Part shown: one piece after another, positions 1 to 64,000 of the stretch
How the letters are laid out: each line of letters opens with the position of its first letter
Position numbering within the stretch: the first letter of the stretch is position 1
NCBI GenBank assembly: GCA_002104905.1
Contig: MCFE01000371.1
Span: forward strand, 1-64,000
Direction of reading: 5' to 3'
DNA: 64,000 nt
Origin: Basidiobolus meristosporus CBS 931.73
Lineage: Eukaryota; Fungi; Basidiobolomycota
Notes under the pieces: generated by a model
The model's database searches: none
What the model was told of the DNA's origin: nothing
What the model saw: only the letters and a program-made list of their open reading frames with translations
Program-made: the position numbers and the translations under genes

Positions 1-225
1 TATACTTGTTTGCTCATCCCAGAGAAGCGCCCTTTAGTGCTTTTTGGAGAGTTTTATGAGATGGCTGTACTTGGGTAAGGTAAATAGAACACCTCAAATG
101 GGAATTCGACCAAAGTTTTGTATGCTTTGGTATTTTACCCCTGAGTATTTGTGTAATGTTCTATCTGTTCTCACATTAGGCAATTTTGTTATCGAATATT
201 GAAGGAATCGTATGTACATGTACTT

Positions 226-296
226 GCGTTAATAGTATAGCGGTAGAATAACTGCCTTCCAAGCAGTTGGCCTGGGTTCGACTCCCAGTTAACGCA
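226..296 (+). tRNA. tRNA-Gly(TCC)
   Basis: Cloverleaf GCGTTAA...TTAACGCA; anticodon arm CTGC-CTTCCAA-GCAG; T-loop TTCGACT; followed by TTTT. Confidence 0.96.
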
Positions 297-537
297 TTTT
301 GTCCCCCAGCTGTTTAAATGTTTTCTACTATGACTCATTAGTGACCAATGTTTGGATGAAGGCAAAGTGGAGGATACCACTTTTTCTCGTTGCAGCAGTC
401 CCCGTGGGTTGTAGGCTTGGCAGGAATAATCAGTATGTGAAGCCAGTGAGGGAATTGGATTCAGCCAGCTGGGTCAATAACACACAGGCTGTAATTGCTG
501 TTTTTCAATGGAATGCAGAAATCCTATCGATATAAAT

Positions 538-609
538 GGTTTCGTGGTGTAATGGTTAGCACCCAGGACTTTGAATCCTGTAATCCGAGTTCGATTCTCG
601 GCGAGACCT
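538..609 (+). tRNA. tRNA-Gln(TTG)
   Basis: GGTTTCG...CGAGACCT; anticodon arm CAGGA-CTTTGAA-TCCTG; T-run follows. Confidence 0.96.
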
Positions 610-819
610 TTTTCTTAATTCAAAATATTCGTTTTGTTACGCTCACTAAAATGCTGCAATAAAGCTTTTCTACTCCGCAGGATGGCCTCGGGTGGACGGC
701 TGGGTTGCTTATTGCCGGGGCTGCCACATAGTTGTTGAATGGCCCGCACATGGAATCCATTATTGCATCAGTCGAAATGGTCTCCACCTAAGTATGAGAG
801 TCGCCTTGGTAATAAGAGT

Positions 820-891
820 GGCTCTATGGTCTAGTAGTATGATTCTCGCTTTGGGTGCGAGAGGTCGCGGGTTCAATTCCCGCTGGAGCCC
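820..891 (+). tRNA. tRNA-Pro(TGG), with A instead of the conserved G18
   Basis: GGCTCTA...TGGAGCCC; CTCGC-TTTGGGT-GCGAG; D-loop AGTAGTA. Confidence 0.93.
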
Positions 892-1079
892 TTTCCTTTT
901 GCATTTTTCATATATCAAAACACCCCCACTATTCCTCTTACATGAGCAATTTCCAGGCTATCATTTATTTTAGCCGTGCTACCTTTCGTATATGGGTCTC
1001 GTAAGATCCTTCAAAATCACCGGCGTTTTCAGCATCAATATCAGACTAGACTATAGATTTTATGAAGAGTACAGTAAAG

Positions 1080-1151
1080 TCCTCATTGGTCCAGTGGTTA
1101 GGATTTCTCGCTTTCACCGAGACGGCCGGGGTTCGATTCCCCGATGGGGAA
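1080..1151 (+). tRNA. tRNA-Glu(TTC)
   Basis: TCCTCAT...ATGGGGAA; TCTCG-CTTTCAC-CGAGA; T-arm CGGGG-TTCGATT-CCCCG. Confidence 0.96.
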
Positions 1152-1451
1152 TTATTTTTCTAGTACAATGGCGCTTTTTCCTGCAGATAGGTATCATCAG
1201 ACGGAATACTTGAATGGATTTCTGAGGAGCAACGATGAGGCATTCGGGGGCTTTGATTTATTTATTCTCGTACCCACTAATATTCTATTATTGGCATTCC
1301 TTTCGGGTGTCCTTATTTTGCTAATTAAGATCTACAAAGGCATCGATGGAATGGAAAGCAGCCTTCAATATACTAAGGACAAAACCTGTGCCTGTGCACA
1401 CTCTGTGCTGTAAAGATGATGATATCATTTCCGGACTTGAGACATATACAA

Positions 1452-1525
1452 GTCTTCGTGGTGTAGTTGGTTATCACGTCTGTCTAACACACAGACGGTC
1501 CTCGGTTCGAATCCGAGCGAAGACA
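1452..1525 (+). tRNA. tRNA-Val(AAC)
   Basis: GTCTTCG...CGAAGACA; TCTGT-CTAACAC-ACAGA. Confidence 0.96.
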
Positions 1526-1694
1526 TGTTTCTTTTAGTTTTTTGAGTACGCTTCGCATTTTGATCAACCATTAGAGTAATAGTTAAAAGTAGTATGCTTG
1601 AACTAAATACACGGCTGGTGGCCAGAATTTTATTGCGCTCAGTAACAAAAGGTTGAAAGCATAATGCAAATCAACTGGAGCGGAGCAAAAGAAG

Positions 1695-1766
1695 GGGCTC
1701 AACCGGGAATTGAACCCGGGACCTCTCCCACCCTAAGGGAGAATTATACCACTAAACCATTGAGCC
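1695..1766 (-). tRNA. tRNA-Pro(AGG)
   Basis: Minus strand GGCTCAA...TTGAGCCC; CTCCC-TTAGGGT-GGGAG. Confidence 0.96.
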
Positions 1767-1980
1767 GCTTACACATAGTCTCGTAATTAATGTTTATTTC
1801 AGAATATATTTTCTTAACACACTCACTATCTTGATGGTTTATTTGTGCGAAAATAGTATGTTTCCGTAGAAACATCAAGGTATATGTCAGAGCAATACAT
1901 AGACCCATTTGACAGCAAAAGTGTATCTTCGCTTATCCATAGTATTGAAAATGGTATCTCTTGGATCCCACAATTGATAA

Positions 1981-2051
1981 GCCATTGTAGTATAGTGGCA
2001 GTACATCGCGTTGTGGCCGCGTCGACCTCGGTTCGATTCCGAGCAATGGCA
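1981..2051 (+). tRNA. tRNA-His(GTG)
   Basis: GCCATTG...CAATGGCA; CGCG-TTGTGGC-CGCG. Confidence 0.95.
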
Positions 2052-2371
2052 TTTCATTTTTCTTGCTACCCCAGGATTGATTCCTTCTTTTTCAAGGCAA
2101 AATGTACTTAATATGTTTAACTCGCGTTGATTTTTTTTTTGCAGACTCACCTCTGTTGAACCCTTCCCTAATATCAGCCAAGCCGGGTCTGGTATACCAA
2201 TTACTGACACAGCTTGCTCATTTAAGACTACCCATAGATTTGCATGTTTGCATATATCTATAGTCAGCTCCACCGGTACACTCTAAAAATATGAAAGGTA
2301 GTTTCATACGAAATTTGGCATTCCCCTAACACAAATCATATTACTACCAGTTACCTAATCACTGGCAACAT

Positions 2372-2454
2372 GGTAACATGGCCGAGTTGGTCTAAGGCGC
2401 CGCACTCAAGTTGCGGTCTCGTAAGAGGCGTGAGTTCGAATCTCACTGTTACCA
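2372..2454 (+). tRNA. tRNA-Leu(CAA), intronless
   Basis: GGTAACA...TGTTACCA; CCGCA-CTCAAGT-TGCGG; long variable arm. Confidence 0.96.
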
Positions 2455-2910
2455 AATTCTTTTGGTCTTTTTGCTGATCGTTGAGCCTAGGCAATCGAAT
2501 CGCCAACTATTAAATAGTGCGTTGTACTTTTCTTTTTGCTCCTTGATGATCTTCCGTACCAATAGGGAGTAGTTTGGGATTACATACCTGGTGATTGAGC
2601 ACATCCGCAACAAAACGTTCGGATTAGGGTTAGTTGAAGAACTTTAAATAAATCCCACCGCCTTGGAGTGATCTTTCAAGAATGGGCTCACCAAAAATTT
2701 CAGCAAACCGGGCATGGTAATTAGTGGTGGGGAGTGCGGTCCCTCGACCATAGCGGATGGGTTTGAACCACAATCGTAGCTGGTCGGAATCTGCAGCAAT
2801 ACCACCACGCCAGCACTGCTGTGGCCAATTGTTAATACTCGTGTACCACTTATGAGTAGAGTAACCAGCAAGCCGGATAAGATAGCAACTTTAGAGAGTA
2901 GTGTATATCA

Positions 2911-2992
2911 GACAATATGGCCGAGTGGTTAAGGCGTATGACTAGAAATCATATGGGCTCTGCCCGCGCAGGTTCAAATCCTGCTGTTGTCG
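2911..2992 (+). tRNA. tRNA-Ser(AGA)
   Basis: GACAATA...TGTTGTCG; TATGA-CTAGAAA-TCATA; variable arm GGGC-TCT-GCCC. Confidence 0.96.
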
Positions 2993-3294
2993 AAAATTTT
3001 TTATTTTTTGTCCTCGTATTTTCCAACATGACTGATCTGTAAAAGCAATTCATTGGGGAGAAATACCAATTCTTGTTTTCTTTCACTCCCTAATCTCCTA
3101 TGAAGGAAGGTGCTCTCTGATCAAAACGGTGCCTTCCATCGCCCTCTGCCCACCTAATCCCTCATTTCTGATAGCTCTGGAGAATCCCACGGAATCAGAC
3201 GCATACTTGTGCTTGTTGGGAACAATGTCGGGCAAGTTGTTGCATCGCTACTAGTTAAGAACAAGATTGTATCCAATTATGGGATCATCAGTGA

Positions 3295-3367
3295 GCCCGA
3301 ATAGCTCAGTCGGTAGAGCATGAGACTTTTAATCTTAGGGTCGGGGGTTCGAGCCCCCCTTTGGGCG
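3295..3367 (+). tRNA. tRNA-Lys(TTT)
   Basis: GCCCGAA...TTTGGGCG; TGAGA-CTTTTAA-TCTTA. Confidence 0.96.
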
Positions 3368-3713
3368 CACCTATACTTTTTATTTAGCTGCTAAAGGTGC
3401 TTTTAAGTGGTGCACTTTACCAAGCTATGGGGTTTCCGGAGAGACAGCCCCGGTTCGCCTTAACCCCCTGGTATGGGCTTTGCTACCTTATACTTGTTTG
3501 CTCATCCCAGAGAAGCGCCCTTTAGTGCTTTTTGGAGAGTTTTATGAGATGGCTGTACTTGGGTAAGGTAAATAGAACACCTCAAATGGGAATTCGACCA
3601 AAGTTTTGTATGCTTTGGTATTTTACCCCTGAGTATTTGTGTAATGTTCTATCTGTTCTCACATTAGGCAATTTTGTTATCGAATATTGAAGGAATCGTA
3701 TGTACATGTACTT

Positions 3714-3784
3714 GCGTTAATAGTATAGCGGTAGAATAACTGCCTTCCAAGCAGTTGGCCTGGGTTCGACTCCCAGTTAACGCA
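3714..3784 (+). tRNA. tRNA-Gly(TCC), unit 2
   Basis: Copy of 226-296 (+3488). Confidence 0.95.
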
Positions 3785-4025
3785 TTTTGTCCCCCAGCTG
3801 TTTAAATGTTTTCTACTATGACTCATTAGTGACCAATGTTTGGATGAAGGCAAAGTGGAGGATACCACTTTTTCTCGTTGCAGCAGTCCCCGTGGGTTGT
3901 AGGCTTGGCAGGAATAATCAGTATGTGAAGCCAGTGAGGGAATTGGATTCAGCCAGCTGGGTCAATAACACACAGGCTGTAATTGCTGTTTTTCAATGGA
4001 ATGCAGAAATCCTATCGATATAAAT

Positions 4026-4097
4026 GGTTTCGTGGTGTAATGGTTAGCACCCAGGACTTTGAATCCTGTAATCCGAGTTCGATTCTCGGCGAGACCT
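4026..4097 (+). tRNA. tRNA-Gln(TTG), unit 2
   Basis: Copy of 538-609 (+3488). Confidence 0.95.
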
Positions 4098-4307
4098 TTT
4101 TCTTAATTCAAAATATTCGTTTTGTTACGCTCACTAAAATGCTGCAATAAAGCTTTTCTACTCCGCAGGATGGCCTCGGGTGGACGGCTGGGTTGCTTAT
4201 TGCCGGGGCTGCCACATAGTTGTTGAATGGCCCGCACATGGAATCCATTATTGCATCAGTCGAAATGGTCTCCACCTAAGTATGAGAGTCGCCTTGGTAA
4301 TAAGAGT

Positions 4308-4379
4308 GGCTCTATGGTCTAGTAGTATGATTCTCGCTTTGGGTGCGAGAGGTCGCGGGTTCAATTCCCGCTGGAGCCC
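4308..4379 (+). tRNA. tRNA-Pro(TGG), unit 2
   Basis: Copy of 820-891 (+3488), same A18. Confidence 0.92.
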
Positions 4380-4567
4380 TTTCCTTTTGCATTTTTCATA
4401 TATCAAAACACCCCCACTATTCCTCTTACATGAGCAATTTCCAGGCTATCATTTATTTTAGCCGTGCTACCTTTCGTATATGGGTCTCGTAAGATCCTTC
4501 AAAATCACCGGCGTTTTCAGCATCAATATCAGACTAGACTATAGATTTTATGAAGAGTACAGTAAAG

Positions 4568-4639
4568 TCCTCATTGGTCCAGTGGTTAGGATTTCTCGCT
4601 TTCACCGAGACGGCCGGGGTTCGATTCCCCGATGGGGAA
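4568..4639 (+). tRNA. tRNA-Glu(TTC), unit 2
   Basis: Copy of 1080-1151 (+3488). Confidence 0.95.
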
Positions 4640-4939
4640 TTATTTTTCTAGTACAATGGCGCTTTTTCCTGCAGATAGGTATCATCAGACGGAATACTTG
4701 AATGGATTTCTGAGGAGCAACGATGAGGCATTCGGGGGCTTTGATTTATTTATTCTCGTACCCACTAATATTCTATTATTGGCATTCCTTTCGGGTGTCC
4801 TTATTTTGCTAATTAAGATCTACAAAGGCATCGATGGAATGGAAAGCAGCCTTCAATATACTAAGGACAAAACCTGTGCCTGTGCACACTCTGTGCTGTA
4901 AAGATGATGATATCATTTCCGGACTTGAGACATATACAA

Positions 4940-5013
4940 GTCTTCGTGGTGTAGTTGGTTATCACGTCTGTCTAACACACAGACGGTCCTCGGTTCGAAT
5001 CCGAGCGAAGACA
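4940..5013 (+). tRNA. tRNA-Val(AAC), unit 2
   Basis: Copy of 1452-1525 (+3488). Confidence 0.95.
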
Positions 5014-5182
5014 TGTTTCTTTTAGTTTTTTGAGTACGCTTCGCATTTTGATCAACCATTAGAGTAATAGTTAAAAGTAGTATGCTTGAACTAAATACAC
5101 GGCTGGTGGCCAGAATTTTATTGCGCTCAGTAACAAAAGGTTGAAAGCATAATGCAAATCAACTGGAGCGGAGCAAAAGAAG

Positions 5183-5254
5183 GGGCTCAACCGGGAATTG
5201 AACCCGGGACCTCTCCCACCCTAAGGGAGAATTATACCACTAAACCATTGAGCC
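5183..5254 (-). tRNA. tRNA-Pro(AGG), unit 2
   Basis: Copy of 1695-1766 (+3488). Confidence 0.95.
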
Positions 5255-5468
5255 GCTTACACATAGTCTCGTAATTAATGTTTATTTCAGAATATATTTT
5301 CTTAACACACTCACTATCTTGATGGTTTATTTGTGCGAAAATAGTATGTTTCCGTAGAAACATCAAGGTATATGTCAGAGCAATACATAGACCCATTTGA
5401 CAGCAAAAGTGTATCTTCGCTTATCCATAGTATTGAAAATGGTATCTCTTGGATCCCACAATTGATAA

Positions 5469-5539
5469 GCCATTGTAGTATAGTGGCAGTACATCGCGTT
5501 GTGGCCGCGTCGACCTCGGTTCGATTCCGAGCAATGGCA
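5469..5539 (+). tRNA. tRNA-His(GTG), unit 2
   Basis: Copy of 1981-2051 (+3488). Confidence 0.94.
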
Positions 5540-5859
5540 TTTCATTTTTCTTGCTACCCCAGGATTGATTCCTTCTTTTTCAAGGCAAAATGTACTTAAT
5601 ATGTTTAACTCGCGTTGATTTTTTTTTTGCAGACTCACCTCTGTTGAACCCTTCCCTAATATCAGCCAAGCCGGGTCTGGTATACCAATTACTGACACAG
5701 CTTGCTCATTTAAGACTACCCATAGATTTGCATGTTTGCATATATCTATAGTCAGCTCCACCGGTACACTCTAAAAATATGAAAGGTAGTTTCATACGAA
5801 ATTTGGCATTCCCCTAACACAAATCATATTACTACCAGTTACCTAATCACTGGCAACAT

Positions 5860-5942
5860 GGTAACATGGCCGAGTTGGTCTAAGGCGCCGCACTCAAGTT
5901 GCGGTCTCGTAAGAGGCGTGAGTTCGAATCTCACTGTTACCA
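5860..5942 (+). tRNA. tRNA-Leu(CAA), unit 2
   Basis: Copy of 2372-2454 (+3488). Confidence 0.95.
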
Positions 5943-6398
5943 AATTCTTTTGGTCTTTTTGCTGATCGTTGAGCCTAGGCAATCGAATCGCCAACTATTA
6001 AATAGTGCGTTGTACTTTTCTTTTTGCTCCTTGATGATCTTCCGTACCAATAGGGAGTAGTTTGGGATTACATACCTGGTGATTGAGCACATCCGCAACA
6101 AAACGTTCGGATTAGGGTTAGTTGAAGAACTTTAAATAAATCCCACCGCCTTGGAGTGATCTTTCAAGAATGGGCTCACCAAAAATTTCAGCAAACCGGG
6201 CATGGTAATTAGTGGTGGGGAGTGCGGTCCCTCGACCATAGCGGATGGGTTTGAACCACAATCGTAGCTGGTCGGAATCTGCAGCAATACCACCACGCCA
6301 GCACTGCTGTGGCCAATTGTTAATACTCGTGTACCACTTATGAGTAGAGTAACCAGCAAGCCGGATAAGATAGCAACTTTAGAGAGTAGTGTATATCA

Positions 6399-6480
6399 GA
6401 CAATATGGCCGAGTGGTTAAGGCGTATGACTAGAAATCATATGGGCTCTGCCCGCGCAGGTTCAAATCCTGCTGTTGTCG
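6399..6480 (+). tRNA. tRNA-Ser(AGA), unit 2
   Basis: Copy of 2911-2992 (+3488). Confidence 0.95.
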
Positions 6481-6782
6481 AAAATTTTTTATTTTTTGTC
6501 CTCGTATTTTCCAACATGACTGATCTGTAAAAGCAATTCATTGGGGAGAAATACCAATTCTTGTTTTCTTTCACTCCCTAATCTCCTATGAAGGAAGGTG
6601 CTCTCTGATCAAAACGGTGCCTTCCATCGCCCTCTGCCCACCTAATCCCTCATTTCTGATAGCTCTGGAGAATCCCACGGAATCAGACGCATACTTGTGC
6701 TTGTTGGGAACAATGTCGGGCAAGTTGTTGCATCGCTACTAGTTAAGAACAAGATTGTATCCAATTATGGGATCATCAGTGA

Positions 6783-6855
6783 GCCCGAATAGCTCAGTCG
6801 GTAGAGCATGAGACTTTTAATCTTAGGGTCGGGGGTTCGAGCCCCCCTTTGGGCG
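6783..6855 (+). tRNA. tRNA-Lys(TTT), unit 2
   Basis: Copy of 3295-3367 (+3488). Confidence 0.95.
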
Positions 6856-7201
6856 CACCTATACTTTTTATTTAGCTGCTAAAGGTGCTTTTAAGTGGTG
6901 CACTTTACCAAGCTATGGGGTTTCCGGAGAGACAGCCCCGGTTCGCCTTAACCCCCTGGTATGGGCTTTGCTACCTTATACTTGTTTGCTCATCCCAGAG
7001 AAGCGCCCTTTAGTGCTTTTTGGAGAGTTTTATGAGATGGCTGTACTTGGGTAAGGTAAATAGAACACCTCAAATGGGAATTCGACCAAAGTTTTGTATG
7101 CTTTGGTATTTTACCCCTGAGTATTTGTGTAATGTTCTATCTGTTCTCACATTAGGCAATTTTGTTATCGAATATTGAAGGAATCGTATGTACATGTACT
7201 T

Positions 7202-7272
7202 GCGTTAATAGTATAGCGGTAGAATAACTGCCTTCCAAGCAGTTGGCCTGGGTTCGACTCCCAGTTAACGCA
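7202..7272 (+). tRNA. tRNA-Gly(TCC), unit 3
   Basis: Copy of 226-296 (+6976). Confidence 0.94.
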
Positions 7273-7513
7273 TTTTGTCCCCCAGCTGTTTAAATGTTTT
7301 CTACTATGACTCATTAGTGACCAATGTTTGGATGAAGGCAAAGTGGAGGATACCACTTTTTCTCGTTGCAGCAGTCCCCGTGGGTTGTAGGCTTGGCAGG
7401 AATAATCAGTATGTGAAGCCAGTGAGGGAATTGGATTCAGCCAGCTGGGTCAATAACACACAGGCTGTAATTGCTGTTTTTCAATGGAATGCAGAAATCC
7501 TATCGATATAAAT

Positions 7514-7585
7514 GGTTTCGTGGTGTAATGGTTAGCACCCAGGACTTTGAATCCTGTAATCCGAGTTCGATTCTCGGCGAGACCT
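7514..7585 (+). tRNA. tRNA-Gln(TTG), unit 3
   Basis: Copy of 538-609 (+6976). Confidence 0.94.
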
Positions 7586-7795
7586 TTTTCTTAATTCAAA
7601 ATATTCGTTTTGTTACGCTCACTAAAATGCTGCAATAAAGCTTTTCTACTCCGCAGGATGGCCTCGGGTGGACGGCTGGGTTGCTTATTGCCGGGGCTGC
7701 CACATAGTTGTTGAATGGCCCGCACATGGAATCCATTATTGCATCAGTCGAAATGGTCTCCACCTAAGTATGAGAGTCGCCTTGGTAATAAGAGT

Positions 7796-7867
7796 GGCTC
7801 TATGGTCTAGTAGTATGATTCTCGCTTTGGGTGCGAGAGGTCGCGGGTTCAATTCCCGCTGGAGCCC
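7796..7867 (+). tRNA. tRNA-Pro(TGG), unit 3
   Basis: Copy of 820-891 (+6976), same A18. Confidence 0.91.
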
Positions 7868-8055
7868 TTTCCTTTTGCATTTTTCATATATCAAAACACC
7901 CCCACTATTCCTCTTACATGAGCAATTTCCAGGCTATCATTTATTTTAGCCGTGCTACCTTTCGTATATGGGTCTCGTAAGATCCTTCAAAATCACCGGC
8001 GTTTTCAGCATCAATATCAGACTAGACTATAGATTTTATGAAGAGTACAGTAAAG

Positions 8056-8127
8056 TCCTCATTGGTCCAGTGGTTAGGATTTCTCGCTTTCACCGAGACG
8101 GCCGGGGTTCGATTCCCCGATGGGGAA
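8056..8127 (+). tRNA. tRNA-Glu(TTC), unit 3
   Basis: Copy of 1080-1151 (+6976). Confidence 0.94.
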
Positions 8128-8427
8128 TTATTTTTCTAGTACAATGGCGCTTTTTCCTGCAGATAGGTATCATCAGACGGAATACTTGAATGGATTTCTG
8201 AGGAGCAACGATGAGGCATTCGGGGGCTTTGATTTATTTATTCTCGTACCCACTAATATTCTATTATTGGCATTCCTTTCGGGTGTCCTTATTTTGCTAA
8301 TTAAGATCTACAAAGGCATCGATGGAATGGAAAGCAGCCTTCAATATACTAAGGACAAAACCTGTGCCTGTGCACACTCTGTGCTGTAAAGATGATGATA
8401 TCATTTCCGGACTTGAGACATATACAA

Positions 8428-8501
8428 GTCTTCGTGGTGTAGTTGGTTATCACGTCTGTCTAACACACAGACGGTCCTCGGTTCGAATCCGAGCGAAGAC
8501 A
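8428..8501 (+). tRNA. tRNA-Val(AAC), unit 3
   Basis: Copy of 1452-1525 (+6976). Confidence 0.94.
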
Positions 8502-8670
8502 TGTTTCTTTTAGTTTTTTGAGTACGCTTCGCATTTTGATCAACCATTAGAGTAATAGTTAAAAGTAGTATGCTTGAACTAAATACACGGCTGGTGGCCA
8601 GAATTTTATTGCGCTCAGTAACAAAAGGTTGAAAGCATAATGCAAATCAACTGGAGCGGAGCAAAAGAAG

Positions 8671-8742
8671 GGGCTCAACCGGGAATTGAACCCGGGACCT
8701 CTCCCACCCTAAGGGAGAATTATACCACTAAACCATTGAGCC
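8671..8742 (-). tRNA. tRNA-Pro(AGG), unit 3
   Basis: Copy of 1695-1766 (+6976). Confidence 0.94.
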
Positions 8743-8956
8743 GCTTACACATAGTCTCGTAATTAATGTTTATTTCAGAATATATTTTCTTAACACACTC
8801 ACTATCTTGATGGTTTATTTGTGCGAAAATAGTATGTTTCCGTAGAAACATCAAGGTATATGTCAGAGCAATACATAGACCCATTTGACAGCAAAAGTGT
8901 ATCTTCGCTTATCCATAGTATTGAAAATGGTATCTCTTGGATCCCACAATTGATAA

Positions 8957-9027
8957 GCCATTGTAGTATAGTGGCAGTACATCGCGTTGTGGCCGCGTCG
9001 ACCTCGGTTCGATTCCGAGCAATGGCA
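8957..9027 (+). tRNA. tRNA-His(GTG), unit 3
   Basis: Copy of 1981-2051 (+6976). Confidence 0.93.
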
Positions 9028-9347
9028 TTTCATTTTTCTTGCTACCCCAGGATTGATTCCTTCTTTTTCAAGGCAAAATGTACTTAATATGTTTAACTCG
9101 CGTTGATTTTTTTTTTGCAGACTCACCTCTGTTGAACCCTTCCCTAATATCAGCCAAGCCGGGTCTGGTATACCAATTACTGACACAGCTTGCTCATTTA
9201 AGACTACCCATAGATTTGCATGTTTGCATATATCTATAGTCAGCTCCACCGGTACACTCTAAAAATATGAAAGGTAGTTTCATACGAAATTTGGCATTCC
9301 CCTAACACAAATCATATTACTACCAGTTACCTAATCACTGGCAACAT

Positions 9348-9430
9348 GGTAACATGGCCGAGTTGGTCTAAGGCGCCGCACTCAAGTTGCGGTCTCGTAA
9401 GAGGCGTGAGTTCGAATCTCACTGTTACCA
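9348..9430 (+). tRNA. tRNA-Leu(CAA), unit 3
   Basis: Copy of 2372-2454 (+6976). Confidence 0.94.
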
Positions 9431-9894
9431 AATTCTTTTGGTCTTTTTGCTGATCGTTGAGCCTAGGCAATCGAATCGCCAACTATTAAATAGTGCGTTG
9501 TACTTTTCTTTTTGCTCCTTGATGATCTTCCGTACCAATAGGGAGTAGTTTGGGATTACATACCTGGTGATTGAGCACATCCGCAACAAAACGTTCGGAT
9601 TAGGGTTAGTTGAAGAACTTTAAATAAATCCCACCGCCTTGGAGTGATCTTTCAAGAATGGGCTCACCAAAAATTTCAGCAAACCGGGCATGGTAATTAG
9701 TGGTGGGGAGTGCGGTCCCTCGACCATAGCGGATGGGTTTGAACCACAATCGTAGCTGGTCGGAATCTGCAGCAATACCACCACGCCAGCACTGCTGTGG
9801 CCAATATGTTACTAGTAGTAACTCGTGTACCACTTATGAGTAGAGTAACCAGCAAGCCGGATAAGATAGCAACTTTAGAGAGTAGTGTATATCA

Positions 9895-9955
9895 GACAAT
9901 ATGCCGAGTGGTTAAGCGTATGACTAGAAATCATATGGCTCTGCCGCAGTCAATG
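9895..9955 (+). pseudogene. Corrupted, truncated tRNA-Ser(AGA) at the inversion junction (likely a sequence-quality artefact)
   Basis: Matches 2911 onward but with shortened homopolymers (ATATGCC, TTAAGCG, ATGGCTCTGCCGC) and no T-arm or 3' acceptor strand. Confidence 0.75.
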
Positions 9956-10249
9956 CTGTAGAACAGATAGAACATTACACAAATACTCAGGGTAAATACC
10001 AAAGCATACAAAACTTTGGTCGAATTCCCATTTGAGGTGTTCTATTTACCTTACCCAAGTACAGCCATCTCATAAAACTCTCCAAAAAGCACTAAAGGGC
10101 GCTTCTCTGGGATGAGCAAACAAGTATAAGGTAGCAAAGCCCATACCAGGGGGTTAAGGCGAACCGGGGCTGTCTCTCCGGAAACCCCATAGCTTGGTAA
10201 AGTGCACCACTTAAAAGCACCTTTAGCAGCTAAATAAAAAGTATAGGTG

Positions 10250-10322
10250 CGCCCAAAGGGGGGCTCGAACCCCCGACCCTAAGATTAAAAGTCTCATGCT
10301 CTACCGACTGAGCTATTCGGGC
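10250..10322 (-). tRNA. tRNA-Lys(TTT), inverted copy
   Basis: Reverse complement of 3295-3367. Confidence 0.93.
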
Positions 10323-10624
10323 TCACTGATGATCCCATAATTGGATACAATCTTGTTCTTAACTAGTAGCGATGCAACAACTTGCCCGACATTGTTCCCA
10401 ACAAGCACAAGTATGCGTCTGATTCCGTGGGATTCTCCAGAGCTATCAGAAATGAGGGATTAGGTGGGCAGAGGGCGATGGAAGGCACCGTTTTGATCAG
10501 AGAGCACCTTCCTTCATAGGAGATTAGGGAGTGAAAGAAAACAAGAATTGGTATTTCTCCCCAATGAATTGCTTTTACAGATCAGTCATGTTGGAAAATA
10601 CGAGGACAAAAAATAAAAAATTTT

Positions 10625-10706
10625 CGACAACAGCAGGATTTGAACCTGCGCGGGCAGAGCCCATATGATTTCTAGTCATACGCCTTAACCACTCGGCCAT
10701 ATTGTC
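10625..10706 (-). tRNA. tRNA-Ser(AGA), inverted copy
   Basis: Reverse complement of 2911-2992. Confidence 0.93.
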
Positions 10707-11162
10707 TGATATACACTACTCTCTAAAGTTGCTATCTTATCCGGCTTGCTGGTTACTCTACTCATAAGTGGTACACGAGTATTAACAATTGGCCACAGCA
10801 GTGCTGGCGTGGTGGTATTGCTGCAGATTCCGACCAGCTACGATTGTGGTTCAAACCCATCCGCTATGGTCGAGGGACCGCACTCCCCACCACTAATTAC
10901 CATGCCCGGTTTGCTGAAATTTTTGGTGAGCCCATTCTTGAAAGATCACTCCAAGGCGGTGGGATTTATTTAAAGTTCTTCAACTAACCCTAATCCGAAC
11001 GTTTTGTTGCGGATGTGCTCAATCACCAGGTATGTAATCCCAAACTACTCCCTATTGGTACGGAAGATCATCAAGGAGCAAAAAGAAAAGTACAACGCAC
11101 TATTTAATAGTTGGCGATTCGATTGCCTAGGCTCAACGATCAGCAAAAAGACCAAAAGAATT

Positions 11163-11245
11163 TGGTAACAGTGAGATTCGAACTCACGCCTCTTACGAGA
11201 CCGCAACTTGAGTGCGGCGCCTTAGACCAACTCGGCCATGTTACC
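11163..11245 (-). tRNA. tRNA-Leu(CAA), inverted copy
   Basis: Reverse complement of 2372-2454. Confidence 0.93.
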
Positions 11246-11565
11246 ATGTTGCCAGTGATTAGGTAACTGGTAGTAATATGATTTGTGTTAGGGGAATGCC
11301 AAATTTCGTATGAAACTACCTTTCATATTTTTAGAGTGTACCGGTGGAGCTGACTATAGATATATGCAAACATGCAAATCTATGGGTAGTCTTAAATGAG
11401 CAAGCTGTGTCAGTAATTGGTATACCAGACCCGGCTTGGCTGATATTAGGGAAGGGTTCAACAGAGGTGAGTCTGCAAAAAAAAAATCAACGCGAGTTAA
11501 ACATATTAAGTACATTTTGCCTTGAAAAAGAAGGAATCAATCCTGGGGTAGCAAGAAAAATGAAA

Positions 11566-11636
11566 TGCCATTGCTCGGAATCGAACCGAGGTCGACGCGG
11601 CCACAACGCGATGTACTGCCACTATACTACAATGGC
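11566..11636 (-). tRNA. tRNA-His(GTG), inverted copy
   Basis: Reverse complement of 1981-2051. Confidence 0.92.
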
Positions 11637-11850
11637 TTATCAATTGTGGGATCCAAGAGATACCATTTTCAATACTATGGATAAGCGAAGATACACTTTT
11701 GCTGTCAAATGGGTCTATGTATTGCTCTGACATATACCTTGATGTTTCTACGGAAACATACTATTTTCGCACAAATAAACCATCAAGATAGTGAGTGTGT
11801 TAAGAAAATATATTCTGAAATAAACATTAATTACGAGACTATGTGTAAGC

Positions 11851-11922
11851 GGCTCAATGGTTTAGTGGTATAATTCTCCCTTAGGGTGGGAGAGGTCCCG
11901 GGTTCAATTCCCGGTTGAGCCC
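11851..11922 (+). tRNA. tRNA-Pro(AGG), inverted copy
   Basis: Reverse complement of 1695-1766. Confidence 0.93.
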
Positions 11923-12091
11923 CTTCTTTTGCTCCGCTCCAGTTGATTTGCATTATGCTTTCAACCTTTTGTTACTGAGCGCAATAAAATTCTGGCCACC
12001 AGCCGTGTATTTAGTTCAAGCATACTACTTTTAACTATTACTCTAATGGTTGATCAAAATGCGAAGCGTACTCAAAAAACTAAAAGAAACA

Positions 12092-12165
12092 TGTCTTCGC
12101 TCGGATTCGAACCGAGGACCGTCTGTGTGTTAGACAGACGTGATAACCAACTACACCACGAAGAC
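12092..12165 (-). tRNA. tRNA-Val(AAC), inverted copy
   Basis: Reverse complement of 1452-1525. Confidence 0.93.
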
Positions 12166-12465
12166 TTGTATATGTCTCAAGTCCGGAAATGATATCATCA
12201 TCTTTACAGCACAGAGTGTGCACAGGCACAGGTTTTGTCCTTAGTATATTGAAGGCTGCTTTCCATTCCATCGATGCCTTTGTAGATCTTAATTAGCAAA
12301 ATAAGGACACCCGAAAGGAATGCCAATAATAGAATATTAGTGGGTACGAGAATAAATAAATCAAAGCCCCCGAATGCCTCATCGTTGCTCCTCAGAAATC
12401 CATTCAAGTATTCCGTCTGATGATACCTATCTGCAGGAAAAAGCGCCATTGTACTAGAAAAATAA

Positions 12466-12537
12466 TTCCCCATCGGGGAATCGAACCCCGGCCGTCTCGG
12501 TGAAAGCGAGAAATCCTAACCACTGGACCAATGAGGA
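12466..12537 (-). tRNA. tRNA-Glu(TTC), inverted copy, with a Gypsy LTR 11 bp upstream
   Basis: Reverse complement of 1080-1151; 11-nt spacer 12538-12548, then LTR. Confidence 0.94.
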
Positions 12538-12548
12538 CTTTACTGTAC

Positions 12549-12858
12549 TGTTATGAATCGAGGGCAAGCGGAGGAGGACCGGAGGATGTCCAATACGAAT
12601 CAGAGAGGTTATCTGAATAGTTGATGAACCGGTAAAAGGTTGATGCTTTATTGATAGTGTTCAAAGGAGTTTATATAGAGATAGCCTCGGAGGGAGAGCT
12701 TCCGATAACGTAGGGCAAGCTTCCAAAAGGAGGGTTCAAGATGTATTAAATAACGTGTGTATCACTGAGTGCGATTGATCGTCTGTGTGGAATTCCAGGT
12801 GTTCGATCAGTAGTGTTCAAGTGATCGGTAGTGACTAGTTAGGATTTAAATCATAACA
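12549..12858 (-). repeat. 3' LTR of Gypsy copy A (310 bp)
   Basis: TGTTATGA...TCATAACA 8-bp inverted termini; reverse complement of 20912-21221. Confidence 0.96.
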
Positions 12859-12869
12859 TACTCCCACAC

Positions 12870-15800
12870 TTAAAGAGGTTCTTCTCCTGAAGAGTCCTGT
12901 CTATCGGACTTGTAATACCAGTATTTGGTTGGTGGTGTCATTGGGTTTTTTAGCTGTGCTTCCTTTAGTCGGTCTCTATGCACTAGGTCCTCCTTTACTT
13001 TACCTGACATGTCTGCGAGTTGAAATGTATTGAAGGGCATTTCTCTTGTGATAATAAAGGGTCCAACCCAATGTGGTTCTAGTTTTAGCCTACTTTCATT
13101 TCGGACTAATACAAGTTTTCCCAAAGTTAAGGGTTTTGTTACCACTGTTTTGTTGTACTGTTCTTTCATCTTCTCTGCTTGTCGTTTTAAATTCTTGATG
13201 GCATCATGTCTTGCATGTCCTAATTCTTCCAGTTCCCTTGTTCTGAATTCTGCCAAGTCTTTTTGGTTCTTTAAGTCCCAGATGTATGGTGGTAAGGTAT
13301 CACCTGGGATTCTTGGATGTGTACCATACACTAGGTAGAAGGGGGACTTTTGTGTTGCTGAATGGACTCTAATACGACAGGCAAAGAGTGCTTGATGTAC
13401 AAATTCATCCCACTTATGTTTGGCTCCTTTGACATAAGTAGTCAGCATCTTCCCAAAGAGTCCATTGAACCTCTCTGTGACCCCATTTGTTCTAGGGTGG
13501 TATGCTGATGTCTTCAAATGTCTAACCCCCATTATCTGAAGGTATTCTTTCAAGGTTTGTTCCAAAAAGTTTGCTCCTCTGTCAGACAGAATTTCACCTG
13601 GGCATCCAAACTGCATAAAGATTTCCAGGTAAAGGAATTTTGCAACATTTTTTGCAGTAGCTGCTGGCATGGCTTTTGCTATACACCACTTAGTGGTATG
13701 GTCAATTGCAGTTATGATCCACTTGTTCCCTCTTGAAGTTTCAGGCAATATTCCAATGAAGTCAATTCCCCATCTGTAGAATGCTGGAACTGGAGTCAGT
13801 GGTTCTAATGGGGCATGTTCCTTGTTGTATGGTCTAGCCAGCTGGCACTCAGGGCAGGTCTTGAGGGTCTCAGCTATAAATTGTTTGAGTTTAGGCCACC
13901 AGGCTCTCCTTTTAGTTATTTCATAAGTTCCTTGGATGCCCAGATGTCCAAAGGCTTTATGATTCTTGATTATCATGTCACCTCTGTATACAAATGGAAT
14001 ATATGGTACAGGCCCTATTTCTTCCATGTGTCTGTAAAGTACCTCGTCTTCACCATATGAGAAATTCTCTGCTTCTTTCTTAATCTTGACCCTTACTTCC
14101 TGTGATAAATCTTCTGGCATTGTCTGACTTGCCAAGTACTCTGGCATGTATTCTGGCCAGTCCAACTCATGATCTACCATTGATATATGTTGCCTTGAGA
14201 GTGCATCAGCAACTGTATTCTTTGGCCCAGGGAGGTAGTGGATTTTAAAATCAAATTGTTGTAGTTCTTCAATCCATCTAGTTATTCTTCTGGATAATAG
14301 CTTCTGGGTGTGAATGTATCTTAGGGATGCATGATCTGTATATACCACAAAGTGTTTGCCCTCCAAGTAGCATCTCCACACTCTCAGACAATGTAGTATG
14401 GCATAGAGTTCTTTTTCATGGACTGGGTAGTTTTGTTCAGTTACTGATAGCTTTTTGGACTCATAAGCAACCGGGTGTTCTTTTTGAGTCAGTACCCCTC
14501 CAACAGCTAGATCTGAAGCATCAGTGTATACACAGAAAGGTTCTGAGAAATCAGGCAACTGAAGCACAGGGGTTTGGCATAGCTTTTCTTTCAGAGTTAG
14601 GAAAGCTGTCTCACAGTTTGGGGTCCATATATAGTCTTTCTCTTTTTTGGTCAAGTCTGTAAGGGGGGCTGCAATAGTTGCAAAGTCCCTGATGAATCTT
14701 CTGTAATATGATGCAAGTCCCAGGAAGGATCTCATTTCAGTGAGTGACTTTGGGGCTTCCCATTTCTGGATAGCATCTATCTTGGCTGGATCCATGTGTA
14801 GTCCTTTATCTGAGATTATGTGACCAAGGTATTCAACTGATCTGGTGAGGAATTCACACTTAGGAAGTTGTGCATATAGCTTGTGCTTTTTTAGTATAGC
14901 CAGTACTGTCTTCAAGTGCTTCATGTGGTCATCCATGCTGGTACTATAGATCAGAATGTCATCTAAGTAGACCAGGACAAATTTCTCTAAATATGGTTCC
15001 AGGATGCTATTCATGAGTGTCTGAAATGTTGCTGGGGCATTAGTCAGGCCAAAGCTCATCACAACAAACTCATAATGACCATATCTTGTGTTGAATGCTG
15101 TCTTAGAGGTGTCTTCAGGCTTAATTCTGATTTGGTGATATCCAGATGCCAGGTCTATTTTAGAGAATATCTTTGCCTTCCCCAGTTGGTCAAAGAGGGC
15201 ATCAATTCTTGGTAATGGGTAGGAATTTCTGACAGTGATTGCATTTAGGGCCCTGTAGTCCACACAGAACCGTAGCTTCCCATCCTTCTTTGGAGCAAAG
15301 AGTACTGGAGCTCCCCATGGTGATTTACTGGGTTTTATCCAGCCTTTAGCCAGGTAGTCCTTCAATGTTTCCTTCAAAGTCTCCATTTCCTTTGGGGAGA
15401 ACTTATATGGGGCTCTGTTTCTTGGTTTATCATCTGTTACTTCTATGGCATGGTCAATCTCTCTGCTTGGGGGTAGTGCAGGGATTTCCTTGGGAAAAAC
15501 CTCTTGAAACTCTGCTAACAAGGTCTTGAGCCTGTCATTTGTCACTTCTGTGGTCTCTTGGATTTTGGCAAAGGCTATCATGTGCAACAGTTTGGGATTC
15601 TGTCTGATAGAGTGGGCAAACTGTTTCTTTGATATGGTGTGTTCTGGTGCATTGCCTTTGTCCAGGGTTGGTTTGGGTGACAGATGATATTTTGCATCAT
15701 CCTTGTTGATTACAACTTCCTGAGTCTGCCAGTTTATGTCAGGATTGTGCTTTCTTAGCCAAGTTTGTCCCACATTGATTTCAAAGTTGGCTTGGGGTAT

Positions 15801-16874
15801 GATAATTGGGGAAATGGTGTCTTGGAAGTCCCTGATTTGTAAAGTCAAGGGTTCAGTCCTGCTGTTCACTATAATTGATTCCTTGGTGGCACAGAGGATG
15901 TGAATTGGGGGGCAAGGGATTGTTTGTAGCTTCATCTGATCAGCTACATCTTTTGAAATGTAGACATCAGTTGCTCCACTGTCAATGAGTACAGAGACAC
16001 ATTGGTTGTTGTTGAGAATCCCTGGGAGTTTCAGCATCTTTGGGGTAGTATATAAGCTCTGAGTCCTCTGATACTCCTTAACAAGGCTGATTGTGTGCTC
16101 CTCCTCCTTAGTGGAGAGTTGGAATACTCTTTGTAATGGCCTCTTTGGGCATTCATTGACTTTATGACCCTGTTCCTTGCAGTAAAAGCATAGTCCAAGC
16201 TTGAAGCATTCCTCTTTAGAAGGTCTTGGTGTGCTCTGCATAACATCTAGGTCCATAGGCTCCAGTGTGTGGGGGTAGTGTGCACCTTGTTCAGTGATTG
16301 GTTGACTACCAATAGGTATGTGGTTATTGGCTTTGAGGCCTGTAGTAGTTCTTGAGTGACCAATTCTGTGGTTGACAGCCCTTCTGAAGTGTATGGCATC
16401 ATATCTTTCTGCCAGTTCCATAGCCTCTACTAGGGTTTTGGGGTCTTTGTATTCAATTTCCCATCTAGTGTTGGATTTCAGGCCTCTTAGGTATTGCTCA
16501 AGTAGTTCAGTATCAGGCATGTTTTGAATTTCCATACTAAGCAAGTTAAACTGCTCATTGTACTCTTGAACAGACTTGGCTTGAAAGAGTTTGGACAGTT
16601 TTTCTCTTGCCATTCTATCAGCATTGATAGGTGTAAACCTCTTTCTCAATGCTTTAACAAAGTCAGCCCAGGAGGCTATGGGTGGAAAGATGCCCCTATT
16701 CATTCCTTGAATGTGAAGTTTCCACCACATGGTTGCTTCCTTTCTGAAAAGTGAACAGGCATAATGTACTTTGACTTCTTCAGAGTCATCTGAGAAGTAT
16801 AGGTACTGCTCTACTTCAAATATCCAAGTCTCTAGAGTGGCAGTGTGTCTTTTGCCTTCAACCAGAAGAATCAA
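12870..16874 (-). CDS. Single-frame Gag-Pol polyprotein (N-terminus missing)
   Basis: PMDLD, CCHC knuckle [14 protein letters not shown], protease [19 protein letters not shown], RNase H YTDAS, integrase H-H-C-C, WGIDFIG / ILSDRG / [10 protein letters not shown] motif; no chromodomain; TTG start is at the junction and not real. Confidence 0.96.
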
Positions 16875-16939
16875 ACCTCATCCACCTTGAATCCTGGACT
16901 TCTACAACAAATCTGAAACTTCAGAAGAAAAGACACACT

Positions 16940-19900
16940 TCTAGAGACTATATTTGAAGTAGAGCAGTACTATACTTCTCAGATGACTCTGAAGAAGTCA
17001 AAGTACATTATGCCTGTTCACTTTTCAGAAAGGAAGCAACCATGTGGTGGAAACTTCACATTCAAGGAATGAATAGGGGCATCTTTCCACCCATAGCCTC
17101 CTGGGCTGACTTTGTTAAAGCATTGAGAAAGAGGTTTACACCTATCAATGCTGATAGAATGGCAAGAGAAAAACTGTCCAAACTCTTTCAAGCCAAGTCT
17201 GTTCAAGAGTACAATGAGCAGTTTAACTTGCTTAGTATGGAAATTCAAAACATGCCTGATACTGAACTACTTGAGCAATACCTAAGAGGCCTGAAATCCA
17301 ACACTAGATGGGAAATTGAATACAAAGACCCCAAAACCCTAGTAGAGGCTATGGAACTGGCAGAAAGATATGATGCCATACACTTCAGAAGGGCTGTCAA
17401 CCACAGAATTGGTCACTCAAGAACTACTACAGGCCTCAAAGCCAATAACCACATACCTATTGGTAGTCAACCAATCACTGAACAAGGTGCACACTACCCC
17501 CACACACTGGAGCCTATGGACCTAGATGTTATGCAGAGCACACCAAGACCTTCTAAAGAGGAATGCTTCAAGCTTGGACTATGCTTTTACTGCAAGGAAC
17601 AGGGTCATAAAGTCAATGAATGCCCAAAGAGGCCATTACAAAGAGTATTCCAACTCTCCACTAAGGAGGAGGAGCACACAATCAGCCTTGTTAAGGAGTA
17701 TCAGAGGACTCAGAGCTTATATACTACCCCAAAGATGCTGAAACTCCCAGGGATTCTCAACAACAACCAATGTGTCTCTGTACTCATTGACAGTGGAGCA
17801 ACTGATGTCTACATTTCAAAAGATGTAGCTGATCAGATGAAGCTACAAACAATCCCTTGCCCCCCAATTCACATCCTCTGTGCCACCAAGGAATCAATTA
17901 TAGTGAACAGCAGGACTGAACCCTTGACTTTACAAATCAGGGACTTCCAAGACACCATTTCCCCAATTATCATACCCCAAGCCAACTTTGAAATCAATGT
18001 GGGACAAACTTGGCTAAGAAAGCACAATCCTGACATAAACTGGCAGACTCAGGAAGTTGTAATCAACAAGGATGATGCAAAATATCATCTGTCACCCAAA
18101 CCAACCCTGGACAAAGGCAATGCACCAGAACACACCATATCAAAGAAACAGTTTGCCCACTCTATCAGACAGAATCCCAAACTGTTGCACATGATAGCCT
18201 TTGCCAAAATCCAAGAGACCACAGAAGTGACAAATGACAGGCTCAAGACCTTGTTAGCAGAGTTTCAAGAGGTTTTTCCCAAGGAAATCCCTGCACTACC
18301 CCAAGCAGAGAGATTGACCATGCCATAGAAGTAACAGATGATAAACCAAGAAACAGAGCCCCATATAAGTTCTCCCCAAAGGAAATGGAGACTTTGAAGG
18401 AAACATTGAAGGACTACCTGGCTAAAGGCTGGATAAAACCCAGTAAATCACCATGGGGAGCTCCAGTACTCTTTGCTCCAAAGAAGGATGGGAAGCTACG
18501 GTTCTGTGTGGACTACAGGGCCCTAAATGCAATCACTGTCAGAAATTCCTACCCATTACCAAGAATTGATGCCCTCTTTGACCAACTGGGGAAGGCAAAG
18601 ATATTCTCTAAAATAGACCTGGCATCTGGATATCACCAAATCAGAATTAAGCCTGAAGACACCTCTAAGACAGCATTCAACACAAGATATGGTCATTATG
18701 AGTTTGTTGTGATGAGCTTTGGCCTGACTAATGCCCCAGCAACATTTCAGACACTCATGAATAGCATCCTGGAACCATATTTAGAGAAATTTGTCCTGGT
18801 CTACTTAGATGACATTCTGATCTATAGTACCAGCATGGATGACCACATGAAGCACTTGAAGACAGTACTGGCTATACTAAAAAAGCACAAGCTATATGCA
18901 CAACTTCCTAAGTGTGAATTCCTCACCAGATCAGTTGAATACCTTGGTCACATAATCTCAGATAAAGGACTACACATGGATCCAGCCAAGATAGATGCTA
19001 TCCAGAAATGGGAAGCCCAAAGTCACTCACTGAAATGAGATCCTTCCTGGGACTTGCATCATATTACAGAAGATTCATCAGGGACTTTGCAACTATTGCA
19101 GCCCCCCTTACAGACTTGACCAAAAAAGAGAAAGACTATATATGGACCCCAAACTGTGAGACAGCTTTCCTAACTCTGAAAGAAAAGCTATGCCAAACCC
19201 CTGTGCTTCAGTTGCCTGATTTCTCAGAACCTTTCTGTGTATACACTGATGCTTCAGATCTAGCTGTTGGAGGGGTACTGACTCAAAAAGAACACCCGGT
19301 TGCTTATGAGTCCAAAAAGCTATCAGTAACTGAACAAAACTACCCAGTCCATGAAAAAGAACTCTATGCCATACTACATTGTCTGAGAGTGTGGAGATGC
19401 TACTTGGAGGGCAAACACTTTGTGGTATATACAGATCATGCATCCCTAAGATACATTCACACCCAGAAGCTATTATCCAGAAGAATAACTAGATGGATTG
19501 AAGAACTACAACAATTTGATTTTAAAATCCACTACCTCCCTGGGCCAAAGAATACAGTTGCTGATGCACTCTCAAGGCAACATATATCAATGGTAGATCA
19601 TGAGTTGGACTGGCCAGAATACATGCCAGAGTACTTGGCAAGTCAGACAATGCCAGAAGATTTATCACAGGAAGTAAGGGTCAAGATTAAGAAAGAAGCA
19701 GAGAATTTCTCATATGGTGAAGACGAGGTACTTTACAGACACATGGAAGAAATAGGGCCTGTACCATATATTCCATTTGTATACAGAGGTGACATGATAA
19801 TCAAGAATCATAAAGCCTTTGGACATCTGGGCATCCAAGGAACTTATGAAATAACTAAAAGGAGAGCCTGGTGGCCTAAACTCAAACAATTTATAGCTGA

Positions 19901-20900
19901 GACCCTCAAGACCTGCCCTGAGTGCCAGCTGGCTAGACCATACAACAAGGAACATGCCCCATTAGAACCACTGACTCCAGTTCCAGCATTCTACAGATGG
20001 GGAATTGACTTCATTGGAATATTGCCTGAAACTTCAAGAGGGAACAAGTGGATCATAACTGCAATTGACCATACCACTAAGTGGTGTATAGCAAAAGCCA
20101 TGCCAGCAGCTACTGCAAAAAATGTTGCAAAATTCCTTTACCTGGAAATCTTTATGCAGTTTGGATGCCCAGGTGAAATTCTGTCCGACAGAGGAGCAAA
20201 CTTTTTGGAACAAACCTTGAAAGAATACCTTCAGATAATGGGGGTTAGACATTTGAAGACATCAGCATACCACCCTAGAACAAATGGGGTCACAGAGAGG
20301 TTCAATGGACTCTTTGGGAAGATGCTGACTACTTATGTCAAAGGAGCCAAACATAAGTGGGATGAATTTGTACATCAAGCACTCTTTGCCTGTCGTATTA
20401 GAGTCCATTCAGCAACACAAAAGTCCCCCTTCTACCTAGTGTATGGTACACATCCAAGAATCCCAGGTGATACCTTACCACCATACATCTGGGACTTAAA
20501 GAACCAAAAAGACTTGGCAGAATTCAGAACAAGGGAACTGGAAGAATTAGGACATGCAAGACATGATGCCATCAAGAATTTAAAACGACAAGCAGAGAAG
20601 ATGAAAGAACAGTACAACAAAACAGTGGTAACAAAACCCTTAACTTTGGGAAAACTTGTATTAGTCCGAAATGAAAGTAGGCTAAAACTAGAACCACATT
20701 GGGTTGGACCCTTTATTATCACAAGAGAAATGCCCTTCAATACATTTCAACTCGCAGACATGTCAGGTAAAGTAAAGGAGGACCTAGTGCATAGAGACCG
20801 ACTAAAGGAAGCACAGCTAAAAAACCCAATGACACCACCAACCAAATACTGGTATTACAAGTCCGATAGACAGGACTCTTCAGGAGAAGAACCTCTTTAA
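16940..20900 (+). pseudogene. Gag-Pol of copy B split by two single-base deletions (ORFs 17042-18328, 18385-19038, 19008-20900)
   Basis: The three ORF pieces match the copy A protein; both breaks are at C homopolymers one base shorter than in copy A, so probably sequencing errors. Confidence 0.85.
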
Positions 20901-20911
20901 GTGTGGGAGTA

Positions 20912-21221
20912 TGTTATGATTTAAATCCTAACTAGTCACTACCGATCACTTGAACACTACTGATCGAACACCTGGAATTCCACACAGACGATCAATCGCA
21001 CTCAGTGATACACACGTTATTTAATACATCTTGAACCCTCCTTTTGGAAGCTTGCCCTACGTTATCGGAAGCTCTCCCTCCGAGGCTATCTCTATATAAA
21101 CTCCTTTGAACACTATCAATAAAGCATCAACCTTTTACCGGTTCATCAACTATTCAGATAACCTCTCTGATTCGTATTGGACATCCTCCGGTCCTCCTCC
21201 GCTTGCCCTCGATTCATAACA
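20912..21221 (+). repeat. 3' LTR of Gypsy copy B (310 bp)
   Basis: Preceded by PPT-like AAGTGTGGGAGTA (20899-20911); TGTTATGA...TCATAACA; TATATAAA 21093-21100; AATAAA 21118-21123. Confidence 0.96.
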
Positions 21222-21227
21222 CTCTCG

Positions 21228-21345
21228 AGCATCGGCCATACATACCAGAAAATACCGGATCCCGTCCGATCTCCGAAGTCAAACTGGTAATGGCCTAGTC
21301 AGTACTACGGTGGGGGACCACGTGGGAATACTAGGTGCTGATGTT
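21228..21345 (+). rRNA. rrn5: 5S rRNA
   Basis: AGCATCGGCCATAC...CCCGTCCGATC...AGTACTACGGTGGGGGACCACGTGGGAATACTAGGTGCTGATGT; helix I closes; TTTT terminator; collinear with known fungal 5S. Confidence 0.96.
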
Positions 21346-21539
21346 TTCTTCCGAATTGCTCCACTACACAATACTCTTTTGCTTCTGTTATGTGTGCGTG
21401 TGTCTGTTCTTCCTTTGCTACTGCTGTCTTTGGTATAAAAGAGTTTGCTTTCCAGATACAATGCTGCTCTCTATTCCCTAGTCATTATTGCTGAAGGGCA
21501 ATTTTAGATAGTATATATAAGAAAGGGTTGTCGTATAAT

Positions 21540-21612
21540 GCCTCCTTGGCTCAGTTGGCAGAGCGTCTGCCTAGTAAGCAGAAGGTCGCTGGTTCGATTC
21601 CGGCAGAAGGCA
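21540..21612 (+). tRNA. tRNA-Thr(AGT)
   Basis: GCCTCCT...AGAAGGCA (one C-A mismatch); TCTGC-CTAGTAA-GCAGA. Confidence 0.92.
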
Positions 21613-21805
21613 TGTTTTACATGTTGAACCTTTTATACTTTTATACTTGTACAAGAAAATGTCTTTATTGTCTACTTCAAAGGGCTGTGCTAAGCATCCA
21701 AATGTTCAAAACATTAAGTGGCCGTTGCCCATGTCATTTACTAAATCTGGCTTTGGCTCTTATGTGACTCTTGAGTAAAAGCAAGCAAAATTACTCCAAA
21801 AGCAA

Positions 21806-21888
21806 TGAAGAGAGTGGGATTCGAACCCACGCCTCCGAAGAGATCACGGCCTTAACGTGACGCCTTAGACCAACTCGGCCATCTCTCC
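21806..21888 (-). tRNA. tRNA-Leu(AAG)
   Basis: Minus GGAGAGA...TCTCTTCA; TCACG-TTAAGGC-CGTGA; long variable arm. Confidence 0.95.
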
Positions 21889-22127
21889 ATTCTTGTGGTT
21901 TGTTTACCATCGTTCTAAATGTCAATTTAACTTACCCGCCATTTAGATCAAAATCTATTGCTCGCCGTTGGTGGCTTAGTCAGGTAAGTGCAATTATAGG
22001 AGCTCTCCACGTACCTGCTGTCTCATTATAGACTTTTTTTGTAACGCAGTTGATTAACAAGCTAGTAACGGTGCTATTGTACAATTTATCTCCATATTAT
22101 ATTTTAAATCAGGATCAAATAACAAAA

Positions 22128-22212
22128 CCGAACATAGCTCAGTTGGTAGAGCGGAAGACTGTAGTGTTATATAGCAATCTTTAGGTCCCTGGTTCAAATC
22201 CGGGTGTTCGGA
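22128..22212 (+). tRNA. tRNA-Tyr(GTA) with a 12-nt intron (22165-22176)
   Basis: CCGAACA...TGTTCGGA; GAAGA-CTGTAG-[TGTTATATAGCA]-A-TCTTT; canonical 37/38 intron position. Confidence 0.94.
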
Positions 22213-22502
22213 ATTTTTGGTTTGTGCAAACCCTATTCCTACGGGTATCACTTGTGGGTAGAGCCTTGCAGCAAAGGCTCGCCTTTTTCTTGTTGGATGT
22301 GGCTCTTTACATACGATATTTGCAATACTTTATGTTATTGCTTTACCACCGTATCTGCAATGGTTTTAAGAAATATTGGCCCTTCCCATAGTGCATTGCC
22401 CTAAGTATACAATTTTTGCTTTGTTGCCCCTGAACGATTGCTTCCTTTTTGATACTTGTTGGTGGGAATACCGGTTGCCAGGGAAAACAAAATATAAAAA
22501 TG

Positions 22503-22576
22503 CGCTCCTGGGTGGGCTTGAACCACCAACCTCCTGATTAACAGTCAGACGCGCTAGCCAATTGCGCCACAAGAGC
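22503..22576 (-). tRNA. tRNA-Asn(GTT)
   Basis: Minus GCTCTTG...CAGGAGCG; TCTGA-CTGTTAA-TCAGG. Confidence 0.95.
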
Positions 22577-22887
22577 TTCAACTGACAAACGTTGGTTTCT
22601 CAAAATACTTGTATCAGTGTTCATCTTGGTTGATAGAAGCATTTGCATAAAACTAGCTTAGCAAGGATTCTCTGGATGGTGCACCTGCCTCCCAAAGTCA
22701 GCCATATCAGTATGTTCTATGCCGGGTGGATTCCCTAACCCGACGGTTTCCATAATTCTTTGAAGCATCACGGAAATCATCTTTTAAGCGTTTGATAACC
22801 ACTGTAGAATGGCAAACTCCGACCATATAGGAAACCAACACTTGACAAAAACGACATATTCCATTAAAACTTTGTACACTCAATAAG

Positions 22888-22960
22888 GCCCGGCTAGCTC
22901 AATCGGTAGAGCGTGAGACTCTTAATCTCAAGGTTGTGGGTTCGACCCCCACGTTGGGTG
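22888..22960 (+). tRNA. tRNA-Lys(CTT)
   Basis: GCCCGGC...GTTGGGTG; TGAGA-CTCTTAA-TCTCA. Confidence 0.96.
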
Positions 22961-23102
22961 ATGTATATTTTTTATTCTTTGTTTTTCACTTTCCTGGAAT
23001 TGAGCAATAATTTTTGTGTTTTGAACGGTTGTCTGTATATGATATTTAAGCCGGATAGTGATATGGAAGAATGAAACAATGAATCCCAATAGAGTAATTA
23101 TT

Positions 23103-23174
23103 GGACGTATAGCTCAGTGGTAGAGCAATTGACTGCAGATCAATAGGTCGGTGGTTCAAATCCGCCTGCGTCCT
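23103..23174 (+). tRNA. tRNA-Cys(GCA)
   Basis: GGACGTA...TGCGTCCT; ATTGA-CTGCAGA-TCAAT. Confidence 0.95.
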
Positions 23175-23294
23175 CATCTTTTTTGCTAATTGAAGCGTTC
23201 ATTAAAATACAATTTCGCCTAGCCACCAATTACATCTACTCACATAAATATAGCATTCAAAAGATTGATGAAATTCATTTAGAATAATCCAAAA

Positions 23295-23367
23295 TGGAGG
23301 ACCTGGGTATCGATCCCAGTGCCTCTCGCATGCTAAGCGAGCGCTCTACCATCTGAGCTAGACCCCC
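23295..23367 (-). tRNA. tRNA-Ala(AGC)
   Basis: Minus GGGGGTC...GTCCTCCA with G3-U70; CTCGC-TTAGCAT-GCGAG; T-loop ATCGATA. Confidence 0.94.
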
Positions 23368-23757
23368 ATATATATACACCTCGGTGGAAAACCACTTATC
23401 TTTTTTAATTCTTCAATAGATGTACTCGCATGGCAAAGAAAATACTGGCTAGCATTGAATTGAGGACCCTGTTAACAATGGTAATGTGTATGTCTCTTAT
23501 TATCAACTTTGTGCGATCAAGGGGGCATTCATTGATGTATGACTGATGGCTATTTTGGAGCATTTTTGTTATCCACACTACAGATGCTTTTGTTTCTTTC
23601 GGTTTGTTAATAGAAATCTCTCTGTGGCTACGCTATTAAGAGCTTCTGCCGTTTTCCCATATATAGCGCAATCTAGAAGTACACTAAATGTGAAAAGTAA
23701 TCAAGCCTAACAGATCAGATTTCCGTATTTTCTAAGACGGTTGTTTGCACTGGTACT

Positions 23758-23829
23758 GGCTCAATGGTTTAGTGGTATAATTCTCCCTTAGGGTGGGAGA
23801 GGTCCTGGGTTCAATTCCCAGTTGAGCCC
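23758..23829 (+). tRNA. tRNA-Pro(AGG) variant
   Basis: Identical to the array Pro(AGG) except T-stem CTGGG/CCCAG in place of CCGGG/CCCGG. Confidence 0.9.
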
Positions 23830-23839
23830 TTCTTTTGTT

Positions 23840-25660
23840 TGTTTTCCTGTCAAAATGGATTGTTAGTAAGAATGGGGTACTCTGAGCTGCAGCAGCAATT
23901 AATGTTGTGGATTCCCCTTGGTAATTCTTGATTGACAAGTAATGTAAAAATGCAATTTTTCCATCACAACAGAGCCCATCCTCCAAAGTTAAGCATCTGT
24001 TGTGGGCACATATCTTGAGTTTTCAGCTGTAACTTTTGTTCCAAGTCTGCCAAAATAATACTACAGTTTGTCCAAGTGTCTATAACAACCAGATATTGCT
24101 TCTTGTTGATACTTATAAGTATTTGTGCTACCTGAATATCCTCTTGTGGTTGTTCCTCAGCCTTTTCTTGTATATTATTCATATGTTGCTCCATGTGGTT
24201 TAACTCTTGCTTCAACATAGGCTACTTTAAAAGACTTCAAATTGGAACAGGGATTTCCTGATTCCTTATTTGGTTTGCAACTTGGGTGACATCCATTAGT
24301 GTTGTTATGCCAGATGGTTTTATTGTTCCCCCTCCAGTTTCTATTATCATGCATTCCATTTTTGGGGATTCATCCTTTGTATCCATTGACTTTTTTCTAA
24401 CATATATATAGAATCTGTCATGTCTTCTACTATGTTGACTTTGGAATGGCTCCTATATTTGCCTTCCTCTTGCAAGGTATTTCCTTCTCTTTGTGTATTT
24501 GCTACTACAGTTGGTACTAACTTGAAATAAGGACAATTCCTCAAGATATGTCTGGGTTCTCCACAACCAAAGCATCTTTGTTCCCTTCTTGGAGGGTTGT
24601 GGTTTGAACTGGGGATAGAACTAGAATTTGTCTTCTGACTGGCTAACAAATTAAGTTCCATTCAATCAAATTTAGCTGCCAGTTTATCCAGTTGACTATC
24701 CCATGATGTTGTTGGTGGAGTTAATAATAGTGCATGTGTTTTCTCATTGATATTCTCCCTTGTAGGGCCTCCTAGACATTGTTCCTCCTCCTCAGCAAAA
24801 GCAATTGCTTCACCCAGAGTTGTGGGTCTACATTTTCTGACCTCCATCTGGATCTCAGAGTGAAGAACATTGAGAAACTTTGATCTTATCTTCCTCCAGT
24901 GAGTATCCCAACCTTGCAAATAATCTTAATACTTATGTGGCAATTTCTGCTACTGATTCATCTTTCTGTCATAAATTCATCAGGTTTGACACCATGCATC
25001 CATTTGTGCCATTGTGACATATTTTTCCTTGAATCTTTGCTTAATGGTTTCCCAATCTGTCAAAAGCCCTTCACTTTCTTCTTACCTAGTAGCTGCTAGT
25101 TCCTTCATGTAAGCACCTGCAATTGTTGGAAGATCTGCTAGATCCCATCAATTTGCCTTTTGACTTACTTCACATTCCTGTAGCCAAGCAATAGGATATT
25201 TGGTCTGATATCCCAAGAAATTGCTAATTGTGACCAGTCTTTGTTCCCATTGTAGCATGGACATCTTCTGTTCTTTTTGTAAGAGATAGATTCCTTTTGT
25301 TTAATACTACCCCCTGCTGTGAGCACTAATTCTGTTATGTACTTAAAGAGTAATGTCCTTTAGAGAGTACAAAAAGGGATAATATGTATGTTATCTTGTA
25401 GATTTGACAGGGTAGTGTAAGAATATCTCTTTAAAAGGTTAGGGTGTTGACCTTGTAGAAATATATTTAAGCTAGTTTTTGCTCCCACTATGCTTTTCTG
25501 CCTATAACCAAAAACTCCCTTTTTACTTAGTTGCTTGTTTGATATTTATACCTTACTGTGAGTCTGGTGATTTGTCTTTGATTTGCTTTTCCCTGACTAC
25601 TAAGTTGTCTTTGTATGTGTTGATGTCACTTAACATCAAGTGACTCTTTACTCTGTAACA
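23840..25660 (-). mobile_element. Degenerate Ty3/Gypsy-like relic (older family): 5' LTR, gag, protease fragment
   Basis: Broken frames with KCRPTTLGEAI, CCHC CFGCGEPRHILRNC and protease-like YLVVIDT; LTR at 25333-25660; almost no CpG. Confidence 0.8.
25333..25660 (-). repeat. 5' LTR of the older Gypsy relic (328 bp)
   Basis: TGTTA...TAACA termini; homologous to 30127 onward; TATAAAT on minus strand; PBS-like tract on the gag side. Confidence 0.75.
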
Positions 25661-25670
25661 ACTCAATAAG

Positions 25671-25743
25671 GCCTGGCTAGCTCAATTGGTAGAGCATGAG
25701 ACTCTTAATCTTAAGGTTGTGGGTTTGACCCCCACATTGGGTG
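25671..25743 (+). pseudogene. tRNA-Lys(CTT) pseudogene
   Basis: Five CpGs changed to TpG/CpA, including T-loop TTCGA to TTTGA (B-box damage). Confidence 0.9.
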
Positions 25744-25886
25744 ATGTATATTTTTTATTCTTTGTTTTTAACTTTCCTGGAATTGAGCAATAATATTTGT
25801 GTTTTGAATGGTTGTCTGTATATGATATTTAAGCCAGATAGTGATATGGAAGAATGAAACAACAAATCCCAATAGAGTAATTATTG

Positions 25887-25924
25887 GACATATAGCTCAG
25901 TGGGTCAAATCCACCTGCATCCTC
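25887..25924 (+). pseudogene. tRNA-Cys(GCA) pseudogene with internal deletion
   Basis: GGACATATAGCTCAGTGG joined to GTCAAATCCACCTGCATCCT; anticodon arm missing. Confidence 0.85.
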
Positions 25925-26043
25925 ATTTTTTTTGCTAATTGAAGCATTCATTAAAATACAATTTTGCCTAGCCACTAATTGCATCTACTCACATAAATAT
26001 AGCATTCAAAAGATTGATGAAACTCATTTAGAATAATCCAAAA

Positions 26044-26116
26044 TGGAGGGCCGGAGTATTGATCCCAGTGCCTCTTGCATGCTAAGCAAGCACTCTACCA
26101 TCTGAGCTGGACACCC
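26044..26116 (-). pseudogene. tRNA-Ala(AGC) pseudogene
   Basis: Copy of 23295-23367 with four CpG transitions and stem mismatches. Confidence 0.88.
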
Positions 26117-26126
26117 ATATATATAC

Positions 26127-26361
26127 TGTTGAAGTATGTACTACCAAGGGTGTTAACCAGAGATTGGTGTTCAAAGGTTGAGGCTGGAAGGAAAGACTGC
26201 TTTATTTTCTAACATGTTTTGCTAATTTATACTTTGGTGAACTACATTTGCTATATGCATGTCTTAGCCATTTTGCCTAATTTTGGTAATACTCAATGGA
26301 TGGTTCAGGGGTAGGTCTCCAGTTGTGATGGTTTGAAGATGCTGATGACCTTACCACAACA
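26127..26361. mobile_element. Solo LTR (235 bp), unclassified family
   Basis: Absent from the intact copy; TGTTG...CAACA termini; flanks ATAC/ATGC resemble a 4-bp TSD with one mismatch. Confidence 0.72.
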
Positions 26362-27423
26362 ATGCACCTTGGTTGAAAACCACTTATCTTTTTTAATTCT
26401 TCAAATTTTGTTGCCCATGTCATTTACTAAATTTGGCAACTTTGTAAGTATTACACTGAAATCTGTAAAGTTGAGGTGATAGAAGTTTGTCAATTGCAGT
26501 TGGTGTGCACATATACAGAGGCTAATAGACTTGTTTGATTGTACCATGCCATGGTGTGTAGCATAGAGTTTGGTTGTTTAGAACAATTGGGTGTAATATT
26601 GTAGCTACCAGTAGGCAGGATTGCTCTTGGACCATTTTCATTTTATGGGACAATATTGCACACTATGGTACAATCTGACATTATTGATTTTTTGTACCTT
26701 TGATTTGTATTTCAAGGATCATGGCTTAAATGCTTTTTGAAATAACTATAAGATGTTTGTAACTTTCTTGTAATAAAATGCTTTTTTAAATTTTTTCAAA
26801 ATTAGAAACTATTGATTTAAAAGCATTTGGCACTTACTTCAAAATCTTTAGAATCTTGTGTGCAGCAATAATAATCTGATAGTACAGAATTTTCTTAGAT
26901 GACCACTTTTATTTTTTAGAGCAAATATATATCTAGATGATAATATCTTAATTTTGAAAGAAATTTCCAACACCTACTTTGATGTTGGTTAAGACTTTTT
27001 TATGTAGCCATTTTTGGGTTAAGCCAGACTTTTCCAGCTGCTAAATATTTAACCTAGTTTGAATGAAGCTTTTTCCCAATAATAAACTTTTGATTTCAAC
27101 AAAAGCTATTTCCAAGATGTAAAATTCTCTTAAGCTCTTTTAGTTTTCACCAAAAATACTTTTAAGATGTGAGAAGTCTCTAGACAACAAGCTGTGTCAC
27201 ATGTATAGTGAATATTTTCAGTATGATAAGAGTTTTTTAAATCTAACCAAAAATATTTCCAAGATGCTAAAAGTTTTGAGATGACAAGCTTGGGCTAAGA
27301 TCAAGCAAGTATTTAAAGTATTGACCAATGCAGATATATCATACAAAAAAGTATTTGGATAAAAAAATGATTGACATAAAGTTTGTAAAAAAGAATTTTT
27401 GGTCCAACAACTAACCTTTGATT

Positions 27424-27772
27424 TGTTGTAAAAATTCGTATTTCCACCTAAATAGTCACCTAACTTAGTCACTTAGATCATCACCTTCAAATCCTAGAGA
27501 ATACTGACCAAATTCCTTGTCGGGATTTACTTAGAATATTTTCACCAAAATACCAGGTACCCAGAGCATCAAAATTCTCAAAGTTGGCCAAACAGCCCCA
27601 AACTTTGCACACATGTTCTTGGGACCTTCCTTAACCTATTCTACGTGTTTGTAATGCCAAGATCAGGTAAAAGTATAAATACTACTTTTACATTCAATAA
27701 ATCATTAAGTGAAAACCACATAATCTACTTGTTCTCCAAATCACTTCCAATATCTCCAAGACTCTTACAACA
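27424..27772 (+). mobile_element. Copia-family solo LTR
   Basis: 349 bp, TGTTGTAA...TTACAACA, TSD TGATT, homologous to 56512-56860. Confidence 0.93.
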
Positions 27773-28899
27773 TGATTCACCACCCTTACATATATAAGCC
27801 ATTACATTCTTGTTTGTACTATAGGTCTTGCTTTTTTCATGCTACAATTATCTTCTCACAACTTCACCCAATTAGTTAACTTATCCTTTTTAGAAACCCC
27901 ACACTGAAAACACCAATGATACAAGAAGCATATGACTGGGCAGAACTACTACCTGGACACTTGGAATCAAGAATTTTTTCTCCACAGACTATACTAGAAA
28001 TCCAAAGAAAAGTGACAGAAAACAGCAGATAACCCACTGAAGACCATGAGGTAGTCTACAAGGTAGTAGAGTAATATATATATCCCACAGACAAGTTTAT
28101 TTATATAGTTGTTATAGTTCATTTGTCAGTATTTATCTTATCAGTATTATCTCATTCTGCTTTGCCCATATTATCAGTATTATCCCTATATGATATTCAC
28201 CATGATGTGTTGTTGGCATTAGTTATCCCAACTGTTATTCAGCTTTGTGATCTGCAGATGTATTTACATTAGGCAGGTATCCATATCAGTACCCACAACA
28301 TATGATCTATATCTGTATAACCATCTCTAGCATTGAGAACTATATATGGTTTATCTATGCCATAGGTGATTCAAACTACTGATCCCTGATTATTTGGATG
28401 TATTGTGCCTTTTAGTACCTTCTAGAACCTTCTCAAAGTATTTTGAGCTCAAAGTGATGTCATCATAAGTATAAATGATGCCTGAAATCTTCTATAACCT
28501 TGTCATTAGTAATTACTTGGCCATCTGGAAATGTATTTAAGGGAAGTCAATATCCCATCAATAAATCATCTCTCTATCAGTGACAGTGGCCCCTCATTGA
28601 TTAGTAGCTAATCACTGCACCAATCTTCAGCAATTACACCTTGCACTATGCATAAAGGAGCTTCTCACAGTAGTGCACAAGACACACAGAGGTCTTTGGA
28701 GACACTTGGAGCACCTAGGATGCCAGAGAAGCTGGTGCTTTTACCAGAGTGACATATTGACAGAGACACTGCAGTTTAGACCCAGATATTATTGCCCCCA
28801 TCAGACACCTCACACCCTGTGAGTTGTGTACCTTCTCCCACATGTACCTCTACACCACCACAACAAGAAAGCTAGTGCAGGAAATGTATCATATGTACC

Positions 28900-29503
28900 A
28901 TTTGTCATGAGAGCAGACTTGATAGCCAAGTACCAACATGGATTTGGACATCTGGGGTCAAGGGACCACACAAATAGTATCTAGAAATGTTTAGTGACCC
29001 AGAATGTCAGAAGACATAAAGCACCTTGCCCATAGTGGCCAAGAGTGCCAGCTCACCCAAAATGCTCAGCTGAACAACTTGCAAATGTACCCTATACCAC
29101 CTGACAAACCATTTCACAGATGGCCACTTGACTTCATTAGGATTTTGCCCAAAACAAGTTCTAGAAAGTAGTATGTCCTGGTGAGGATTGTTTGTTGTAC
29201 TAAATGGCAGTTTCAAGAGCACTCAAAGAAGCAAGCCAAAACAAAATAGCCTGGCTCATATATGAGGAAATAGTGATGCAGTATGGAGGCCCAGCCAAGA
29301 TTTTGACAGACAGAGGTGCCAATTTCATTGCAAAATATTCTGGGACACCACTAGGAGTTACTGAACATCACTACCTCCAGACTTTGGCCTACCATCTACA
29401 GACTAATGGAGTCATAGAGATACTCAATGGACTCTTTGGAAGAATGCCAACTAAACACTGTAAAGGAGCTATACATAAATGGGATCTACTACTGCAGAAT
29501 TAG
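28900..29503 (+). pseudogene. Gypsy integrase relic
   Basis: Broken frames with GHLG, PFHRWPLDFI, EIVMQYGGPAKILTDRGANF, QTNGVIEILN. Confidence 0.82.
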
Positions 29504-29559
29504 TTGACATAAAGAAAAAACTGTAAATATATTTACATGATGCATTTTCTTACTCACAT

Positions 29560-30405
29560 GTCCCTTGCCTGACCTCCTATATATGGCTCCATCTCCTTGG
29601 TAAAAGCTTTTGCTTCACACAGAGCTGTGGGTTTACATTTTCTGGCCTCCAATTAGGCCCTATGTAGAATAGTATCAAGAACTCTTAGATCCTATCTTTA
29701 TCCAAAGAGCTTGAAATCTTGAGAGCAGTATCAATACTTCTGTGATAGTTTCTGCTATTGATTCATCATTGTCTAATAAATCCCTCACATTTGCCACCAT
29801 GCATCAGTTCTTGCCATTGTAGCATATATTTCTTTCAATCATTGCTAAAAGGCTCCCATTGTGTTAAAGGTTTTTTGTTTTCTTTGTACCAAGAAGCTGT
29901 CAGATCCTTTATATAAGCACTTGATATCACTGAATGATCCCATCAATTTGCCTTTTGACTGACTTCACATTCCCATAGCCAAGCAATAAGATCTGTGGTC
30001 TGGTAATCCAAGAAATCACTGATTGTGACCAATCTTTGTTCCTGTTATAGTATGATAATCACCTGTTTGTCTTTTAAGAGATGGAATCTTTTTGCTTAGT
30101 ATTACCCCTGCTTTGAGTACCAGTTCTGTTTCATGCTTACAGAGCATTATCCTTTAGGGAATATGGAAGTAAATAGTGGGAATGTGTCATGTAGATTTGA
30201 CAGGGTTATGTAAGAATATCTCTTAAAAGACCAGGATGGTGAATTGTAGATTTCTTTCAAGGTAGTAGTCTCTTGTACTGTTCTTCCTACTTTGAACCAA
30301 ACATGTTGTTCATTTGATTGTTTGATTGGTATTTATACCTTATTTTATGTCTAATGATTTGTCTCTATTAATTGAGCCAGCTGGAATTCTCTAAGCTGTG
30401 TAGAC
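29560..30405 (-). mobile_element. Second relic of the older Gypsy family (gag 5' part plus LTR)
   Basis: Aligns to about 24790-25640; PBS-like TGGTACTCAAAGCAGGGG (30105-30122, minus) 4 nt from the LTR edge at 30127; outer limits approximate. Confidence 0.75.
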
Positions 30406-30848
30406 AATGATAGTGAGTGAGTCAAATCAATATTTATGTGTGACCACAAAAAATGCATCAATTAGCAATGTTGGTCTCTGCTTTGATATATTCAAAACAA
30501 ATGCAAGAAGGATATTGGGCAGTAGCTGATAAGCTTTGTGAGGATCTAGGTGATCAGGGTAATGCAAGTTTTTAGATGCAAATACCATGTTAACAGCATT
30601 ATCCAAGAGTAACTGAGATGTCTTGAAGCTAGATTCACTTTGTGTAATACTCACTACTTTGCTGTGTTTCAGTTGAGCATGATAATGGGAGCTTGCAGGT
30701 GACTTGCTGTACAAAAAAAAGCTTGTGGTTTGGCTCATAGCTTTATTGAGTTGAGATGATAGTTTTTAATGTTGGTATGTACTTTGTAAAAACAGATGGG
30801 AATGCCAAAAAGTTTATTCATTTTAGCAACTCCAAGAAGTTTGGTAAC

Positions 30849-31180
30849 TGTTGTAAAAGTTTGTAATTCCACCTAAATATTCACCTGACTTAGTCACTTA
30901 GATCATTACCTTCAAATCTCAGAGAATACTGACCAAAATCCTTGTTGGGATTTACTTAGAATAGTTACCCAGAACATGAAAATTAGATAAGTTGTTCAAA
31001 CAGCCCCAAACTTTGCACACATGTTCTTGGGACCTTCCTAAACCTATTCTACATGTTTGTTATGCCAGGACCATGTAAAAGTATAAATACTACTTTTACA
31101 TTCAATAAGTCATTAAGTGAAAACCACATAATCTACTTGTTCTCCCAATCACTTCCAATATCTCCAAGACTCTTACAACA
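30849..31180 (+). mobile_element. Copia-family solo LTR
   Basis: 332 bp with a short internal deletion; TSD GTAAC on both sides. Confidence 0.92.
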
Positions 31181-31377
31181 GTAACTACCAATATTTTCAC
31201 TATTCATAGTAATTATGTTGCAAGGAATTTACCAATTCTAAGTAAACATTGATGGCACAGCTAAGAGAATGCCATATCTCCTCAATTAAAAGTAAATTTA
31301 TTTGTATAGAATAGCAAATCATACATACTTCGAGCCTATGTTCAAAAGGAAGGATGTAAGCATTGGAGGAAGGGGGT

Positions 31378-34300
31378 TTATGTACGAGGGAGGCTGCTGG
31401 AGGCTTCAGGATCATCCTCGGCTGAACGAGGGCTGTTATTACCTGAAGACATCGCCATGAGTTTTTCCGCCTCTGTAATAGCTGAGCGGTTAGGTTATGT
31501 CGCGTTCTGTTAGTGTGGAGATGCATTCAAAACTTACTTGAGATTAGGTGCTTGCCATATGTATACTTCTTGAGAGACTGTAGATGAGGCTTGATCTTGT
31601 TGATAAGGATCTCTCTCTGGTCGCCATCCACCACATCAAGCATTTTTTGTACAACGTAGTTGGCATACTGATCCTTCATCATGATGATCAGCGCAGAGTT
31701 GCCGTCGGGCTTTGTCTGGATGACTTCGTCAATGAGGGTCTGTCGGTCCCGCTTGCTCCCATGCGCGATACACTTCTCCACCACGTTACTTGCGAACTTG
31801 TGCTTGCTCATTTGCAGCACTTGGCCACGCACCTTGCTAACGACCAGCGACCGGTCGGCTGGCTTTCCTCTTTCAAGCACGTGCTGGATGACGTAATTGC
31901 CGTATTGGTCTTGCACCAGGTTCTGCGTGTACCGGTGGAGCTCGTCCAGAAGGGGCTTGGTTTGCTCGTCGGTGCAGTGCTCGAACATCCGCTGGATCAC
32001 TCGGCATCCGTACGGGTGAGTGGCGAGGCTGTAGACTTGCCCGTGGAACGCGTTGATGATGAACTGAATGTGCTCGGCCGGCACTCGCTCGATGGCCTTC
32101 TGGATCACATGGTTCCCATTTTGATCTTTCACGCATTTCAACACATTGCCGTCCAGCTCTTTTACTAGGATCGCTTGTTGCTCGGTCAGGACGTGTTCAA
32201 GGGCCTTCTGGACGACGCGGCAGCCATACATCTGGAGAGAGAGCGACAGCACATGGGTTTCCATCTGCTTGGCAAGAATACTCTTCTGGACTTGGTTGCC
32301 ATGCTCAAAGAATTTCTGGATCACATAGTTGCCAAACACATCGGTCATCAGCTGCAGAGCGTTCGGGAGGATCTCCTCAAACACAAGTTGTTTCTCCTCA
32401 CTGTTGGCAGTCTCAAGCTTCTGCTGGATGAAACGGGAGCCGTGTTGGTCGCCGCTGAACTCCACCATGCTTCCGACAATATCCCGCAGTTCGTATTTCT
32501 TGTTTTTGTTATTGCGGAATTCCTCCAGAAGGGGGCTTCTCATGCCGTGGTTCGAGTCCACAACCCCGAGGGATGGTAGGCTCAAGTCAGGAGTCATGGC
32601 CCGTCTCCCTTGGCCTGCGGTAACGTTGAATGGTGCGGCGTTGCCCATGACGTCCGGGCCATGCTGCTGTCGAAGGAATTGCTCGCGCAGCAACATCTGC
32701 TGTTGATTGATCTGCTGCTGCTGCAAAAGAAGTTGATTGCGCAGCTTTCGTTCGTTCAGCGAGTACGTGGAGTGCGATCTGTGCAAGGTTTGTGCGCCAT
32801 ACCCAGCCGAGTTGATGTAGCTGTTGCTATTGATCCCGTTTCCACCCGTTCCGTAAAGCTGGTTTCGCTTCATAGCGCCAAGCTCAGAGGCCAGAATTTG
32901 TTCGGCACGGCTAGCTGAGAATCCTTGCTGTTGGAGTTGTTGGAGAGCTTGTCTGTACTCCAAAGGAGAGAAGCCTAAGAGCTCCGCACGGCTGTAGAGA
33001 TCGCTCCCCGACCCATGCTCCTCTCTATCCCAAGAATACATGTCCGGATATTCGTTGAGATAGGAGTTGTACGTCTGCGATTGCAACTTTGCTTGCTGCA
33101 AGAGTCGCGTCTGCTGGACCGCCTCGTAGTCACTGTCATTAAGATTCATCCCGCGCATGTCCATAAGCAGGTTGGCGTTGATGTCTCCGAGCTCCCCGTT
33201 AGGACCCATCTGCTGACCGCGTTGGAAATGTTGAGCGGGAGGGGTGGAGTTGGCTCGTTGAGGCATAGGAACTCGAGCACCACGCATGGGAGACACCCCG
33301 TTATGAGGTGAGTAACGCTCCTCCTCCAGACCGTCGATGGCTGCATTGACCACGGACCTGAGGCGGACACGATCATAATCATTGTCAGAGTGCAGCCCAG
33401 AATTGAGATCGCTGTCATCGGCACCGCCACGACCACCATCGAATTGTCGCTGCTGGGCAGCAATGCCTGGGGATGGCGTACGCGGAAAGTCCTACGCCCG
33501 TCTTGATAAGTATTGACATGGAAAAGCAATCCGAAAGGGCCACTTACGTCTTGAATCAAATCAACTAGGTTGCGGTGTCTAGAGCCAGCATCTGCATTGT
33601 TTCCGCCGCCATAGATTTGCTTGACCTCACTGTTGCCCCATGGGTCGTTCTTCGATTCGCTCAGCAACATACCTCTACCGTGCTCGGGCTCCAAGCTCTG
33701 CAAAGCATACATCAGTAAATGCCCAAGTTGCAACTAACCGTGGCGTAACAAACCTGGTCAAGAGGATGGGTGTTGGGAAACTCGTCGCTGCCTGTGGAGA
33801 GCAAATTAGGGGGAAATCTGACTGGAGAATGCCGGTCGTTCATACCGAAACCCTTGAATCGATCCATCGACTTGTCTTGATGCGAAGATAAGCCGTTCGG
33901 GTTCTTCCCAAGCGTATCGATCCCTGCACCTGCCCACATTTGCCAGGGCTGGTTATTGGCCCCGTAGCCGGACGATACCTTTACGTCAGCTCGAGGCTGA
34001 CCATAATACTGGCCAGGCTGTTCCGCGTCTAAACGGACCGCGTACTCGCCCTCGGCATTCTGCTGCTCCAGAGATTAGGGATGTTTTGTCAACGGTCGTC
34101 AAGTAAAAGAGATACTCACACTAAACCCGCCTAGACGCTCTATAAGATGAGTGGGGGGAGCACTGTTAGAGCGGTTGATGTCGCTAGGTTGGCCGGTGAA
34201 TGGGCCATATTCAAGGTCGAACTTGCCACGGAGGAGCGCGGCGAGCTGTTGAGCAATAGATTAATACGCAAGGCGATCGACTGGTTGGGCACTCAGATGT

Positions 34301-34400
34301 GGATTGGCCTTACTTGTCCCTGAGGCTGGGTTTTGGCTGTAGGCTGAAAGAGGCCGCTTTTGCTAGATGCAGGCACCTCGTCTGGATTTAAACGAGACAT
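31378..34400 (-). CDS. PUF3: Pumilio/Puf3-type RNA-binding protein, multi-exon
   Basis: Eight PUF repeats (SRFIQ, NYVIQ, CRVVQ, NHVIQ, CRVIQ, NYVIQ, SNVVE, NYVVQ); last intron 31473-31537, stop 31378-31380; 5' exons and ATG at 34400 inferred from GTAAG donors and less certain. Confidence 0.9.
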
Positions 34401-35295
34401 TTTCGCAAGGTTGTCTGTCGAATACTTTTCCAGATTGGGGATGTTGAGTTAGCTTGGTTGGAAGAAGGTTTTACTTGCCCAGTAGTTGTTTACCAGGTAT
34501 TATTTGGTTTGGTTCTAAGCTGAGTCTACAGTACTGCGGGATCTATAGACAAAGTTGTTTGTACAAAGCTACACCAAAATACGTACAAAGGTACAAGAAT
34601 ACACAAGGAAATGGAAGGGATAATAACAGAGATGGAAGAAAAGTGAATACACGAGGCGAGCAAAGTGTGCAAAAACGTTGGCTAGCCAAGATGCGCTATC
34701 GATTGCAGCAAGTTCCAGAAAAATCTGACCCCCCGCACTAAGGGAATTTTCACCATCTGCCCATTAACCTGACGTTCCAGCCGCACCCTTAATCAAGATG
34801 TTGAGGTGGCACCCTCAATCTGCTTGATTGTGGTTGTATCCTATGGACCACGAGGCTGGATGGGCTAATAACCGCTTGATCCGTTGGAATCCTATGGAAG
34901 AAAAAAATTCACGAGCAGTAAATCATTTCCTTTGTGTTGCCAATGATGCTTTTCGTGTGCTTGCCGTGTACTTTCCGTGTGCTTGCCGTGTCACCTACAA
35001 CGTCGATGTTTGTTTCCGCTTCGGCAATGAATGCGTCACTTCCCGTAACATAGTTAACCCAAAAATGCACGTGGCATGGCTAACCTATGCAGGAACTTAA
35101 CCACCTTTTCCATCGAGTGTTTCATGGCTCGATCACTAGGTTGCTTTCAAACATTCAGGCCGTTTGAAACTTAATACAAGGATTCGTTTCAGAGGACTGT
35201 GCAGGCCTTATAAGTGTTGTTTCGGGGAAGGCATGGACTGGTCATCATATCCCTTTGGACTCCTTCCTTCCTTGGTTTCTTAGGACGAGGTGATC

Positions 35296-36465
35296 ATGAT
35301 GTATTCAAATCCGGGTCTCTCGGCTTTGGCCGTGTTGGCTTTGTTCAGTGTTCAGATCCAGACCACTTCTGGCCAAGACCCAGGCCAAGGCCCACCTTTC
35401 TTTGGATATGATCAGCCTCCGCCGCCGGAGTATTTTGATCCGTACTATCGGCAAGCCCAACAACCTTGGAACGGTTGGAATCCCTATCAGTACGATAGCC
35501 GCGGCCCCCCTCCTCCACCACCACCTCCTACAGAAGGTCGTGTGGACTATCAGTGGAGGCCTGAAGTATATGATACGTCTGCCTCGAGAGTCTCTTTGCC
35601 TGTAACGGCCCCTGCACCGACTCCAGCGAATGAGTTGCCAGATAGAGCTCAGCCCCCTCCGCCACCCACCACGAAAAGCTATAGCGTGCCACCTGCCATA
35701 GATCCAGGGCCAACACCCGGCCAGCTCTTCGGTGACCTAGTCCCTGGCCCCATAACAGGCATCAAGGTGGATCTGAACACGAACGAGCTCAAGAACAGCT
35801 TTTCTTCTGGGACGTTCGACTCTATCAAGCAAAGAATAACTCAGCAAAAGAAATTGGGAACCATCCGACCCCCGCCGGAAGTCAACACGGAGAACATCGT
35901 CAAGGGAATCGATGTGCTCAGCAAAGTCAGCATGCGACTGGCAAAGCAGGTGGAAGATATCGGCACCAAGGCGACAAATATCTCTGCCACTCTGAGTAGA
36001 ACCTCTGCATCTCAAAAGAAGCACAGTCTAAAGATGAGCGATATGCTGAAGAGGATGAAGTACCTCGAAAGCCAGCTTAGGGACATGCCGTATGGTAGGT
36101 ACGGTGTTACGACCCCGGCGAAGCCCATTTCTGTTCAACCGCCGATTAGCCCACAGCCGGGTGGTATATGGCCAACTTCAGGTACGTCACAGCCATCAGG
36201 TCGTGCGCCATGGACGCCTACATATCCACCGCCGAACCAGTTGGGCGGATATGGCGTTGACACGAACATCCTGACACTCGCGCCTCACTTCGTAACCCCT
36301 TGGAGAAAACGGTCGTCTAATTATGCTCCTGAGGATGGATACGCTCCGTGGCCTTACCATCCGGGCGCAAGACAGGGCTATGCTGATGAAGGCTGGGCCG
36401 GGTATCCCGCGCCAATGACTCAGCCATGGGGCCATGGAGGCAACTACAGAGGTAACCAAGGCTGA
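35296..36465 (+). CDS. Hypothetical secreted Pro/Gly/Tyr/Gln-rich protein with a central coiled coil
   Basis: About 389-codon ORF in CpG-rich gene-like DNA; hydrophobic N-terminus LSALAVLALFSVQIQTTSG; no family recognised. Confidence 0.7.
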   Translation: MMYSNPGLSALAVLALFSVQIQTTSGQDPGQGPPFFGYDQPPPPEYFDPYYRQAQQPWNGWNPYQYDSRGPPPPPPPPTEGRVDYQWRPEVYDTSASRVSLPVTAPAPTPANELPDRAQPPPPPTTKSYSVPPAIDPGPTPGQLFGDLVPGPITGIKVDLNTNELKNSFSSGTFDSIKQRITQQKKLGTIRPPPEVNTENIVKGIDVLSKVSMRLAKQVEDIGTKATNISATLSRTSASQKKHSLKMSDMLKRMKYLESQLRDMPYGRYGVTTPAKPISVQPPISPQPGGIWPTSGTSQPSGRAPWTPTYPPPNQLGGYGVDTNILTLAPHFVTPWRKRSSNYAPEDGYAPWPYHPGARQGYADEGWAGYPAPMTQPWGHGGNYRGNQG

Positions 36466-37311
36466 TGATGCTCTACAATCTCTCCAAAACCCTAATCCTC
36501 ACCATCACCAGGAACCCGCTATTCACGAAGAGGCGCGAGACGCTCGTCCCGGTGGAGAGGTGGAAGGGCGTGGAGATCAAAGCGAACCGGGCGGCGCAGA
36601 AGGTACTGAGGGCTTCGTAGATATTCATTCATCATTGATTGATAAAAGCATATATACATCAAATAAATCAGACTATGCGCACTACTAGCCAGTCATCCGG
36701 GCTAAGCACTTTGCTATCCACCCATACAATCTACTTCCCTAGGCAGCCGCGATGCAGGCAACCCGTGACAAGGGGCAGGCAATGAGCGCTGATTTGAGGC
36801 CAGCTAATGTCTTTTGTCAAACATAAGACTACTTGCCTAGGGGCATGGATCCAATCAGATCCTCGCTATGGTAATTGCTGGGCTGTTTAGGGTTATTTTG
36901 TATCTCGTCAGACCAAGTTGTACTTGGATATTAGGTTACTGTGCTAGTGGCAGTGGGGCTTGGAAATTAACGAATTATTACTTTTCCTTTTTGATGGATT
37001 AAGTTTCCTATTGTGTTTGATGCATTAATTTTCCTTCCTTAACGCTTTGGAGGTGAACACTGCCTCTTCCCTGCCTTGCCCTGACCTTTAGAAAGCTTGC
37101 GTATTGTGACTGCATCGTTCTCTGAGCCTCCTTCATCTTCCTGCGACCAGGTCACACCTAGAGGTGACCGAGAAATTTGTTCCGAACTTGGCCATCTGGT
37201 CTAACTAGCCTTTGACAATCCTCTTTGCTACTGTATCATTTTTCTTGCTTTGGTTTGCGTCACCCCTTCCTTCCACCGTAGCTTGCTTCACAACAGCCCA
37301 TATTTATAAAC

Positions 37312-39955
37312 ATGTCCGCTGCAGCCTTATCTAAATCTGCTGATGGGTCCACCTTCTATAGTGATTGTCGCAAGGTCTTGCGTCGTCTACAGCAAATACC
37401 TTCACTTTCAAGCTTCATAGATTCACAAAAGGTTGTGTGCTCAGCCACTGATTCATATTGCCCTTTTCCTTCTGGGACGAACCCAATCACAACCTTGTGG
37501 AACACCTTCCGTCTGGGTTCCAGTTTGTGCGCTCTGTTCAATGCCACTGAACCAGAAACTTTACTAGAGGTGGATGAGAGCATCACCATAGACAATCTCA
37601 AGGCCTGTAAGCATAGCGTGTATCACTTTCTGTTGGGTTGTAAAAACCAACTAGGGTTGAAAGACGATGCGCTCTTTACCATCACCGAATTATACCAAGA
37701 CGACACCAACAAGTTTCTAAAGGTAAGACACTAGACGTTTCGCTAGTCAAAGAAAGGACGCTAAAAACGAGGTCTAGGTGCTGCATACGGTCGAAATACT
37801 ACTTCAACTGATGGTCCACAAAAGATTGATTGCGGAGGTCGATCCGTCTTCCGAGGATGACCTTGCACCGGCAGGGGTTGGGGGGAGCCTGGCACCAGAC
37901 CCACTTTCAAGCACCGCACAAGAACGACTACGTAAGCAGACGGTGAAAGAATTGCTAATAACGGAAAGGAAATACGTCCAAGACTTGGAGACGCTTCAGG
38001 TGAGTCTGCACGGTAATTCTTGCAGCAATATGACTGCCCAGCTCACACTGGCACCCATAGGAATATATGCAGGAGCTTCAGTTGCACAAGGTGGTCTCCA
38101 ACGATGTGCTTCGAAATCTATTTGCCAACCTGGATGGACTGGTGGATTTTCAACGACGCTTCCTTATCGGCGTAGAGGCGAACGCGGAATTACCGCCCAC
38201 AGAGCAGCGATTTGGCGCACTCTTCATTCAAATGGTAATCCACAGGGATGCTCGTTCGCAGTAAGCGCCCGCCTAATTGTGCCACTCATCTAGGAAACTA
38301 GCTTCACTGTGTACGAGCCGTTCTGCGCCAATTACCTGCATGCATCGGAGATAGTGCTTGCCGAAGCGCCCAATCTCATGGTTAGTCCTTGTCCACCATC
38401 CGTCACGAGAGCCTTGATTAACACAATCCTCGCAGAAACTAGCGCATGTGGTCGAGCCCACCTACGGGCTCCCGTCGTTGCTCATCAAGCCCATTCAGAG
38501 AGTGTGCAAGTATCCGCTGTTGCTCATGGTATGTGGATAGACAGCAGTCAGCAGAAGCCGTAGTAACCCCTCTCCGTCTTCACAACAGCAATTGGGGAAA
38601 TTGATGTCGCCGGACGAGCCATTCCACCAGGAACTTCTGGATGGTTTGGAGGCGATCAAACGAGTCACTGATCGAGTGAACGAAACCCAGCGAAAAGAAG
38701 AGAACCTGATCGAGTTGAAGAAGCTGGAGAAGATGATCGAAAACTGGAACGGCCCCTCGTTGTCATACTTTGGTGAGCTGCACCTGTTCGACAAGTTGCT
38801 GGTCAGCGTGAACGATGTCGAGCGTGAGTGCTGGCTCTATTTGTTCGACAAGGCGCTTCTAGTGTGCAAAGAAACCGCTGCTAGCCGGAAGGCTAACAAA
38901 AGCACCAACGGCAAGAAGCCGCTTGCCCTCCACAACAAGGCCACTCTACTCATCCGAGAGATCCGGACTGTCGTGCCTACCGCGCGAAATGGTTAGTTGC
39001 TTCCAGGCGGTCGCCGGTCCAGAAACTTACCTACTTTTCCCTAGGCACCTACTCCATCAAGGTTGACTGGCTGAATTCGGAGACGATCATTAGCCCAGCA
39101 AATGAAGAGCATTTCAAGCTGTGGACCTCCACCATCGAGAAGGTCCGTGACATCTACAAGATATCCCGGCTGAACAAACAGTCTGCCATGAAGCTATCCC
39201 GCACACAAACCAACACCTCGGATATTCTGACTCAAGAGGCCAATTGGAATTCGGATGACGACGCGGTCTCCTTCATCGACCAGCAAGTGGACAACGATGA
39301 CGACGATGTTTCGTCCGGCATCAGAAGCTTCTCTGCTAGAAGCTCCTTCGGGTCACTGGGTAGAAGCAGAAGTCGAAGTCAATCCACTCCATCACACGCC
39401 CCCTTAGAGGGCGGTGAGTACCCTCCATTGTCATTCCCACCACTGCCCAAGCCGGAAGCGTCGTTTGCAACGCAGCATCCCGGCCATGTGAGCGCGCCAG
39501 CACCCAAGCCCTTCCCCCAGCAGGCCTTCGAGCAATCCCACGGACCGGTGGGGGAGCAATTTCGCCAGCTCCATTTGGACGGAGAATACCACGGCATGGA
39601 CAGGACCTATCGTCTCATTGACCAAGCGTACAGGCAAAAGAGAAGCGCCTCCAGCCCGAACATCCATGGCCACTCGACGAACATCCGCGTTCGAATCAAC
39701 TACCACGAGGACTCGTTCATGCTTGTGGTGCCGTCGGGGGTCACGTTCCACGATCTCGTGAAGAAGGTCGAGAAGAAGATCCACCTGTGCTCGGGGGCGA
39801 AGCTGGAGAGCAAGTTCAGGATCAAGTACAAGGACGAAGAGGACGACCTGATTCTGATCAACAACGACGAGGATGTACAGATGGCATTCGAAAGCCGCCA
39901 CAGCCAGGAGGCCAGACCCGAGTTGGCCATGGTCGTCAACATTTACGTGAGTTGA
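37312..39955 (+). CDS. CDC24: Cdc24/Scd1 Rho GEF (CH-DH-PH-PB1), multi-exon
   Basis: CH segment NPITTLWNTFRLGSSLCALFN...KACKHSVYHFLLGC; DH KELLITERKYVQDLETLQ; PB1 FRIKYKDEEDDLILINNDEDVQMAF; short GT-AG introns. Confidence 0.93.
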
Positions 39956-40027
39956 CTGGAATCAACTTACCAGCGCTCGATCACCCTCATCCATCGCGTG
40001 GATATCATACACTAATTTAATAAAGAA

Positions 40028-40120
40028 GCCCATTAATTCAGCATCCGATTCTATGCTTTCTCAACAAGGCCCATTATTCAGCATCCGATTCTATGCTTTC
40101 TCAACAAGGCCCATTAATTC
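40028..40120. repeat. Short tandem duplication, about 41-bp unit, about 2.3 copies
   Basis: GCCCATTA(A)TTCAGCATCCGATTCTATGCTTTCTCAACAAG repeated. Confidence 0.9.
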
Positions 40121-40733
40121 TCGGGAATCATCGTCCAATTAATGCAGCAGTGACGGAAATGGACACTTCAGGGCAACCAGAAGATTGGATGGATGGCGGG
40201 TGGCAAAAAGCAGTAAATCCGGCCATCTGTGCTGAGAACATACGTCGGAAATATAGGCTGGTCGGACATTTGTGCAAACAATAGAGCGACTGGCATTGGC
40301 AACTAACACAGCGTAAACTGCACTGCATCCATAATCGCAGGAAAAATCAACACCACAGTCCCACCCGCTTAGTCAGGGAGCTGGTGGCCAACAATCCTCC
40401 GTACTTTACGTGGTGGCAAACATTGGATGCACGCCCTAGCAAAGAGTGGCAGTGTGGAGGGCAGGGATCACAGGATCACGGATCCTCATTGACGTACCCC
40501 GAATATATATAATTCCAGTCCTCACCAGCCAAACATTGATTTCTCAACCCATTTATTTCCGTCTTGACCTCAAGCAACGTATCCCCGCTCGAGTATGCCA
40601 ATCTAATTATTGATACGCCACCCAACCCAAACCCAAACCCGCACCTCGACCTCGATCAACTCTTCCCACAGTTGCTGGTTTTTGGAAGCCCGCTTGACTC
40701 GCACTCAACCAATCTTGCCACTGCTCCTGGTTG

Positions 40734-43700
40734 ATGTCGCCATCGAACAAAAAATATAGTAAACCCTCCTTCTATCGGCATATTCGGGGTAACGGGGAAG
40801 CCACCGAGAGTGGCCCTAAATATGCCAGCTCCACCACCACCTATTCTGATCCCTTCTCTGATTCACAACAAGGTACCGACTACTCCTCCCAAACTGACAC
40901 CAGTTACAACCCATGGGATACGTCCAAGAAGGACTTATTCTTCGAGCCCAGCGCCAATGAAAAGTGCTATTTCTCACAACCAGAGGCTGGTTCTCTTCGG
41001 AAAAACTCGAAAAATTCCATCGAGCTATCGCGCGAGCTATCGCACGGCAAGAAGTTCCCCAAGGCCTCCAAGGCCCGTAGATACTGGCTCCTCGTCTCGA
41101 AGATCTTCACCATCTTTATCCCGGACTTTCTGCTAAAGTCGTGCGGAAAGAAGGACCCAGGTACAGTTTGACATGGCTCCGCTCGCATCCCATTGGCATC
41201 CCTTACTAACCCCCGCCCAACCCTGACTCTAGACTCGCGGCAGTCATTGCGAGAGAAAATCACCCTGTTTCTCATCCTCTCGCTCCTCTCGTTACTGTTC
41301 ATCGTGTGGGTGGAGCTCATCCCGCTGACGTTCTGCACCCCCTACTACCTCTTCACCCCGGGCGACCTTGCTGGCACCAGCTACGTGGCAATCAACGGCA
41401 AGGTTGTGGACTTCTCCCATTCGACCACCGTCGTGGCGGAGGAGGTGGGGCGGTACTCGGGGAAGGATGTTTCTCTCATGTTTCCCTCGTTCACCCTGCT
41501 GGCCCGGACCAAAGGAGCTACCGAGTACCCAGATCAAGATATCCAACGGTGCATCCAGAATCTCACCCGGGCAGACAATTGGCTGGAGAAGCGGATCTTC
41601 AACGATCCCGGATACCTGGTGACGAACCAGAAGCTGATCGAGTGTCCGAGCCCCAACGATCGAAACAAATCATCTGCCCACTGCTTCTACAACGCATCGG
41701 TTCGCCACGAGGTGGCCAAGGCGACTGTCGGAGGTAAGTTCAGATGTGTGCCAATCCCCAGTCCATTGCTGACCCCAGGCAGACCTTGTTTTCGATTACT
41801 CCATCCTAGGAAGAAATGAGCCTAATCTGCCGCAATTGGCGTACATGATTGCGAATGGCCATCTGTATGATATGTCTGACTTCATCAAATATTCCTCGGC
41901 CCCCGCCTCGCCAATCAGGCCGTGGAGCCCCAAGGGCCTCGATCCAGAATCCCTGCTTTTCCCCCGCGAGGTCACCGAGCTTATCTTCGAGTATGTTGGG
42001 GAGGATGCCACGGGGCCCTTCAGTCGACTGGAGCACGGAGACACGTACCTGCGATGCATGGACAAGCTGTTCTACAAGGGCGCGGTCAAGGAGACGGTTC
42101 TGCCGCAGTGCCGGTCATTCAACCCCATCCTCTGGATAACGTTCGGGCTTCCGTTCATGTTCCTGACCATCTGTACGGTGGCCTCCCTGCTTGTGTTCCC
42201 CGACAGAAGCAAGATCCAGCCGTCGTCGAACTGCATCGTGATGGTGCCCTGCTACTGCGAAGATCAGCAGACGCTCAAATCCAATTTCGACAGCGTGGCC
42301 CGATCCGACTGCCACGACAGCCACAAGCTGCTGATGGTCATCTGCGATGGGATATTTACTGCGCCCGGCAACGTCATGAGCACGCACCAGATTGTACTGG
42401 ACATCCTGGGGTTCAGCGGACCCGAGCCCGAGCTGAAGGCGTACATTTCCTTGGGCGAGGGGAACAAGAACATCAATCTGGCCAAAGTTTATTCCGGATT
42501 TTATGAATGTGGAACGCACCGGATCGGCTACGTGGTGGTTGTCAAGTACGGGAACCCGATGGAGATTCGCAATTCAGGGAACCGAGGGAAACGGGACTCC
42601 ATCCTTGTGATGTGGAACTTCCTGGAGGGCCTGCTGGATCCCGAGAACAAGCTGACCCCCTTGGAGTACGAGCTATTCCATCACATCAACAACGTCATTG
42701 GGATCGACCCCCGCTCCTTCCAATACGCCCTGGTGCTGGATGCCGACACGAGCATCGCCGGAGACGCGCTTTCCCGCCTGATCGCGAGGATGGAGAGGGA
42801 CCAGAGACTGATGGCCGTCTCGGGCTACGCAAAGCCGCTAAACCCCACCGACTCCTTCGTCACCATGCTGCAGGCGTATCCCTTCTTCATGAGCCACTAC
42901 ATCAAGCCGGTGTTCGAGTCCATGATCGGTGGGGTGACCTTCCTGCACGGCCCCTGCACGATGTACAGAATCAAGTACTCTGACAGCAAGCCGTGTGTGG
43001 TGGACACCACCACCATCATTGGGTTCAGCACACCGCGGCCGAACACGATGCACATGCGCAACACCCTTCTTTTGGGAGAGGACTCCTTCTTCTCGGTCAT
43101 TCTGTTGAAAACGTTCCCCCACCTGCGATTCGGATTCGAGAGCTCGGCGATCTGCTACACCCGGCTCACCCCGAGGTTCGCCGTCTTTCTCGGCCAGCAA
43201 GGAAGAATCACGAGCGCCGCCTTCCATAGCTACTTCGAGCTTGCCAGGGTTTACGGGAAAACCTCGCTGGGCTTGATCTACCAGCTTGTCACCATGATCA
43301 AGCTTCTCAGCTCCACGTTCATGCCGGTGTTCGTGCTTTATTTGTATTACGTGATCATTCGCAGCATCGCGACCGACGAGACCGCGTATCTCATCGTGGG
43401 CACCTCGTTGATATGCATGTTTGGCTTCAACGCCATGATCCTCGCGGTCCGCGGGCAGTTTGCTGGCGTCTTCTGGCTGGTCTTCTCCGTCCTGTTCTCC
43501 CTTCCCTTCTACTGCCTGCTGATCCCGCTGTATTCGCTGTGGCACAGCGACAACTGCTTGTGGGTGGACACGGTTCAGACAAACTCAAAGTCCATCCGCC
43601 GTAAGCATGGTATCCTGGACGACACCAATAGCCAGTACAAGGTCAGCATGCAGATATCCCTGCTGACCATCGCTGAATATGATGAGCTGGAGAACGACGA

Positions 43701-44427
43701 CGAATCCTTGTACGAGGACATCCGCTACGAGAAGCCGCAGCGGTTGATCTCGCTGGGCGACACGAGCCCCGCCCCTTCCGTGGAGCTGCAGTCCGATCGG
43801 CCTGAGGACATGGTTCATCTAGCGAAGCATGTGGATCAAAGGGCCGAAGAGATTCTCATCAGCATACCCCAGGTGGTGCAACCCATACAAATCAAAACGA
43901 AGAAAGACCATCATCTAAGCAGCGGCTCCAACAAGAACCTGGATAGCGATGTGCCCCTCTCCCTGAGCTGCTCCCCAAAGTCCCCAGGTCGCCTCTCCCA
44001 GGCCACAGCCAACTCGACGCTGCAGTCCGAATACAGCACTGACTACACAAGATCCTCCCGAACCTTCTCCTACTACTCGCATCAACTGGATGCCGCTACG
44101 AACGACATGGAGTCCCAACCGAGGTCACGCCCCGAAAGCGATCGTAGCTCCAGCAGAGACCACTCCCATCTTCTCAACGGGACCACCGCTGGCTCGAAGG
44201 GTGCACTGGTGCAACGGCTGATGCGGGAGGAGATCTATTATTTCCTGAAGGAAGCCAACCTCAACACGGTGACGAGGAGAGACGTGAAAGAGCGGCTTTT
44301 TGAGCATTTCGGGGACGCAGTGACCATTTACAACGACTTCATACACGATTGCATCGAGGAGTTCACCTTGGAGAGACTGGCGTTGCTGCCGTCAGCCACC
44401 TCGCCGCAATCGCCCTCCACTCCTTGA
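40734..44427 (+). CDS. Division-2 (class V/VII-like) chitin synthase homolog without myosin motor; QRRRW motif degenerate
   Basis: Introns 41161-41232 and 41734-41782 join the ORFs; b5-like domains, GKRDS, VLDADT, LGED, TM helices, C-terminal DEK_C-like EEIYYFLKEANLNTVTRRDVKERL. Confidence 0.9.
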
Positions 44428-44940
44428 TATACCTTTACTTATTCCCGCCCGATAGACCGAACCCCCGCGGAGACCAACGCCAAGTCGGAAGCATAGAACC
44501 CATTGAATGTTTTTGTAATGTATACCGCAAGCTACTTTATTACGAAGAACCTCCCCCCGGCTCTGTACTTCTAGGACATGTAAATACCCTCTTTATCCCA
44601 CTAGAAGCGTAACTTCACTCAGTAAAAACGGCCCCTTTTCTTATTCATTATCATGCATAACTTCTACGAGACTTTTCACACCCCTTCCACCATTTACGTT
44701 ATCTGACTCAGTTTTTAAACCAAAATAAACGCCCATTCTGCTCGAATTGCTCGACCCGCTGGCATCCAACGAATTTGTGGGTGGCCGGATCCGTGGGAAT
44801 GTGGGAAATGAGGGGATTTATCGGATGGAGTTTTACGTCAACAGGCCAGGATGTTCGCCTGTATCCCTTGTTTCACTGACATATACGATCCCTTCTTTTC
44901 ATTCCCCTGGCTTGGAAACCCGAGAAAGATTCCTATTTCG

Positions 44941-46413
44941 ATGGCCTCTCTTCTGAAGAGCTTCTTTCACACCAGCGCCACTTCTTCCTACATAGCCCCC
45001 CTCACCCAGACCATGTCCAAAACCGCCGTTGCCCACGCCAATGACTTCCTCGAGTTCGTCAACAGCAGTCCCAGCCCCTTCCACGCGGTTGAGGAGAGCA
45101 GGAAGCGACTCGAGAAGGTCGGCTTCGTGGAGATCAAAGAGCGGGACAGTTGGTCCGAGCTAGTCAAGCCCAACGGCAAGTACTACTTCACCAGAAACAA
45201 GTCCTCCATCATAGCGTTCGCCGTGGGCGGCAAGTTTGTCCAAGGCAACGGGGTTTCCATCGTGGCCGCCCACACCGACAGCCCCTGCTTGAAGATCAAG
45301 CCCATCTCGAAGAAGGAGAAATCCGGCTACCTCCAGGTCGGGGTCCAGACCTACGGCGGCGGCCTGTGGCACACTTGGTTCGACAGAGACCTGAGCATCG
45401 CCGGCAGAGTCATGGTTGAAAGCGAGGACGGAAACCACTACTCCAAGCTGGTGCGTGTTGACAAGCCTATCCTCCGGGTCCCCAACCTGGCCATTCACTT
45501 GGACCGCACCTCCGGAGACAACTTCACCTTCAACAAAGAGACCCATCTGACCCCCGTGTTGGCCACCTCCGCGAAGGCCTTGAACGAAAAGGCCCAGGAG
45601 AGCCAGAGCCAATCGTCGGAGGGGGTGGAGAAGCACCACTCCGTGCTGGTCGACCTGCTCGCCAGCGAGCTCTCCATCGCCGGGGAGAAAATCAAGGATC
45701 TCGAGTTGTGCCTATACGACACCCAGCCCTCGGCCATCGGCGGAGCCCTCGATGAGTTCATCTTCTCTCCACGACTCGACAACCTGATGATGTCCCACTG
45801 CTCGGTCAGTGCGCTCATCAATTCCCTGGAGCACGGGAGCACCCTGGTTGACGACAGCTGCATCCGTATGGTGGCGCTCTTTGACAACGAGGAGATTGGC
45901 TCGCAGTCGGCGTACGGAGCCGACTCCCACCTGCTGGAGGCCACGTTGCGCAGACTCCAAGCGGGAACCAACCCCACCGCCTTCGAGGAGTCCATCCACA
46001 AGAGCTTCTTGGTCAGCGCCGACATGGCCCACGCGGTCCACCCCAATTACCCCGAGAAGCACGAGGAGAACCACCGACCAGCCATGCACAAGGGACTCGT
46101 GATCAAGGTCAACGCCAACCAAAGGTATGCCACCACCGCCGCCACCTCCCTCGAAATCAAGGCCCTGGCCAAGAAGCATGGCATCCCCCTGCAGGAGTTC
46201 GTGGTGCGTAACGACATGGGCTGTGGATCCACCATCGGGCCCATCCTCAGCGCCAAACTGGGGATGCGCACCATCGACGTGGGGGCGCCCCAGCTGAGCA
46301 TGCACAGCATCCGCGAGATGTGCGGCACCGAGGATGTGAAGAACTCGATCCAGCTGTTCGAGGCGTTCTTCCAAGAATACGCCCACTTGGATCAGAAGAT
46401 CTTCGTCGATTAA
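44941..46413 (+). CDS. APE4: Aspartyl aminopeptidase (M18 family)
   Basis: AHTDSP, RLDN, DNEEIGS, DMAH, LSMHSIRE; intronless; in-frame ATGs at 44941 and 45013. Confidence 0.95.
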   Translation: MASLLKSFFHTSATSSYIAPLTQTMSKTAVAHANDFLEFVNSSPSPFHAVEESRKRLEKVGFVEIKERDSWSELVKPNGKYYFTRNKSSIIAFAVGGKFVQGNGVSIVAAHTDSPCLKIKPISKKEKSGYLQVGVQTYGGGLWHTWFDRDLSIAGRVMVESEDGNHYSKLVRVDKPILRVPNLAIHLDRTSGDNFTFNKETHLTPVLATSAKALNEKAQESQSQSSEGVEKHHSVLVDLLASELSIAGEKIKDLELCLYDTQPSAIGGALDEFIFSPRLDNLMMSHCSVSALINSLEHGSTLVDDSCIRMVALFDNEEIGSQSAYGADSHLLEATLRRLQAGTNPTAFEESIHKSFLVSADMAHAVHPNYPEKHEENHRPAMHKGLVIKVNANQRYATTAATSLEIKALAKKHGIPLQEFVVRNDMGCGSTIGPILSAKLGMRTIDVGAPQLSMHSIREMCGTEDVKNSIQLFEAFFQEYAHLDQKIFVD

Positions 46414-46502
46414 TTCCCCCCATCAACCAGTATACCAGCCAAATAAATCATCAGTTAATCTTTAGTGAGGGGGCTAGTCAGAAATCCCGTCCACCGTGTG
46501 GT

Positions 46503-48036
46503 TTATTGTTTAACTTTGGTGACTTGCACTGTCAGCTCGTTCACGAGCCCTGCGGTGATGCGATGGACTTGCTCCAGCACATACTGCTCGCTGACTTGGG
46601 GCTCCACGCATACCTCCAACGACCCCACCAGCGTGGTCTTCGTCGGGGACCAGAAATGAATGTTTTTGCACCCCAACACGTTGGGCAAGGAGTTGATCTA
46701 CAAGATGGGGTTAGCCAAGAGCCGGTGGTCGGCAGGCTTGGGAATCATTTACCTCCAGGATCCTCTGTTCAATCGAGGGCAACTTCTCCTTGGGTGTGGT
46801 TTGCAGCAGCAGCTTACTGGACTCTACCGCGGCTGGGAAGCTGATGTAGAACATCCCCAGTGACTCCAGAATGGTGATGGCCTGATCTAAGAACGTGGCT
46901 TGGCTCCTGGGGGAGTCGTGAGTTAGTAACGGCTGGGTAAACGTGGCTCGCAATACTCACCTGTCGGCTGCTAGCAAATCGATCAAGAGGATGGCCAGCG
47001 CAGAAACCAGTCCGATGCCATTGAAGGGGTTGCTAAGCAGCTGTTGGGCAGACGACGAACGTCCTCTCTCTAGATGCGGTGGCTCAGATGATGTCAAGGG
47101 GATGGAGTTGAAATGGATGGGTGGTACCTGGATGAGCCAGCTTGGAGGCGGCCATAATCAAGATTGCTGCGGGAATCAGTAGGTATTTGGAGTACGAGAT
47201 GCCGTGGCCATGGTGGCCCTCGCTTACTAGCATGTGCTCGAATCCCTCTTTGATCGAGTACATCCCAGCGAAGATCAGGAAGATGCTGTTGGACAGGCCA
47301 AGCAGGGTGACAACTCTATTCAAACTGCATGGTTCGGTCAGTAAGATGGCAATCTCCTCTCAAGGACGCATCCACTCACCCATAAGGATATCCAGGGTTC
47401 TGAAGGTAGGCAAGGGTGCGGTGGTTGGTGAATAACAGAGAGGTGAACCTTGTCAGCACGTTGAAACTGTCGAATAGAACAAAGTAGGAGAACCCAATGA
47501 CCGACAGATTTTCAGTGGCATGTCCGTAGACCCAAATGGCCAAACCGAAGGTGCCGATTGCTGCGCTTTGCGACAAAACACTTTTCTGGTCTGGATCAAG
47601 GTTCTTCATGATTTTACTGACACATATCTTATGATTGTTACCGTGTCCGTGCCCATGCTCGTGGTGGTGGTGATGATGATCGTGGTTATGGTTATGATGG
47701 TGTTGGTCTTGGGGATGATGCTGAGGATGGTCATGGTGTTGAGAGGAGCAATGGCCGTGGTCGTGGTGATGACTGTGGCCCTGGGAGTCCATGTCAAAAG
47801 AGGCTCTTTCCCTTGCATGTGACCGTAGGTGCGGGAGTCTGGTATCCTGCGTAGGTATATGGTACTGGTCTTGAGTTAGTGGCTGTGAAAAGGTGTGAGA
47901 GACCGGTCTCAAATGGTCGGTTGACTGAGGGTGAGAGTGGGGTGGGGATGAGGATGAGGATGAGCGTGTGGATCTGCTTGATAGGGTTGAGCTGGAAAGC
48001 CCTCCTGAGCATACACCTCTTGTTCGGAGTAGCCAT
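46503..48036 (-). CDS. ZRG17: CDF zinc transporter, Zrg17/ZnT6-like, His-rich N-terminus, multi-exon
   Basis: FSYFVLFDS, YPYG, IFLIFAGMYSIKEGFEH, C-terminal ELTVQVTK; start uncertain (48036 or 47792). Confidence 0.75.
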
Positions 48037-48690
48037 ATCTTGGCCTTTGAAGAAGCAAAGTCAATTTCGAACTTTACGGTGATCTAGAAGATGTGACCTT
48101 ACCACTGGTTTCCTGTATGACTCGACATTACTTTCCTAACTACCAAAGAAAGGAACCCCGCCTGGATTTAACTAGACTTCAAATTTGTGAGGCCCGATTC
48201 TCATTGGAGCAATGTATCCACTCGTACATGTGTGCCACTCAGCCCATTCCATTGGTGGTAATTCCCAGCAATTTCTCCCAAACAATCTACTGATGGTGCC
48301 TTGTGTCTGAAAGGAGCGAGTGGCAAGCGTCCCCAAGACAGCACACCGAGCTTGAGCTCGAGGTAGAGAGAGCACAGTGGGCAAAGGAGAGGGCACAGTG
48401 AGCCCAAGGCAGAGTGCTGCAGCTCGCCCAAACCTTTATCTCCGGTTAGGCTTAATGAAATAGTCTTAATGTGGCGGCGCAATCCCCATATTTGGTGGAC
48501 TTCGCGTTCTTTTCAGATTCGCACCTGGACAGCCAATATAGCAATATACATTGGTTAGGTTAGATTAAGTAATAAATCGAGCACTCAATTAGCCATTTTT
48601 TATGCCACTCTTTATTTCGCACAATACCGAGTTTTCTCATTTATACCCGCGCTGTCAGTTCCCGGCCAACCTTCGTTTCTTTCCTCCACT

Positions 48691-49048
48691 ATGAAATTGG
48701 CTTTCTGTCCCCCAGCTTGCGCCATCTGCTGCAGCATACTCAGCGTGATCGGCATCATCTTCTTGGTAGGTTGACGTGCATCTGCTTTGAGGCTTGACTA
48801 ACAGCGTACACAGGGCATCCTTGGACTCCTTTTCAAAATCGAAGTCCACGAGCTTGTTGAGGGCGAAAAAGCTCCCGATGACCCACAAGCAGTTGCCAAG
48901 GGCTGCTTCGTCGCCGCCGGAATATATGTCGCGTTCCTGGCCTTGTCCCTCTGTCAGGTAAGCAGCAGGGCACGCTCCACGTTTGGGTCACACTCTCTAA
49001 CACTTGCTTTCCAAGACCTGGCTTCATAGGAAACAACATAGAGACTAA
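48691..49048 (+). CDS. RNASEK: V-ATPase V0 subunit f / RNASEK homolog, 83 aa, three exons (48691-48765, 48814-48957, 49016-49048)
   Basis: Spliced MKLAFCPPACAICCSILSVIGIIFLGILGLLFKIEVHELVEGEKAPDDPQAVAKGCFVAAGIYVAFLALSLCQTWLHRKQHRD; CC-x2-LS-x2-G, HE, P-x-D-x2-AVA and two TM helices as in yeast YPR170W-B. Confidence 0.88.
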
Positions 49049-49568
49049 TTTTGTCACTCCTCATTTTAATATAAGCAACCTACGATCAATACCATCTTTA
49101 CTCATTAATAAAACCTCGAATTGGGACATTATTGCCACATAGGTTGCTGGTGGAACTGCTTCGCATACCATGAAACTACGTAAATTGCCCACCAGAGCGC
49201 TATTTATTGAAGATTGGATCTCTTGGCAAGGGGCACCAGGAGCTGGAATTGATGATGAATCCAAACACTGTGTGATGCAGCATGTGAAAGTCCACCACAA
49301 ACTGGGCCAAAAAGAATCATCGCATTTGGGTTGGTGCGCGCTTGTGCACCTCCAGCATTTGCGGAGAATGGGCTGCGCTCACTCCGTAGAGTTTTGGGAA
49401 ATGAGCTTATTTTCAATGAGATTTGTGTTTCCCAATATCACGAATGTGGCACAAATGAGCAGCTTCCCAATTGAACGCAGGATGGGTGAATCATTGGTGG
49501 ATGCTGATAATCTCCTAGAATAAAACTCCCAGGTGCTGGCCGGCCAGCTTCTCATCTCCCCTCCTGCC

Positions 49569-50961
49569 ATGTCTCCATCACCGCCTTCCACGATGGCCGC
49601 CTCCTCGTTTACCATGGACGAGGTGCGAAGCCGCGTGAAGAATGGCGAAATCCTCATCGTCTGCGACCAGCGCATCTACAAGCTGAATAAGTGGATCAAG
49701 CACCACCCAGGCGGGGAGCTTGCTGTGCGACACATGCTGGGCAGAGATGCAACTGACGTGGTCCGAGCCATGCACCCAGAGTGGGTGCTGACCAAAACGA
49801 TGAAGCATTTCTATGTTGGCGACCTGGCGCAGGATTCTCTGGCCACCGTCCATCCCAACCCCGAGCTGAAGGAGCAGCAGCATATTTCCGATGCCTACAA
49901 GCGACTGGAAGCCAAGATCCGCGCCCTAGGGCTGTACGAGACGAACTACACGTGCTACGCCTGGGAAGCTGGCCGCTGTTCGATAGCTTTTGCGCTTATG
50001 CTGGGCCTGATCCTCTGGGGACCCCAAACCACCTGGAGCTATGTCATCGCCGCACTCGCCAACGCTTTCGTCTGGCACCAAAGCGCCTTCTGTGCCCATG
50101 ATGCAGGCCACAACGAGATCACGCAGAACATGACCTACGACAGCATCATCGGGATCCTCCTGGGTAACTATCTGGCCGGCCTGTCCATCGGATGGTGGAA
50201 GAAGAGCCACAACGTCCACCACATCATCACCAACCACCCCGAGCACGACCCCGACATCCAGCACTTGCCGTTCTTTGCAGTCACCACAAAGTTCTTCAAC
50301 AACCTCTTCTCCAGCTACCACAACAAAGTCCTGGTCTTCGACCGCCCCTCGAGATTCTTCGTCTCCCTTCAGCATTACCTGTACTACCCCATCCTCTGCT
50401 TCGGCCGGTTCAACCTGTACGTCCAAGGGTTGATTTTCCTGGCGACCGATGACCACGCTCCCCTTAGGAAGTGGGAGTTCCTGGGGATGGCGTTCTTCTT
50501 CACCTGGTACTCCTACCTCATGTCCTTCATCCCTACCTGGGGGCTGGTCTTTCATGTACATCATGATTTCCCACGTATTCACCATGATGCTTCACGTCCA
50601 AATCACCCTGTCGCACTTCGGTATGTCCACCGACGACCACGGCCTCGACGAATGCTTCGCCTCCCGGCAGCTGCGCACCACCATGGACGTGGACTGCCCA
50701 GCCTGGTTCGACTGGTTCCACGGCGGCCTACAGTTCCAGGCCATCCACCACCTCTTCCCACGCGTCCCCCGACACAACCTACGCACCGCGCGGCCCCTCG
50801 TCGAGGAGTTCTGCCAAGAGGTCGGGCTGGAGTACCACAACTACGGCTTCGTCAAGGGGAACGGGATCGTGATCGGGGCGATGCGGGATGTTGCCAACCA
50901 AGTGGGCTTCATCATGAAGGTCGCTGCCCACGAAGCGCATCAGCATCTCCACGTAGAGTAG
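49569..50961 (+). CDS. SLD1: Delta-8 sphingolipid desaturase with cytochrome b5 domain (one apparent +1 frameshift at 50550-50552)
   Basis: HPGG, HDAGH, HNVHH, then LHVQITLSHF and QAIHHLFP in the second frame. Confidence 0.92.
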
Positions 50962-51030
50962 AGGGCGGTTTTTGATGTAAAATTCTGTAGATTAGCTATA
51001 TCCTGAGCGCACATCCGTGTGGCTAATTCC

Positions 51031-51130
51031 AACTCCATTTAATCACCGCAAACTCCATTTAATCACAAATAAACTCCATTTAATCACCGGCCAACTCCAT
51101 TTAATCACAAATAAACTCTATTCAATCACC
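51031..51130. repeat. Five copies of AACTCCATTTAATCAC at about 20-bp period
   Basis: Direct reading; short variable linkers; last copy degenerate. Confidence 0.9.
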
Positions 51131-51391
51131 AACAGACTCCATCGCAGACAAGCTAACCTATCCTATGATCACGACTGATCCCACTTCTGCGCCGACATCA
51201 CCATCCCCATCGTTTCACACAATCACCCATCATGGGATCGGGTAATATCACCTGAAAATCCGTGGCCCTTTCCTTTGTACCAGTCTTTTCCAGTCCGGGT
51301 GCAACCACTTTTTGTTTCTCCTTCAACCTCTTTTGCGTGCACGAGTCTCCTTCTTCCCAGTTACTTGCTCGAGATTACCTAACCGGGCGTC

Positions 51392-53688
<2,297 letters not shown>

Positions 53689-53699
53689 CTTTAACCACC

Positions 53700-54560
53700 C
53701 CATGTAACCTTCCCTAAACACCACCACCACCACCACCACCACCTTCACCCCCCCACCCTTTATCCCTGCTCATATTCATCTTCTTATCTATCACTTCATT
53801 ATCCTTACCTTGCCTTCTCTTCCCACCCCCACTTCTCCCCTATCACCATACCCACTTCACCCCACTCCCATAATTGGCGTCTTAACCAGATGTCCCTTGC
53901 CATCACCACCACCACCACCACCACCGCCGCCATCGCTGTTATCATCGCTACCGTTATCCACCCAGTCCACTTTTTCTCGCCCCTGTGCCCGGCGTGGTCA
54001 TAGAATCTCCCAGCCCACCCATGGATTAGATGGGAGGGGAGGGGAGGGGAGTGGTATGGATCCGGAGAGCATCCATTCCGGTGGATGGTGGGGATGGCTC
54101 GTCCCCCGAACCGTTGCGTGAGGGCGCGGAGGAGGAGACCCCGGTCGTGTCGGGACTGTTTCCGGTGAGCGCCCTTGAACATCACCGGGATCCATCCCCT
54201 TCTCTCCCTTCCCCCCCTCCTCCTCCTACTCCTCCGCTTCCCTCTCTTCCCCTCTTCTCCAGCTTATCTGTACCAAACCATTTCAATAAACCCATGTTTC
54301 GTCCTGCTTCGTCCCCCGCCTCGCTTCCCTCCTGCATCTGCTTCCTGGAGCATGATCCTGTCCACCAGATGTCCCCACCCTGGGATCCGCGTGACATTCC
54401 GCATCGCTGGCTTGAACGCCCTCCTGCACTACCATGGATTGGGCCACTTTGTGCTCGCGTCCACTCATTCCCCACCCTCCAATACCCCGCGTCACGCCAT
54501 CCAAGACAGTTACACCCCGCCAAGGGAGTTTGGGGGGGAGGTTCGGCGAGGGGATCGATT
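53700..54560. repeat. Low-complexity region: (CAC)n, polypyrimidine and G/C tracts
   Basis: CACCACCAC runs near 53720 and 53905; GGGAGGGGAGGGGAGGGG at 54032-54049; C-rich 54195-54260. Confidence 0.8.
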
Positions 54561-54849
54561 GTGGTGGCCGCGTTGGGGAACCATTGAGGACTGAGCGATG
54601 CCATCGCAGTGGAGGTAGGTCTAGCAGAGTTAGGTACAGGGTACGCAGTTCACTCCGTCTCATCCCACTCAATAAATCCACCCGCGATCTCTGCCAGCCC
54701 CCCTATTACTGATGGTCAGGCCTTGTGAGTGGCTTGGCTTGGGGTAGATCCGTACCTAAGCACCGGTCCCCCGGGAATTGTTGGGGATTCTGCTAGATTT
54801 CCCAGGCCAAAATCGGTCCACGTTATGATGGCCCACAACACGCTGGCCC

Positions 54850-56511
54850 CTGTTCACCTTCACCAATTGGTGTTTGTCTCCACTGCTTCGCATAGCAATG
54901 CACTTCTCAGCAATCTGACTGCATCCCAACCACCCTGTGATGGATTGCTGGATACTCTCGACCATGGTTGGTGCACAGTCTGGTCACATGGGGCTACAGA
55001 TTGGATGGATCGGTCAACTTTTCAGGTGTAAATTTCTCTGTGGTTGGAAACCTGACTGCTGCCATATCTGGCATGAGCACCACCCAGGTGCAGTACTGTT
55101 GGGATGTATGATGACCACCTGTCCTTGCAAAGGCTGGAATCTCTGATATCAAAACAGCCAACATCAAGATATATTGGTGGTGCTGGATGGCTTGCAGGCA
55201 TGGATATCCACAATCCATCCCCTATGAAAAATGACCTGGTCCTTCAGGTGGAACCAATCCAGATCAGCTGTCAGGATCCCACAAAGAGGTCATCATAATG
55301 TCAGCAGCTTGGAATTATTGACCCTCTTCACCATCTTATGGAGGGATTGTAATGGTGTTTTGCCATTTTGAGTGCCAAATCAAGTAATATACTTCATGGT
55401 GCTTTAACAGTCCCTTTGGTGGGACTTGCATGGCATTCTGATGGTCTTAGGATGGTCAACATTTACTCAAGTGGACCTAACCAGTCAATGTATGTAAATG
55501 CCTTACATGGAAAAAAACTTGACATTGTTTTGACAGTCTTGAGGTGGATCTCTGTTGGCATTACCACAGCAGTATGGTGGCCTACAGCTAGTCCTGTATA
55601 ATGCCACCATACCAATTTACCAAATGGTATCTCAATTTTCTACCTCCCCTTGCACCATTCACATATTCCACTGTAGAATCACCCCACCTTGTTTGCTTAC
55701 CCACTACCACCTTGGGTATTCCACTTACAGTTTCAATCAAAAGAAAAACATGGCCTCCTGCCTACTAACCCCTACATTTGTGCACACCTGCTGCAGTTGA
55801 CATGCTTTTATCACCTCAACTTCACAGCTTTTCAGTGAGATACTTGCAAAGTGACCATATTGCTTGTATTGCTGGTAGCATATACACCTTGCAAACATAT
55901 TCTGGATTGCCACCACATTTGCCATGAATACCTCATAAATCTCCTTGATGTACTTGTTGGTACTTTGCCAATATATTCCTTCTCCTGCTAGATTCTGGTC
56001 CCCATCATAGATGCACTCTGGTTCTTGTTTGTGTGAATTCCATATTGAAAGGTGTCAAAAATGGCTTGTACCCAGTATAAACCTGGCATACTTTGGTAAA
56101 CTCATCCTTATAAAAATCAGCTGCTTGTTGTATGCAACCCAACATTGCATTACTTGATTGATCACCCATGCATTGGGGCTGCTTAGCTTCTTATTGCCAA
56201 AGGCATAAAGTATCCATGGGCACATGTGTGCTCAGGTTCTCCCAACTCTTCTTAGCTGTCCTCAATGTGCCAACTCATCACATCCATGATGGACCTCAGG
56301 GTAATATTCTTCATGAGATTGGGATATGGTAGTACTTGCAACTTGACTTGTCTTACTATCCCCTTAGACATCTGCTCTTCAGGAAACTCCAAAGGGTGAA
56401 GAGAGCTTGGATATTCTCTACTCCCCATGCAAGATGGGGTGGAGGATGAACTCAGTAGCAGCAGAGATCTATATTTTACAGTGTTATGCTTGTGGTATAG
56501 CCACTCAAATC
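54850..56511. other. Unclassified CpG-depleted decayed repeat DNA
   Basis: Near absence of CpG, excess TG/CA, no intact recognisable ORF. Confidence 0.5.
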
Positions 56512-56871
56512 TGTTGTAAGAGTCTTGGAGATATTGGAAGTGATTGGGAGAACAAGTAGATTATGTGGTTTTCACTTAATGATTTATTGAATGTAAAAGT
56601 GGTATTTATACTTTTACCCGATCTTGGCATTACAAACACGTAGAATAGGCTAAGGAAGGTCCCAAGAACATGTGTGCAAAGTTTGGGGCTGTTTGGACAA
56701 CTTTGAGAATTTTCATGTTCAGGGTACCAGGTATTTTGGTGAAAATATTCCAAGTGAATCCCAACAAGGAATTTGGTCAGTATTCTCTAGGATTTAAAGG
56801 TAATGATCTAAGTGACTAAGTTAGGTGAATACTTAGGTGGAAATACAAATTTTTACAACACTCCCACTCAG

Positions 56872-59800
56872 CTAAATGTTCATACTGACTAGTCCTAATT
56901 TTGACCTAAGATATTCAAACTTGTCTCTAGCTAATGGTTTGGTAAATATGTCTGCAATCATTTCATCTGTAGGACAGTAAACTAAGCTAACTAAGTTATT
57001 CTCTATAGCTTCACGTATGAAATGATGTCTAATATCTATGTGCTTGGTTCTAGCATGAAAAGTTGGATTTCTACCTAATTGTATACATCCTTGATTATCT
57101 TGAAATAAGGTAATAGGAGTTTTTTGACATAGGCCTAAATCTGTAAACAGCTTTTCTAACCACATTGCTTCTTTTGTTGCTTCACAGGCTGCCATATACT
57201 CTGCCTCTGTGGTGGAAAGTGCTACAGTTGGTTGCTTTCTTGAATTCCATGAAATTGCTCCTTTACAGTAAAGAAAGGTGTATCCTGTGGTGGATCTTCT
57301 GTCTTCTACACTTTGTCCCCAATCTGCATCAGAGTATCCCACAAGATCTTGTTCTGAGTCCTTATAAGTGTATCTTAAGCAAATATCAGCAGTTCCTTTT
57401 AGGTATCTAAAAATCCGCTTAACCGCTGCAATATGATCAGATCCATAGTTCTGATTATGTTGGCTGACAACTCCCACTGAATATGAGATATCTGGACGTG
57501 TTCCAAGCATGATATACATCAGACTGCCAACCATAGATTGATAAGGAAAGTCAGGGCTTTCAGATGGCACCAAGCTCTCTTGATTTGCTTGGGTTTTGAC
57601 CAAGTTAAAGTTTGTCTCCATTGGGGTAGCTGCCGGTTTACAGTCTTCCATTTTGTACTTCTTTAGTATATCTTGAATATACTTGGATTGGCTTAGGGTA
57701 ATAGTCTGGGTACTTCTGTCTATGGAGAACTTAATCCCTAAGTAGTAACTAAGTTCTCCTAAATCAGACATCTTGAACTCCTTAGATAGGCTGGATTTTG
57801 TCTCTTCCAATGTTTCTAGGTTATTAGCGGCTATAATAAGATCATCCACATATAGAGCTAATAGAACTGGATTTGCTCTATCTGGCTTATAGTATATACT
57901 ATAGTCAGCATTACTTCTTTTGAAACTCAAAGATTCCAAACAAGAATCTATCTTGCAATTCTAGGCTCTTGGTGATTGTTTGAGACCATATAGTGACTTT
58001 TTAAGCTTGCAGACCAAGTGGGGGTTATCTTGGTCAATAAACCCATCAGGCTGGTCCATATACATGTCCTTATCAAGTTCTCTATTCAAAAATGCAGTTT
58101 TTACATCCATTTGATGAATAAAAAACTTATATTTTGCTGCAATAGCCAAAATTAATCTGATGGACTTAAACTTGGCTACCGGTGCAAAGGTCTCAGTATA
58201 GTCAAGTCCTTTTGTTTGAGAGTATCCTTTGGCTACAAGTCTTGCTTTGTATTTCTCAATTGTACCATCAGCCTTGTATTTTGTCTTGAAGACCCATCTG
58301 CATCCAATTGATTTTTGGTTGATTGGTAATTTGACTAAGTCCCAAGTCTGATATTCCATCAGGGCCTGATATTCCTCAGTCATTGCAGATCTCCAAAGCT
58401 TTGTCTGAGGGCTATTTAGGGCCTCTTTTACAGTCTGGGGTTCATCAATATGAACTGAATAGGCATAGGCTAAGTTTGTACCCTCATTGATATAGTAATT
58501 TGGGCTATTTCTTGTCCAATTGGATCTCCGGGCATTTGATACTGGAATGATCACTTCTGGGATATTCCTGGGCACTAATTCTGGCTGAACCACGGCTGTA
58601 GAGTCCTCTGGAGTGAAAAAATTATCATTGTTTTGCTCTGATTCAATCCTGACAATTGGTGGACTTGAGATCAAATTTTTGTCATCATCTGATGTCATTT
58701 TTTGTGAAAATTTTGAATTTTCATCAAACAACACATCCCTGGACTTGATAAGCTTCTTTGCTTTGGTATTGTAGAGTCTGTATGCCTTACTCTCATTGCA
58801 GTAGCGCAAAAATATGCATTTTACACTTTTTGGCTTAAATTTTGACTGATTTCTGGCCAGTTTTTTGGCATATGCTGTACACCCAAATATTATTAGATGT
58901 TCTGCACTTGGTCTGTATCCATACCATGCTTCAGATGGAGTAGAATCACAAAGTATTCTGTTATAACTCCTATTTTTAAGATATACAGCAGTGGCAACTG
59001 ATTCCGCCCACAAATCATAGGATAATTTTTGATCATGGATCATAGATCTTGCCATATCAATTATTGATCTGTTAGCTTGTTCTGCTACTCCATTTTGCTG
59101 TGGGGAGTATGGTACAGTAGTCTCTTGCTTTATCCCATGAATTTTGCAGAAGTGGATGAAGAGTTTTGAGGTATATTCTCCACCATTGTCAGAGCGTATT
59201 TTCTTGATTTTTTCACCAGTGTCTCTCTCCACCATGGCTTTAAAATTCCTGAACTTAGACAGAGCTTCTTCCTTTCTCTCCATGAAGTAGACCCATGTGT
59301 ATCTTGTATAATCATCAATAAAAGTGATTAAATACTTCATCCCGCCTAAGGATAAATTTTGCATAGGTCCACACAGATCTGAGTGAATTAGATCTAATTT
59401 TTTCTTAGTTTTGATTAACCCAGAGCTCTTGAACGGTTGTCTGGCTTTTTTCCCATATATGCAAGCTTCACAGTGCTCCAAATTAGCTTGGGGATCAATT
59501 TTCACTCCAGAAATTAGCTGATCTTTGATCATTTTACGCAAATAATCAAAATAGATGTGTCCAAATCTCCTGTGCCAAAGCATTGGTGTTCCTTCATTTA
59601 AGTTACTTATATTGGCCTCCAAATATGATGGAATGTAAGTGATCTTGTATAGATTCTGATCTCTGATGCCCAAAGCAATATGGGCACCATTTTGATCAGT
59701 GATCCTGCATCCAGAATTGTCAAAACCAAACTGAGTCCTTCTGCTGTGGCCTTGCTTACAGAGAGTAGGTTCTTGGCTATTTCTGGTACATAGAGTACTT

Positions 59801-60814
59801 CTTTAAAGGTCAGTGTATGGCTTCCTTCACTGCTTCTTAGGTTTACTTGGATAGTTTCTTCTCCCACTGCATCAAGTGTTCTATTGTCACCCATGAAAAC
59901 CTTCTTAATTGGAATTTCTTAATATTGGGTAAAAAGTTCTTTTTGGAGTGTAAAGTGTTGAGAAGCTCCAGAGTCAATATACCACGTCTGAGAATCCTTG
60001 TTTGTGTCATATTTAGTGCAGATATGAATAGTCTATTTTCAGTTGTTGCAGCATTTCCATATTCAGGCTTCTTTTGCTGATTATCTTTCTTTTTGAGACA
60101 CCGGTCTGATGTGTGTCCTTTCCTTTTGCAGTAGTTACAAAACAGGTTGCTGTTGCCTTTGTAGGGTCTTGGGCACCTCCTTTGTTGGTTATCATTGCTT
60201 ATTAAAGCATTTTCTTCTTCCTTCTTATTGGCGCTTAATTTTCTCAATTCTTCATCTAGGGGCCTTCCATATATGTAATTTAAGGTCAAATCTTCAGTTC
60301 TGGACTCTAGGGCTGATACAAGGCCCTGAAGCTTGTCTGCCAGGCTATTCAGGATGATAACTATCACATCCTCATCAGTAGTTGGTACGCCCACAGATTC
60401 CATCTCATCTACCAGCAGGGTAACTCTGTTAATTAGATTTTTCATTTCTTCTTCTGGCAGCATCTTTGTAGTAAAGAATTTTCAACTCAGATACATTTTC
60501 ATGGCAGCTGAACATGACTGGTAAGTGTCTTCTAATGCCTTCCAGGCATTCTTTGCCGTTTTTGCTCTTTAGCATTGAATTAGCAATTTGTCCTTGACAT
60601 TAAGGCAAATGCAGTTAAAGGCAGTTTGTTCTTTCTTCTGGTACTTTAAGGCTTCCTCTCCCACATTTTTAGGAGGGCATTCTTCTCCCATGAAAATATC
60701 CCAAAGGCCTCTTTCTTGTAGCAGCATCTTCATCTTCACCTTCCACACTTGGTAGTTAGATCCATCCAACTTTTCAGCAGAGGGAAAAATTCCAGTAATA
60801 GCAGTAGTAGACAT
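56872..60814 (-). pseudogene. Copia Gag-Pol broken by frameshifts and a TGG-to-TAG stop (57961)
   Basis: KLDGSNYQVWK, CNYCKRKGHTSDRC, LWHRRFGH, IRSDNGGEY, KARLVAKGY, LYVDDLII, GYSDADW, KHIDIRHHFIRE. Confidence 0.94.
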
Positions 60815-60833
60815 TGCAGAGAGTGACAGCTTG

Positions 60834-60845
60834 GGGCTCATAACC
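60834..60845 (-). promoter_or_regulatory. Primer-binding site complementary to the anticodon arm of initiator tRNA-Met (half-tRNA priming type)
   Basis: GGTTATGAGCCC directly after the 5' LTR; complementary to GGGCTCATAACC of fungal tRNAi-Met; same type as copia and Ty5. Confidence 0.88.
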
Positions 60846-60996
60846 TGTTGTAAGAGTCTTGGAGATATTGGAAGTGATTGGGAGAACAATACAAATTTTT
60901 ACAACAAAATCCCACCTCAAACTCCCTGCATAAAAGCCATAGATATACTTTGTTGGCATTGGTGATCCATTTTGAAATAATTATTACCACAATATC

Positions 60997-61345
60997 TGTT
61001 ATAAAGATTTGTATTTCCACCTAAATATTCACATAGCTTAGTCACTTAGATCATTACCTTCAAATCCTAGAGAATACTGACCAAATTCCTTGTTGGGATT
61101 TACTTAGAATATTTTCACCAAAATACCAGGTACCCAGAACATGAGAATTCTCAAAGTTGTCCAAACAGCCCCAAACTTTGCACACATGCTATTGGGACCT
61201 TCCTTAACCTATTCTACATGTTTGTAATGCCAAGACCAGGTAAAAGTATAAATACTACTTTTACATTGAATATATCATTAAGTGAAAACCATATAATATA
61301 CTTGTTCTCCCAATCACTTCCAATATCTCCAAGACTCTTACAACA
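60997..61345 (+). mobile_element. Copia-family solo LTR
   Basis: 349 bp; TSD ATATC. Confidence 0.92.
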
Positions 61346-61556
61346 ATATCAGCATTTGACTCCCAATGCTTTCAGTGTACTCTGGGTAAAAATTGCTCTA
61401 GAAGGCCACCTGAATAAGTACATATCCAGCTCATCCAGCTCAGGTAGTTGTATTTTTGCTTATGTGTATCAATACCCTGCAAAGAATAATTGTGATGATC
61501 CTGTCAAAGGGCTGTCACAAAGCTTATATCTGGTAACTAAGAGGTGGTGATGTAAC

Positions 61557-61906
61557 TGTTGTAAGAGTCTTGGAGATATTGGAAGTGATTTGGGAGGACA
61601 AGTAGATTATGTGGTTTTCACTTAATGGTTTATTGAATGTAAAAGTGGTATTTATACTTTTACCTGGTCTTGGCATTACAAACACATAGAATAGGTTAAG
61701 GAAGGTCCCAAGAACATGTGTGCAAAGTTTGGGGCTGTTTGGACAACTTTGAGAATTTTCATGTTCTGGGTACCAGGTATTTTGGTGAAAATATTCCAAG
61801 TAAATCCCAACAAGAAATTTGTTCAGTATTCTCTAGGATTTGAGGGTACTGATCTAAGTGACTAAGTTAGGTGAATATTTAGGTGGAATTACAAATTTTT
61901 ACAACA
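61557..61906 (-). mobile_element. Copia-family solo LTR
   Basis: 350 bp; TSD GTAAC. Confidence 0.92.
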
Positions 61907-61927
61907 GTAACAAAGGCATCATGCAAA

Positions 61928-62274
61928 TGTTGTAAGAGTCTTGAAGATATTGTAAGTGACTTGTAGAACAAGAAGATTGTAGTTGTCACTTGATGACTTA
62001 TTGAATGTAAAGGTAGTGTTTATACTTTTACATGGTCTTGGTATAACAAACACATGGATTAGGTTTGGGAAGGTCCTAAGATCATGTGTGCAAAGCTTGG
62101 GGCTGTTTGGACAACTTTGAGAATCTTCATGTTCTGGGTACAAGATATTTAGGTGAAAGTATTCTTGGTGAGTCTCAATGAGGAATTTGGTCAGTATTCT
62201 CTAGGATTCAAAGGTAACAATTGAAGTGACTAATTGGGGTGAATATTTAGGTGGAGTTACAAACTTTTTCAACA
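61928..62274 (-). mobile_element. Copia-family solo LTR, diverged
   Basis: 347 bp; TSD GCAAA. Confidence 0.88.
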
Positions 62275-63635
62275 GCAAAGATCATTACAAAAAATCAAGC
62301 CCCAGATTTCCCAATGAACTTGTTCAATATTTATCATCACAACAGTATATTGGTGGCTATTGGTTGGTTCCCTGCTTATTCTCTCACTCACTTATCCCAG
62401 TCACTTGATCACATCCTACATTTGGGTACATTGATTGGCTATTGCCTATTTTTCATACTCATTACTTCCTGACTTAACTGACATGCTTACTTTTCATGCA
62501 TACAAATTGGCTCATTTCCTTTAAAACTCTAGTAGTATCTCAATTGCCAATTGTACTGGCCTATACAAGTCCCTATACCTAACACTTACTTTAATCCCAA
62601 CCTTACACTCAACAAGTAACCCCATTGAAATCCACCATTCAATAGGTATTTCTGTCAGAATGCCCTTTTCCATGACTTTGGCAGGAACCCTGTGGCTTTA
62701 TGGCATTGTTCATTCTCTAGTTCTCATACATCCTGGTCATCAGCCAGCACTGCAAAGTCTAGTGCCTGGTCTGTTAGTCTTTGCAGTAAATCCTTGCAAT
62801 ATTCACGTGCCTTTTCTTAAGAATTGGTCTTGAAGAATTGCAGCAACTGCTTGGTGTGCCTATTAATGTTCCAAAACTCCACTGTAGGCATTGTTATAGT
62901 CCTTGGAGTTCTTGATGTTGTTGCTTTGTCTGTCAGTGGGATCTCCACACCATCTGCAATAGAGGATGTTGAGGTAGTGGTAGACCAAGTATCTTTCTCT
63001 TCAAGCTCATCTACCTCACAGGAGTGTAGCTCATCTACATGCACTTCCAACTCTTGCGGACACTCAACTACATACACTTCCAACTCTTGTGAAAACAGCT
63101 GTTGTCTTGTTGGTAAATCTTCTTGGCTAGTATGAGATAGAGCATGTTCCAGGCAGAAAGCAATAGTTGGTAAAACCACAGCTTTTTTCTTATACCTCCC
63201 TGCCTCTGGCTTGAGTAGACTTTTGCCTGATTACATTGATCACTGCTAAACCTTTCACTGCTACTTTGACTGAGTGCATCTTGCATTGTACTGTGTTTTC
63301 TCCTAGATAAGTGCCAAAACAATGCATTTGCTTTTGCCTGCTTGTCCCTTATCAGCTACTCTTCTAGCTTCTTGATGTCTCTTTCCTGCTTGCTTTGCCT
63401 TTTCACCCTGCTTGTGACAGGCTGCTGAGAAAGCCACAGGTTCTTCTTCTGGCTATTGGTCCCATCTTTGCCACTTGTTTGGAGCTTTCAGCCCTGCCTG
63501 TGAGAAGCTCTTGAGGAAGCTGCTGGCTTTTAGCCATGGTGCCCTTGTTCTTCTGCCATTAATAGTGTCTGCTATTATTGAGATACTTTCTAAGCATACC
63601 AATGTTGACCAAAAGTCTACTTGCTTACTGGCAGC

Positions 63636-63979
63636 TGATGTGAAAATTTGTAATTGCACCAAAATATACACCCAACTTAGTCAGATCATTACCTACAAAT
63701 CTTATGAAATACCAACCAAATTCCTTGTTGAGATTTACTTGGAATACCTTCACCAAAACACCAGGTACCCAGAAAATGAAAATTCACAAAGCTGTCCATC
63801 AGCTCCCAACTTTACACACATCTTCTTGGGCCCTACCTAAGCCTATTATACATATTTGTTGTATCAACAAAATGTAAAATTATAAAATCTACTTTTACAT
63901 TGTAGAAATCATTAAGTCAGGGCCACATAATCTACTTGTTCTCCTAATCATTTCCAGTATCTCCTAAACTCCAACAACA
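63636..63979 (+). mobile_element. Copia-family solo LTR, most diverged
   Basis: 344 bp; TGATGTGAAAATTTG...CAACAACA; TSD GCAGC. Confidence 0.82.
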
Positions 63980-64000
63980 GCAGCAAGGATGATGTTCATG

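Follow-up and report, generated by a model that had tools for sequence, protein, structure and literature searches.

Ty3/gypsy retrotransposons at Pol III genes of Basidiobolus meristosporus: several families probably aim their integration just upstream of the start site

The region analysed here, positions 1-64,000 of contig MCFE01000371.1 of Basidiobolus meristosporus CBS 931.73 (GCA_002104905.1; this whole 64,000-nt stretch is referred to as the window), raises the question whether LTR retrotransposons of this fungus aim their integration at Pol III genes. An earlier note had reported four LTR edges 11, 6, 10 and 10 bp upstream of tRNA-Glu, 5S rRNA, tRNA-Lys and tRNA-Ala, respectively. Pol III gene calls made with ARAGORN and Rfam confirmed all four distances (Table 1), the last two tRNA genes being decayed. 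The first two edges belong to the two copies of a young family (LTR1), the third to LTR2, which ends before a decayed tRNA-Lys(CTT), and the fourth to LTR3, located upstream of a tRNA-Ala relic; LTR2 and LTR3 are old and decayed. As the note had also stated, these are three different LTR sequences, which in BLAST comparisons showed no similarity to each other except at their termini. All three have TG...CA ends, as is fitting for LTR retrotransposons, and LTR1 (copy at 12549-12858) contains a TATA box and AATAAA.

Table 1. Positions of LTRs, element parts and Pol III genes in the window
Feature	Position	Strand	Remarks
tRNA-Glu(TTC)	12466..12537	-	intact; last in the inverted stretch of the tRNA array; targeted by LTR1 copy 1
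Spacer, tRNA-Glu 5' end to LTR1 end	12538..12548	.	11 nt, GTACAGTAAAG in tRNA orientation
LTR1, 3' LTR of minus-strand copy	12549..12858	-	310 bp, TGTTATGA...TCATAACA
gag-PR-RT-RNase H-IN frame	12870..16874	-	open, 1334 codons; N-terminus cut by palindrome centre
Palindrome centre	16862..16904	.	43 nt outside both copies
Plus-strand copy of LTR1 element	16905..20911	+	with small deletions beside the centre
LTR1, 3' LTR of plus-strand copy	20912..21221	+	310 bp
5S rRNA	21228..21346	+	Rfam, 108.6 bits
Block A	22878..23416	.	intact tRNA-Lys(CTT), tRNA-Cys, tRNA-Ala(AGC); empty-site reference for LTR2 and LTR3
tRNA-Ala in block A	23296-23367		twin of decayed tRNA at 26044-26116
3' internal remnant, older gypsy element of LTR2 family	24734..25333	+	72% alike to 29540-30135
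LTR2	25334..25660	+	327 bp, TGTTATGT...CTGTAACA; no CpG
Block B	25661..26126	.	decayed twin of block A: tRNA-Lys, tRNA-Cys, tRNA-Ala relic
tRNA-Lys(CTT), decayed	25671-25743	+	block B
tRNA-Ala relic	26044-26116	-	sub-threshold tRNA call, 25.6 bits
LTR3, solo LTR	26127..26361	.	235 bp, TGTTGAAG...CCACAACA
IN remnant	28880-29497		precedes 29540-30135

The product of the minus-strand LTR1 frame has Pfam matches to gag, protease, RT, RNase H and integrase, in that order, and its top solved-structure match is Ty3 Gag-Pol (7q5b, E 1.8e-141). No chromodomain match, the mark of chromoviruses, was found in the element or in its seven closest relatives, and a purine tract (GTGTGGGAG) lies upstream of the 3' LTR. 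The LTR1 element is a chromodomain-less Ty3/gypsy (Metaviridae) LTR retrotransposon. Both copies in the window lack a 5' LTR, a primer-binding site (PBS) and the gag start; the PBS (TGGTAGCAG...), which we take to be of the initiator-tRNA type, as in Ty3, was seen after LTR1 only in read contigs.

The earlier note had described one young element with an open ORF almost free of CpG. The open frame and its low CpG content (observed/expected ratio, o/e, 0.05) stand, but a single intact young element was ruled out, the stretch 12549-21221 being a near-perfect palindrome of two inverted, 5'-truncated copies whose join has no short-read contig support. In the plus-strand copy, C runs have each lost one nucleotide, after 18298 and after 19015; these homopolymer frameshifts break the frame into 428, 217 and 630 aa, and there is one SNP at 20186. 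A short-read contig of another sample (run X2) matches 12813-16861 with zero differences. No short-read contig bridged the palindrome centre; instead of crossing it, the contigs continue into genuine upstream element sequence. The sequence is locally degraded there and at the array inversion (9946-9959), and some of the assembly here may be chimeric. The head-to-head arrangement reflects either a rearrangement or a misassembly, neither of which affects the junctions between LTRs and Pol III genes.

Might the adjacency of LTRs and Pol III genes itself be an artefact of repeat-rich long-read assembly? The two fold-back-like junctions, with degraded sequence alongside, and the course of the short-read contigs at the palindrome centre speak for this, and no short-read contig bridging the tRNA-Glu/LTR1 junction was seen. 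The structure of the junctions, however, makes such an artefact exceedingly unlikely. A misjoin would not end exactly at the terminal CA of an LTR, nor would it recreate the 11 nt that precede tRNA-Glu in the array. The same 11 nt are present in three empty array units, in which ...GAAGAGTACAGTAAAG is directly followed by tRNA-Glu without an LTR, and the tRNA-Glu at the LTR1 junction scores the same as these three array copies. A misjoin would also not produce the 4-bp target duplication around LTR3 (ATAC at 26123-26126, ATGC at 26362-26365). Block A is the unoccupied twin of 25661-26404; it constitutes the empty site for LTR3 at tRNA-Ala and also marks the boundary between LTR2 and tRNA-Lys, and in its decayed counterpart, block B, tRNA-Cys carries a 34-nt deletion. 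Because empty sites are present in the same window, two LTR boundaries could be fixed to a single base. Finally, the short-read contigs of run X2 contain a fifth, independent LTR1 junction, in which the LTR end is followed by TTTCCAGGTT (10 nt) and then by a match to the 20 nt at the 5' end of the tRNA-Pro genes in the window. The Basidiobolus sample thus consists of five junctions, at -11, -6, -10, -10 and -10 of Glu, 5S, Lys, Ala and Pro, and these independent insertions upstream of both tRNA and 5S genes show the placement known from Ty3 and Tj1.

The chance that all four edges in the window would lie 4-15 bp upstream of a Pol III gene is 5.5e-9 when the whole window is considered and 1.3e-6 when only tRNA-dense DNA is considered. 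Random insertion into tRNA-dense DNA, which the earlier note had set against targeting, does therefore not match the observed distances. Wherever it can be read in the window, the orientation of the element is that of the Pol III gene. None of the seven copies of another LTR family in the window adjoins a recognisable Pol III gene, and no other Basidiobolus copy of the LTR1 element family was found in public protein and contig collections.

Relatives in other genomes display a comparable placement. The LTR1 element, a gypsy family of Entomortierella parvispora (GCA_020891255.1; proteins GJJ75631.1, GJJ68159.1 and others) and a metagenomic relative (L005) form one clade (SH-aLRT 99). In this tree, which left out the Ty3, Tj1 and DGLT-A sequences, the clade stands apart from the chromodomain-bearing matches, supporting the view that the LTR1 lineage, which may be independent or very old as proposed earlier, is not a recent offshoot of chromovirus-type matches. 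All six Entomortierella copies, each with LTRs that are 100% identical, are located at tRNA genes, their LTRs starting 14 bp upstream of a tRNA-Leu, a tRNA-Asn and a tRNA-Glu, 15 bp upstream of a tRNA-Asn and a tRNA-Leu, and 34 bp upstream of a tRNA-Ser, and five of the six are flanked by a perfect 4-bp duplication. The LTR end of L005 is positioned 4 bp before a 5S gene, in forward orientation. The Entomortierella family, which is 42% identical to the LTR1 element in pol, has a TGGTAGCA PBS and shares with Basidiobolus the 4-bp duplication. It differs in that its 5' LTR faces the tRNA gene, in divergent orientation, whereas LTR1 and LTR2 are inserted forward; in its gap of 14-15 bp (34 bp in one copy) versus 6-11 bp; in its longer LTR (608 bp versus 310 bp for LTR1); in about 160 additional C-terminal residues of the integrase (IN); and in its normal CpG content, unlike that of the LTR1 element.

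These data also bear on the view that insertion is random or weakly biased and that a survival filter leaves only the copies beside Pol III genes. Regions upstream of such genes are harmless, and in a transposon-rich genome many insertions would be filtered. Neither a fixed orientation nor distances exact to the base (-10/-11 for four different tRNAs, -6 and -4 for 5S) can, however, arise from such a filter; random insertions persist in the window's 15 kb of decayed repeats away from genes; and the Entomortierella copies, all found at tRNAs, are young. We therefore regard a survival filter as very unlikely. Together, the junctions and the relatives with the same placement support the targeting part of the earlier note's proposal and make it highly probable that several Ty3/gypsy families of B. 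meristosporus aim their integration at the few bases that immediately precede the start of Pol III transcription.

Judged by position, the intasome would most likely follow Ty3 and dock where TFIIIB sits on the DNA, immediately before the start site. In Ty3 IN, a vestigial chromodomain C-terminal to the CTD contacts Brf1, and an extended linker helix between CCD and CTD puts the CTD at the edge of the intasome (PMC8632968). A structural model of the LTR1 IN (pLDDT 79.7) predicts NED, NTD, CCD, a 40-residue linker helix (264-303), an SH3-like CTD (beta-barrel at 314-365) and a disordered tail, and a Foldseek search with this model ranked PFV and Ty3 integrases at the top. The alignment to Ty3 IN stops at the end of the CTD, where 28 residues remain, and neither this alignment, nor the disordered tail of the model, nor a search for PF00385 gave a vestigial chromodomain after the CTD. 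Because the 28-residue tail leaves no room for a chromodomain, the docking contact must differ in detail from that of Ty3, where the chromodomain clamps Brf1.

This absence raises the question whether integration aimed at Pol III genes is tethered by something other than TFIIIB. Candidates are TFIIIC, one of the subunits of Pol III, and some property of the DNA or chromatin in the start region; the resemblance to Ty3 would then be convergent. Besides the lack of the domain that staples Ty3 IN to Brf1 (PMC8632968), the authors of the Tj1 study saw no similarity to Ty3 IN that would explain targeting (PMC4600332), and orientation is fixed forward in the LTR1/LTR2 junctions and L005 but fixed reverse in Entomortierella, a difference within the clade which suggests that docking geometries differ. 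On the other hand, placement within a few bases at both tRNA and 5S genes is the behaviour of the TFIIIB-guided Ty3 and Tj1, a tether of the Ty1 type (AC40) gives a window of ~1 kb rather than a point (PMC5911963), and the IN model has the long linker helix by which the CTD of Ty3 reaches TFIIIB. We consider another tether somewhat unlikely, and docking on TFIIIB-bound DNA the preferred reading.

The second peculiarity of the locus is its CpG content. In agreement with the earlier observation that the tRNA arrays keep their CpGs while neighbouring repeats lose them, CpG o/e is 0.78 in the arrays and 0.00-0.07 in the older repeats, with values of 1.08 for LTR1 and 0.80 for host genes. C|G codon junctions in the element number three, where ~83 are expected, and TpG+CpA o/e is 1.32; in block B, 17 of 18 CpGs have become TpG or CpA. 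CpG o/e drops with distance from the Pol III gene, from 1.08 in the LTR to 0.33, 0.16 and zero. To judge from these base patterns, the best explanation for the near-absence of CpG, both in the element and in older repeats, is that methylated repeat DNA of this host undergoes CpG-specific C-to-T decay, which would have accumulated along the element lineage while selection kept the frame open. The purge of CpG from coding DNA claimed earlier is real, but the idea that it is an adaptation resisting decay is unsupported as worded; the purge looks like a mutational outcome of such C-to-T change in the host's repeats. The loss is host-specific, being absent in the Entomortierella relatives.

A RIP-like mutator triggered by duplication has to be weighed against decay of methylated CpG, given that RIP-like signals and DNA methylase genes have been reported from related Entomophthorales (PMC11105155) and that the 310-bp LTR could be below a length threshold of such a process. 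The pattern is nevertheless not that of RIP acting on all long repeats: the change is CpG-specific, TpG+CpA is raised whereas RIP in Neurospora lowers it, and the 3488-bp array units retain their CpGs although they are 100% identical repeats, while a 540-bp duplicated tRNA block within the repeat island lost nearly all of its own. In addition, the old and short LTR2 and LTR3 have zero CpG. A RIP-like mutator is thus improbable, and CpG-specific decay remains the better account.

In the literature, no paper was found that describes Pol III-targeted gypsy elements in early-diverging fungi. Targeting of this kind is known from Ty3, Tj1 and DGLT-A; what is new is the host lineage and the clade, and a known Pol III targeting habit is thereby extended to early-diverging fungi. 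As a tentative and rather speculative generalisation, targeting of the Pol III start might be ancestral in a chromodomain-less Ty3/gypsy clade of these fungi (Zoopagomycota, Mortierellomycota, perhaps others). Its members would dock on the Pol III pre-initiation complex in the absence of a Ty3-like chromodomain staple, each family in a fixed orientation; in Basidiobolus, the Pol III gene by the 3' LTR might in addition be a barrier to repeat methylation. If so, the fall of CpG o/e with distance from the gene would be explained. The Pol III arrays may likewise serve as the 'safe harbour' proposed earlier.

Among known systems, Tj1, a Ty3/gypsy element of Schizosaccharomyces japonicus, is found 5-11 bp upstream of mature tRNA 5' ends, usually at -10/-11, and at -3 of one 5S gene, always oriented as the Pol III gene (PMC4600332). 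Both position and orientation agree with what the LTR1 and LTR2 junctions of Basidiobolus show. Tj1 differs in its 5-bp duplication (4 bp in Basidiobolus), in a stop codon between gag and pol where the LTR1 element has a single fused frame, and in its host, an ascomycete yeast with a compact genome; the likeness described here is one of behaviour. Outside yeasts, tRNA genes are also the target of the gypsy-type elements DGLT-A and Skipper-2 of Dictyostelium (PMC5006619, PMC5911963), but here the host is an amoebozoan and insertions fall in a wider window, with less precision than in Basidiobolus; Skipper-2, whose chromodomain is diverged, inserts on the downstream side of tRNA genes. Like the LTR1 element, Ty3 of Saccharomyces cerevisiae inserts only a few bases from where Pol III starts (PMC8632968, PMC5911963). 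Among solved structures it matches pol and IN of this element best, although over the 394-residue IN region the match is weak (E 3.6e-24 in the solved-structure search; 22% identity over the IN model in Foldseek), and according to the model both integrases have a long helix linking CCD to CTD and an SH3-like fold in the CTD. Ty3 makes a 5-bp target duplication. It further inserts in both orientations, whereas LTR1 and LTR2 point the same way as the Pol III gene, and it carries a vestigial chromodomain after the CTD where the LTR1 element has only its short tail.

LTR edges of the Basidiobolus elements are placed precisely and repeatedly at the start regions of Pol III genes. The four edges that the earlier note had located 11, 6, 10 and 10 bp upstream of tRNA-Glu, 5S rRNA, tRNA-Lys and tRNA-Ala were all recovered at these distances, and they belong to three LTR sequences (LTR1, LTR2 and LTR3) that have only their termini in common. 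One LTR1 copy ends 11 nt short of tRNA-Glu, on its 5′ side; these 11 nt also occur at the unoccupied tRNA-Glu site of the three forward array units, where array sequence takes the place of the LTR. The second LTR1 copy ends 6 nt ahead of position 1 of the 5S rRNA gene. The two remaining edges lie in or at block B, a decayed duplicate of the unoccupied tRNA block A. The left edge of block B is the end of LTR2, 10 nt before tRNA-Lys. The sequence ahead of LTR2 resembles (72%) that downstream of the plus-strand gypsy integrase remnant; LTR2 is therefore the 3′ LTR of an older gypsy element. LTR3 is a solo LTR with TG...CA ends, inserted 10 nt upstream of the tRNA-Ala relic and flanked by a 4-bp duplication (ATAC/ATGC). 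An additional junction was present among the contigs of X2, a public short-read run that carries a different organism label within the same study. A 742-base contig contains the same LTR1 end, followed by TTTCCAGGTT and then by GGCTCAATGGTCTAGTAGTA, a 20-mer that begins at the first base of the window's tRNA-Pro genes and differs from their first 20 bases at 1-2 positions. By this match, the contig shows a fifth LTR/Pol III junction, at -10 of another gene, a tRNA-Pro. At all three LTR1 junctions and at LTR2 the LTR has forward orientation relative to the Pol III gene.

Chance placement of the edges was rejected, since the probability that four of four random edges fall 4-15 bp upstream of a Pol III gene is 5.5e-9 for the window and 1.3e-6 within tRNA-dense DNA alone. 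Within the window, therefore, the junctions do not match random insertion into tRNA-dense DNA, the outcome that the earlier note had set against its own reading. The reverse order of events, in which Pol III genes were moved next to existing LTRs, was rejected as well, because the empty sites in the tRNA-Glu array units and in block A indicate that the LTRs arrived second. Survival bias as the source of the placement and an artefactual origin of the junctions were likewise rejected.

Features of the window that surround the LTR/Pol III gene junctions
Feature	Position	Description
tRNA array	1-9945	head-to-tail 3488-bp unit, ten tRNA genes each
Inverted part of array	flip at 9946-9959, to 12548	last gene tRNA-Glu(TTC), 12466-12537 (-)
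Palindrome	12549-21221	near-perfect
LTR1	12549-12858 (reverse); 20912-21221	310 bp, TGTTATGA...TCATAACA, TATA box and AATAAA
Open frame	12870-16874	1334 codons, minus arm
Palindrome centre	16862-16904	43 nt, part of neither arm
5S rRNA gene	21228-21346	
Mixed tRNA cluster	after 5S, up to 23829	eight tRNA genes
Block A	22878-23416	tRNA-Lys(CTT), tRNA-Cys, tRNA-Ala(AGC)
Decayed repeat DNA	about 24000-31200; 55000-end of window	
LTR2	25334-25660	
Block B	25661-26404	includes LTR3
LTR3	26127-26361	235 bp
Gypsy integrase remnants	28880-29497 (+); 58657-59652 (-)	decayed, in DNA without CpG
Other LTR-like repeat	27354-27772; 30783-31180; 56508-56860; 60994-61345; 61522-61916; 61927-62275; 63636-63979	7 copies

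Ordinary genes of 50-60% G+C occupy the region between the two stretches of decayed repeat DNA. In the mixed cluster, ARAGORN called a tRNA with the four-base anticodon 'gtag' at 22128-22212; it scores as a good tRNA with Rfam (59.9 bits) and is probably an intron-containing tRNA-Tyr(GTA). The tRNA-Cys copy of block B (25892-25925 vs 23103-23175 in block A) has a 34-nt internal deletion and the tRNA-Ala copy scores 25.6 bits, under the Rfam threshold; these two are Pol III genes that have died inside a repeat island. The two integrase remnants show 24-30% identity to the young LTR1 element and its relatives. The copies of the other LTR-like repeat are 350-420 bp long, end in TGTTGTAAAA...CTCTTACAACA and are 75-95% alike; within the window none of the seven lies beside a recognisable Pol III gene, and they may represent stacked old insertions or a family without Pol III targeting.

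Both arms of the palindrome consist of the same Ty3/gypsy element, read inwards from the 3′ LTR. The earlier note's young element with a long, CpG-poor open frame (observed/expected ratio, o/e, 0.05) stood as far as this frame is concerned; the copies in the window lack the 5′ LTR, the primer binding site (PBS) and the gag start. Pfam matches on the minus-arm frame comprise a Ty3-type capsid, a zinc knuckle, an aspartic protease, reverse transcriptase, RNase H, an integrase zinc finger and the integrase core; the capsid match starts at profile position 18 and the frame enters the palindrome centre. Compared with the minus arm, the plus arm has two one-base deletions in C runs, which split the frame in three, as well as one substitution and several small deletions beside the centre, four of which also set it apart from the short-read contigs.

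Contigs from four public short-read runs were mapped on 12300-17000. A 4619-bp contig of run X2 shows zero differences from the minus arm over 12813-16861 and then runs on into 570 bases of other sequence, and the same continuation precedes 16905 in contigs of three runs (X1, X2 and X4). Among the contigs of the four runs none spans 16862-16904 and none crosses the tRNA-Glu/LTR1 junction. As the flanking repeats exceed the assembler's word length, these missing contigs are not evidence of absence. The run-on in these contigs together with the lack of a bridging contig indicates that the public reads represent an ordinary full-length element and not the palindrome junction. Another loose contig end shows that in full-length copies the LTR is followed by T and then by TGGTAGCAGCG..., which is the PBS and presumably fits the 3′ end of initiator tRNA. 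A second fold-back is the flip of the tRNA array (region 9806-9959), where forward offset 2964 of the unit abuts reverse offset 3659. In the final 650 bases ahead of this junction identity is down to 98%, in an array that is otherwise perfect, with units 1 and 2 identical; the flip resembles a fold-back join that is either real or a product of assembly. Because of the missing bridging contig at the first and the degraded identity at the second, we take both fold-backs as unconfirmed, and both are possibly misjoins. This doubt leaves the LTR/Pol III junctions untouched, which lie kilobases inside each piece.

LTR1 contains 13 CpGs in 310 bp (o/e 1.08), whereas the 4003-bp element interior contains only 9 (o/e 0.05), with TpG+CpA raised to 1.32. 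Arginine codons in the element are AGR in 64 cases and CGN in 5, and 3 C|G codon junctions occur where about 83 would be expected. From the Pol III-proximal end inward (12549-16861) the o/e runs 1.08, 0.33, 0.16 and then near zero, a profile from which the Pol III gene may be suspected of shielding nearby DNA from repeat methylation. Since this copy retains an open frame and is no different from the short-read consensus, its depletion was inherited along the element lineage and is not decay of the copy itself. The claim that tRNA arrays keep their CpGs while neighbouring repeats lose them was borne out: o/e values are 0.78 for the arrays and 0.80 for host genes, both untouched, and the old LTR2 and LTR3 contain no CpG. 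In block B, 17 of 18 CpGs have become TpG or CpA, against 16 other substitutions. Normal CpG (o/e 0.92) was found in the Entomortierella relatives described below. The loss fits a process in this host by which methylated repeat DNA decays specifically at CpG. A protein of the CDCA7 type, which the literature links to 5mC maintenance, has been reported for Basidiobolus meristosporus (PMC10538959). RIP was rejected as the cause, because the perfect 3.5-kb array repeats are spared. That the purge might protect the element is an idea rather than a result. The contrast between LTR and coding sequence in a still-open copy offers a handle on how the host marks and mutates repeats.

Searches of protein collections with the full protein, with 1200 aa (against 1.8 billion representatives) and with a 300-aa integrase piece returned no close copy of the LTR1 family, as no match exceeded 55% identity across the greater part of the query. 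Full-length relatives reach 42-49% identity at best and have no chromodomain; an Atlas search gave generic gypsy clusters without taxa. One near relative is a family in Entomortierella parvispora (Mortierellomycota; GCA_020891255.1), of which six genomic copies were fetched (L003, L004, L006-L009). All six have LTRs of 608 bp and a single tRNA gene in their flanks, which lies directly beyond the 5′ LTR on the other strand, so that the insertions are always reverse, divergent from the tRNA. The gaps between LTR and tRNA are 14, 14, 14, 15, 15 and 34 bp, the tRNAs are Glu, Asn (twice), Leu (twice) and Ser, and a perfect 4-bp duplication is present in five of the six; the PBS is TGGTAGCA. LTR pairs were 100% identical in all four copies aligned, which indicates that the family was recently active. 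Beside the targeted tRNA-Leu of one copy lies a 279-bp tandem repeat in four to five copies (L003:466-1739). In a metagenomic relative with 44% identity (L005; ENA ERZ27292800 k141_190535, site 5501-5765) the 3′ LTR ends 4 nt ahead of a 5S rRNA gene that has the same orientation. A channel gene next to it shares 35% identity with a protein of Paramicrosporidium saccamoebae, which gives only a hint that the host may be kin to Paramicrosporidium. A Lichtheimia relative (P0289) and an ENA contig were left out of the placement count, as their contigs end at the element; contigs of P0125, P0175, P0285, P0163 and P0289 had insufficient length, broke off at the element or belonged to unrelated hosts.

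A maximum-likelihood tree of 47 gag-pol proteins, constructed without Ty3, Tj1, Tf1, DGLT-A and Skipper, unites the Basidiobolus element, the Entomortierella family, L005 and eleven further chromodomain-less proteins in a single clade (SH-aLRT 99), inside which the order is without resolution. A separate clade of 30 (SH-aLRT 100) holds chromodomain-bearing plant and Dikarya matches and vertebrate elements; the root is arbitrary.

Work on LTR elements that target Pol III genes has centred on budding and fission yeasts and on Dictyostelium, and the usual explanation is that such targeting is an adaptation to a compact genome. Here Pol III targeting is found for several LTR families in the large, repeat-rich genome of an early-diverging fungus, and for relatives in a second early-diverging phylum, which suggests a habit of greater age and wider distribution in fungi than would follow from the compact-genome argument. 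The known Pol III-aimed gypsy elements (Ty3, Ty3p, Tj1, Tca8/beta, Tyl3, Ylt1, Tyl6, DGLT-A and Skipper-2) all come from ascomycete yeasts or dictyostelids (PMC5911963, PMC5006619). The earlier note knew of no description for this kind of fungus; our literature searches, covering open papers, likewise found no such elements in early-diverging fungi, Basidiobolus or Mortierella. New here are Pol III targeting in new host phyla and the chromodomain-less clade; the expectation of a 2018 review that such targeting is common in fungi tempers the surprise.

The Basidiobolus element encodes a Ty3-like integrase without a chromodomain. A single-sequence fold (pLDDT 32) was discarded for a model based on 26 aligned relatives (pLDDT 79.7), in which the N-terminal domains and the catalytic core are followed by a helix of 40 residues, then by an SH3-like barrel and finally by a disordered tail; Foldseek ranked PFV and Ty3 integrases on top. 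The alignment with Ty3 runs to the end of the CTD. About 160 residues follow the CTD in the Entomortierella integrase. Ty3 integrase reaches TFIIIB via a long linker helix, the CTD (TBP contact) and a vestigial chromodomain (Brf1 contact) (PMC8632968). By analogy, the Basidiobolus integration complex would dock on TFIIIB-bound DNA. Since Ty3's chromodomain is missing, we keep a different tether as a less likely rival. For the same reason, these elements provide a natural comparison with Ty3 for telling the essential contacts with the Pol III machinery from the others.

Tj1 insertions lie 5-11 bp upstream of mature tRNA ends, with -10 and -11 the commonest positions, and one 5S gene carries an insertion at -3; the element always has the orientation of its target gene (PMC4600332). 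The Basidiobolus LTR1 and LTR2 junctions resemble Tj1 in position and forward orientation, whereas the Entomortierella family differs from it in being always reverse. Ty3 insertions are found 1-4 bp upstream of the start site (PMC5911963); the Basidiobolus insertions match this placement before the start site, but their integrase differs from that of Ty3 in having no chromodomain and a tail of 28 residues past the CTD.

Follow-up and report, generated by a model that had tools for sequence, protein, structure and literature searches.

Among the Ty3/gypsy elements that settle beside Pol III genes, Ty3 of Saccharomyces cerevisiae and Tj1 of Schizosaccharomyces japonicus are the main points of comparison for the element reported here. 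In the Ty3 integrase (IN), a loop of the C-terminal domain (CTD) touches TBP, and a vestigial chromodomain that follows the CTD (IN residues 446-511) holds Brf1 and works as a ruler (PMC8632968). For Tj1, the insertion sites lie at -5 to -11 relative to the mature 5' ends of tRNAs and at -3 for 5S genes, every insertion is oriented like its target gene, and no recognisable similarity to Ty3 IN was found by its authors (PMC4600332). Both elements produce a 5-bp target-site duplication. The table of Pol III-targeting Ty3/gypsy elements in a 2018 review holds only elements of ascomycete yeasts and dictyostelid amoebae (PMC5911963), and our literature search returned no paper reporting the habit in early-diverging fungi.

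Here we describe a gypsy element in Basidiobolus meristosporus CBS 931.73, identified in a 64-kb window (the whole stretch of DNA that was analysed). One copy, designated A, ends upstream of a tRNA-Glu(TTC) gene and a second, designated B, ends upstream of a 5S rRNA gene; the habit known from Ty3 and Tj1 is thus seen here in an early-diverging fungus. The interpretation that we favour, at a probability of about 0.8, is that a recently active Ty3/gypsy element has integrated a few bases upstream of Pol III gene starts, and that the head-to-head layout in which its two copies appear is an artefact. The coordinates of the main features are collected in Table 1.

Of the described systems, Tj1 is the closest behavioural match. 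The element described here is found at -11 of tRNA-Glu and at -6 of the 5S gene, in both cases forward, as Tj1 would be; Tj1, however, has a stop codon separating gag and pol, whereas the present element has one open frame, and the host of Tj1 is an ascomycete, whereas the host here is a zoopagomycete. Ty3, also gypsy-type, likewise inserts within a few base pairs of Pol III starts, including those of 5S genes, and shares with the present element the IN arrangement NTD-CCD-CTD, but the two integrases are only about 23-24% identical. In addition, the chromodomain remnant of Ty3 has no counterpart in the present protein, which ends ~29 disordered residues past the CTD, and Ty3 relies on a +1 frameshift and integrates in either orientation, in contrast to the single frame and two forward copies found here. 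A third system, DGLT-A of Dictyostelium discoideum, is found 13-33 bp upstream of its targets in either orientation and is known from no intact copies; here the insertions lie closer to their targets and within a narrower range, and the element has kept an intact frame.

Table 1. Coordinates of the element copies, their targets and other features of the 64-kb window
Feature	Position	Strand	Evidence or remarks
Empty site, unit 1	1058-1079	+	Break between 1068 and 1069
Empty site breaks, other units	4556/4557 (unit 2), 8044/8045 (unit 3)	+	
Array inversion joint	9946-9951		Forward part ends at unit position 2964, reverse part starts at unit position 3665
tRNA-Glu(TTC), filled-site target	12466-12537	-	ARAGORN; Rfam, 61.1 bits; alignment; identical to the copies in empty units
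11-nt spacer, LTR end to mature tRNA 5' end	12538-12548	-	GTACAGTAAAG on the minus strand
3' LTR of copy A	12549-12858	-	310 bp, TG..CA ends
Presumed polypurine tract	12859-12869	-	Purine-rich GTGTGGGAGTA in sense, between stop codon and LTR
Copy A gag-PR-RT-RNaseH-IN frame	12870-16874	-	1334 codons uninterrupted; without gag N-terminus; enters palindrome centre
Head-to-head joint centre of copies A and B, inside gag	16840-16935		Symmetric arms, indel noise rising towards the centre
Copy B internal part	16936-20911	+	Alignment to copy A
3' LTR of copy B	20912-21221	+	Identical to copy A LTR
6-nt spacer CTCTCG, LTR end to 5S gene	21222-21227	+	
5S rRNA gene, second Pol III target	21228-21346	+	Rfam RF00001, 108.6 bits
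Paralogous tRNA-Ala with empty site for the solo LTR	23296-23367		Empty site 23368-23385
Older-family gag, CCHC knuckle	23960-25264	-	
5' LTR, older decayed gypsy family	25333-25660	-	Outer end 10 nt from tRNA-Lys(CTT), divergent orientation
tRNA-Lys(CTT) beside older-family LTR	25671-25743		
Decayed tRNA-Ala	26044-26116	-	Below Rfam threshold, 25.6 bits
Solo LTR, third family	26127-26361		235 bp; 10 nt from decayed tRNA-Ala
Host ORF	41836-44424		100% identical to K493DRAFT_339889

At the start of the window, a 3488-bp unit carrying ten tRNA genes is repeated in tandem, and the units are mutually 100% identical (3488/3488). The array follows the plus strand to ~9945 and is then flipped, so that 2.6 kb of the unit is read on the minus strand, down to the tRNA-Glu gene beside which copy A ends. 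In the plus-strand units, where the Glu genes start at 1080, 4568 and 8056, the sequence reads ...TATGAAGA and then GTACAGTAAAG, uninterrupted. Alignment of 200 nt around each of the four Glu genes (three empty and one filled) demonstrated full identity of filled and empty units beginning at the spacer, and no relationship between them on its upstream side; the inverted array begins at unit offset 844, which corresponds to window position 1069. A single A could belong either to the LTR end or to the empty site, which leaves the break alone ambiguous by 1 nt; since the second copy has a different flank (CTCTCG), the LTR end can be set at ...AACA and the junction at -11. All of the array bases beyond the junction (2549/2549) are identical to those of the other units, and both the tRNA gene and its unit are therefore undamaged, giving an intact target gene with a demonstrable empty site.

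The sequence-only reading of this locus had put the LTR 11 nt upstream of tRNA-Glu(TTC), and its coordinates proved to be right by ARAGORN, Rfam and alignment. It had also fixed the integration point exactly at unit position 1068/1069, and this is indeed the base at which the three 100%-identical empty units diverge from the filled one. From the sequence of the junction, the target-site duplication of copy A would have its proximal repeat in the initial 4-5 nt of the spacer and may be either GTAC or GTACA; the sequence-only reading had inferred a 5-bp duplication, GTACA.

Over its 310 bp the LTR carries, in sense orientation, terminal inverted repeats of 8 nt (TGTTATGA...TCATAACA), TATATAAA at ~position 182 and AATAAA at ~position 207. 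The stop codon of the copy A frame lies 11 nt from the LTR, and Pfam places along this frame, in the Ty3/gypsy order gag-PR-RT-RNaseH-IN, Ty3_capsid/Retrotrans_gag (residues 6-164), RVP_2 (286-393), RVT_1 (528-687), RT_RNaseH (775-874), Integrase_H2C2 (964-1015) and rve (1033-1127). In a search against solved structures Ty3 came out on top (7q5b, E 1.8e-141). The original assignment of the repeat as a Ty3/gypsy 3' LTR is thus in agreement with a single upstream ORF holding all five domains, for which Ty3 is the best solved-structure match.

A word search with the polyprotein in a large protein collection returned a closest relative just 34% identical, and the element itself was absent from that collection. 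A metagenome scan yielded 27 loci of 26-50% identity, none of them by a tRNA gene, and relatives of 32-38% identity among them likewise had no tRNA neighbours; as most of the contigs barely exceed the length of the element, this says little about its targets. Within the 64-kb window, there are two 3' LTRs of this young family, one per copy, and no LTR copies besides those of the two arms, solo LTRs included; neither a 5' LTR nor a PBS nor a gag N-terminus nor a target-site duplication of either copy was found there.

The second copy is flanked by another kind of Pol III gene. The sequence from 12549 to 16839 recurs, reverse-complemented, at 16936-21221, and at its far end the LTR stops just short of the 5S gene, so that copies A and B are each oriented like their own target gene. 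Over 4.29 kb the two differ by a single substitution, CpG in copy B (20186) and CpA in copy A (13584). Relative to copy A, the frame of copy B is also disrupted by two 1-nt deletions, both in G runs, and further indels distinguish the copies near the palindrome centre. Such a substitution is what cytosine-methylation decay, and not long-read error, is expected to produce, and because of this lone CpG/CpA difference we regard the arms as two real, very young copies at different Pol III genes. The difference also fits methylation-driven CpG decay on very young repeats.

With LTR ends at -11 of tRNA-Glu and at -6 of the 5S gene, both insertions in the window (n=2 for the young family) fall within ~1-12 nt upstream of a Pol III gene, and they involve more than one Pol III gene class, tRNA and 5S, as called by ARAGORN and Rfam. 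The earlier suggestion of Pol III-start targeting as in Ty3, made from the tRNA-Glu site, is strengthened by this second copy 6 nt from a 5S gene and by the 5-11 nt range of Tj1.

The arrangement of the two copies, which the sequence-only reading did not mention, requires separate consideration. Copies A and B are fused head-to-head at ~16886 to give a 4.3-kb palindrome, in which both arms stop at the same element position while their flanks are different loci. Bursts of indels are seen at the two inversion joints of the window, at 9806-9993 and 16800-16975. Those at the array joint lie within ~150 nt of it and are mostly bases lost in G runs, the array being perfect elsewhere, and those between the arms are concentrated in the last ~60 nt before the palindrome centre. 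No match to a SMRTbell-like pattern was found at the palindrome centre, in an ungapped search with an approximate pattern over a noisy stretch.

Two explanations can be offered for this layout. On the evidence of the joint sequences, we consider it quite likely that both the head-to-head fusion and the array inversion are chimeric or fold-back misassemblies of long reads. Alternatively, the palindromes may be real: inverted copies would have been fused head-to-head by genomic rearrangement, a fold-back or an inverted-repeat-mediated deletion would have removed both 5' ends, and the array inversion would be true. The structure does stand in the public assembly, and the single substitution between the arms shows them to be two loci. 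Against this, rearranging two independent copies should not break both at the same base, and indel noise confined to the joints of otherwise clean repeats is what the consensus of one or a few chimeric reads gives; both observations favour misassembly. Inverted triplication by origin-dependent amplification was rejected as a source of the forward-inverted-forward layout, since the forward array is without the element and the array joint shows an asymmetry of 701 nt. Real palindromes are therefore, in our judgement, unlikely; if they were real, the targeting conclusion would stand and copy A would be a dead, truncated element.

The misassembly reading has several consequences. The lack of a 5' half is then probably due to the assembly and not to truncation of the element, and in the real genome copies A and B are probably two separate full-length insertions. 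Misassembly also makes the adjacency of filled and empty units insecure, and here the sequence-only reading, which had spoken of three neighbouring empty units, holds in part: the break is exact in the plus-strand units, but the filled minus-strand unit lies in opposite orientation beyond the suspicious joint at 9946-9951, and that the units are neighbours is insecure. The filled unit and the three empty units nevertheless belong to one array, or the filled unit lies in a perfect sister array. Two probable misjoins are thereby flagged in the public B. meristosporus CBS 931.73 contig of 85,185 bp.

With two joints that look chimeric less than 7 kb away, it could be asked whether the LTR-Glu junction is itself an assembly chimera of an element copy and the array. 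However, the break falls exactly at the terminal CA of the LTR, at a position typical for the habit, and both sides are clean, as the perfect identity of the array bases demonstrates, whereas chimeric joints fall at random positions and, in this contig, are noisy. We consider a chimeric origin of the junction highly improbable.

Other LTR ends in the window are also found next to tRNA genes. One belongs to an older, decayed gypsy family and faces tRNA-Lys(CTT); its assignment as the 3' LTR of a plus-strand element was ruled out, as the gag ORFs with the CCHC knuckle are on the minus strand. Another is the solo LTR of a third family beside a decayed tRNA-Ala gene, for which a paralogous tRNA-Ala supplies the empty site. 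From this comparison the solo LTR has a 4-bp duplication, GTAT/GCAT (GTAT with one later change), and it is the only LTR of the window with a scorable target-site duplication.

Together with the ends of copies A and B, four LTR ends lie within a 6-nt band, from -6 to -11. The window holds 46 Pol III genes, and the positions 1-12 nt upstream of a Pol III gene make up 0.86% of it, so that the chance of LTR ends falling in these 12-nt upstream intervals is ~7e-5 for two and ~6e-9 for four. It could be proposed that there is no targeting at all, insertion being near-random and only those copies surviving that lie beside Pol III genes, where they are harmless; tRNA upstream regions are known safe havens, and with its 46 Pol III genes the window is tRNA-rich. 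But with hundreds of spacer bases on offer in every array unit, selection cannot account for the crowding of four independent LTR ends between -6 and -11, and copies with 1 difference in 4.29 kb are too young for purging to have shaped their distribution. We give survival without targeting very little credence.

Targeted integration thus remains the preferred explanation, for which the following mechanism can be proposed. Copy A would have entered at the tRNA-Glu gene of a homogeneous tandem array, 11 nt from the mature 5' end, leaving the tRNA intact, and copy B would have entered 6 nt upstream of a 5S rRNA gene. In both cases, the integrase would be tethered to the TFIIIB (TBP/Brf1/Bdp1) pre-initiation complex upstream of the start site, and this tethering would leave only a few base pairs open to strand transfer, in the manner of Ty3 and Tj1. 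No fixed TATA element or motif was found upstream of the window's Pol III genes. A pre-tRNA start 10-12 nt upstream of the mature end, on which the sequence-only reading relied, holds for budding yeast and is an assumption for Basidiobolus. In S. pombe, pre-tRNA leaders are 1-6 nt long (PMC4600332).

The surroundings of the older LTRs contain further repeats. A segmental duplication, 22878-23400 versus 25661-26400, comprises tRNA-Lys(CTT), tRNA-Cys and tRNA-Ala; its second copy is 91-95% identical to the first, with many CpG-to-TpG/CpA changes, and its tRNA-Cys lacks an internal segment near 25903. From 26400 to 31500 there follows an AT-rich nest of decayed elements, in which no tRNA gene was detected. 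This nest includes an integrase fragment (28880-29494, plus strand), a further copy of gag and LTR from the older family (29561-30450) and a repeat pair, 27424-27772 and 30849-31180, of 91-92% identity. Outside the nest, a weak integrase-like similarity (58650-59650, minus strand; 21-24% identity to gypsy polyproteins) lies inside the ORFs at 56872-59673, and a 21/42-nt tandem repeat (5.4/2.7 copies) occupies 51031-51142 in the GC-rich, gene-bearing part. At 22128-22212, ARAGORN reports a tRNA with a four-base anticodon (gtag), which scores 59.9 bits with Rfam and is probably an intron-bearing tRNA-Tyr(GTA).

If the habit is that of Ty3, the protein that would carry it out is built differently at its C-terminus. 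Alignment of the integrase to Ty3 stops at the CTD (Ty3 polyprotein residue 1444), with about 28-29 residues remaining. An AlphaFold model of the integrase (29-sequence alignment, pLDDT 78.6) comprises an NTD, a catalytic core, a long helix and an SH3-like barrel, the beta-barrel spanning residues 305-356, followed by a disordered tail (362-385) with pLDDT <50. A Foldseek search with this model returned ordinary integrases, among them those of PFV (1e-24) and Ty3 (1e-19). By both alignment and model, the vestigial chromodomain that follows the CTD in Ty3 is absent. Without a chromodomain of the Ty3 type, the surface that makes the contact must differ, at least in part; as judged from the predicted structure, the element would work like Ty3 without the Ty3-specific domain.

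These findings bear on how Pol III-start targeting is achieved and how widely it is distributed. The site is a very clean natural example of the habit, combining an exact empty-site comparison in a homogeneous array with a second hit at a 5S gene. Since its integrase is without the domain that explains the precision of Ty3, the family offers a comparative test of how TFIIIB is read by integrases. We tentatively raise a broader possibility, to which we give less than even odds: that a zoopagomycete gypsy lineage without an integrase chromodomain acquired or retained Pol III-start targeting; this lineage would read the TFIIIB-bound promoter by another surface, insert in the forward orientation only and still be active in homogeneous tandem tRNA arrays. 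If this is true, the element would represent a third, independent molecular solution to the problem of "safe landing" in fungi, and this would suggest that the habit extends far beyond the Ascomycota or predates them.

Follow-up and report, generated by a model that had tools for sequence, protein, structure and literature searches.

Within the 64,000-nucleotide stretch of Basidiobolus meristosporus DNA that we analysed (the window), a Ty3/gypsy Gag-Pol frame lies next to an LTR and is mirrored head to head by a second copy of the element, with an RNA polymerase III gene just beyond each outer LTR end. Two CpG-depleted repeat blocks lie in the same window. The features are as follows.

12466–12537, minus strand: tRNA-Glu(TTC) gene (Rfam, ARAGORN), its 5′ end 11 bp from the left LTR end
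12549–12858, minus strand: 3′ LTR of the left copy, 310 bp, TGTTATGA...TCATAACA, with visible TATATAA and AATAAA motifs
12859–12869, minus strand: candidate polypurine tract, GTGTGGGAGTA on the element strand, purine-rich, between the stop codon and the LTR
12870–16874, minus strand: Ty3/gypsy Gag-PR-RT-RNaseH-IN frame, open over 1334 codons, nearly CpG-free, 5′-truncated
12870–13389, minus strand: last 520 bp of this ORF, the integrase C-terminal region, with intermediate CpG (6 versus 21.5 expected, o/e 0.28)
16803–16969, no strand assigned: palindrome centre, where imperfect pairing continues with several small right-arm deletions (arm-to-arm alignment)
16970–21221, plus strand: mirror copy of the gypsy element, with its own LTR at 20912–21221
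21228–21346, plus strand: 5S rRNA gene (Rfam, 108.6 bits), beginning 6 bp past the right LTR end
23739–31330, no strand assigned: CpG-free repeat block (o/e 0.02, GC 36%)
25650–26126, plus strand: copy of the tRNA-bearing segment 22869–23377, inside the CpG-free block (pairwise alignment)
55012–64000, no strand assigned: CpG-poor repeat block (o/e 0.07) with a broken Ty1/copia element (about 56512–61907) and more LTR copies of ~350 bp

Pfam matches in the 12870–16874 product run from Ty3_capsid/Retrotrans_gag (residues 6–164) through RVP_2 (286–393), RVT_1 (528–687), RT_RNaseH (775–874) and Integrase_H2C2 (964–1015) to rve (1033–1127), which is the Gag, PR, RT, RNaseH and IN order of Ty3/gypsy elements (Metaviridae) in a single polyprotein. 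The frame contains no internal stop codon, and the catalytic residues are in place: D298-S-G of PR (D-S/T-G), D638-D639 of RT (Y-x-D-D), and H972/H977/C1007/C1010 (HHCC) together with D1038/D1098/E1134 (D,D,E) of IN all occupy alignment columns that are invariant or nearly so across 26 sequences. The GTGTGGGAGTA stretch that follows the stop codon is likely, from its position and composition, to be the polypurine tract. The closest protein relative returned by a word-index protein search is 34% identical, and the 27 gypsy loci recovered in a metagenome scan are 26–50% identical to the ORF, none of them exceeding 50%; no further copy of this family emerged from either search.

The frame had been described as intact in the original prediction, which overstates its completeness. 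Its first codon is a mechanical TTG located 5 residues ahead of the conserved capsid motif, and the locus sequence revealed no 5′ LTR, PBS or ATG-initiated Gag. Two direct LTRs (TG...CA), a target-site duplication and a PBS were likewise not found, each arm having a 3′ LTR only. The 4.25-kb arms of the palindrome span 12549–16802 and 16970–21221; the frame continues into the middle of this structure, and in both arms the centre occupies the positions of the 5′ LTR, the PBS and the start of Gag. This arrangement may be the product of misassembly instead of biology. In the mirror arm, three single-G deletions in G runs break the frame into three ORFs. The arms differ by a single substitution, A at 13584 and G at 20186, which on the coding strand reads TpG and CpG, respectively, and is synonymous, as had been noted beforehand; it lies at the third position of Ser1097. 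Under uniform mutation the chance of its falling at a CpG would be ~0.011. Since the arms differ at one substitution only, the CpG depletion appears to be older than the duplication.

The ORF contains 9 CpG in 4005 bp, versus 178 expected from its base composition (o/e 0.051), while its GpC content is normal (o/e 0.86) and the five host ORFs in the window have CpG o/e values of 0.76–0.92. These counts agree with the manual estimate of about 9 CpG against well over 100 expected, and the computed ratio lies far under the host background, as anticipated. The LTR count was also accurate, with 13 CpG; however, 12.0 are expected (o/e 1.08) and no TpG/CpA excess is present, so the LTR is CpG-normal rather than CpG-rich. 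Between the two compartments the ratio changes in steps, from 1.08 in the LTR to 0.28 in the last 520 bp of the ORF, which hold six of its nine CpGs as had been claimed, and to 0.02 in the remaining ORF. Counted inward from the outer end of the LTR, successive 200-bp intervals contain 8, 6, 3, 1, 1 and 0 CpG, with GC content even throughout (0.41–0.43). The gag end of the ORF has no CpG at all, and the gradient is confined to the 3′ end. A simple 'promoter shore' model thus fails to explain both ends of the element. Within the ORF the loss shows no TCG bias (observed/expected: ACG 1/41, CCG 2/35, GCG 1/40, TCG 5/62). The comparison with elements from non-methylating genomes that had been proposed beforehand was approximated with related gypsy loci, all anonymous and metagenomic; these spread over CpG o/e values of 0–1.07, indicating that the clade as a whole is not CpG-poor.

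To control for codon usage, we permuted the ORF's own synonymous codons 1000 times and, separately, back-translated the protein with host codon usage. Own-codon permutation yielded 83±6 CpG with a minimum of 64, versus the 9 observed, and back-translation yielded 252±10. Across codon boundaries, C|G occurs 3 times versus 83.2 expected, a deficit offset by a surplus of 53 T|G and 35 C|A. The higher o/e of T|G relative to C|A at these boundaries (1.64 versus 1.34) indicates a bias to synonymous outcomes. TpG plus CpA is in matching excess in the ORF body (o/e 1.35) compared with the LTR (0.97). NCG codons make up 0–1% in the element versus 23–30% in the host, and NCA codons 35–56% versus 10–22%. 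The permutation control and the codon-boundary counts rule out codon usage as the cause of the deficit, and they support the reading of the CpG loss as a dinucleotide effect.

Arginine accounts for 5.2% of element codons, the same as in the host, and as had been stated it is encoded almost only by AGA/AGG, with 64 such codons versus 5 CGN (host, 46 AGR versus 111 CGN). Four of the five CGN codons lie in the last 520 bp, or 170 codons, of the ORF (residues 1167, 1231, 1258 and 1302). Three CGA codons are left in this segment, each one transition from a stop, so the description of the element as mutation-resistant is only partly true. In the 12 most conserved arginine columns the residue is kept in nine, eight of them by AGR and one by a surviving CGG. 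Among 30 departures from conserved columns, R1059H alone is of the kind that CpG decay produces.

The repeat blocks in the same window record the loss of CpG in place. Comparison of the copy at 25650–26126 with the segment at 22869–23377 shows that 16 of 16 alignable CpGs have been lost, seven to TG and nine to CA, whereas the 475 aligned bases carry 17 substitutions of other kinds (3.6%). Of the two copies of this tRNA-bearing segment, the one within the repeat block alone carries the mutations. From these 16 sites we estimate that CpGs are lost at least ~50 times as fast as the per-site background, a rate that is high for purely spontaneous deamination. Columns polymorphic for CG, TG and CA are found among the copia LTR copies, and the edges of the repeat blocks (o/e 0.02–0.07) lie near transposable-element ends. 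Sequence context differs between the blocks: TCG is absent from 55012–64000 (0 versus 116 expected) with 5–10 sites retained in each of the other NCG contexts, while all four contexts are equally gone from 23739–31330, as they are from the ORF. For the gypsy LTR, either protection of the promoter or a need for CpG had been suggested beforehand as a possible reason for its CpG content. The CpGs of the older copia family's LTRs have been lost, however, so any protection is not general to LTRs.

Taken together, these results are probably best explained, as far as the sequence allows, by a CpG-specific C-to-T decay of repeats acting, likely via 5-methylcytosine (5mC), on the coding body of the element lineage and filtered by selection, with the outcome inherited at insertion. 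The locus would then hold a young copy of a Basidiobolus Ty3/gypsy element that inserts immediately upstream of genes transcribed by RNA polymerase III, in a genome where a fast CpG-specific C-to-T process is aimed at repeat DNA. The most likely cause would be that DNMT1/UHRF1 and Dim2-like enzymes methylate cytosines, which then deaminate; for B. meristosporus, DNMT1 (ORX99839), Dim2-like proteins (ORX98566 and ORX84408), UHRF1 (ORX90637) and also HELLS are listed (PMC10538959 source data). The window's own host genes place it in Basidiobolus at the level of the genus. Over many copying rounds the coding body of the lineage would have been exposed to this process, synonymous or tolerated CpGs becoming TpG or CpA and essential arginines shifting to AGA/AGG, with damaging changes purged by selection for a working Gag-Pol. 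The body now lies at a CpG floor equal to that of fully decayed neutral repeats, and this copy would have inherited its CpG-free state rather than gained it in place. Extending such inheritance to the family as a whole is a projection from a single locus. The LTR was likely spared because only copies with an unmethylated LTR left descendants, the LTR being kept unmethylated through an active promoter and/or a site beside active Pol III genes. The original proposal of long-term methyl-C deamination under purifying selection fits the sequence as regards decay from CpG to TpG at the level of the lineage, given the TpG, CpA and NCA excess, the AGR codons and the conserved catalytic residues; methylation is its probable rather than its observed component.

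Adaptive CpG avoidance, in which selection favoured CpG-less coding bodies that escape CpG-directed methylation or mutation by the host, so that the loss is no passive equilibrium, is an unlikely alternative that draws on the LTR: under pure mutation a non-coding LTR should lose CpG at least as readily as coding sequence, yet this one keeps all of its CpGs. However, the ORF body (o/e 0.02) sits at the floor of the neutral decayed repeats (0.02–0.07), leaving an extra force unneeded, and the CGA codons one transition off a stop have persisted. The stepwise rise of CpG o/e toward the LTR and the grouping of the CGN arginine codons in the last 170 codons could instead reflect a mosaic or foreign origin, with the body derived from a CpG-poor lineage or host, or with the LTR and last ~500 bp recombined from a CpG-normal element. 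The failure of the word-index protein search to find relatives above 34% identity would fit such a history as well. We nevertheless consider it quite improbable: unrelated resident repeats are equally depleted and their decay is seen in place, which makes a resident origin simpler, and GC content is uniform over LTR and ORF.

Two further explanations, both highly improbable in our assessment and the second slightly more so, concern how and when the mutations arose. RIP-like, homology-triggered enzymatic CpG hypermutation of the sort proposed for TpCpG in rusts and smuts, in place of domain methylation with spontaneous deamination, would account for a loss as fast and complete as that of the duplicated tRNA segment (16 of 16 CpGs against 3.6% other change) and for the total absence of TCG from 55012–64000 where other NCG sites remain. 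Yet only the duplicate inside the repeat block was mutated, which points to an effect of domain rather than homology, depletion is even across the four NCG contexts both in the ORF and in block 23739–31330, and the classical RIP indices are not reached ((CpA+TpG)/(ApC+GpT) of 1.47 in the ORF). Decay in place, with the interior methylated after insertion, the LTR shielded by the Pol III genes and the frame open by luck, agrees with the evident in-place decay of the neighbouring repeats and with a CpG gradient that climbs as the adjacent tRNA and 5S genes are approached. The near identity of the arms goes most of the way to refuting it, since each arm would have decayed on its own, to TG or CA at random, and yet only one site differs; this objection would fall away if one arm were an assembly copy of the other. 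Conserved arginines are, moreover, kept as AGR, which is unreachable from CGN by C-to-T changes, CpG decay can account for just one of the 30 departures noted above, and none of the 1334 codons has become a stop.

Two established mechanisms were rejected outright. If minus-strand cDNA had undergone APOBEC-like editing, loss should be greatest immediately upstream of the polypurine tract, where CpG survival is in fact highest. Classical Neurospora-type RIP (CpA-to-TpA bias, index below ~1.03, both copies mutated) is contradicted by an index of 1.40–1.49 in the repeat blocks and by the one-sided mutation of the duplicate. Neurospora RIP prefers CpA, strikes both copies of a duplication and wrecks reading frames. 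The Basidiobolus pattern resembles it in being C-to-T mutation directed at repeats, and differs in having CpG as its target, an untouched duplicate and a conserved frame.

The process that we favour, CpG-specific decay of repeats, extends biology already described in rusts, smuts, truffles and mammals and is not a new principle. CpG-biased C-to-T decay of transposable elements is known in fungi with Dnmt1/Masc2-class enzymes, namely Microbotryum, Puccinia, Melampsora and Tuber (PMC4352252, PMC3318451). There as in Basidiobolus, the C-to-T change is restricted to CpG in repeats and leaves host genes untouched, and a Dnmt1-class gene is listed in the literature for the Basidiobolus host too. Unlike them, Basidiobolus is an early-diverging fungus (Zoopagomycota), its ORF is depleted in all NCG contexts and not in TpCpG alone, and the depletion affects a coding body that appears functional, as opposed to dead copies. 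In the CpG-methylating genomes of mammals, LINE-1 and young endogenous retroviruses combine a CpG-dense promoter (5′ UTR or LTR) with a CpG-poor body (see also PMC12582260). The likeness lies in a control region that keeps CpG next to a depleted body, with copies bearing unmethylated promoters alone leaving progeny. However, the depletion in Basidiobolus (o/e 0.02–0.05) is far deeper than the CpG o/e of about 0.2 seen in vertebrate genomes, the host and enzymes are different, and methylation is here a presumed cause.

To our knowledge, reviews describe cytosine methylation as almost absent in zygomycete-grade fungi. The window provides sequence-level evidence for CpG-specific mutation, probably 5mC-based, acting strongly on the repeats of such a fungus, and its CpG-free body, CpG-normal LTR and Pol III gene neighbours form a clean natural contrast. 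A broader reading is that Basidiobolus holds still-functional coding bodies of unrelated transposable-element classes near zero CpG with control regions that stay CpG-normal, as the end state of a genome-wide arms race; we regard this as possible, if rather doubtful. If true, a very fast CpG-directed mutator would have selected 'methylation-proof' element genes and removed the bulk of the sites on which it acts, a possible reason for the apparent scarcity of 5mC in early-diverging fungi.

Ty3 of Saccharomyces cerevisiae is a Ty3/gypsy element that integrates at Pol III transcription start sites. Yeast has, as far as we know, no DNA methylation, and the Basidiobolus CpG pattern thus has no Ty3 counterpart. 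The Basidiobolus protein is only about 30% identical to any relative found, and at its locus the second LTR and target-site duplication are not visible. The two elements are alike in their Gag-PR-RT-RNaseH-IN order, in the Ty3_capsid and Ty3 peptidase matches without a chromodomain, and in their placement, the Basidiobolus LTRs ending 11 bp and 6 bp upstream of the tRNA and 5S genes, respectively.

CpG observed/expected ratios (o/e, with expectation from base composition) were compared between the Ty3/gypsy Gag-Pol ORF, its LTR and the other compartments of the window. The CpG counts of the original prediction (9 in the ORF, six of them in the last 520 bp, and 13 in the LTR) proved correct and far beyond chance, and the o/e of the ORF lies far below that of host ORFs. 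The LTR had been described as CpG-rich; with 13 CpGs against 12.0 expected, it is instead CpG-normal. It also carries no decay footprint, its TpG+CpA o/e being 0.97 versus 1.35 in the element body. Per successive 200-bp interval, starting at the outer end of the LTR, CpGs number 8, 6, 3, 1, 1, 0, 0, 1, 0 and 1.

Features of the gypsy element, its neighbours and the CpG-poor repeat blocks
12870-16874, minus strand: Ty3/gypsy polyprotein ORF, 1334 codons
12549-12858: LTR, TGTTATGA...TCATAACA, 310 bp, TATATAA and AATAAA motifs visible
12466-12537: tRNA-Glu(TTC), 5′ end 11 bp from the left LTR end
21228 (start): 5S rRNA gene, 6 bp after the right-arm LTR end
23739-31330: repeat block, CpG o/e 0.02
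55012-64000: repeat block with a broken Ty1/copia element, CpG o/e 0.07

CpG content by compartment
ORF, whole: 9 observed, 178 expected, o/e 0.051 (GpC o/e 0.86)
ORF, last 520 bp: 6 observed, 21.5 expected, o/e 0.28
ORF, remaining 3485 bp: 3 observed, 156.5 expected, o/e 0.02
LTR: 13 observed, 12.0 expected, o/e 1.08
Host ORFs in the window (n=5): o/e 0.76-0.92
tRNA genes in the window: o/e 1.01
tRNA array spacers: o/e 0.64

Codon usage was ruled out as the cause of the deficit. Back-translation of the protein with host codon usage yields 252±10 CpGs, and permutation of the element's own synonymous codons yields 83±6 (minimum 64 in 1000 trials) versus the 9 observed. Across codon boundaries (marked by a slash), C/G occurs 3 times versus 83.2 expected, T/G 137 times versus 83.5 and C/A 137 times versus 101.9, so that the gains are similar in size to the loss; the synonymous route, NNC/G to NNT/G, was used more than the other. 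Within their families, NCG codons account for 0-1% in the element versus 23-30% in the host, and NCA codons for 35-56% versus 10-22%.

The CpG loss came by inheritance and was not acquired in this copy. As predicted, Arg is encoded almost only by AGA/AGG (64 AGR and 5 CGN codons, versus 46 and 111 in the host), while Arg frequency is 5.2% versus 5.5% in host proteins. Since C-to-T changes cannot convert CGN into AGR, a long period of evolution under selection is needed to explain this shift. An alignment of 26 sequences shows every invariant catalytic residue to be present, and Arg is retained in nine of the 12 columns with the strongest Arg conservation, eight times as AGR and once as a surviving CGG. 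Among 30 positions that depart from conserved columns, a single one (R1059H) is the kind of change expected from CpG decay, and about half are common to the nearest relative. In a head-to-head palindrome, the ORF makes up the left arm (12549-16802) and faces a right arm at 16970-21221; had the two decayed independently in place, many differences of TG versus CA would be expected between them. The arms agree at former CpG sites save for the single substitution, which is indeed CpG versus TpG at a synonymous third position (probability about 0.011 under uniform mutation). Arm identity, AGR-coded Arg and the near-absence of CpG-type departures thus argue against loss in place.

The polyprotein contains, in canonical order, a Ty3-type capsid, aspartic protease, reverse transcriptase, RNase H, integrase zinc finger and integrase core, with no chromodomain among the domain matches; a short purine-rich tract and the LTR follow, and the right arm ends in the same LTR. 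As assembled, however, the element is not intact, contrary to the original prediction: a 5′ LTR, primer-binding site and ATG-initiated Gag were found in neither arm. The listed start is a mechanical TTG just downstream of an in-frame stop, five residues ahead of the conserved capsid motif, versus 16 in the closest relative and a homologue median of 91. Besides the substitution, the arms differ within 12549-16802 by three single-G deletions in G runs, and every difference other than the CpG site is a right-arm deletion (14752, 15469, 16802 and the centre, 16803-16969). Five or more small deletions crowd within 60 bp of the centre. This pattern looks like a long-read consensus that was poorly polished around a fold-back, and the mirror layout is therefore possibly an assembly fault.

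Other repeats in the window have decayed similarly. A duplicated tRNA-bearing segment (22869-23377 versus 25650-26126, 475 bp alignable) has its second copy inside the CpG-free block 23739-31330; there 16 of 16 CpGs are lost (seven to TG, nine to CA), with 17 other substitutions between the copies, and the sister copy, which remained in the active tRNA cluster, is unaffected. Such one-sided mutation argues for a domain effect and against homology-triggered mutation of both copies. Classical RIP indices did not indicate RIP. In the gypsy ORF, depletion extends to all four NCG contexts. The copia block has no TCG left (0 versus 116 expected), and ACG, CCG and GCG keep 5-10 sites each; no such TCG bias is seen in block 23739-31330 or the gypsy ORF. 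Seven copia-family LTR copies are nearly CpG-free, their few remaining sites being CG, TG or CA depending on the copy, and thus LTRs as such are not protected. The CpG-free block also holds tRNA-like Pro-AGG and Lys-CTT genes (23758-23829 and 25671-25743), which may be dead; the Lys copy, a decayed duplicate of 22888-22960, still scores 50.9 bits with Rfam.

At the level of sequence, deamination-type decay filtered by selection is a well-supported explanation for the CpG-poor ORF, and this core of the original prediction stands without its "intact" and "CpG-rich" wording. Cytosine methylation is a candidate cause: in the literature, B. meristosporus is listed with DNMT1, two Dim2-like proteins, UHRF1 and HELLS, with no DNMT5 or DNMT3 (PMC10538959 source data), and fungi with Dnmt1-class enzymes show CpG-biased C-to-T decay of transposable elements (PMC4352252, PMC3318451). 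APOBEC-like cDNA editing was rejected because it predicts a gradient opposite to that observed. For the CpG-normal LTR, the simplest account would be survivorship: only copies with an unmethylated LTR would leave progeny, body methylation would not bar propagation, and the Pol III gene neighbourhood may add protection. A weak point is that the gradient is one-sided, the gag end having zero CpG. A mosaic origin of the LTR and the ORF 3′ end is a possible alternative, and four of the five CGN Arg codons sit in the last 170 codons. With decay under selection as the explanation for the ORF, the locus represents a further case of an already known kind of process, here in an early-diverging fungus, and adds a gypsy example but no new idea.

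No close relative was found, the best protein identity being 34% and metagenome contigs reaching at most 50%. Twenty related gypsy loci from metagenomes span CpG o/e 0-1.07 (most 0.4-1.05), and CpG poverty is therefore not a clade trait. This spread approximates the comparison with elements of non-methylating fungi that the original prediction called for. Three distant loci (L014, L017 and L021; contigs Ga0157362-64, one project) have o/e 0-0.12 at 30-39% GC, so that CpG-erased gypsy elements occur in at least one other eukaryote.

The identical LTRs end just upstream of Pol III genes in the manner of Ty3 targeting, 11 bp from tRNA-Glu (12537-12549) and 6 bp from the 5S rRNA gene (21221-21228), and an empty insertion site is visible at unit position 1065 in other tRNA-array units. 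The tandem array (1-12552) repeats a 3488-bp unit that carries ten different tRNA genes; over the stretches compared, its three copies are 100% identical. Next come a 188-bp junction and a partial unit in inverted orientation (9994-12552), which includes tRNA-Glu; the inversion is asymmetric and thus no simple fold-back. The host genes point to Basidiobolus: among named hits, the best for an aspartyl aminopeptidase ORF are in B. ranarum (86-87% identity) and a B. meristosporus paralogue (80%). For the tRNA at 22128-22212, ARAGORN reads a four-base anticodon (gtag) and Rfam scores it as normal, at 59.9 bits. Probably it contains an intron, or it is a long-arm tRNA of the Tyr/Leu type that the bacterial settings misread.
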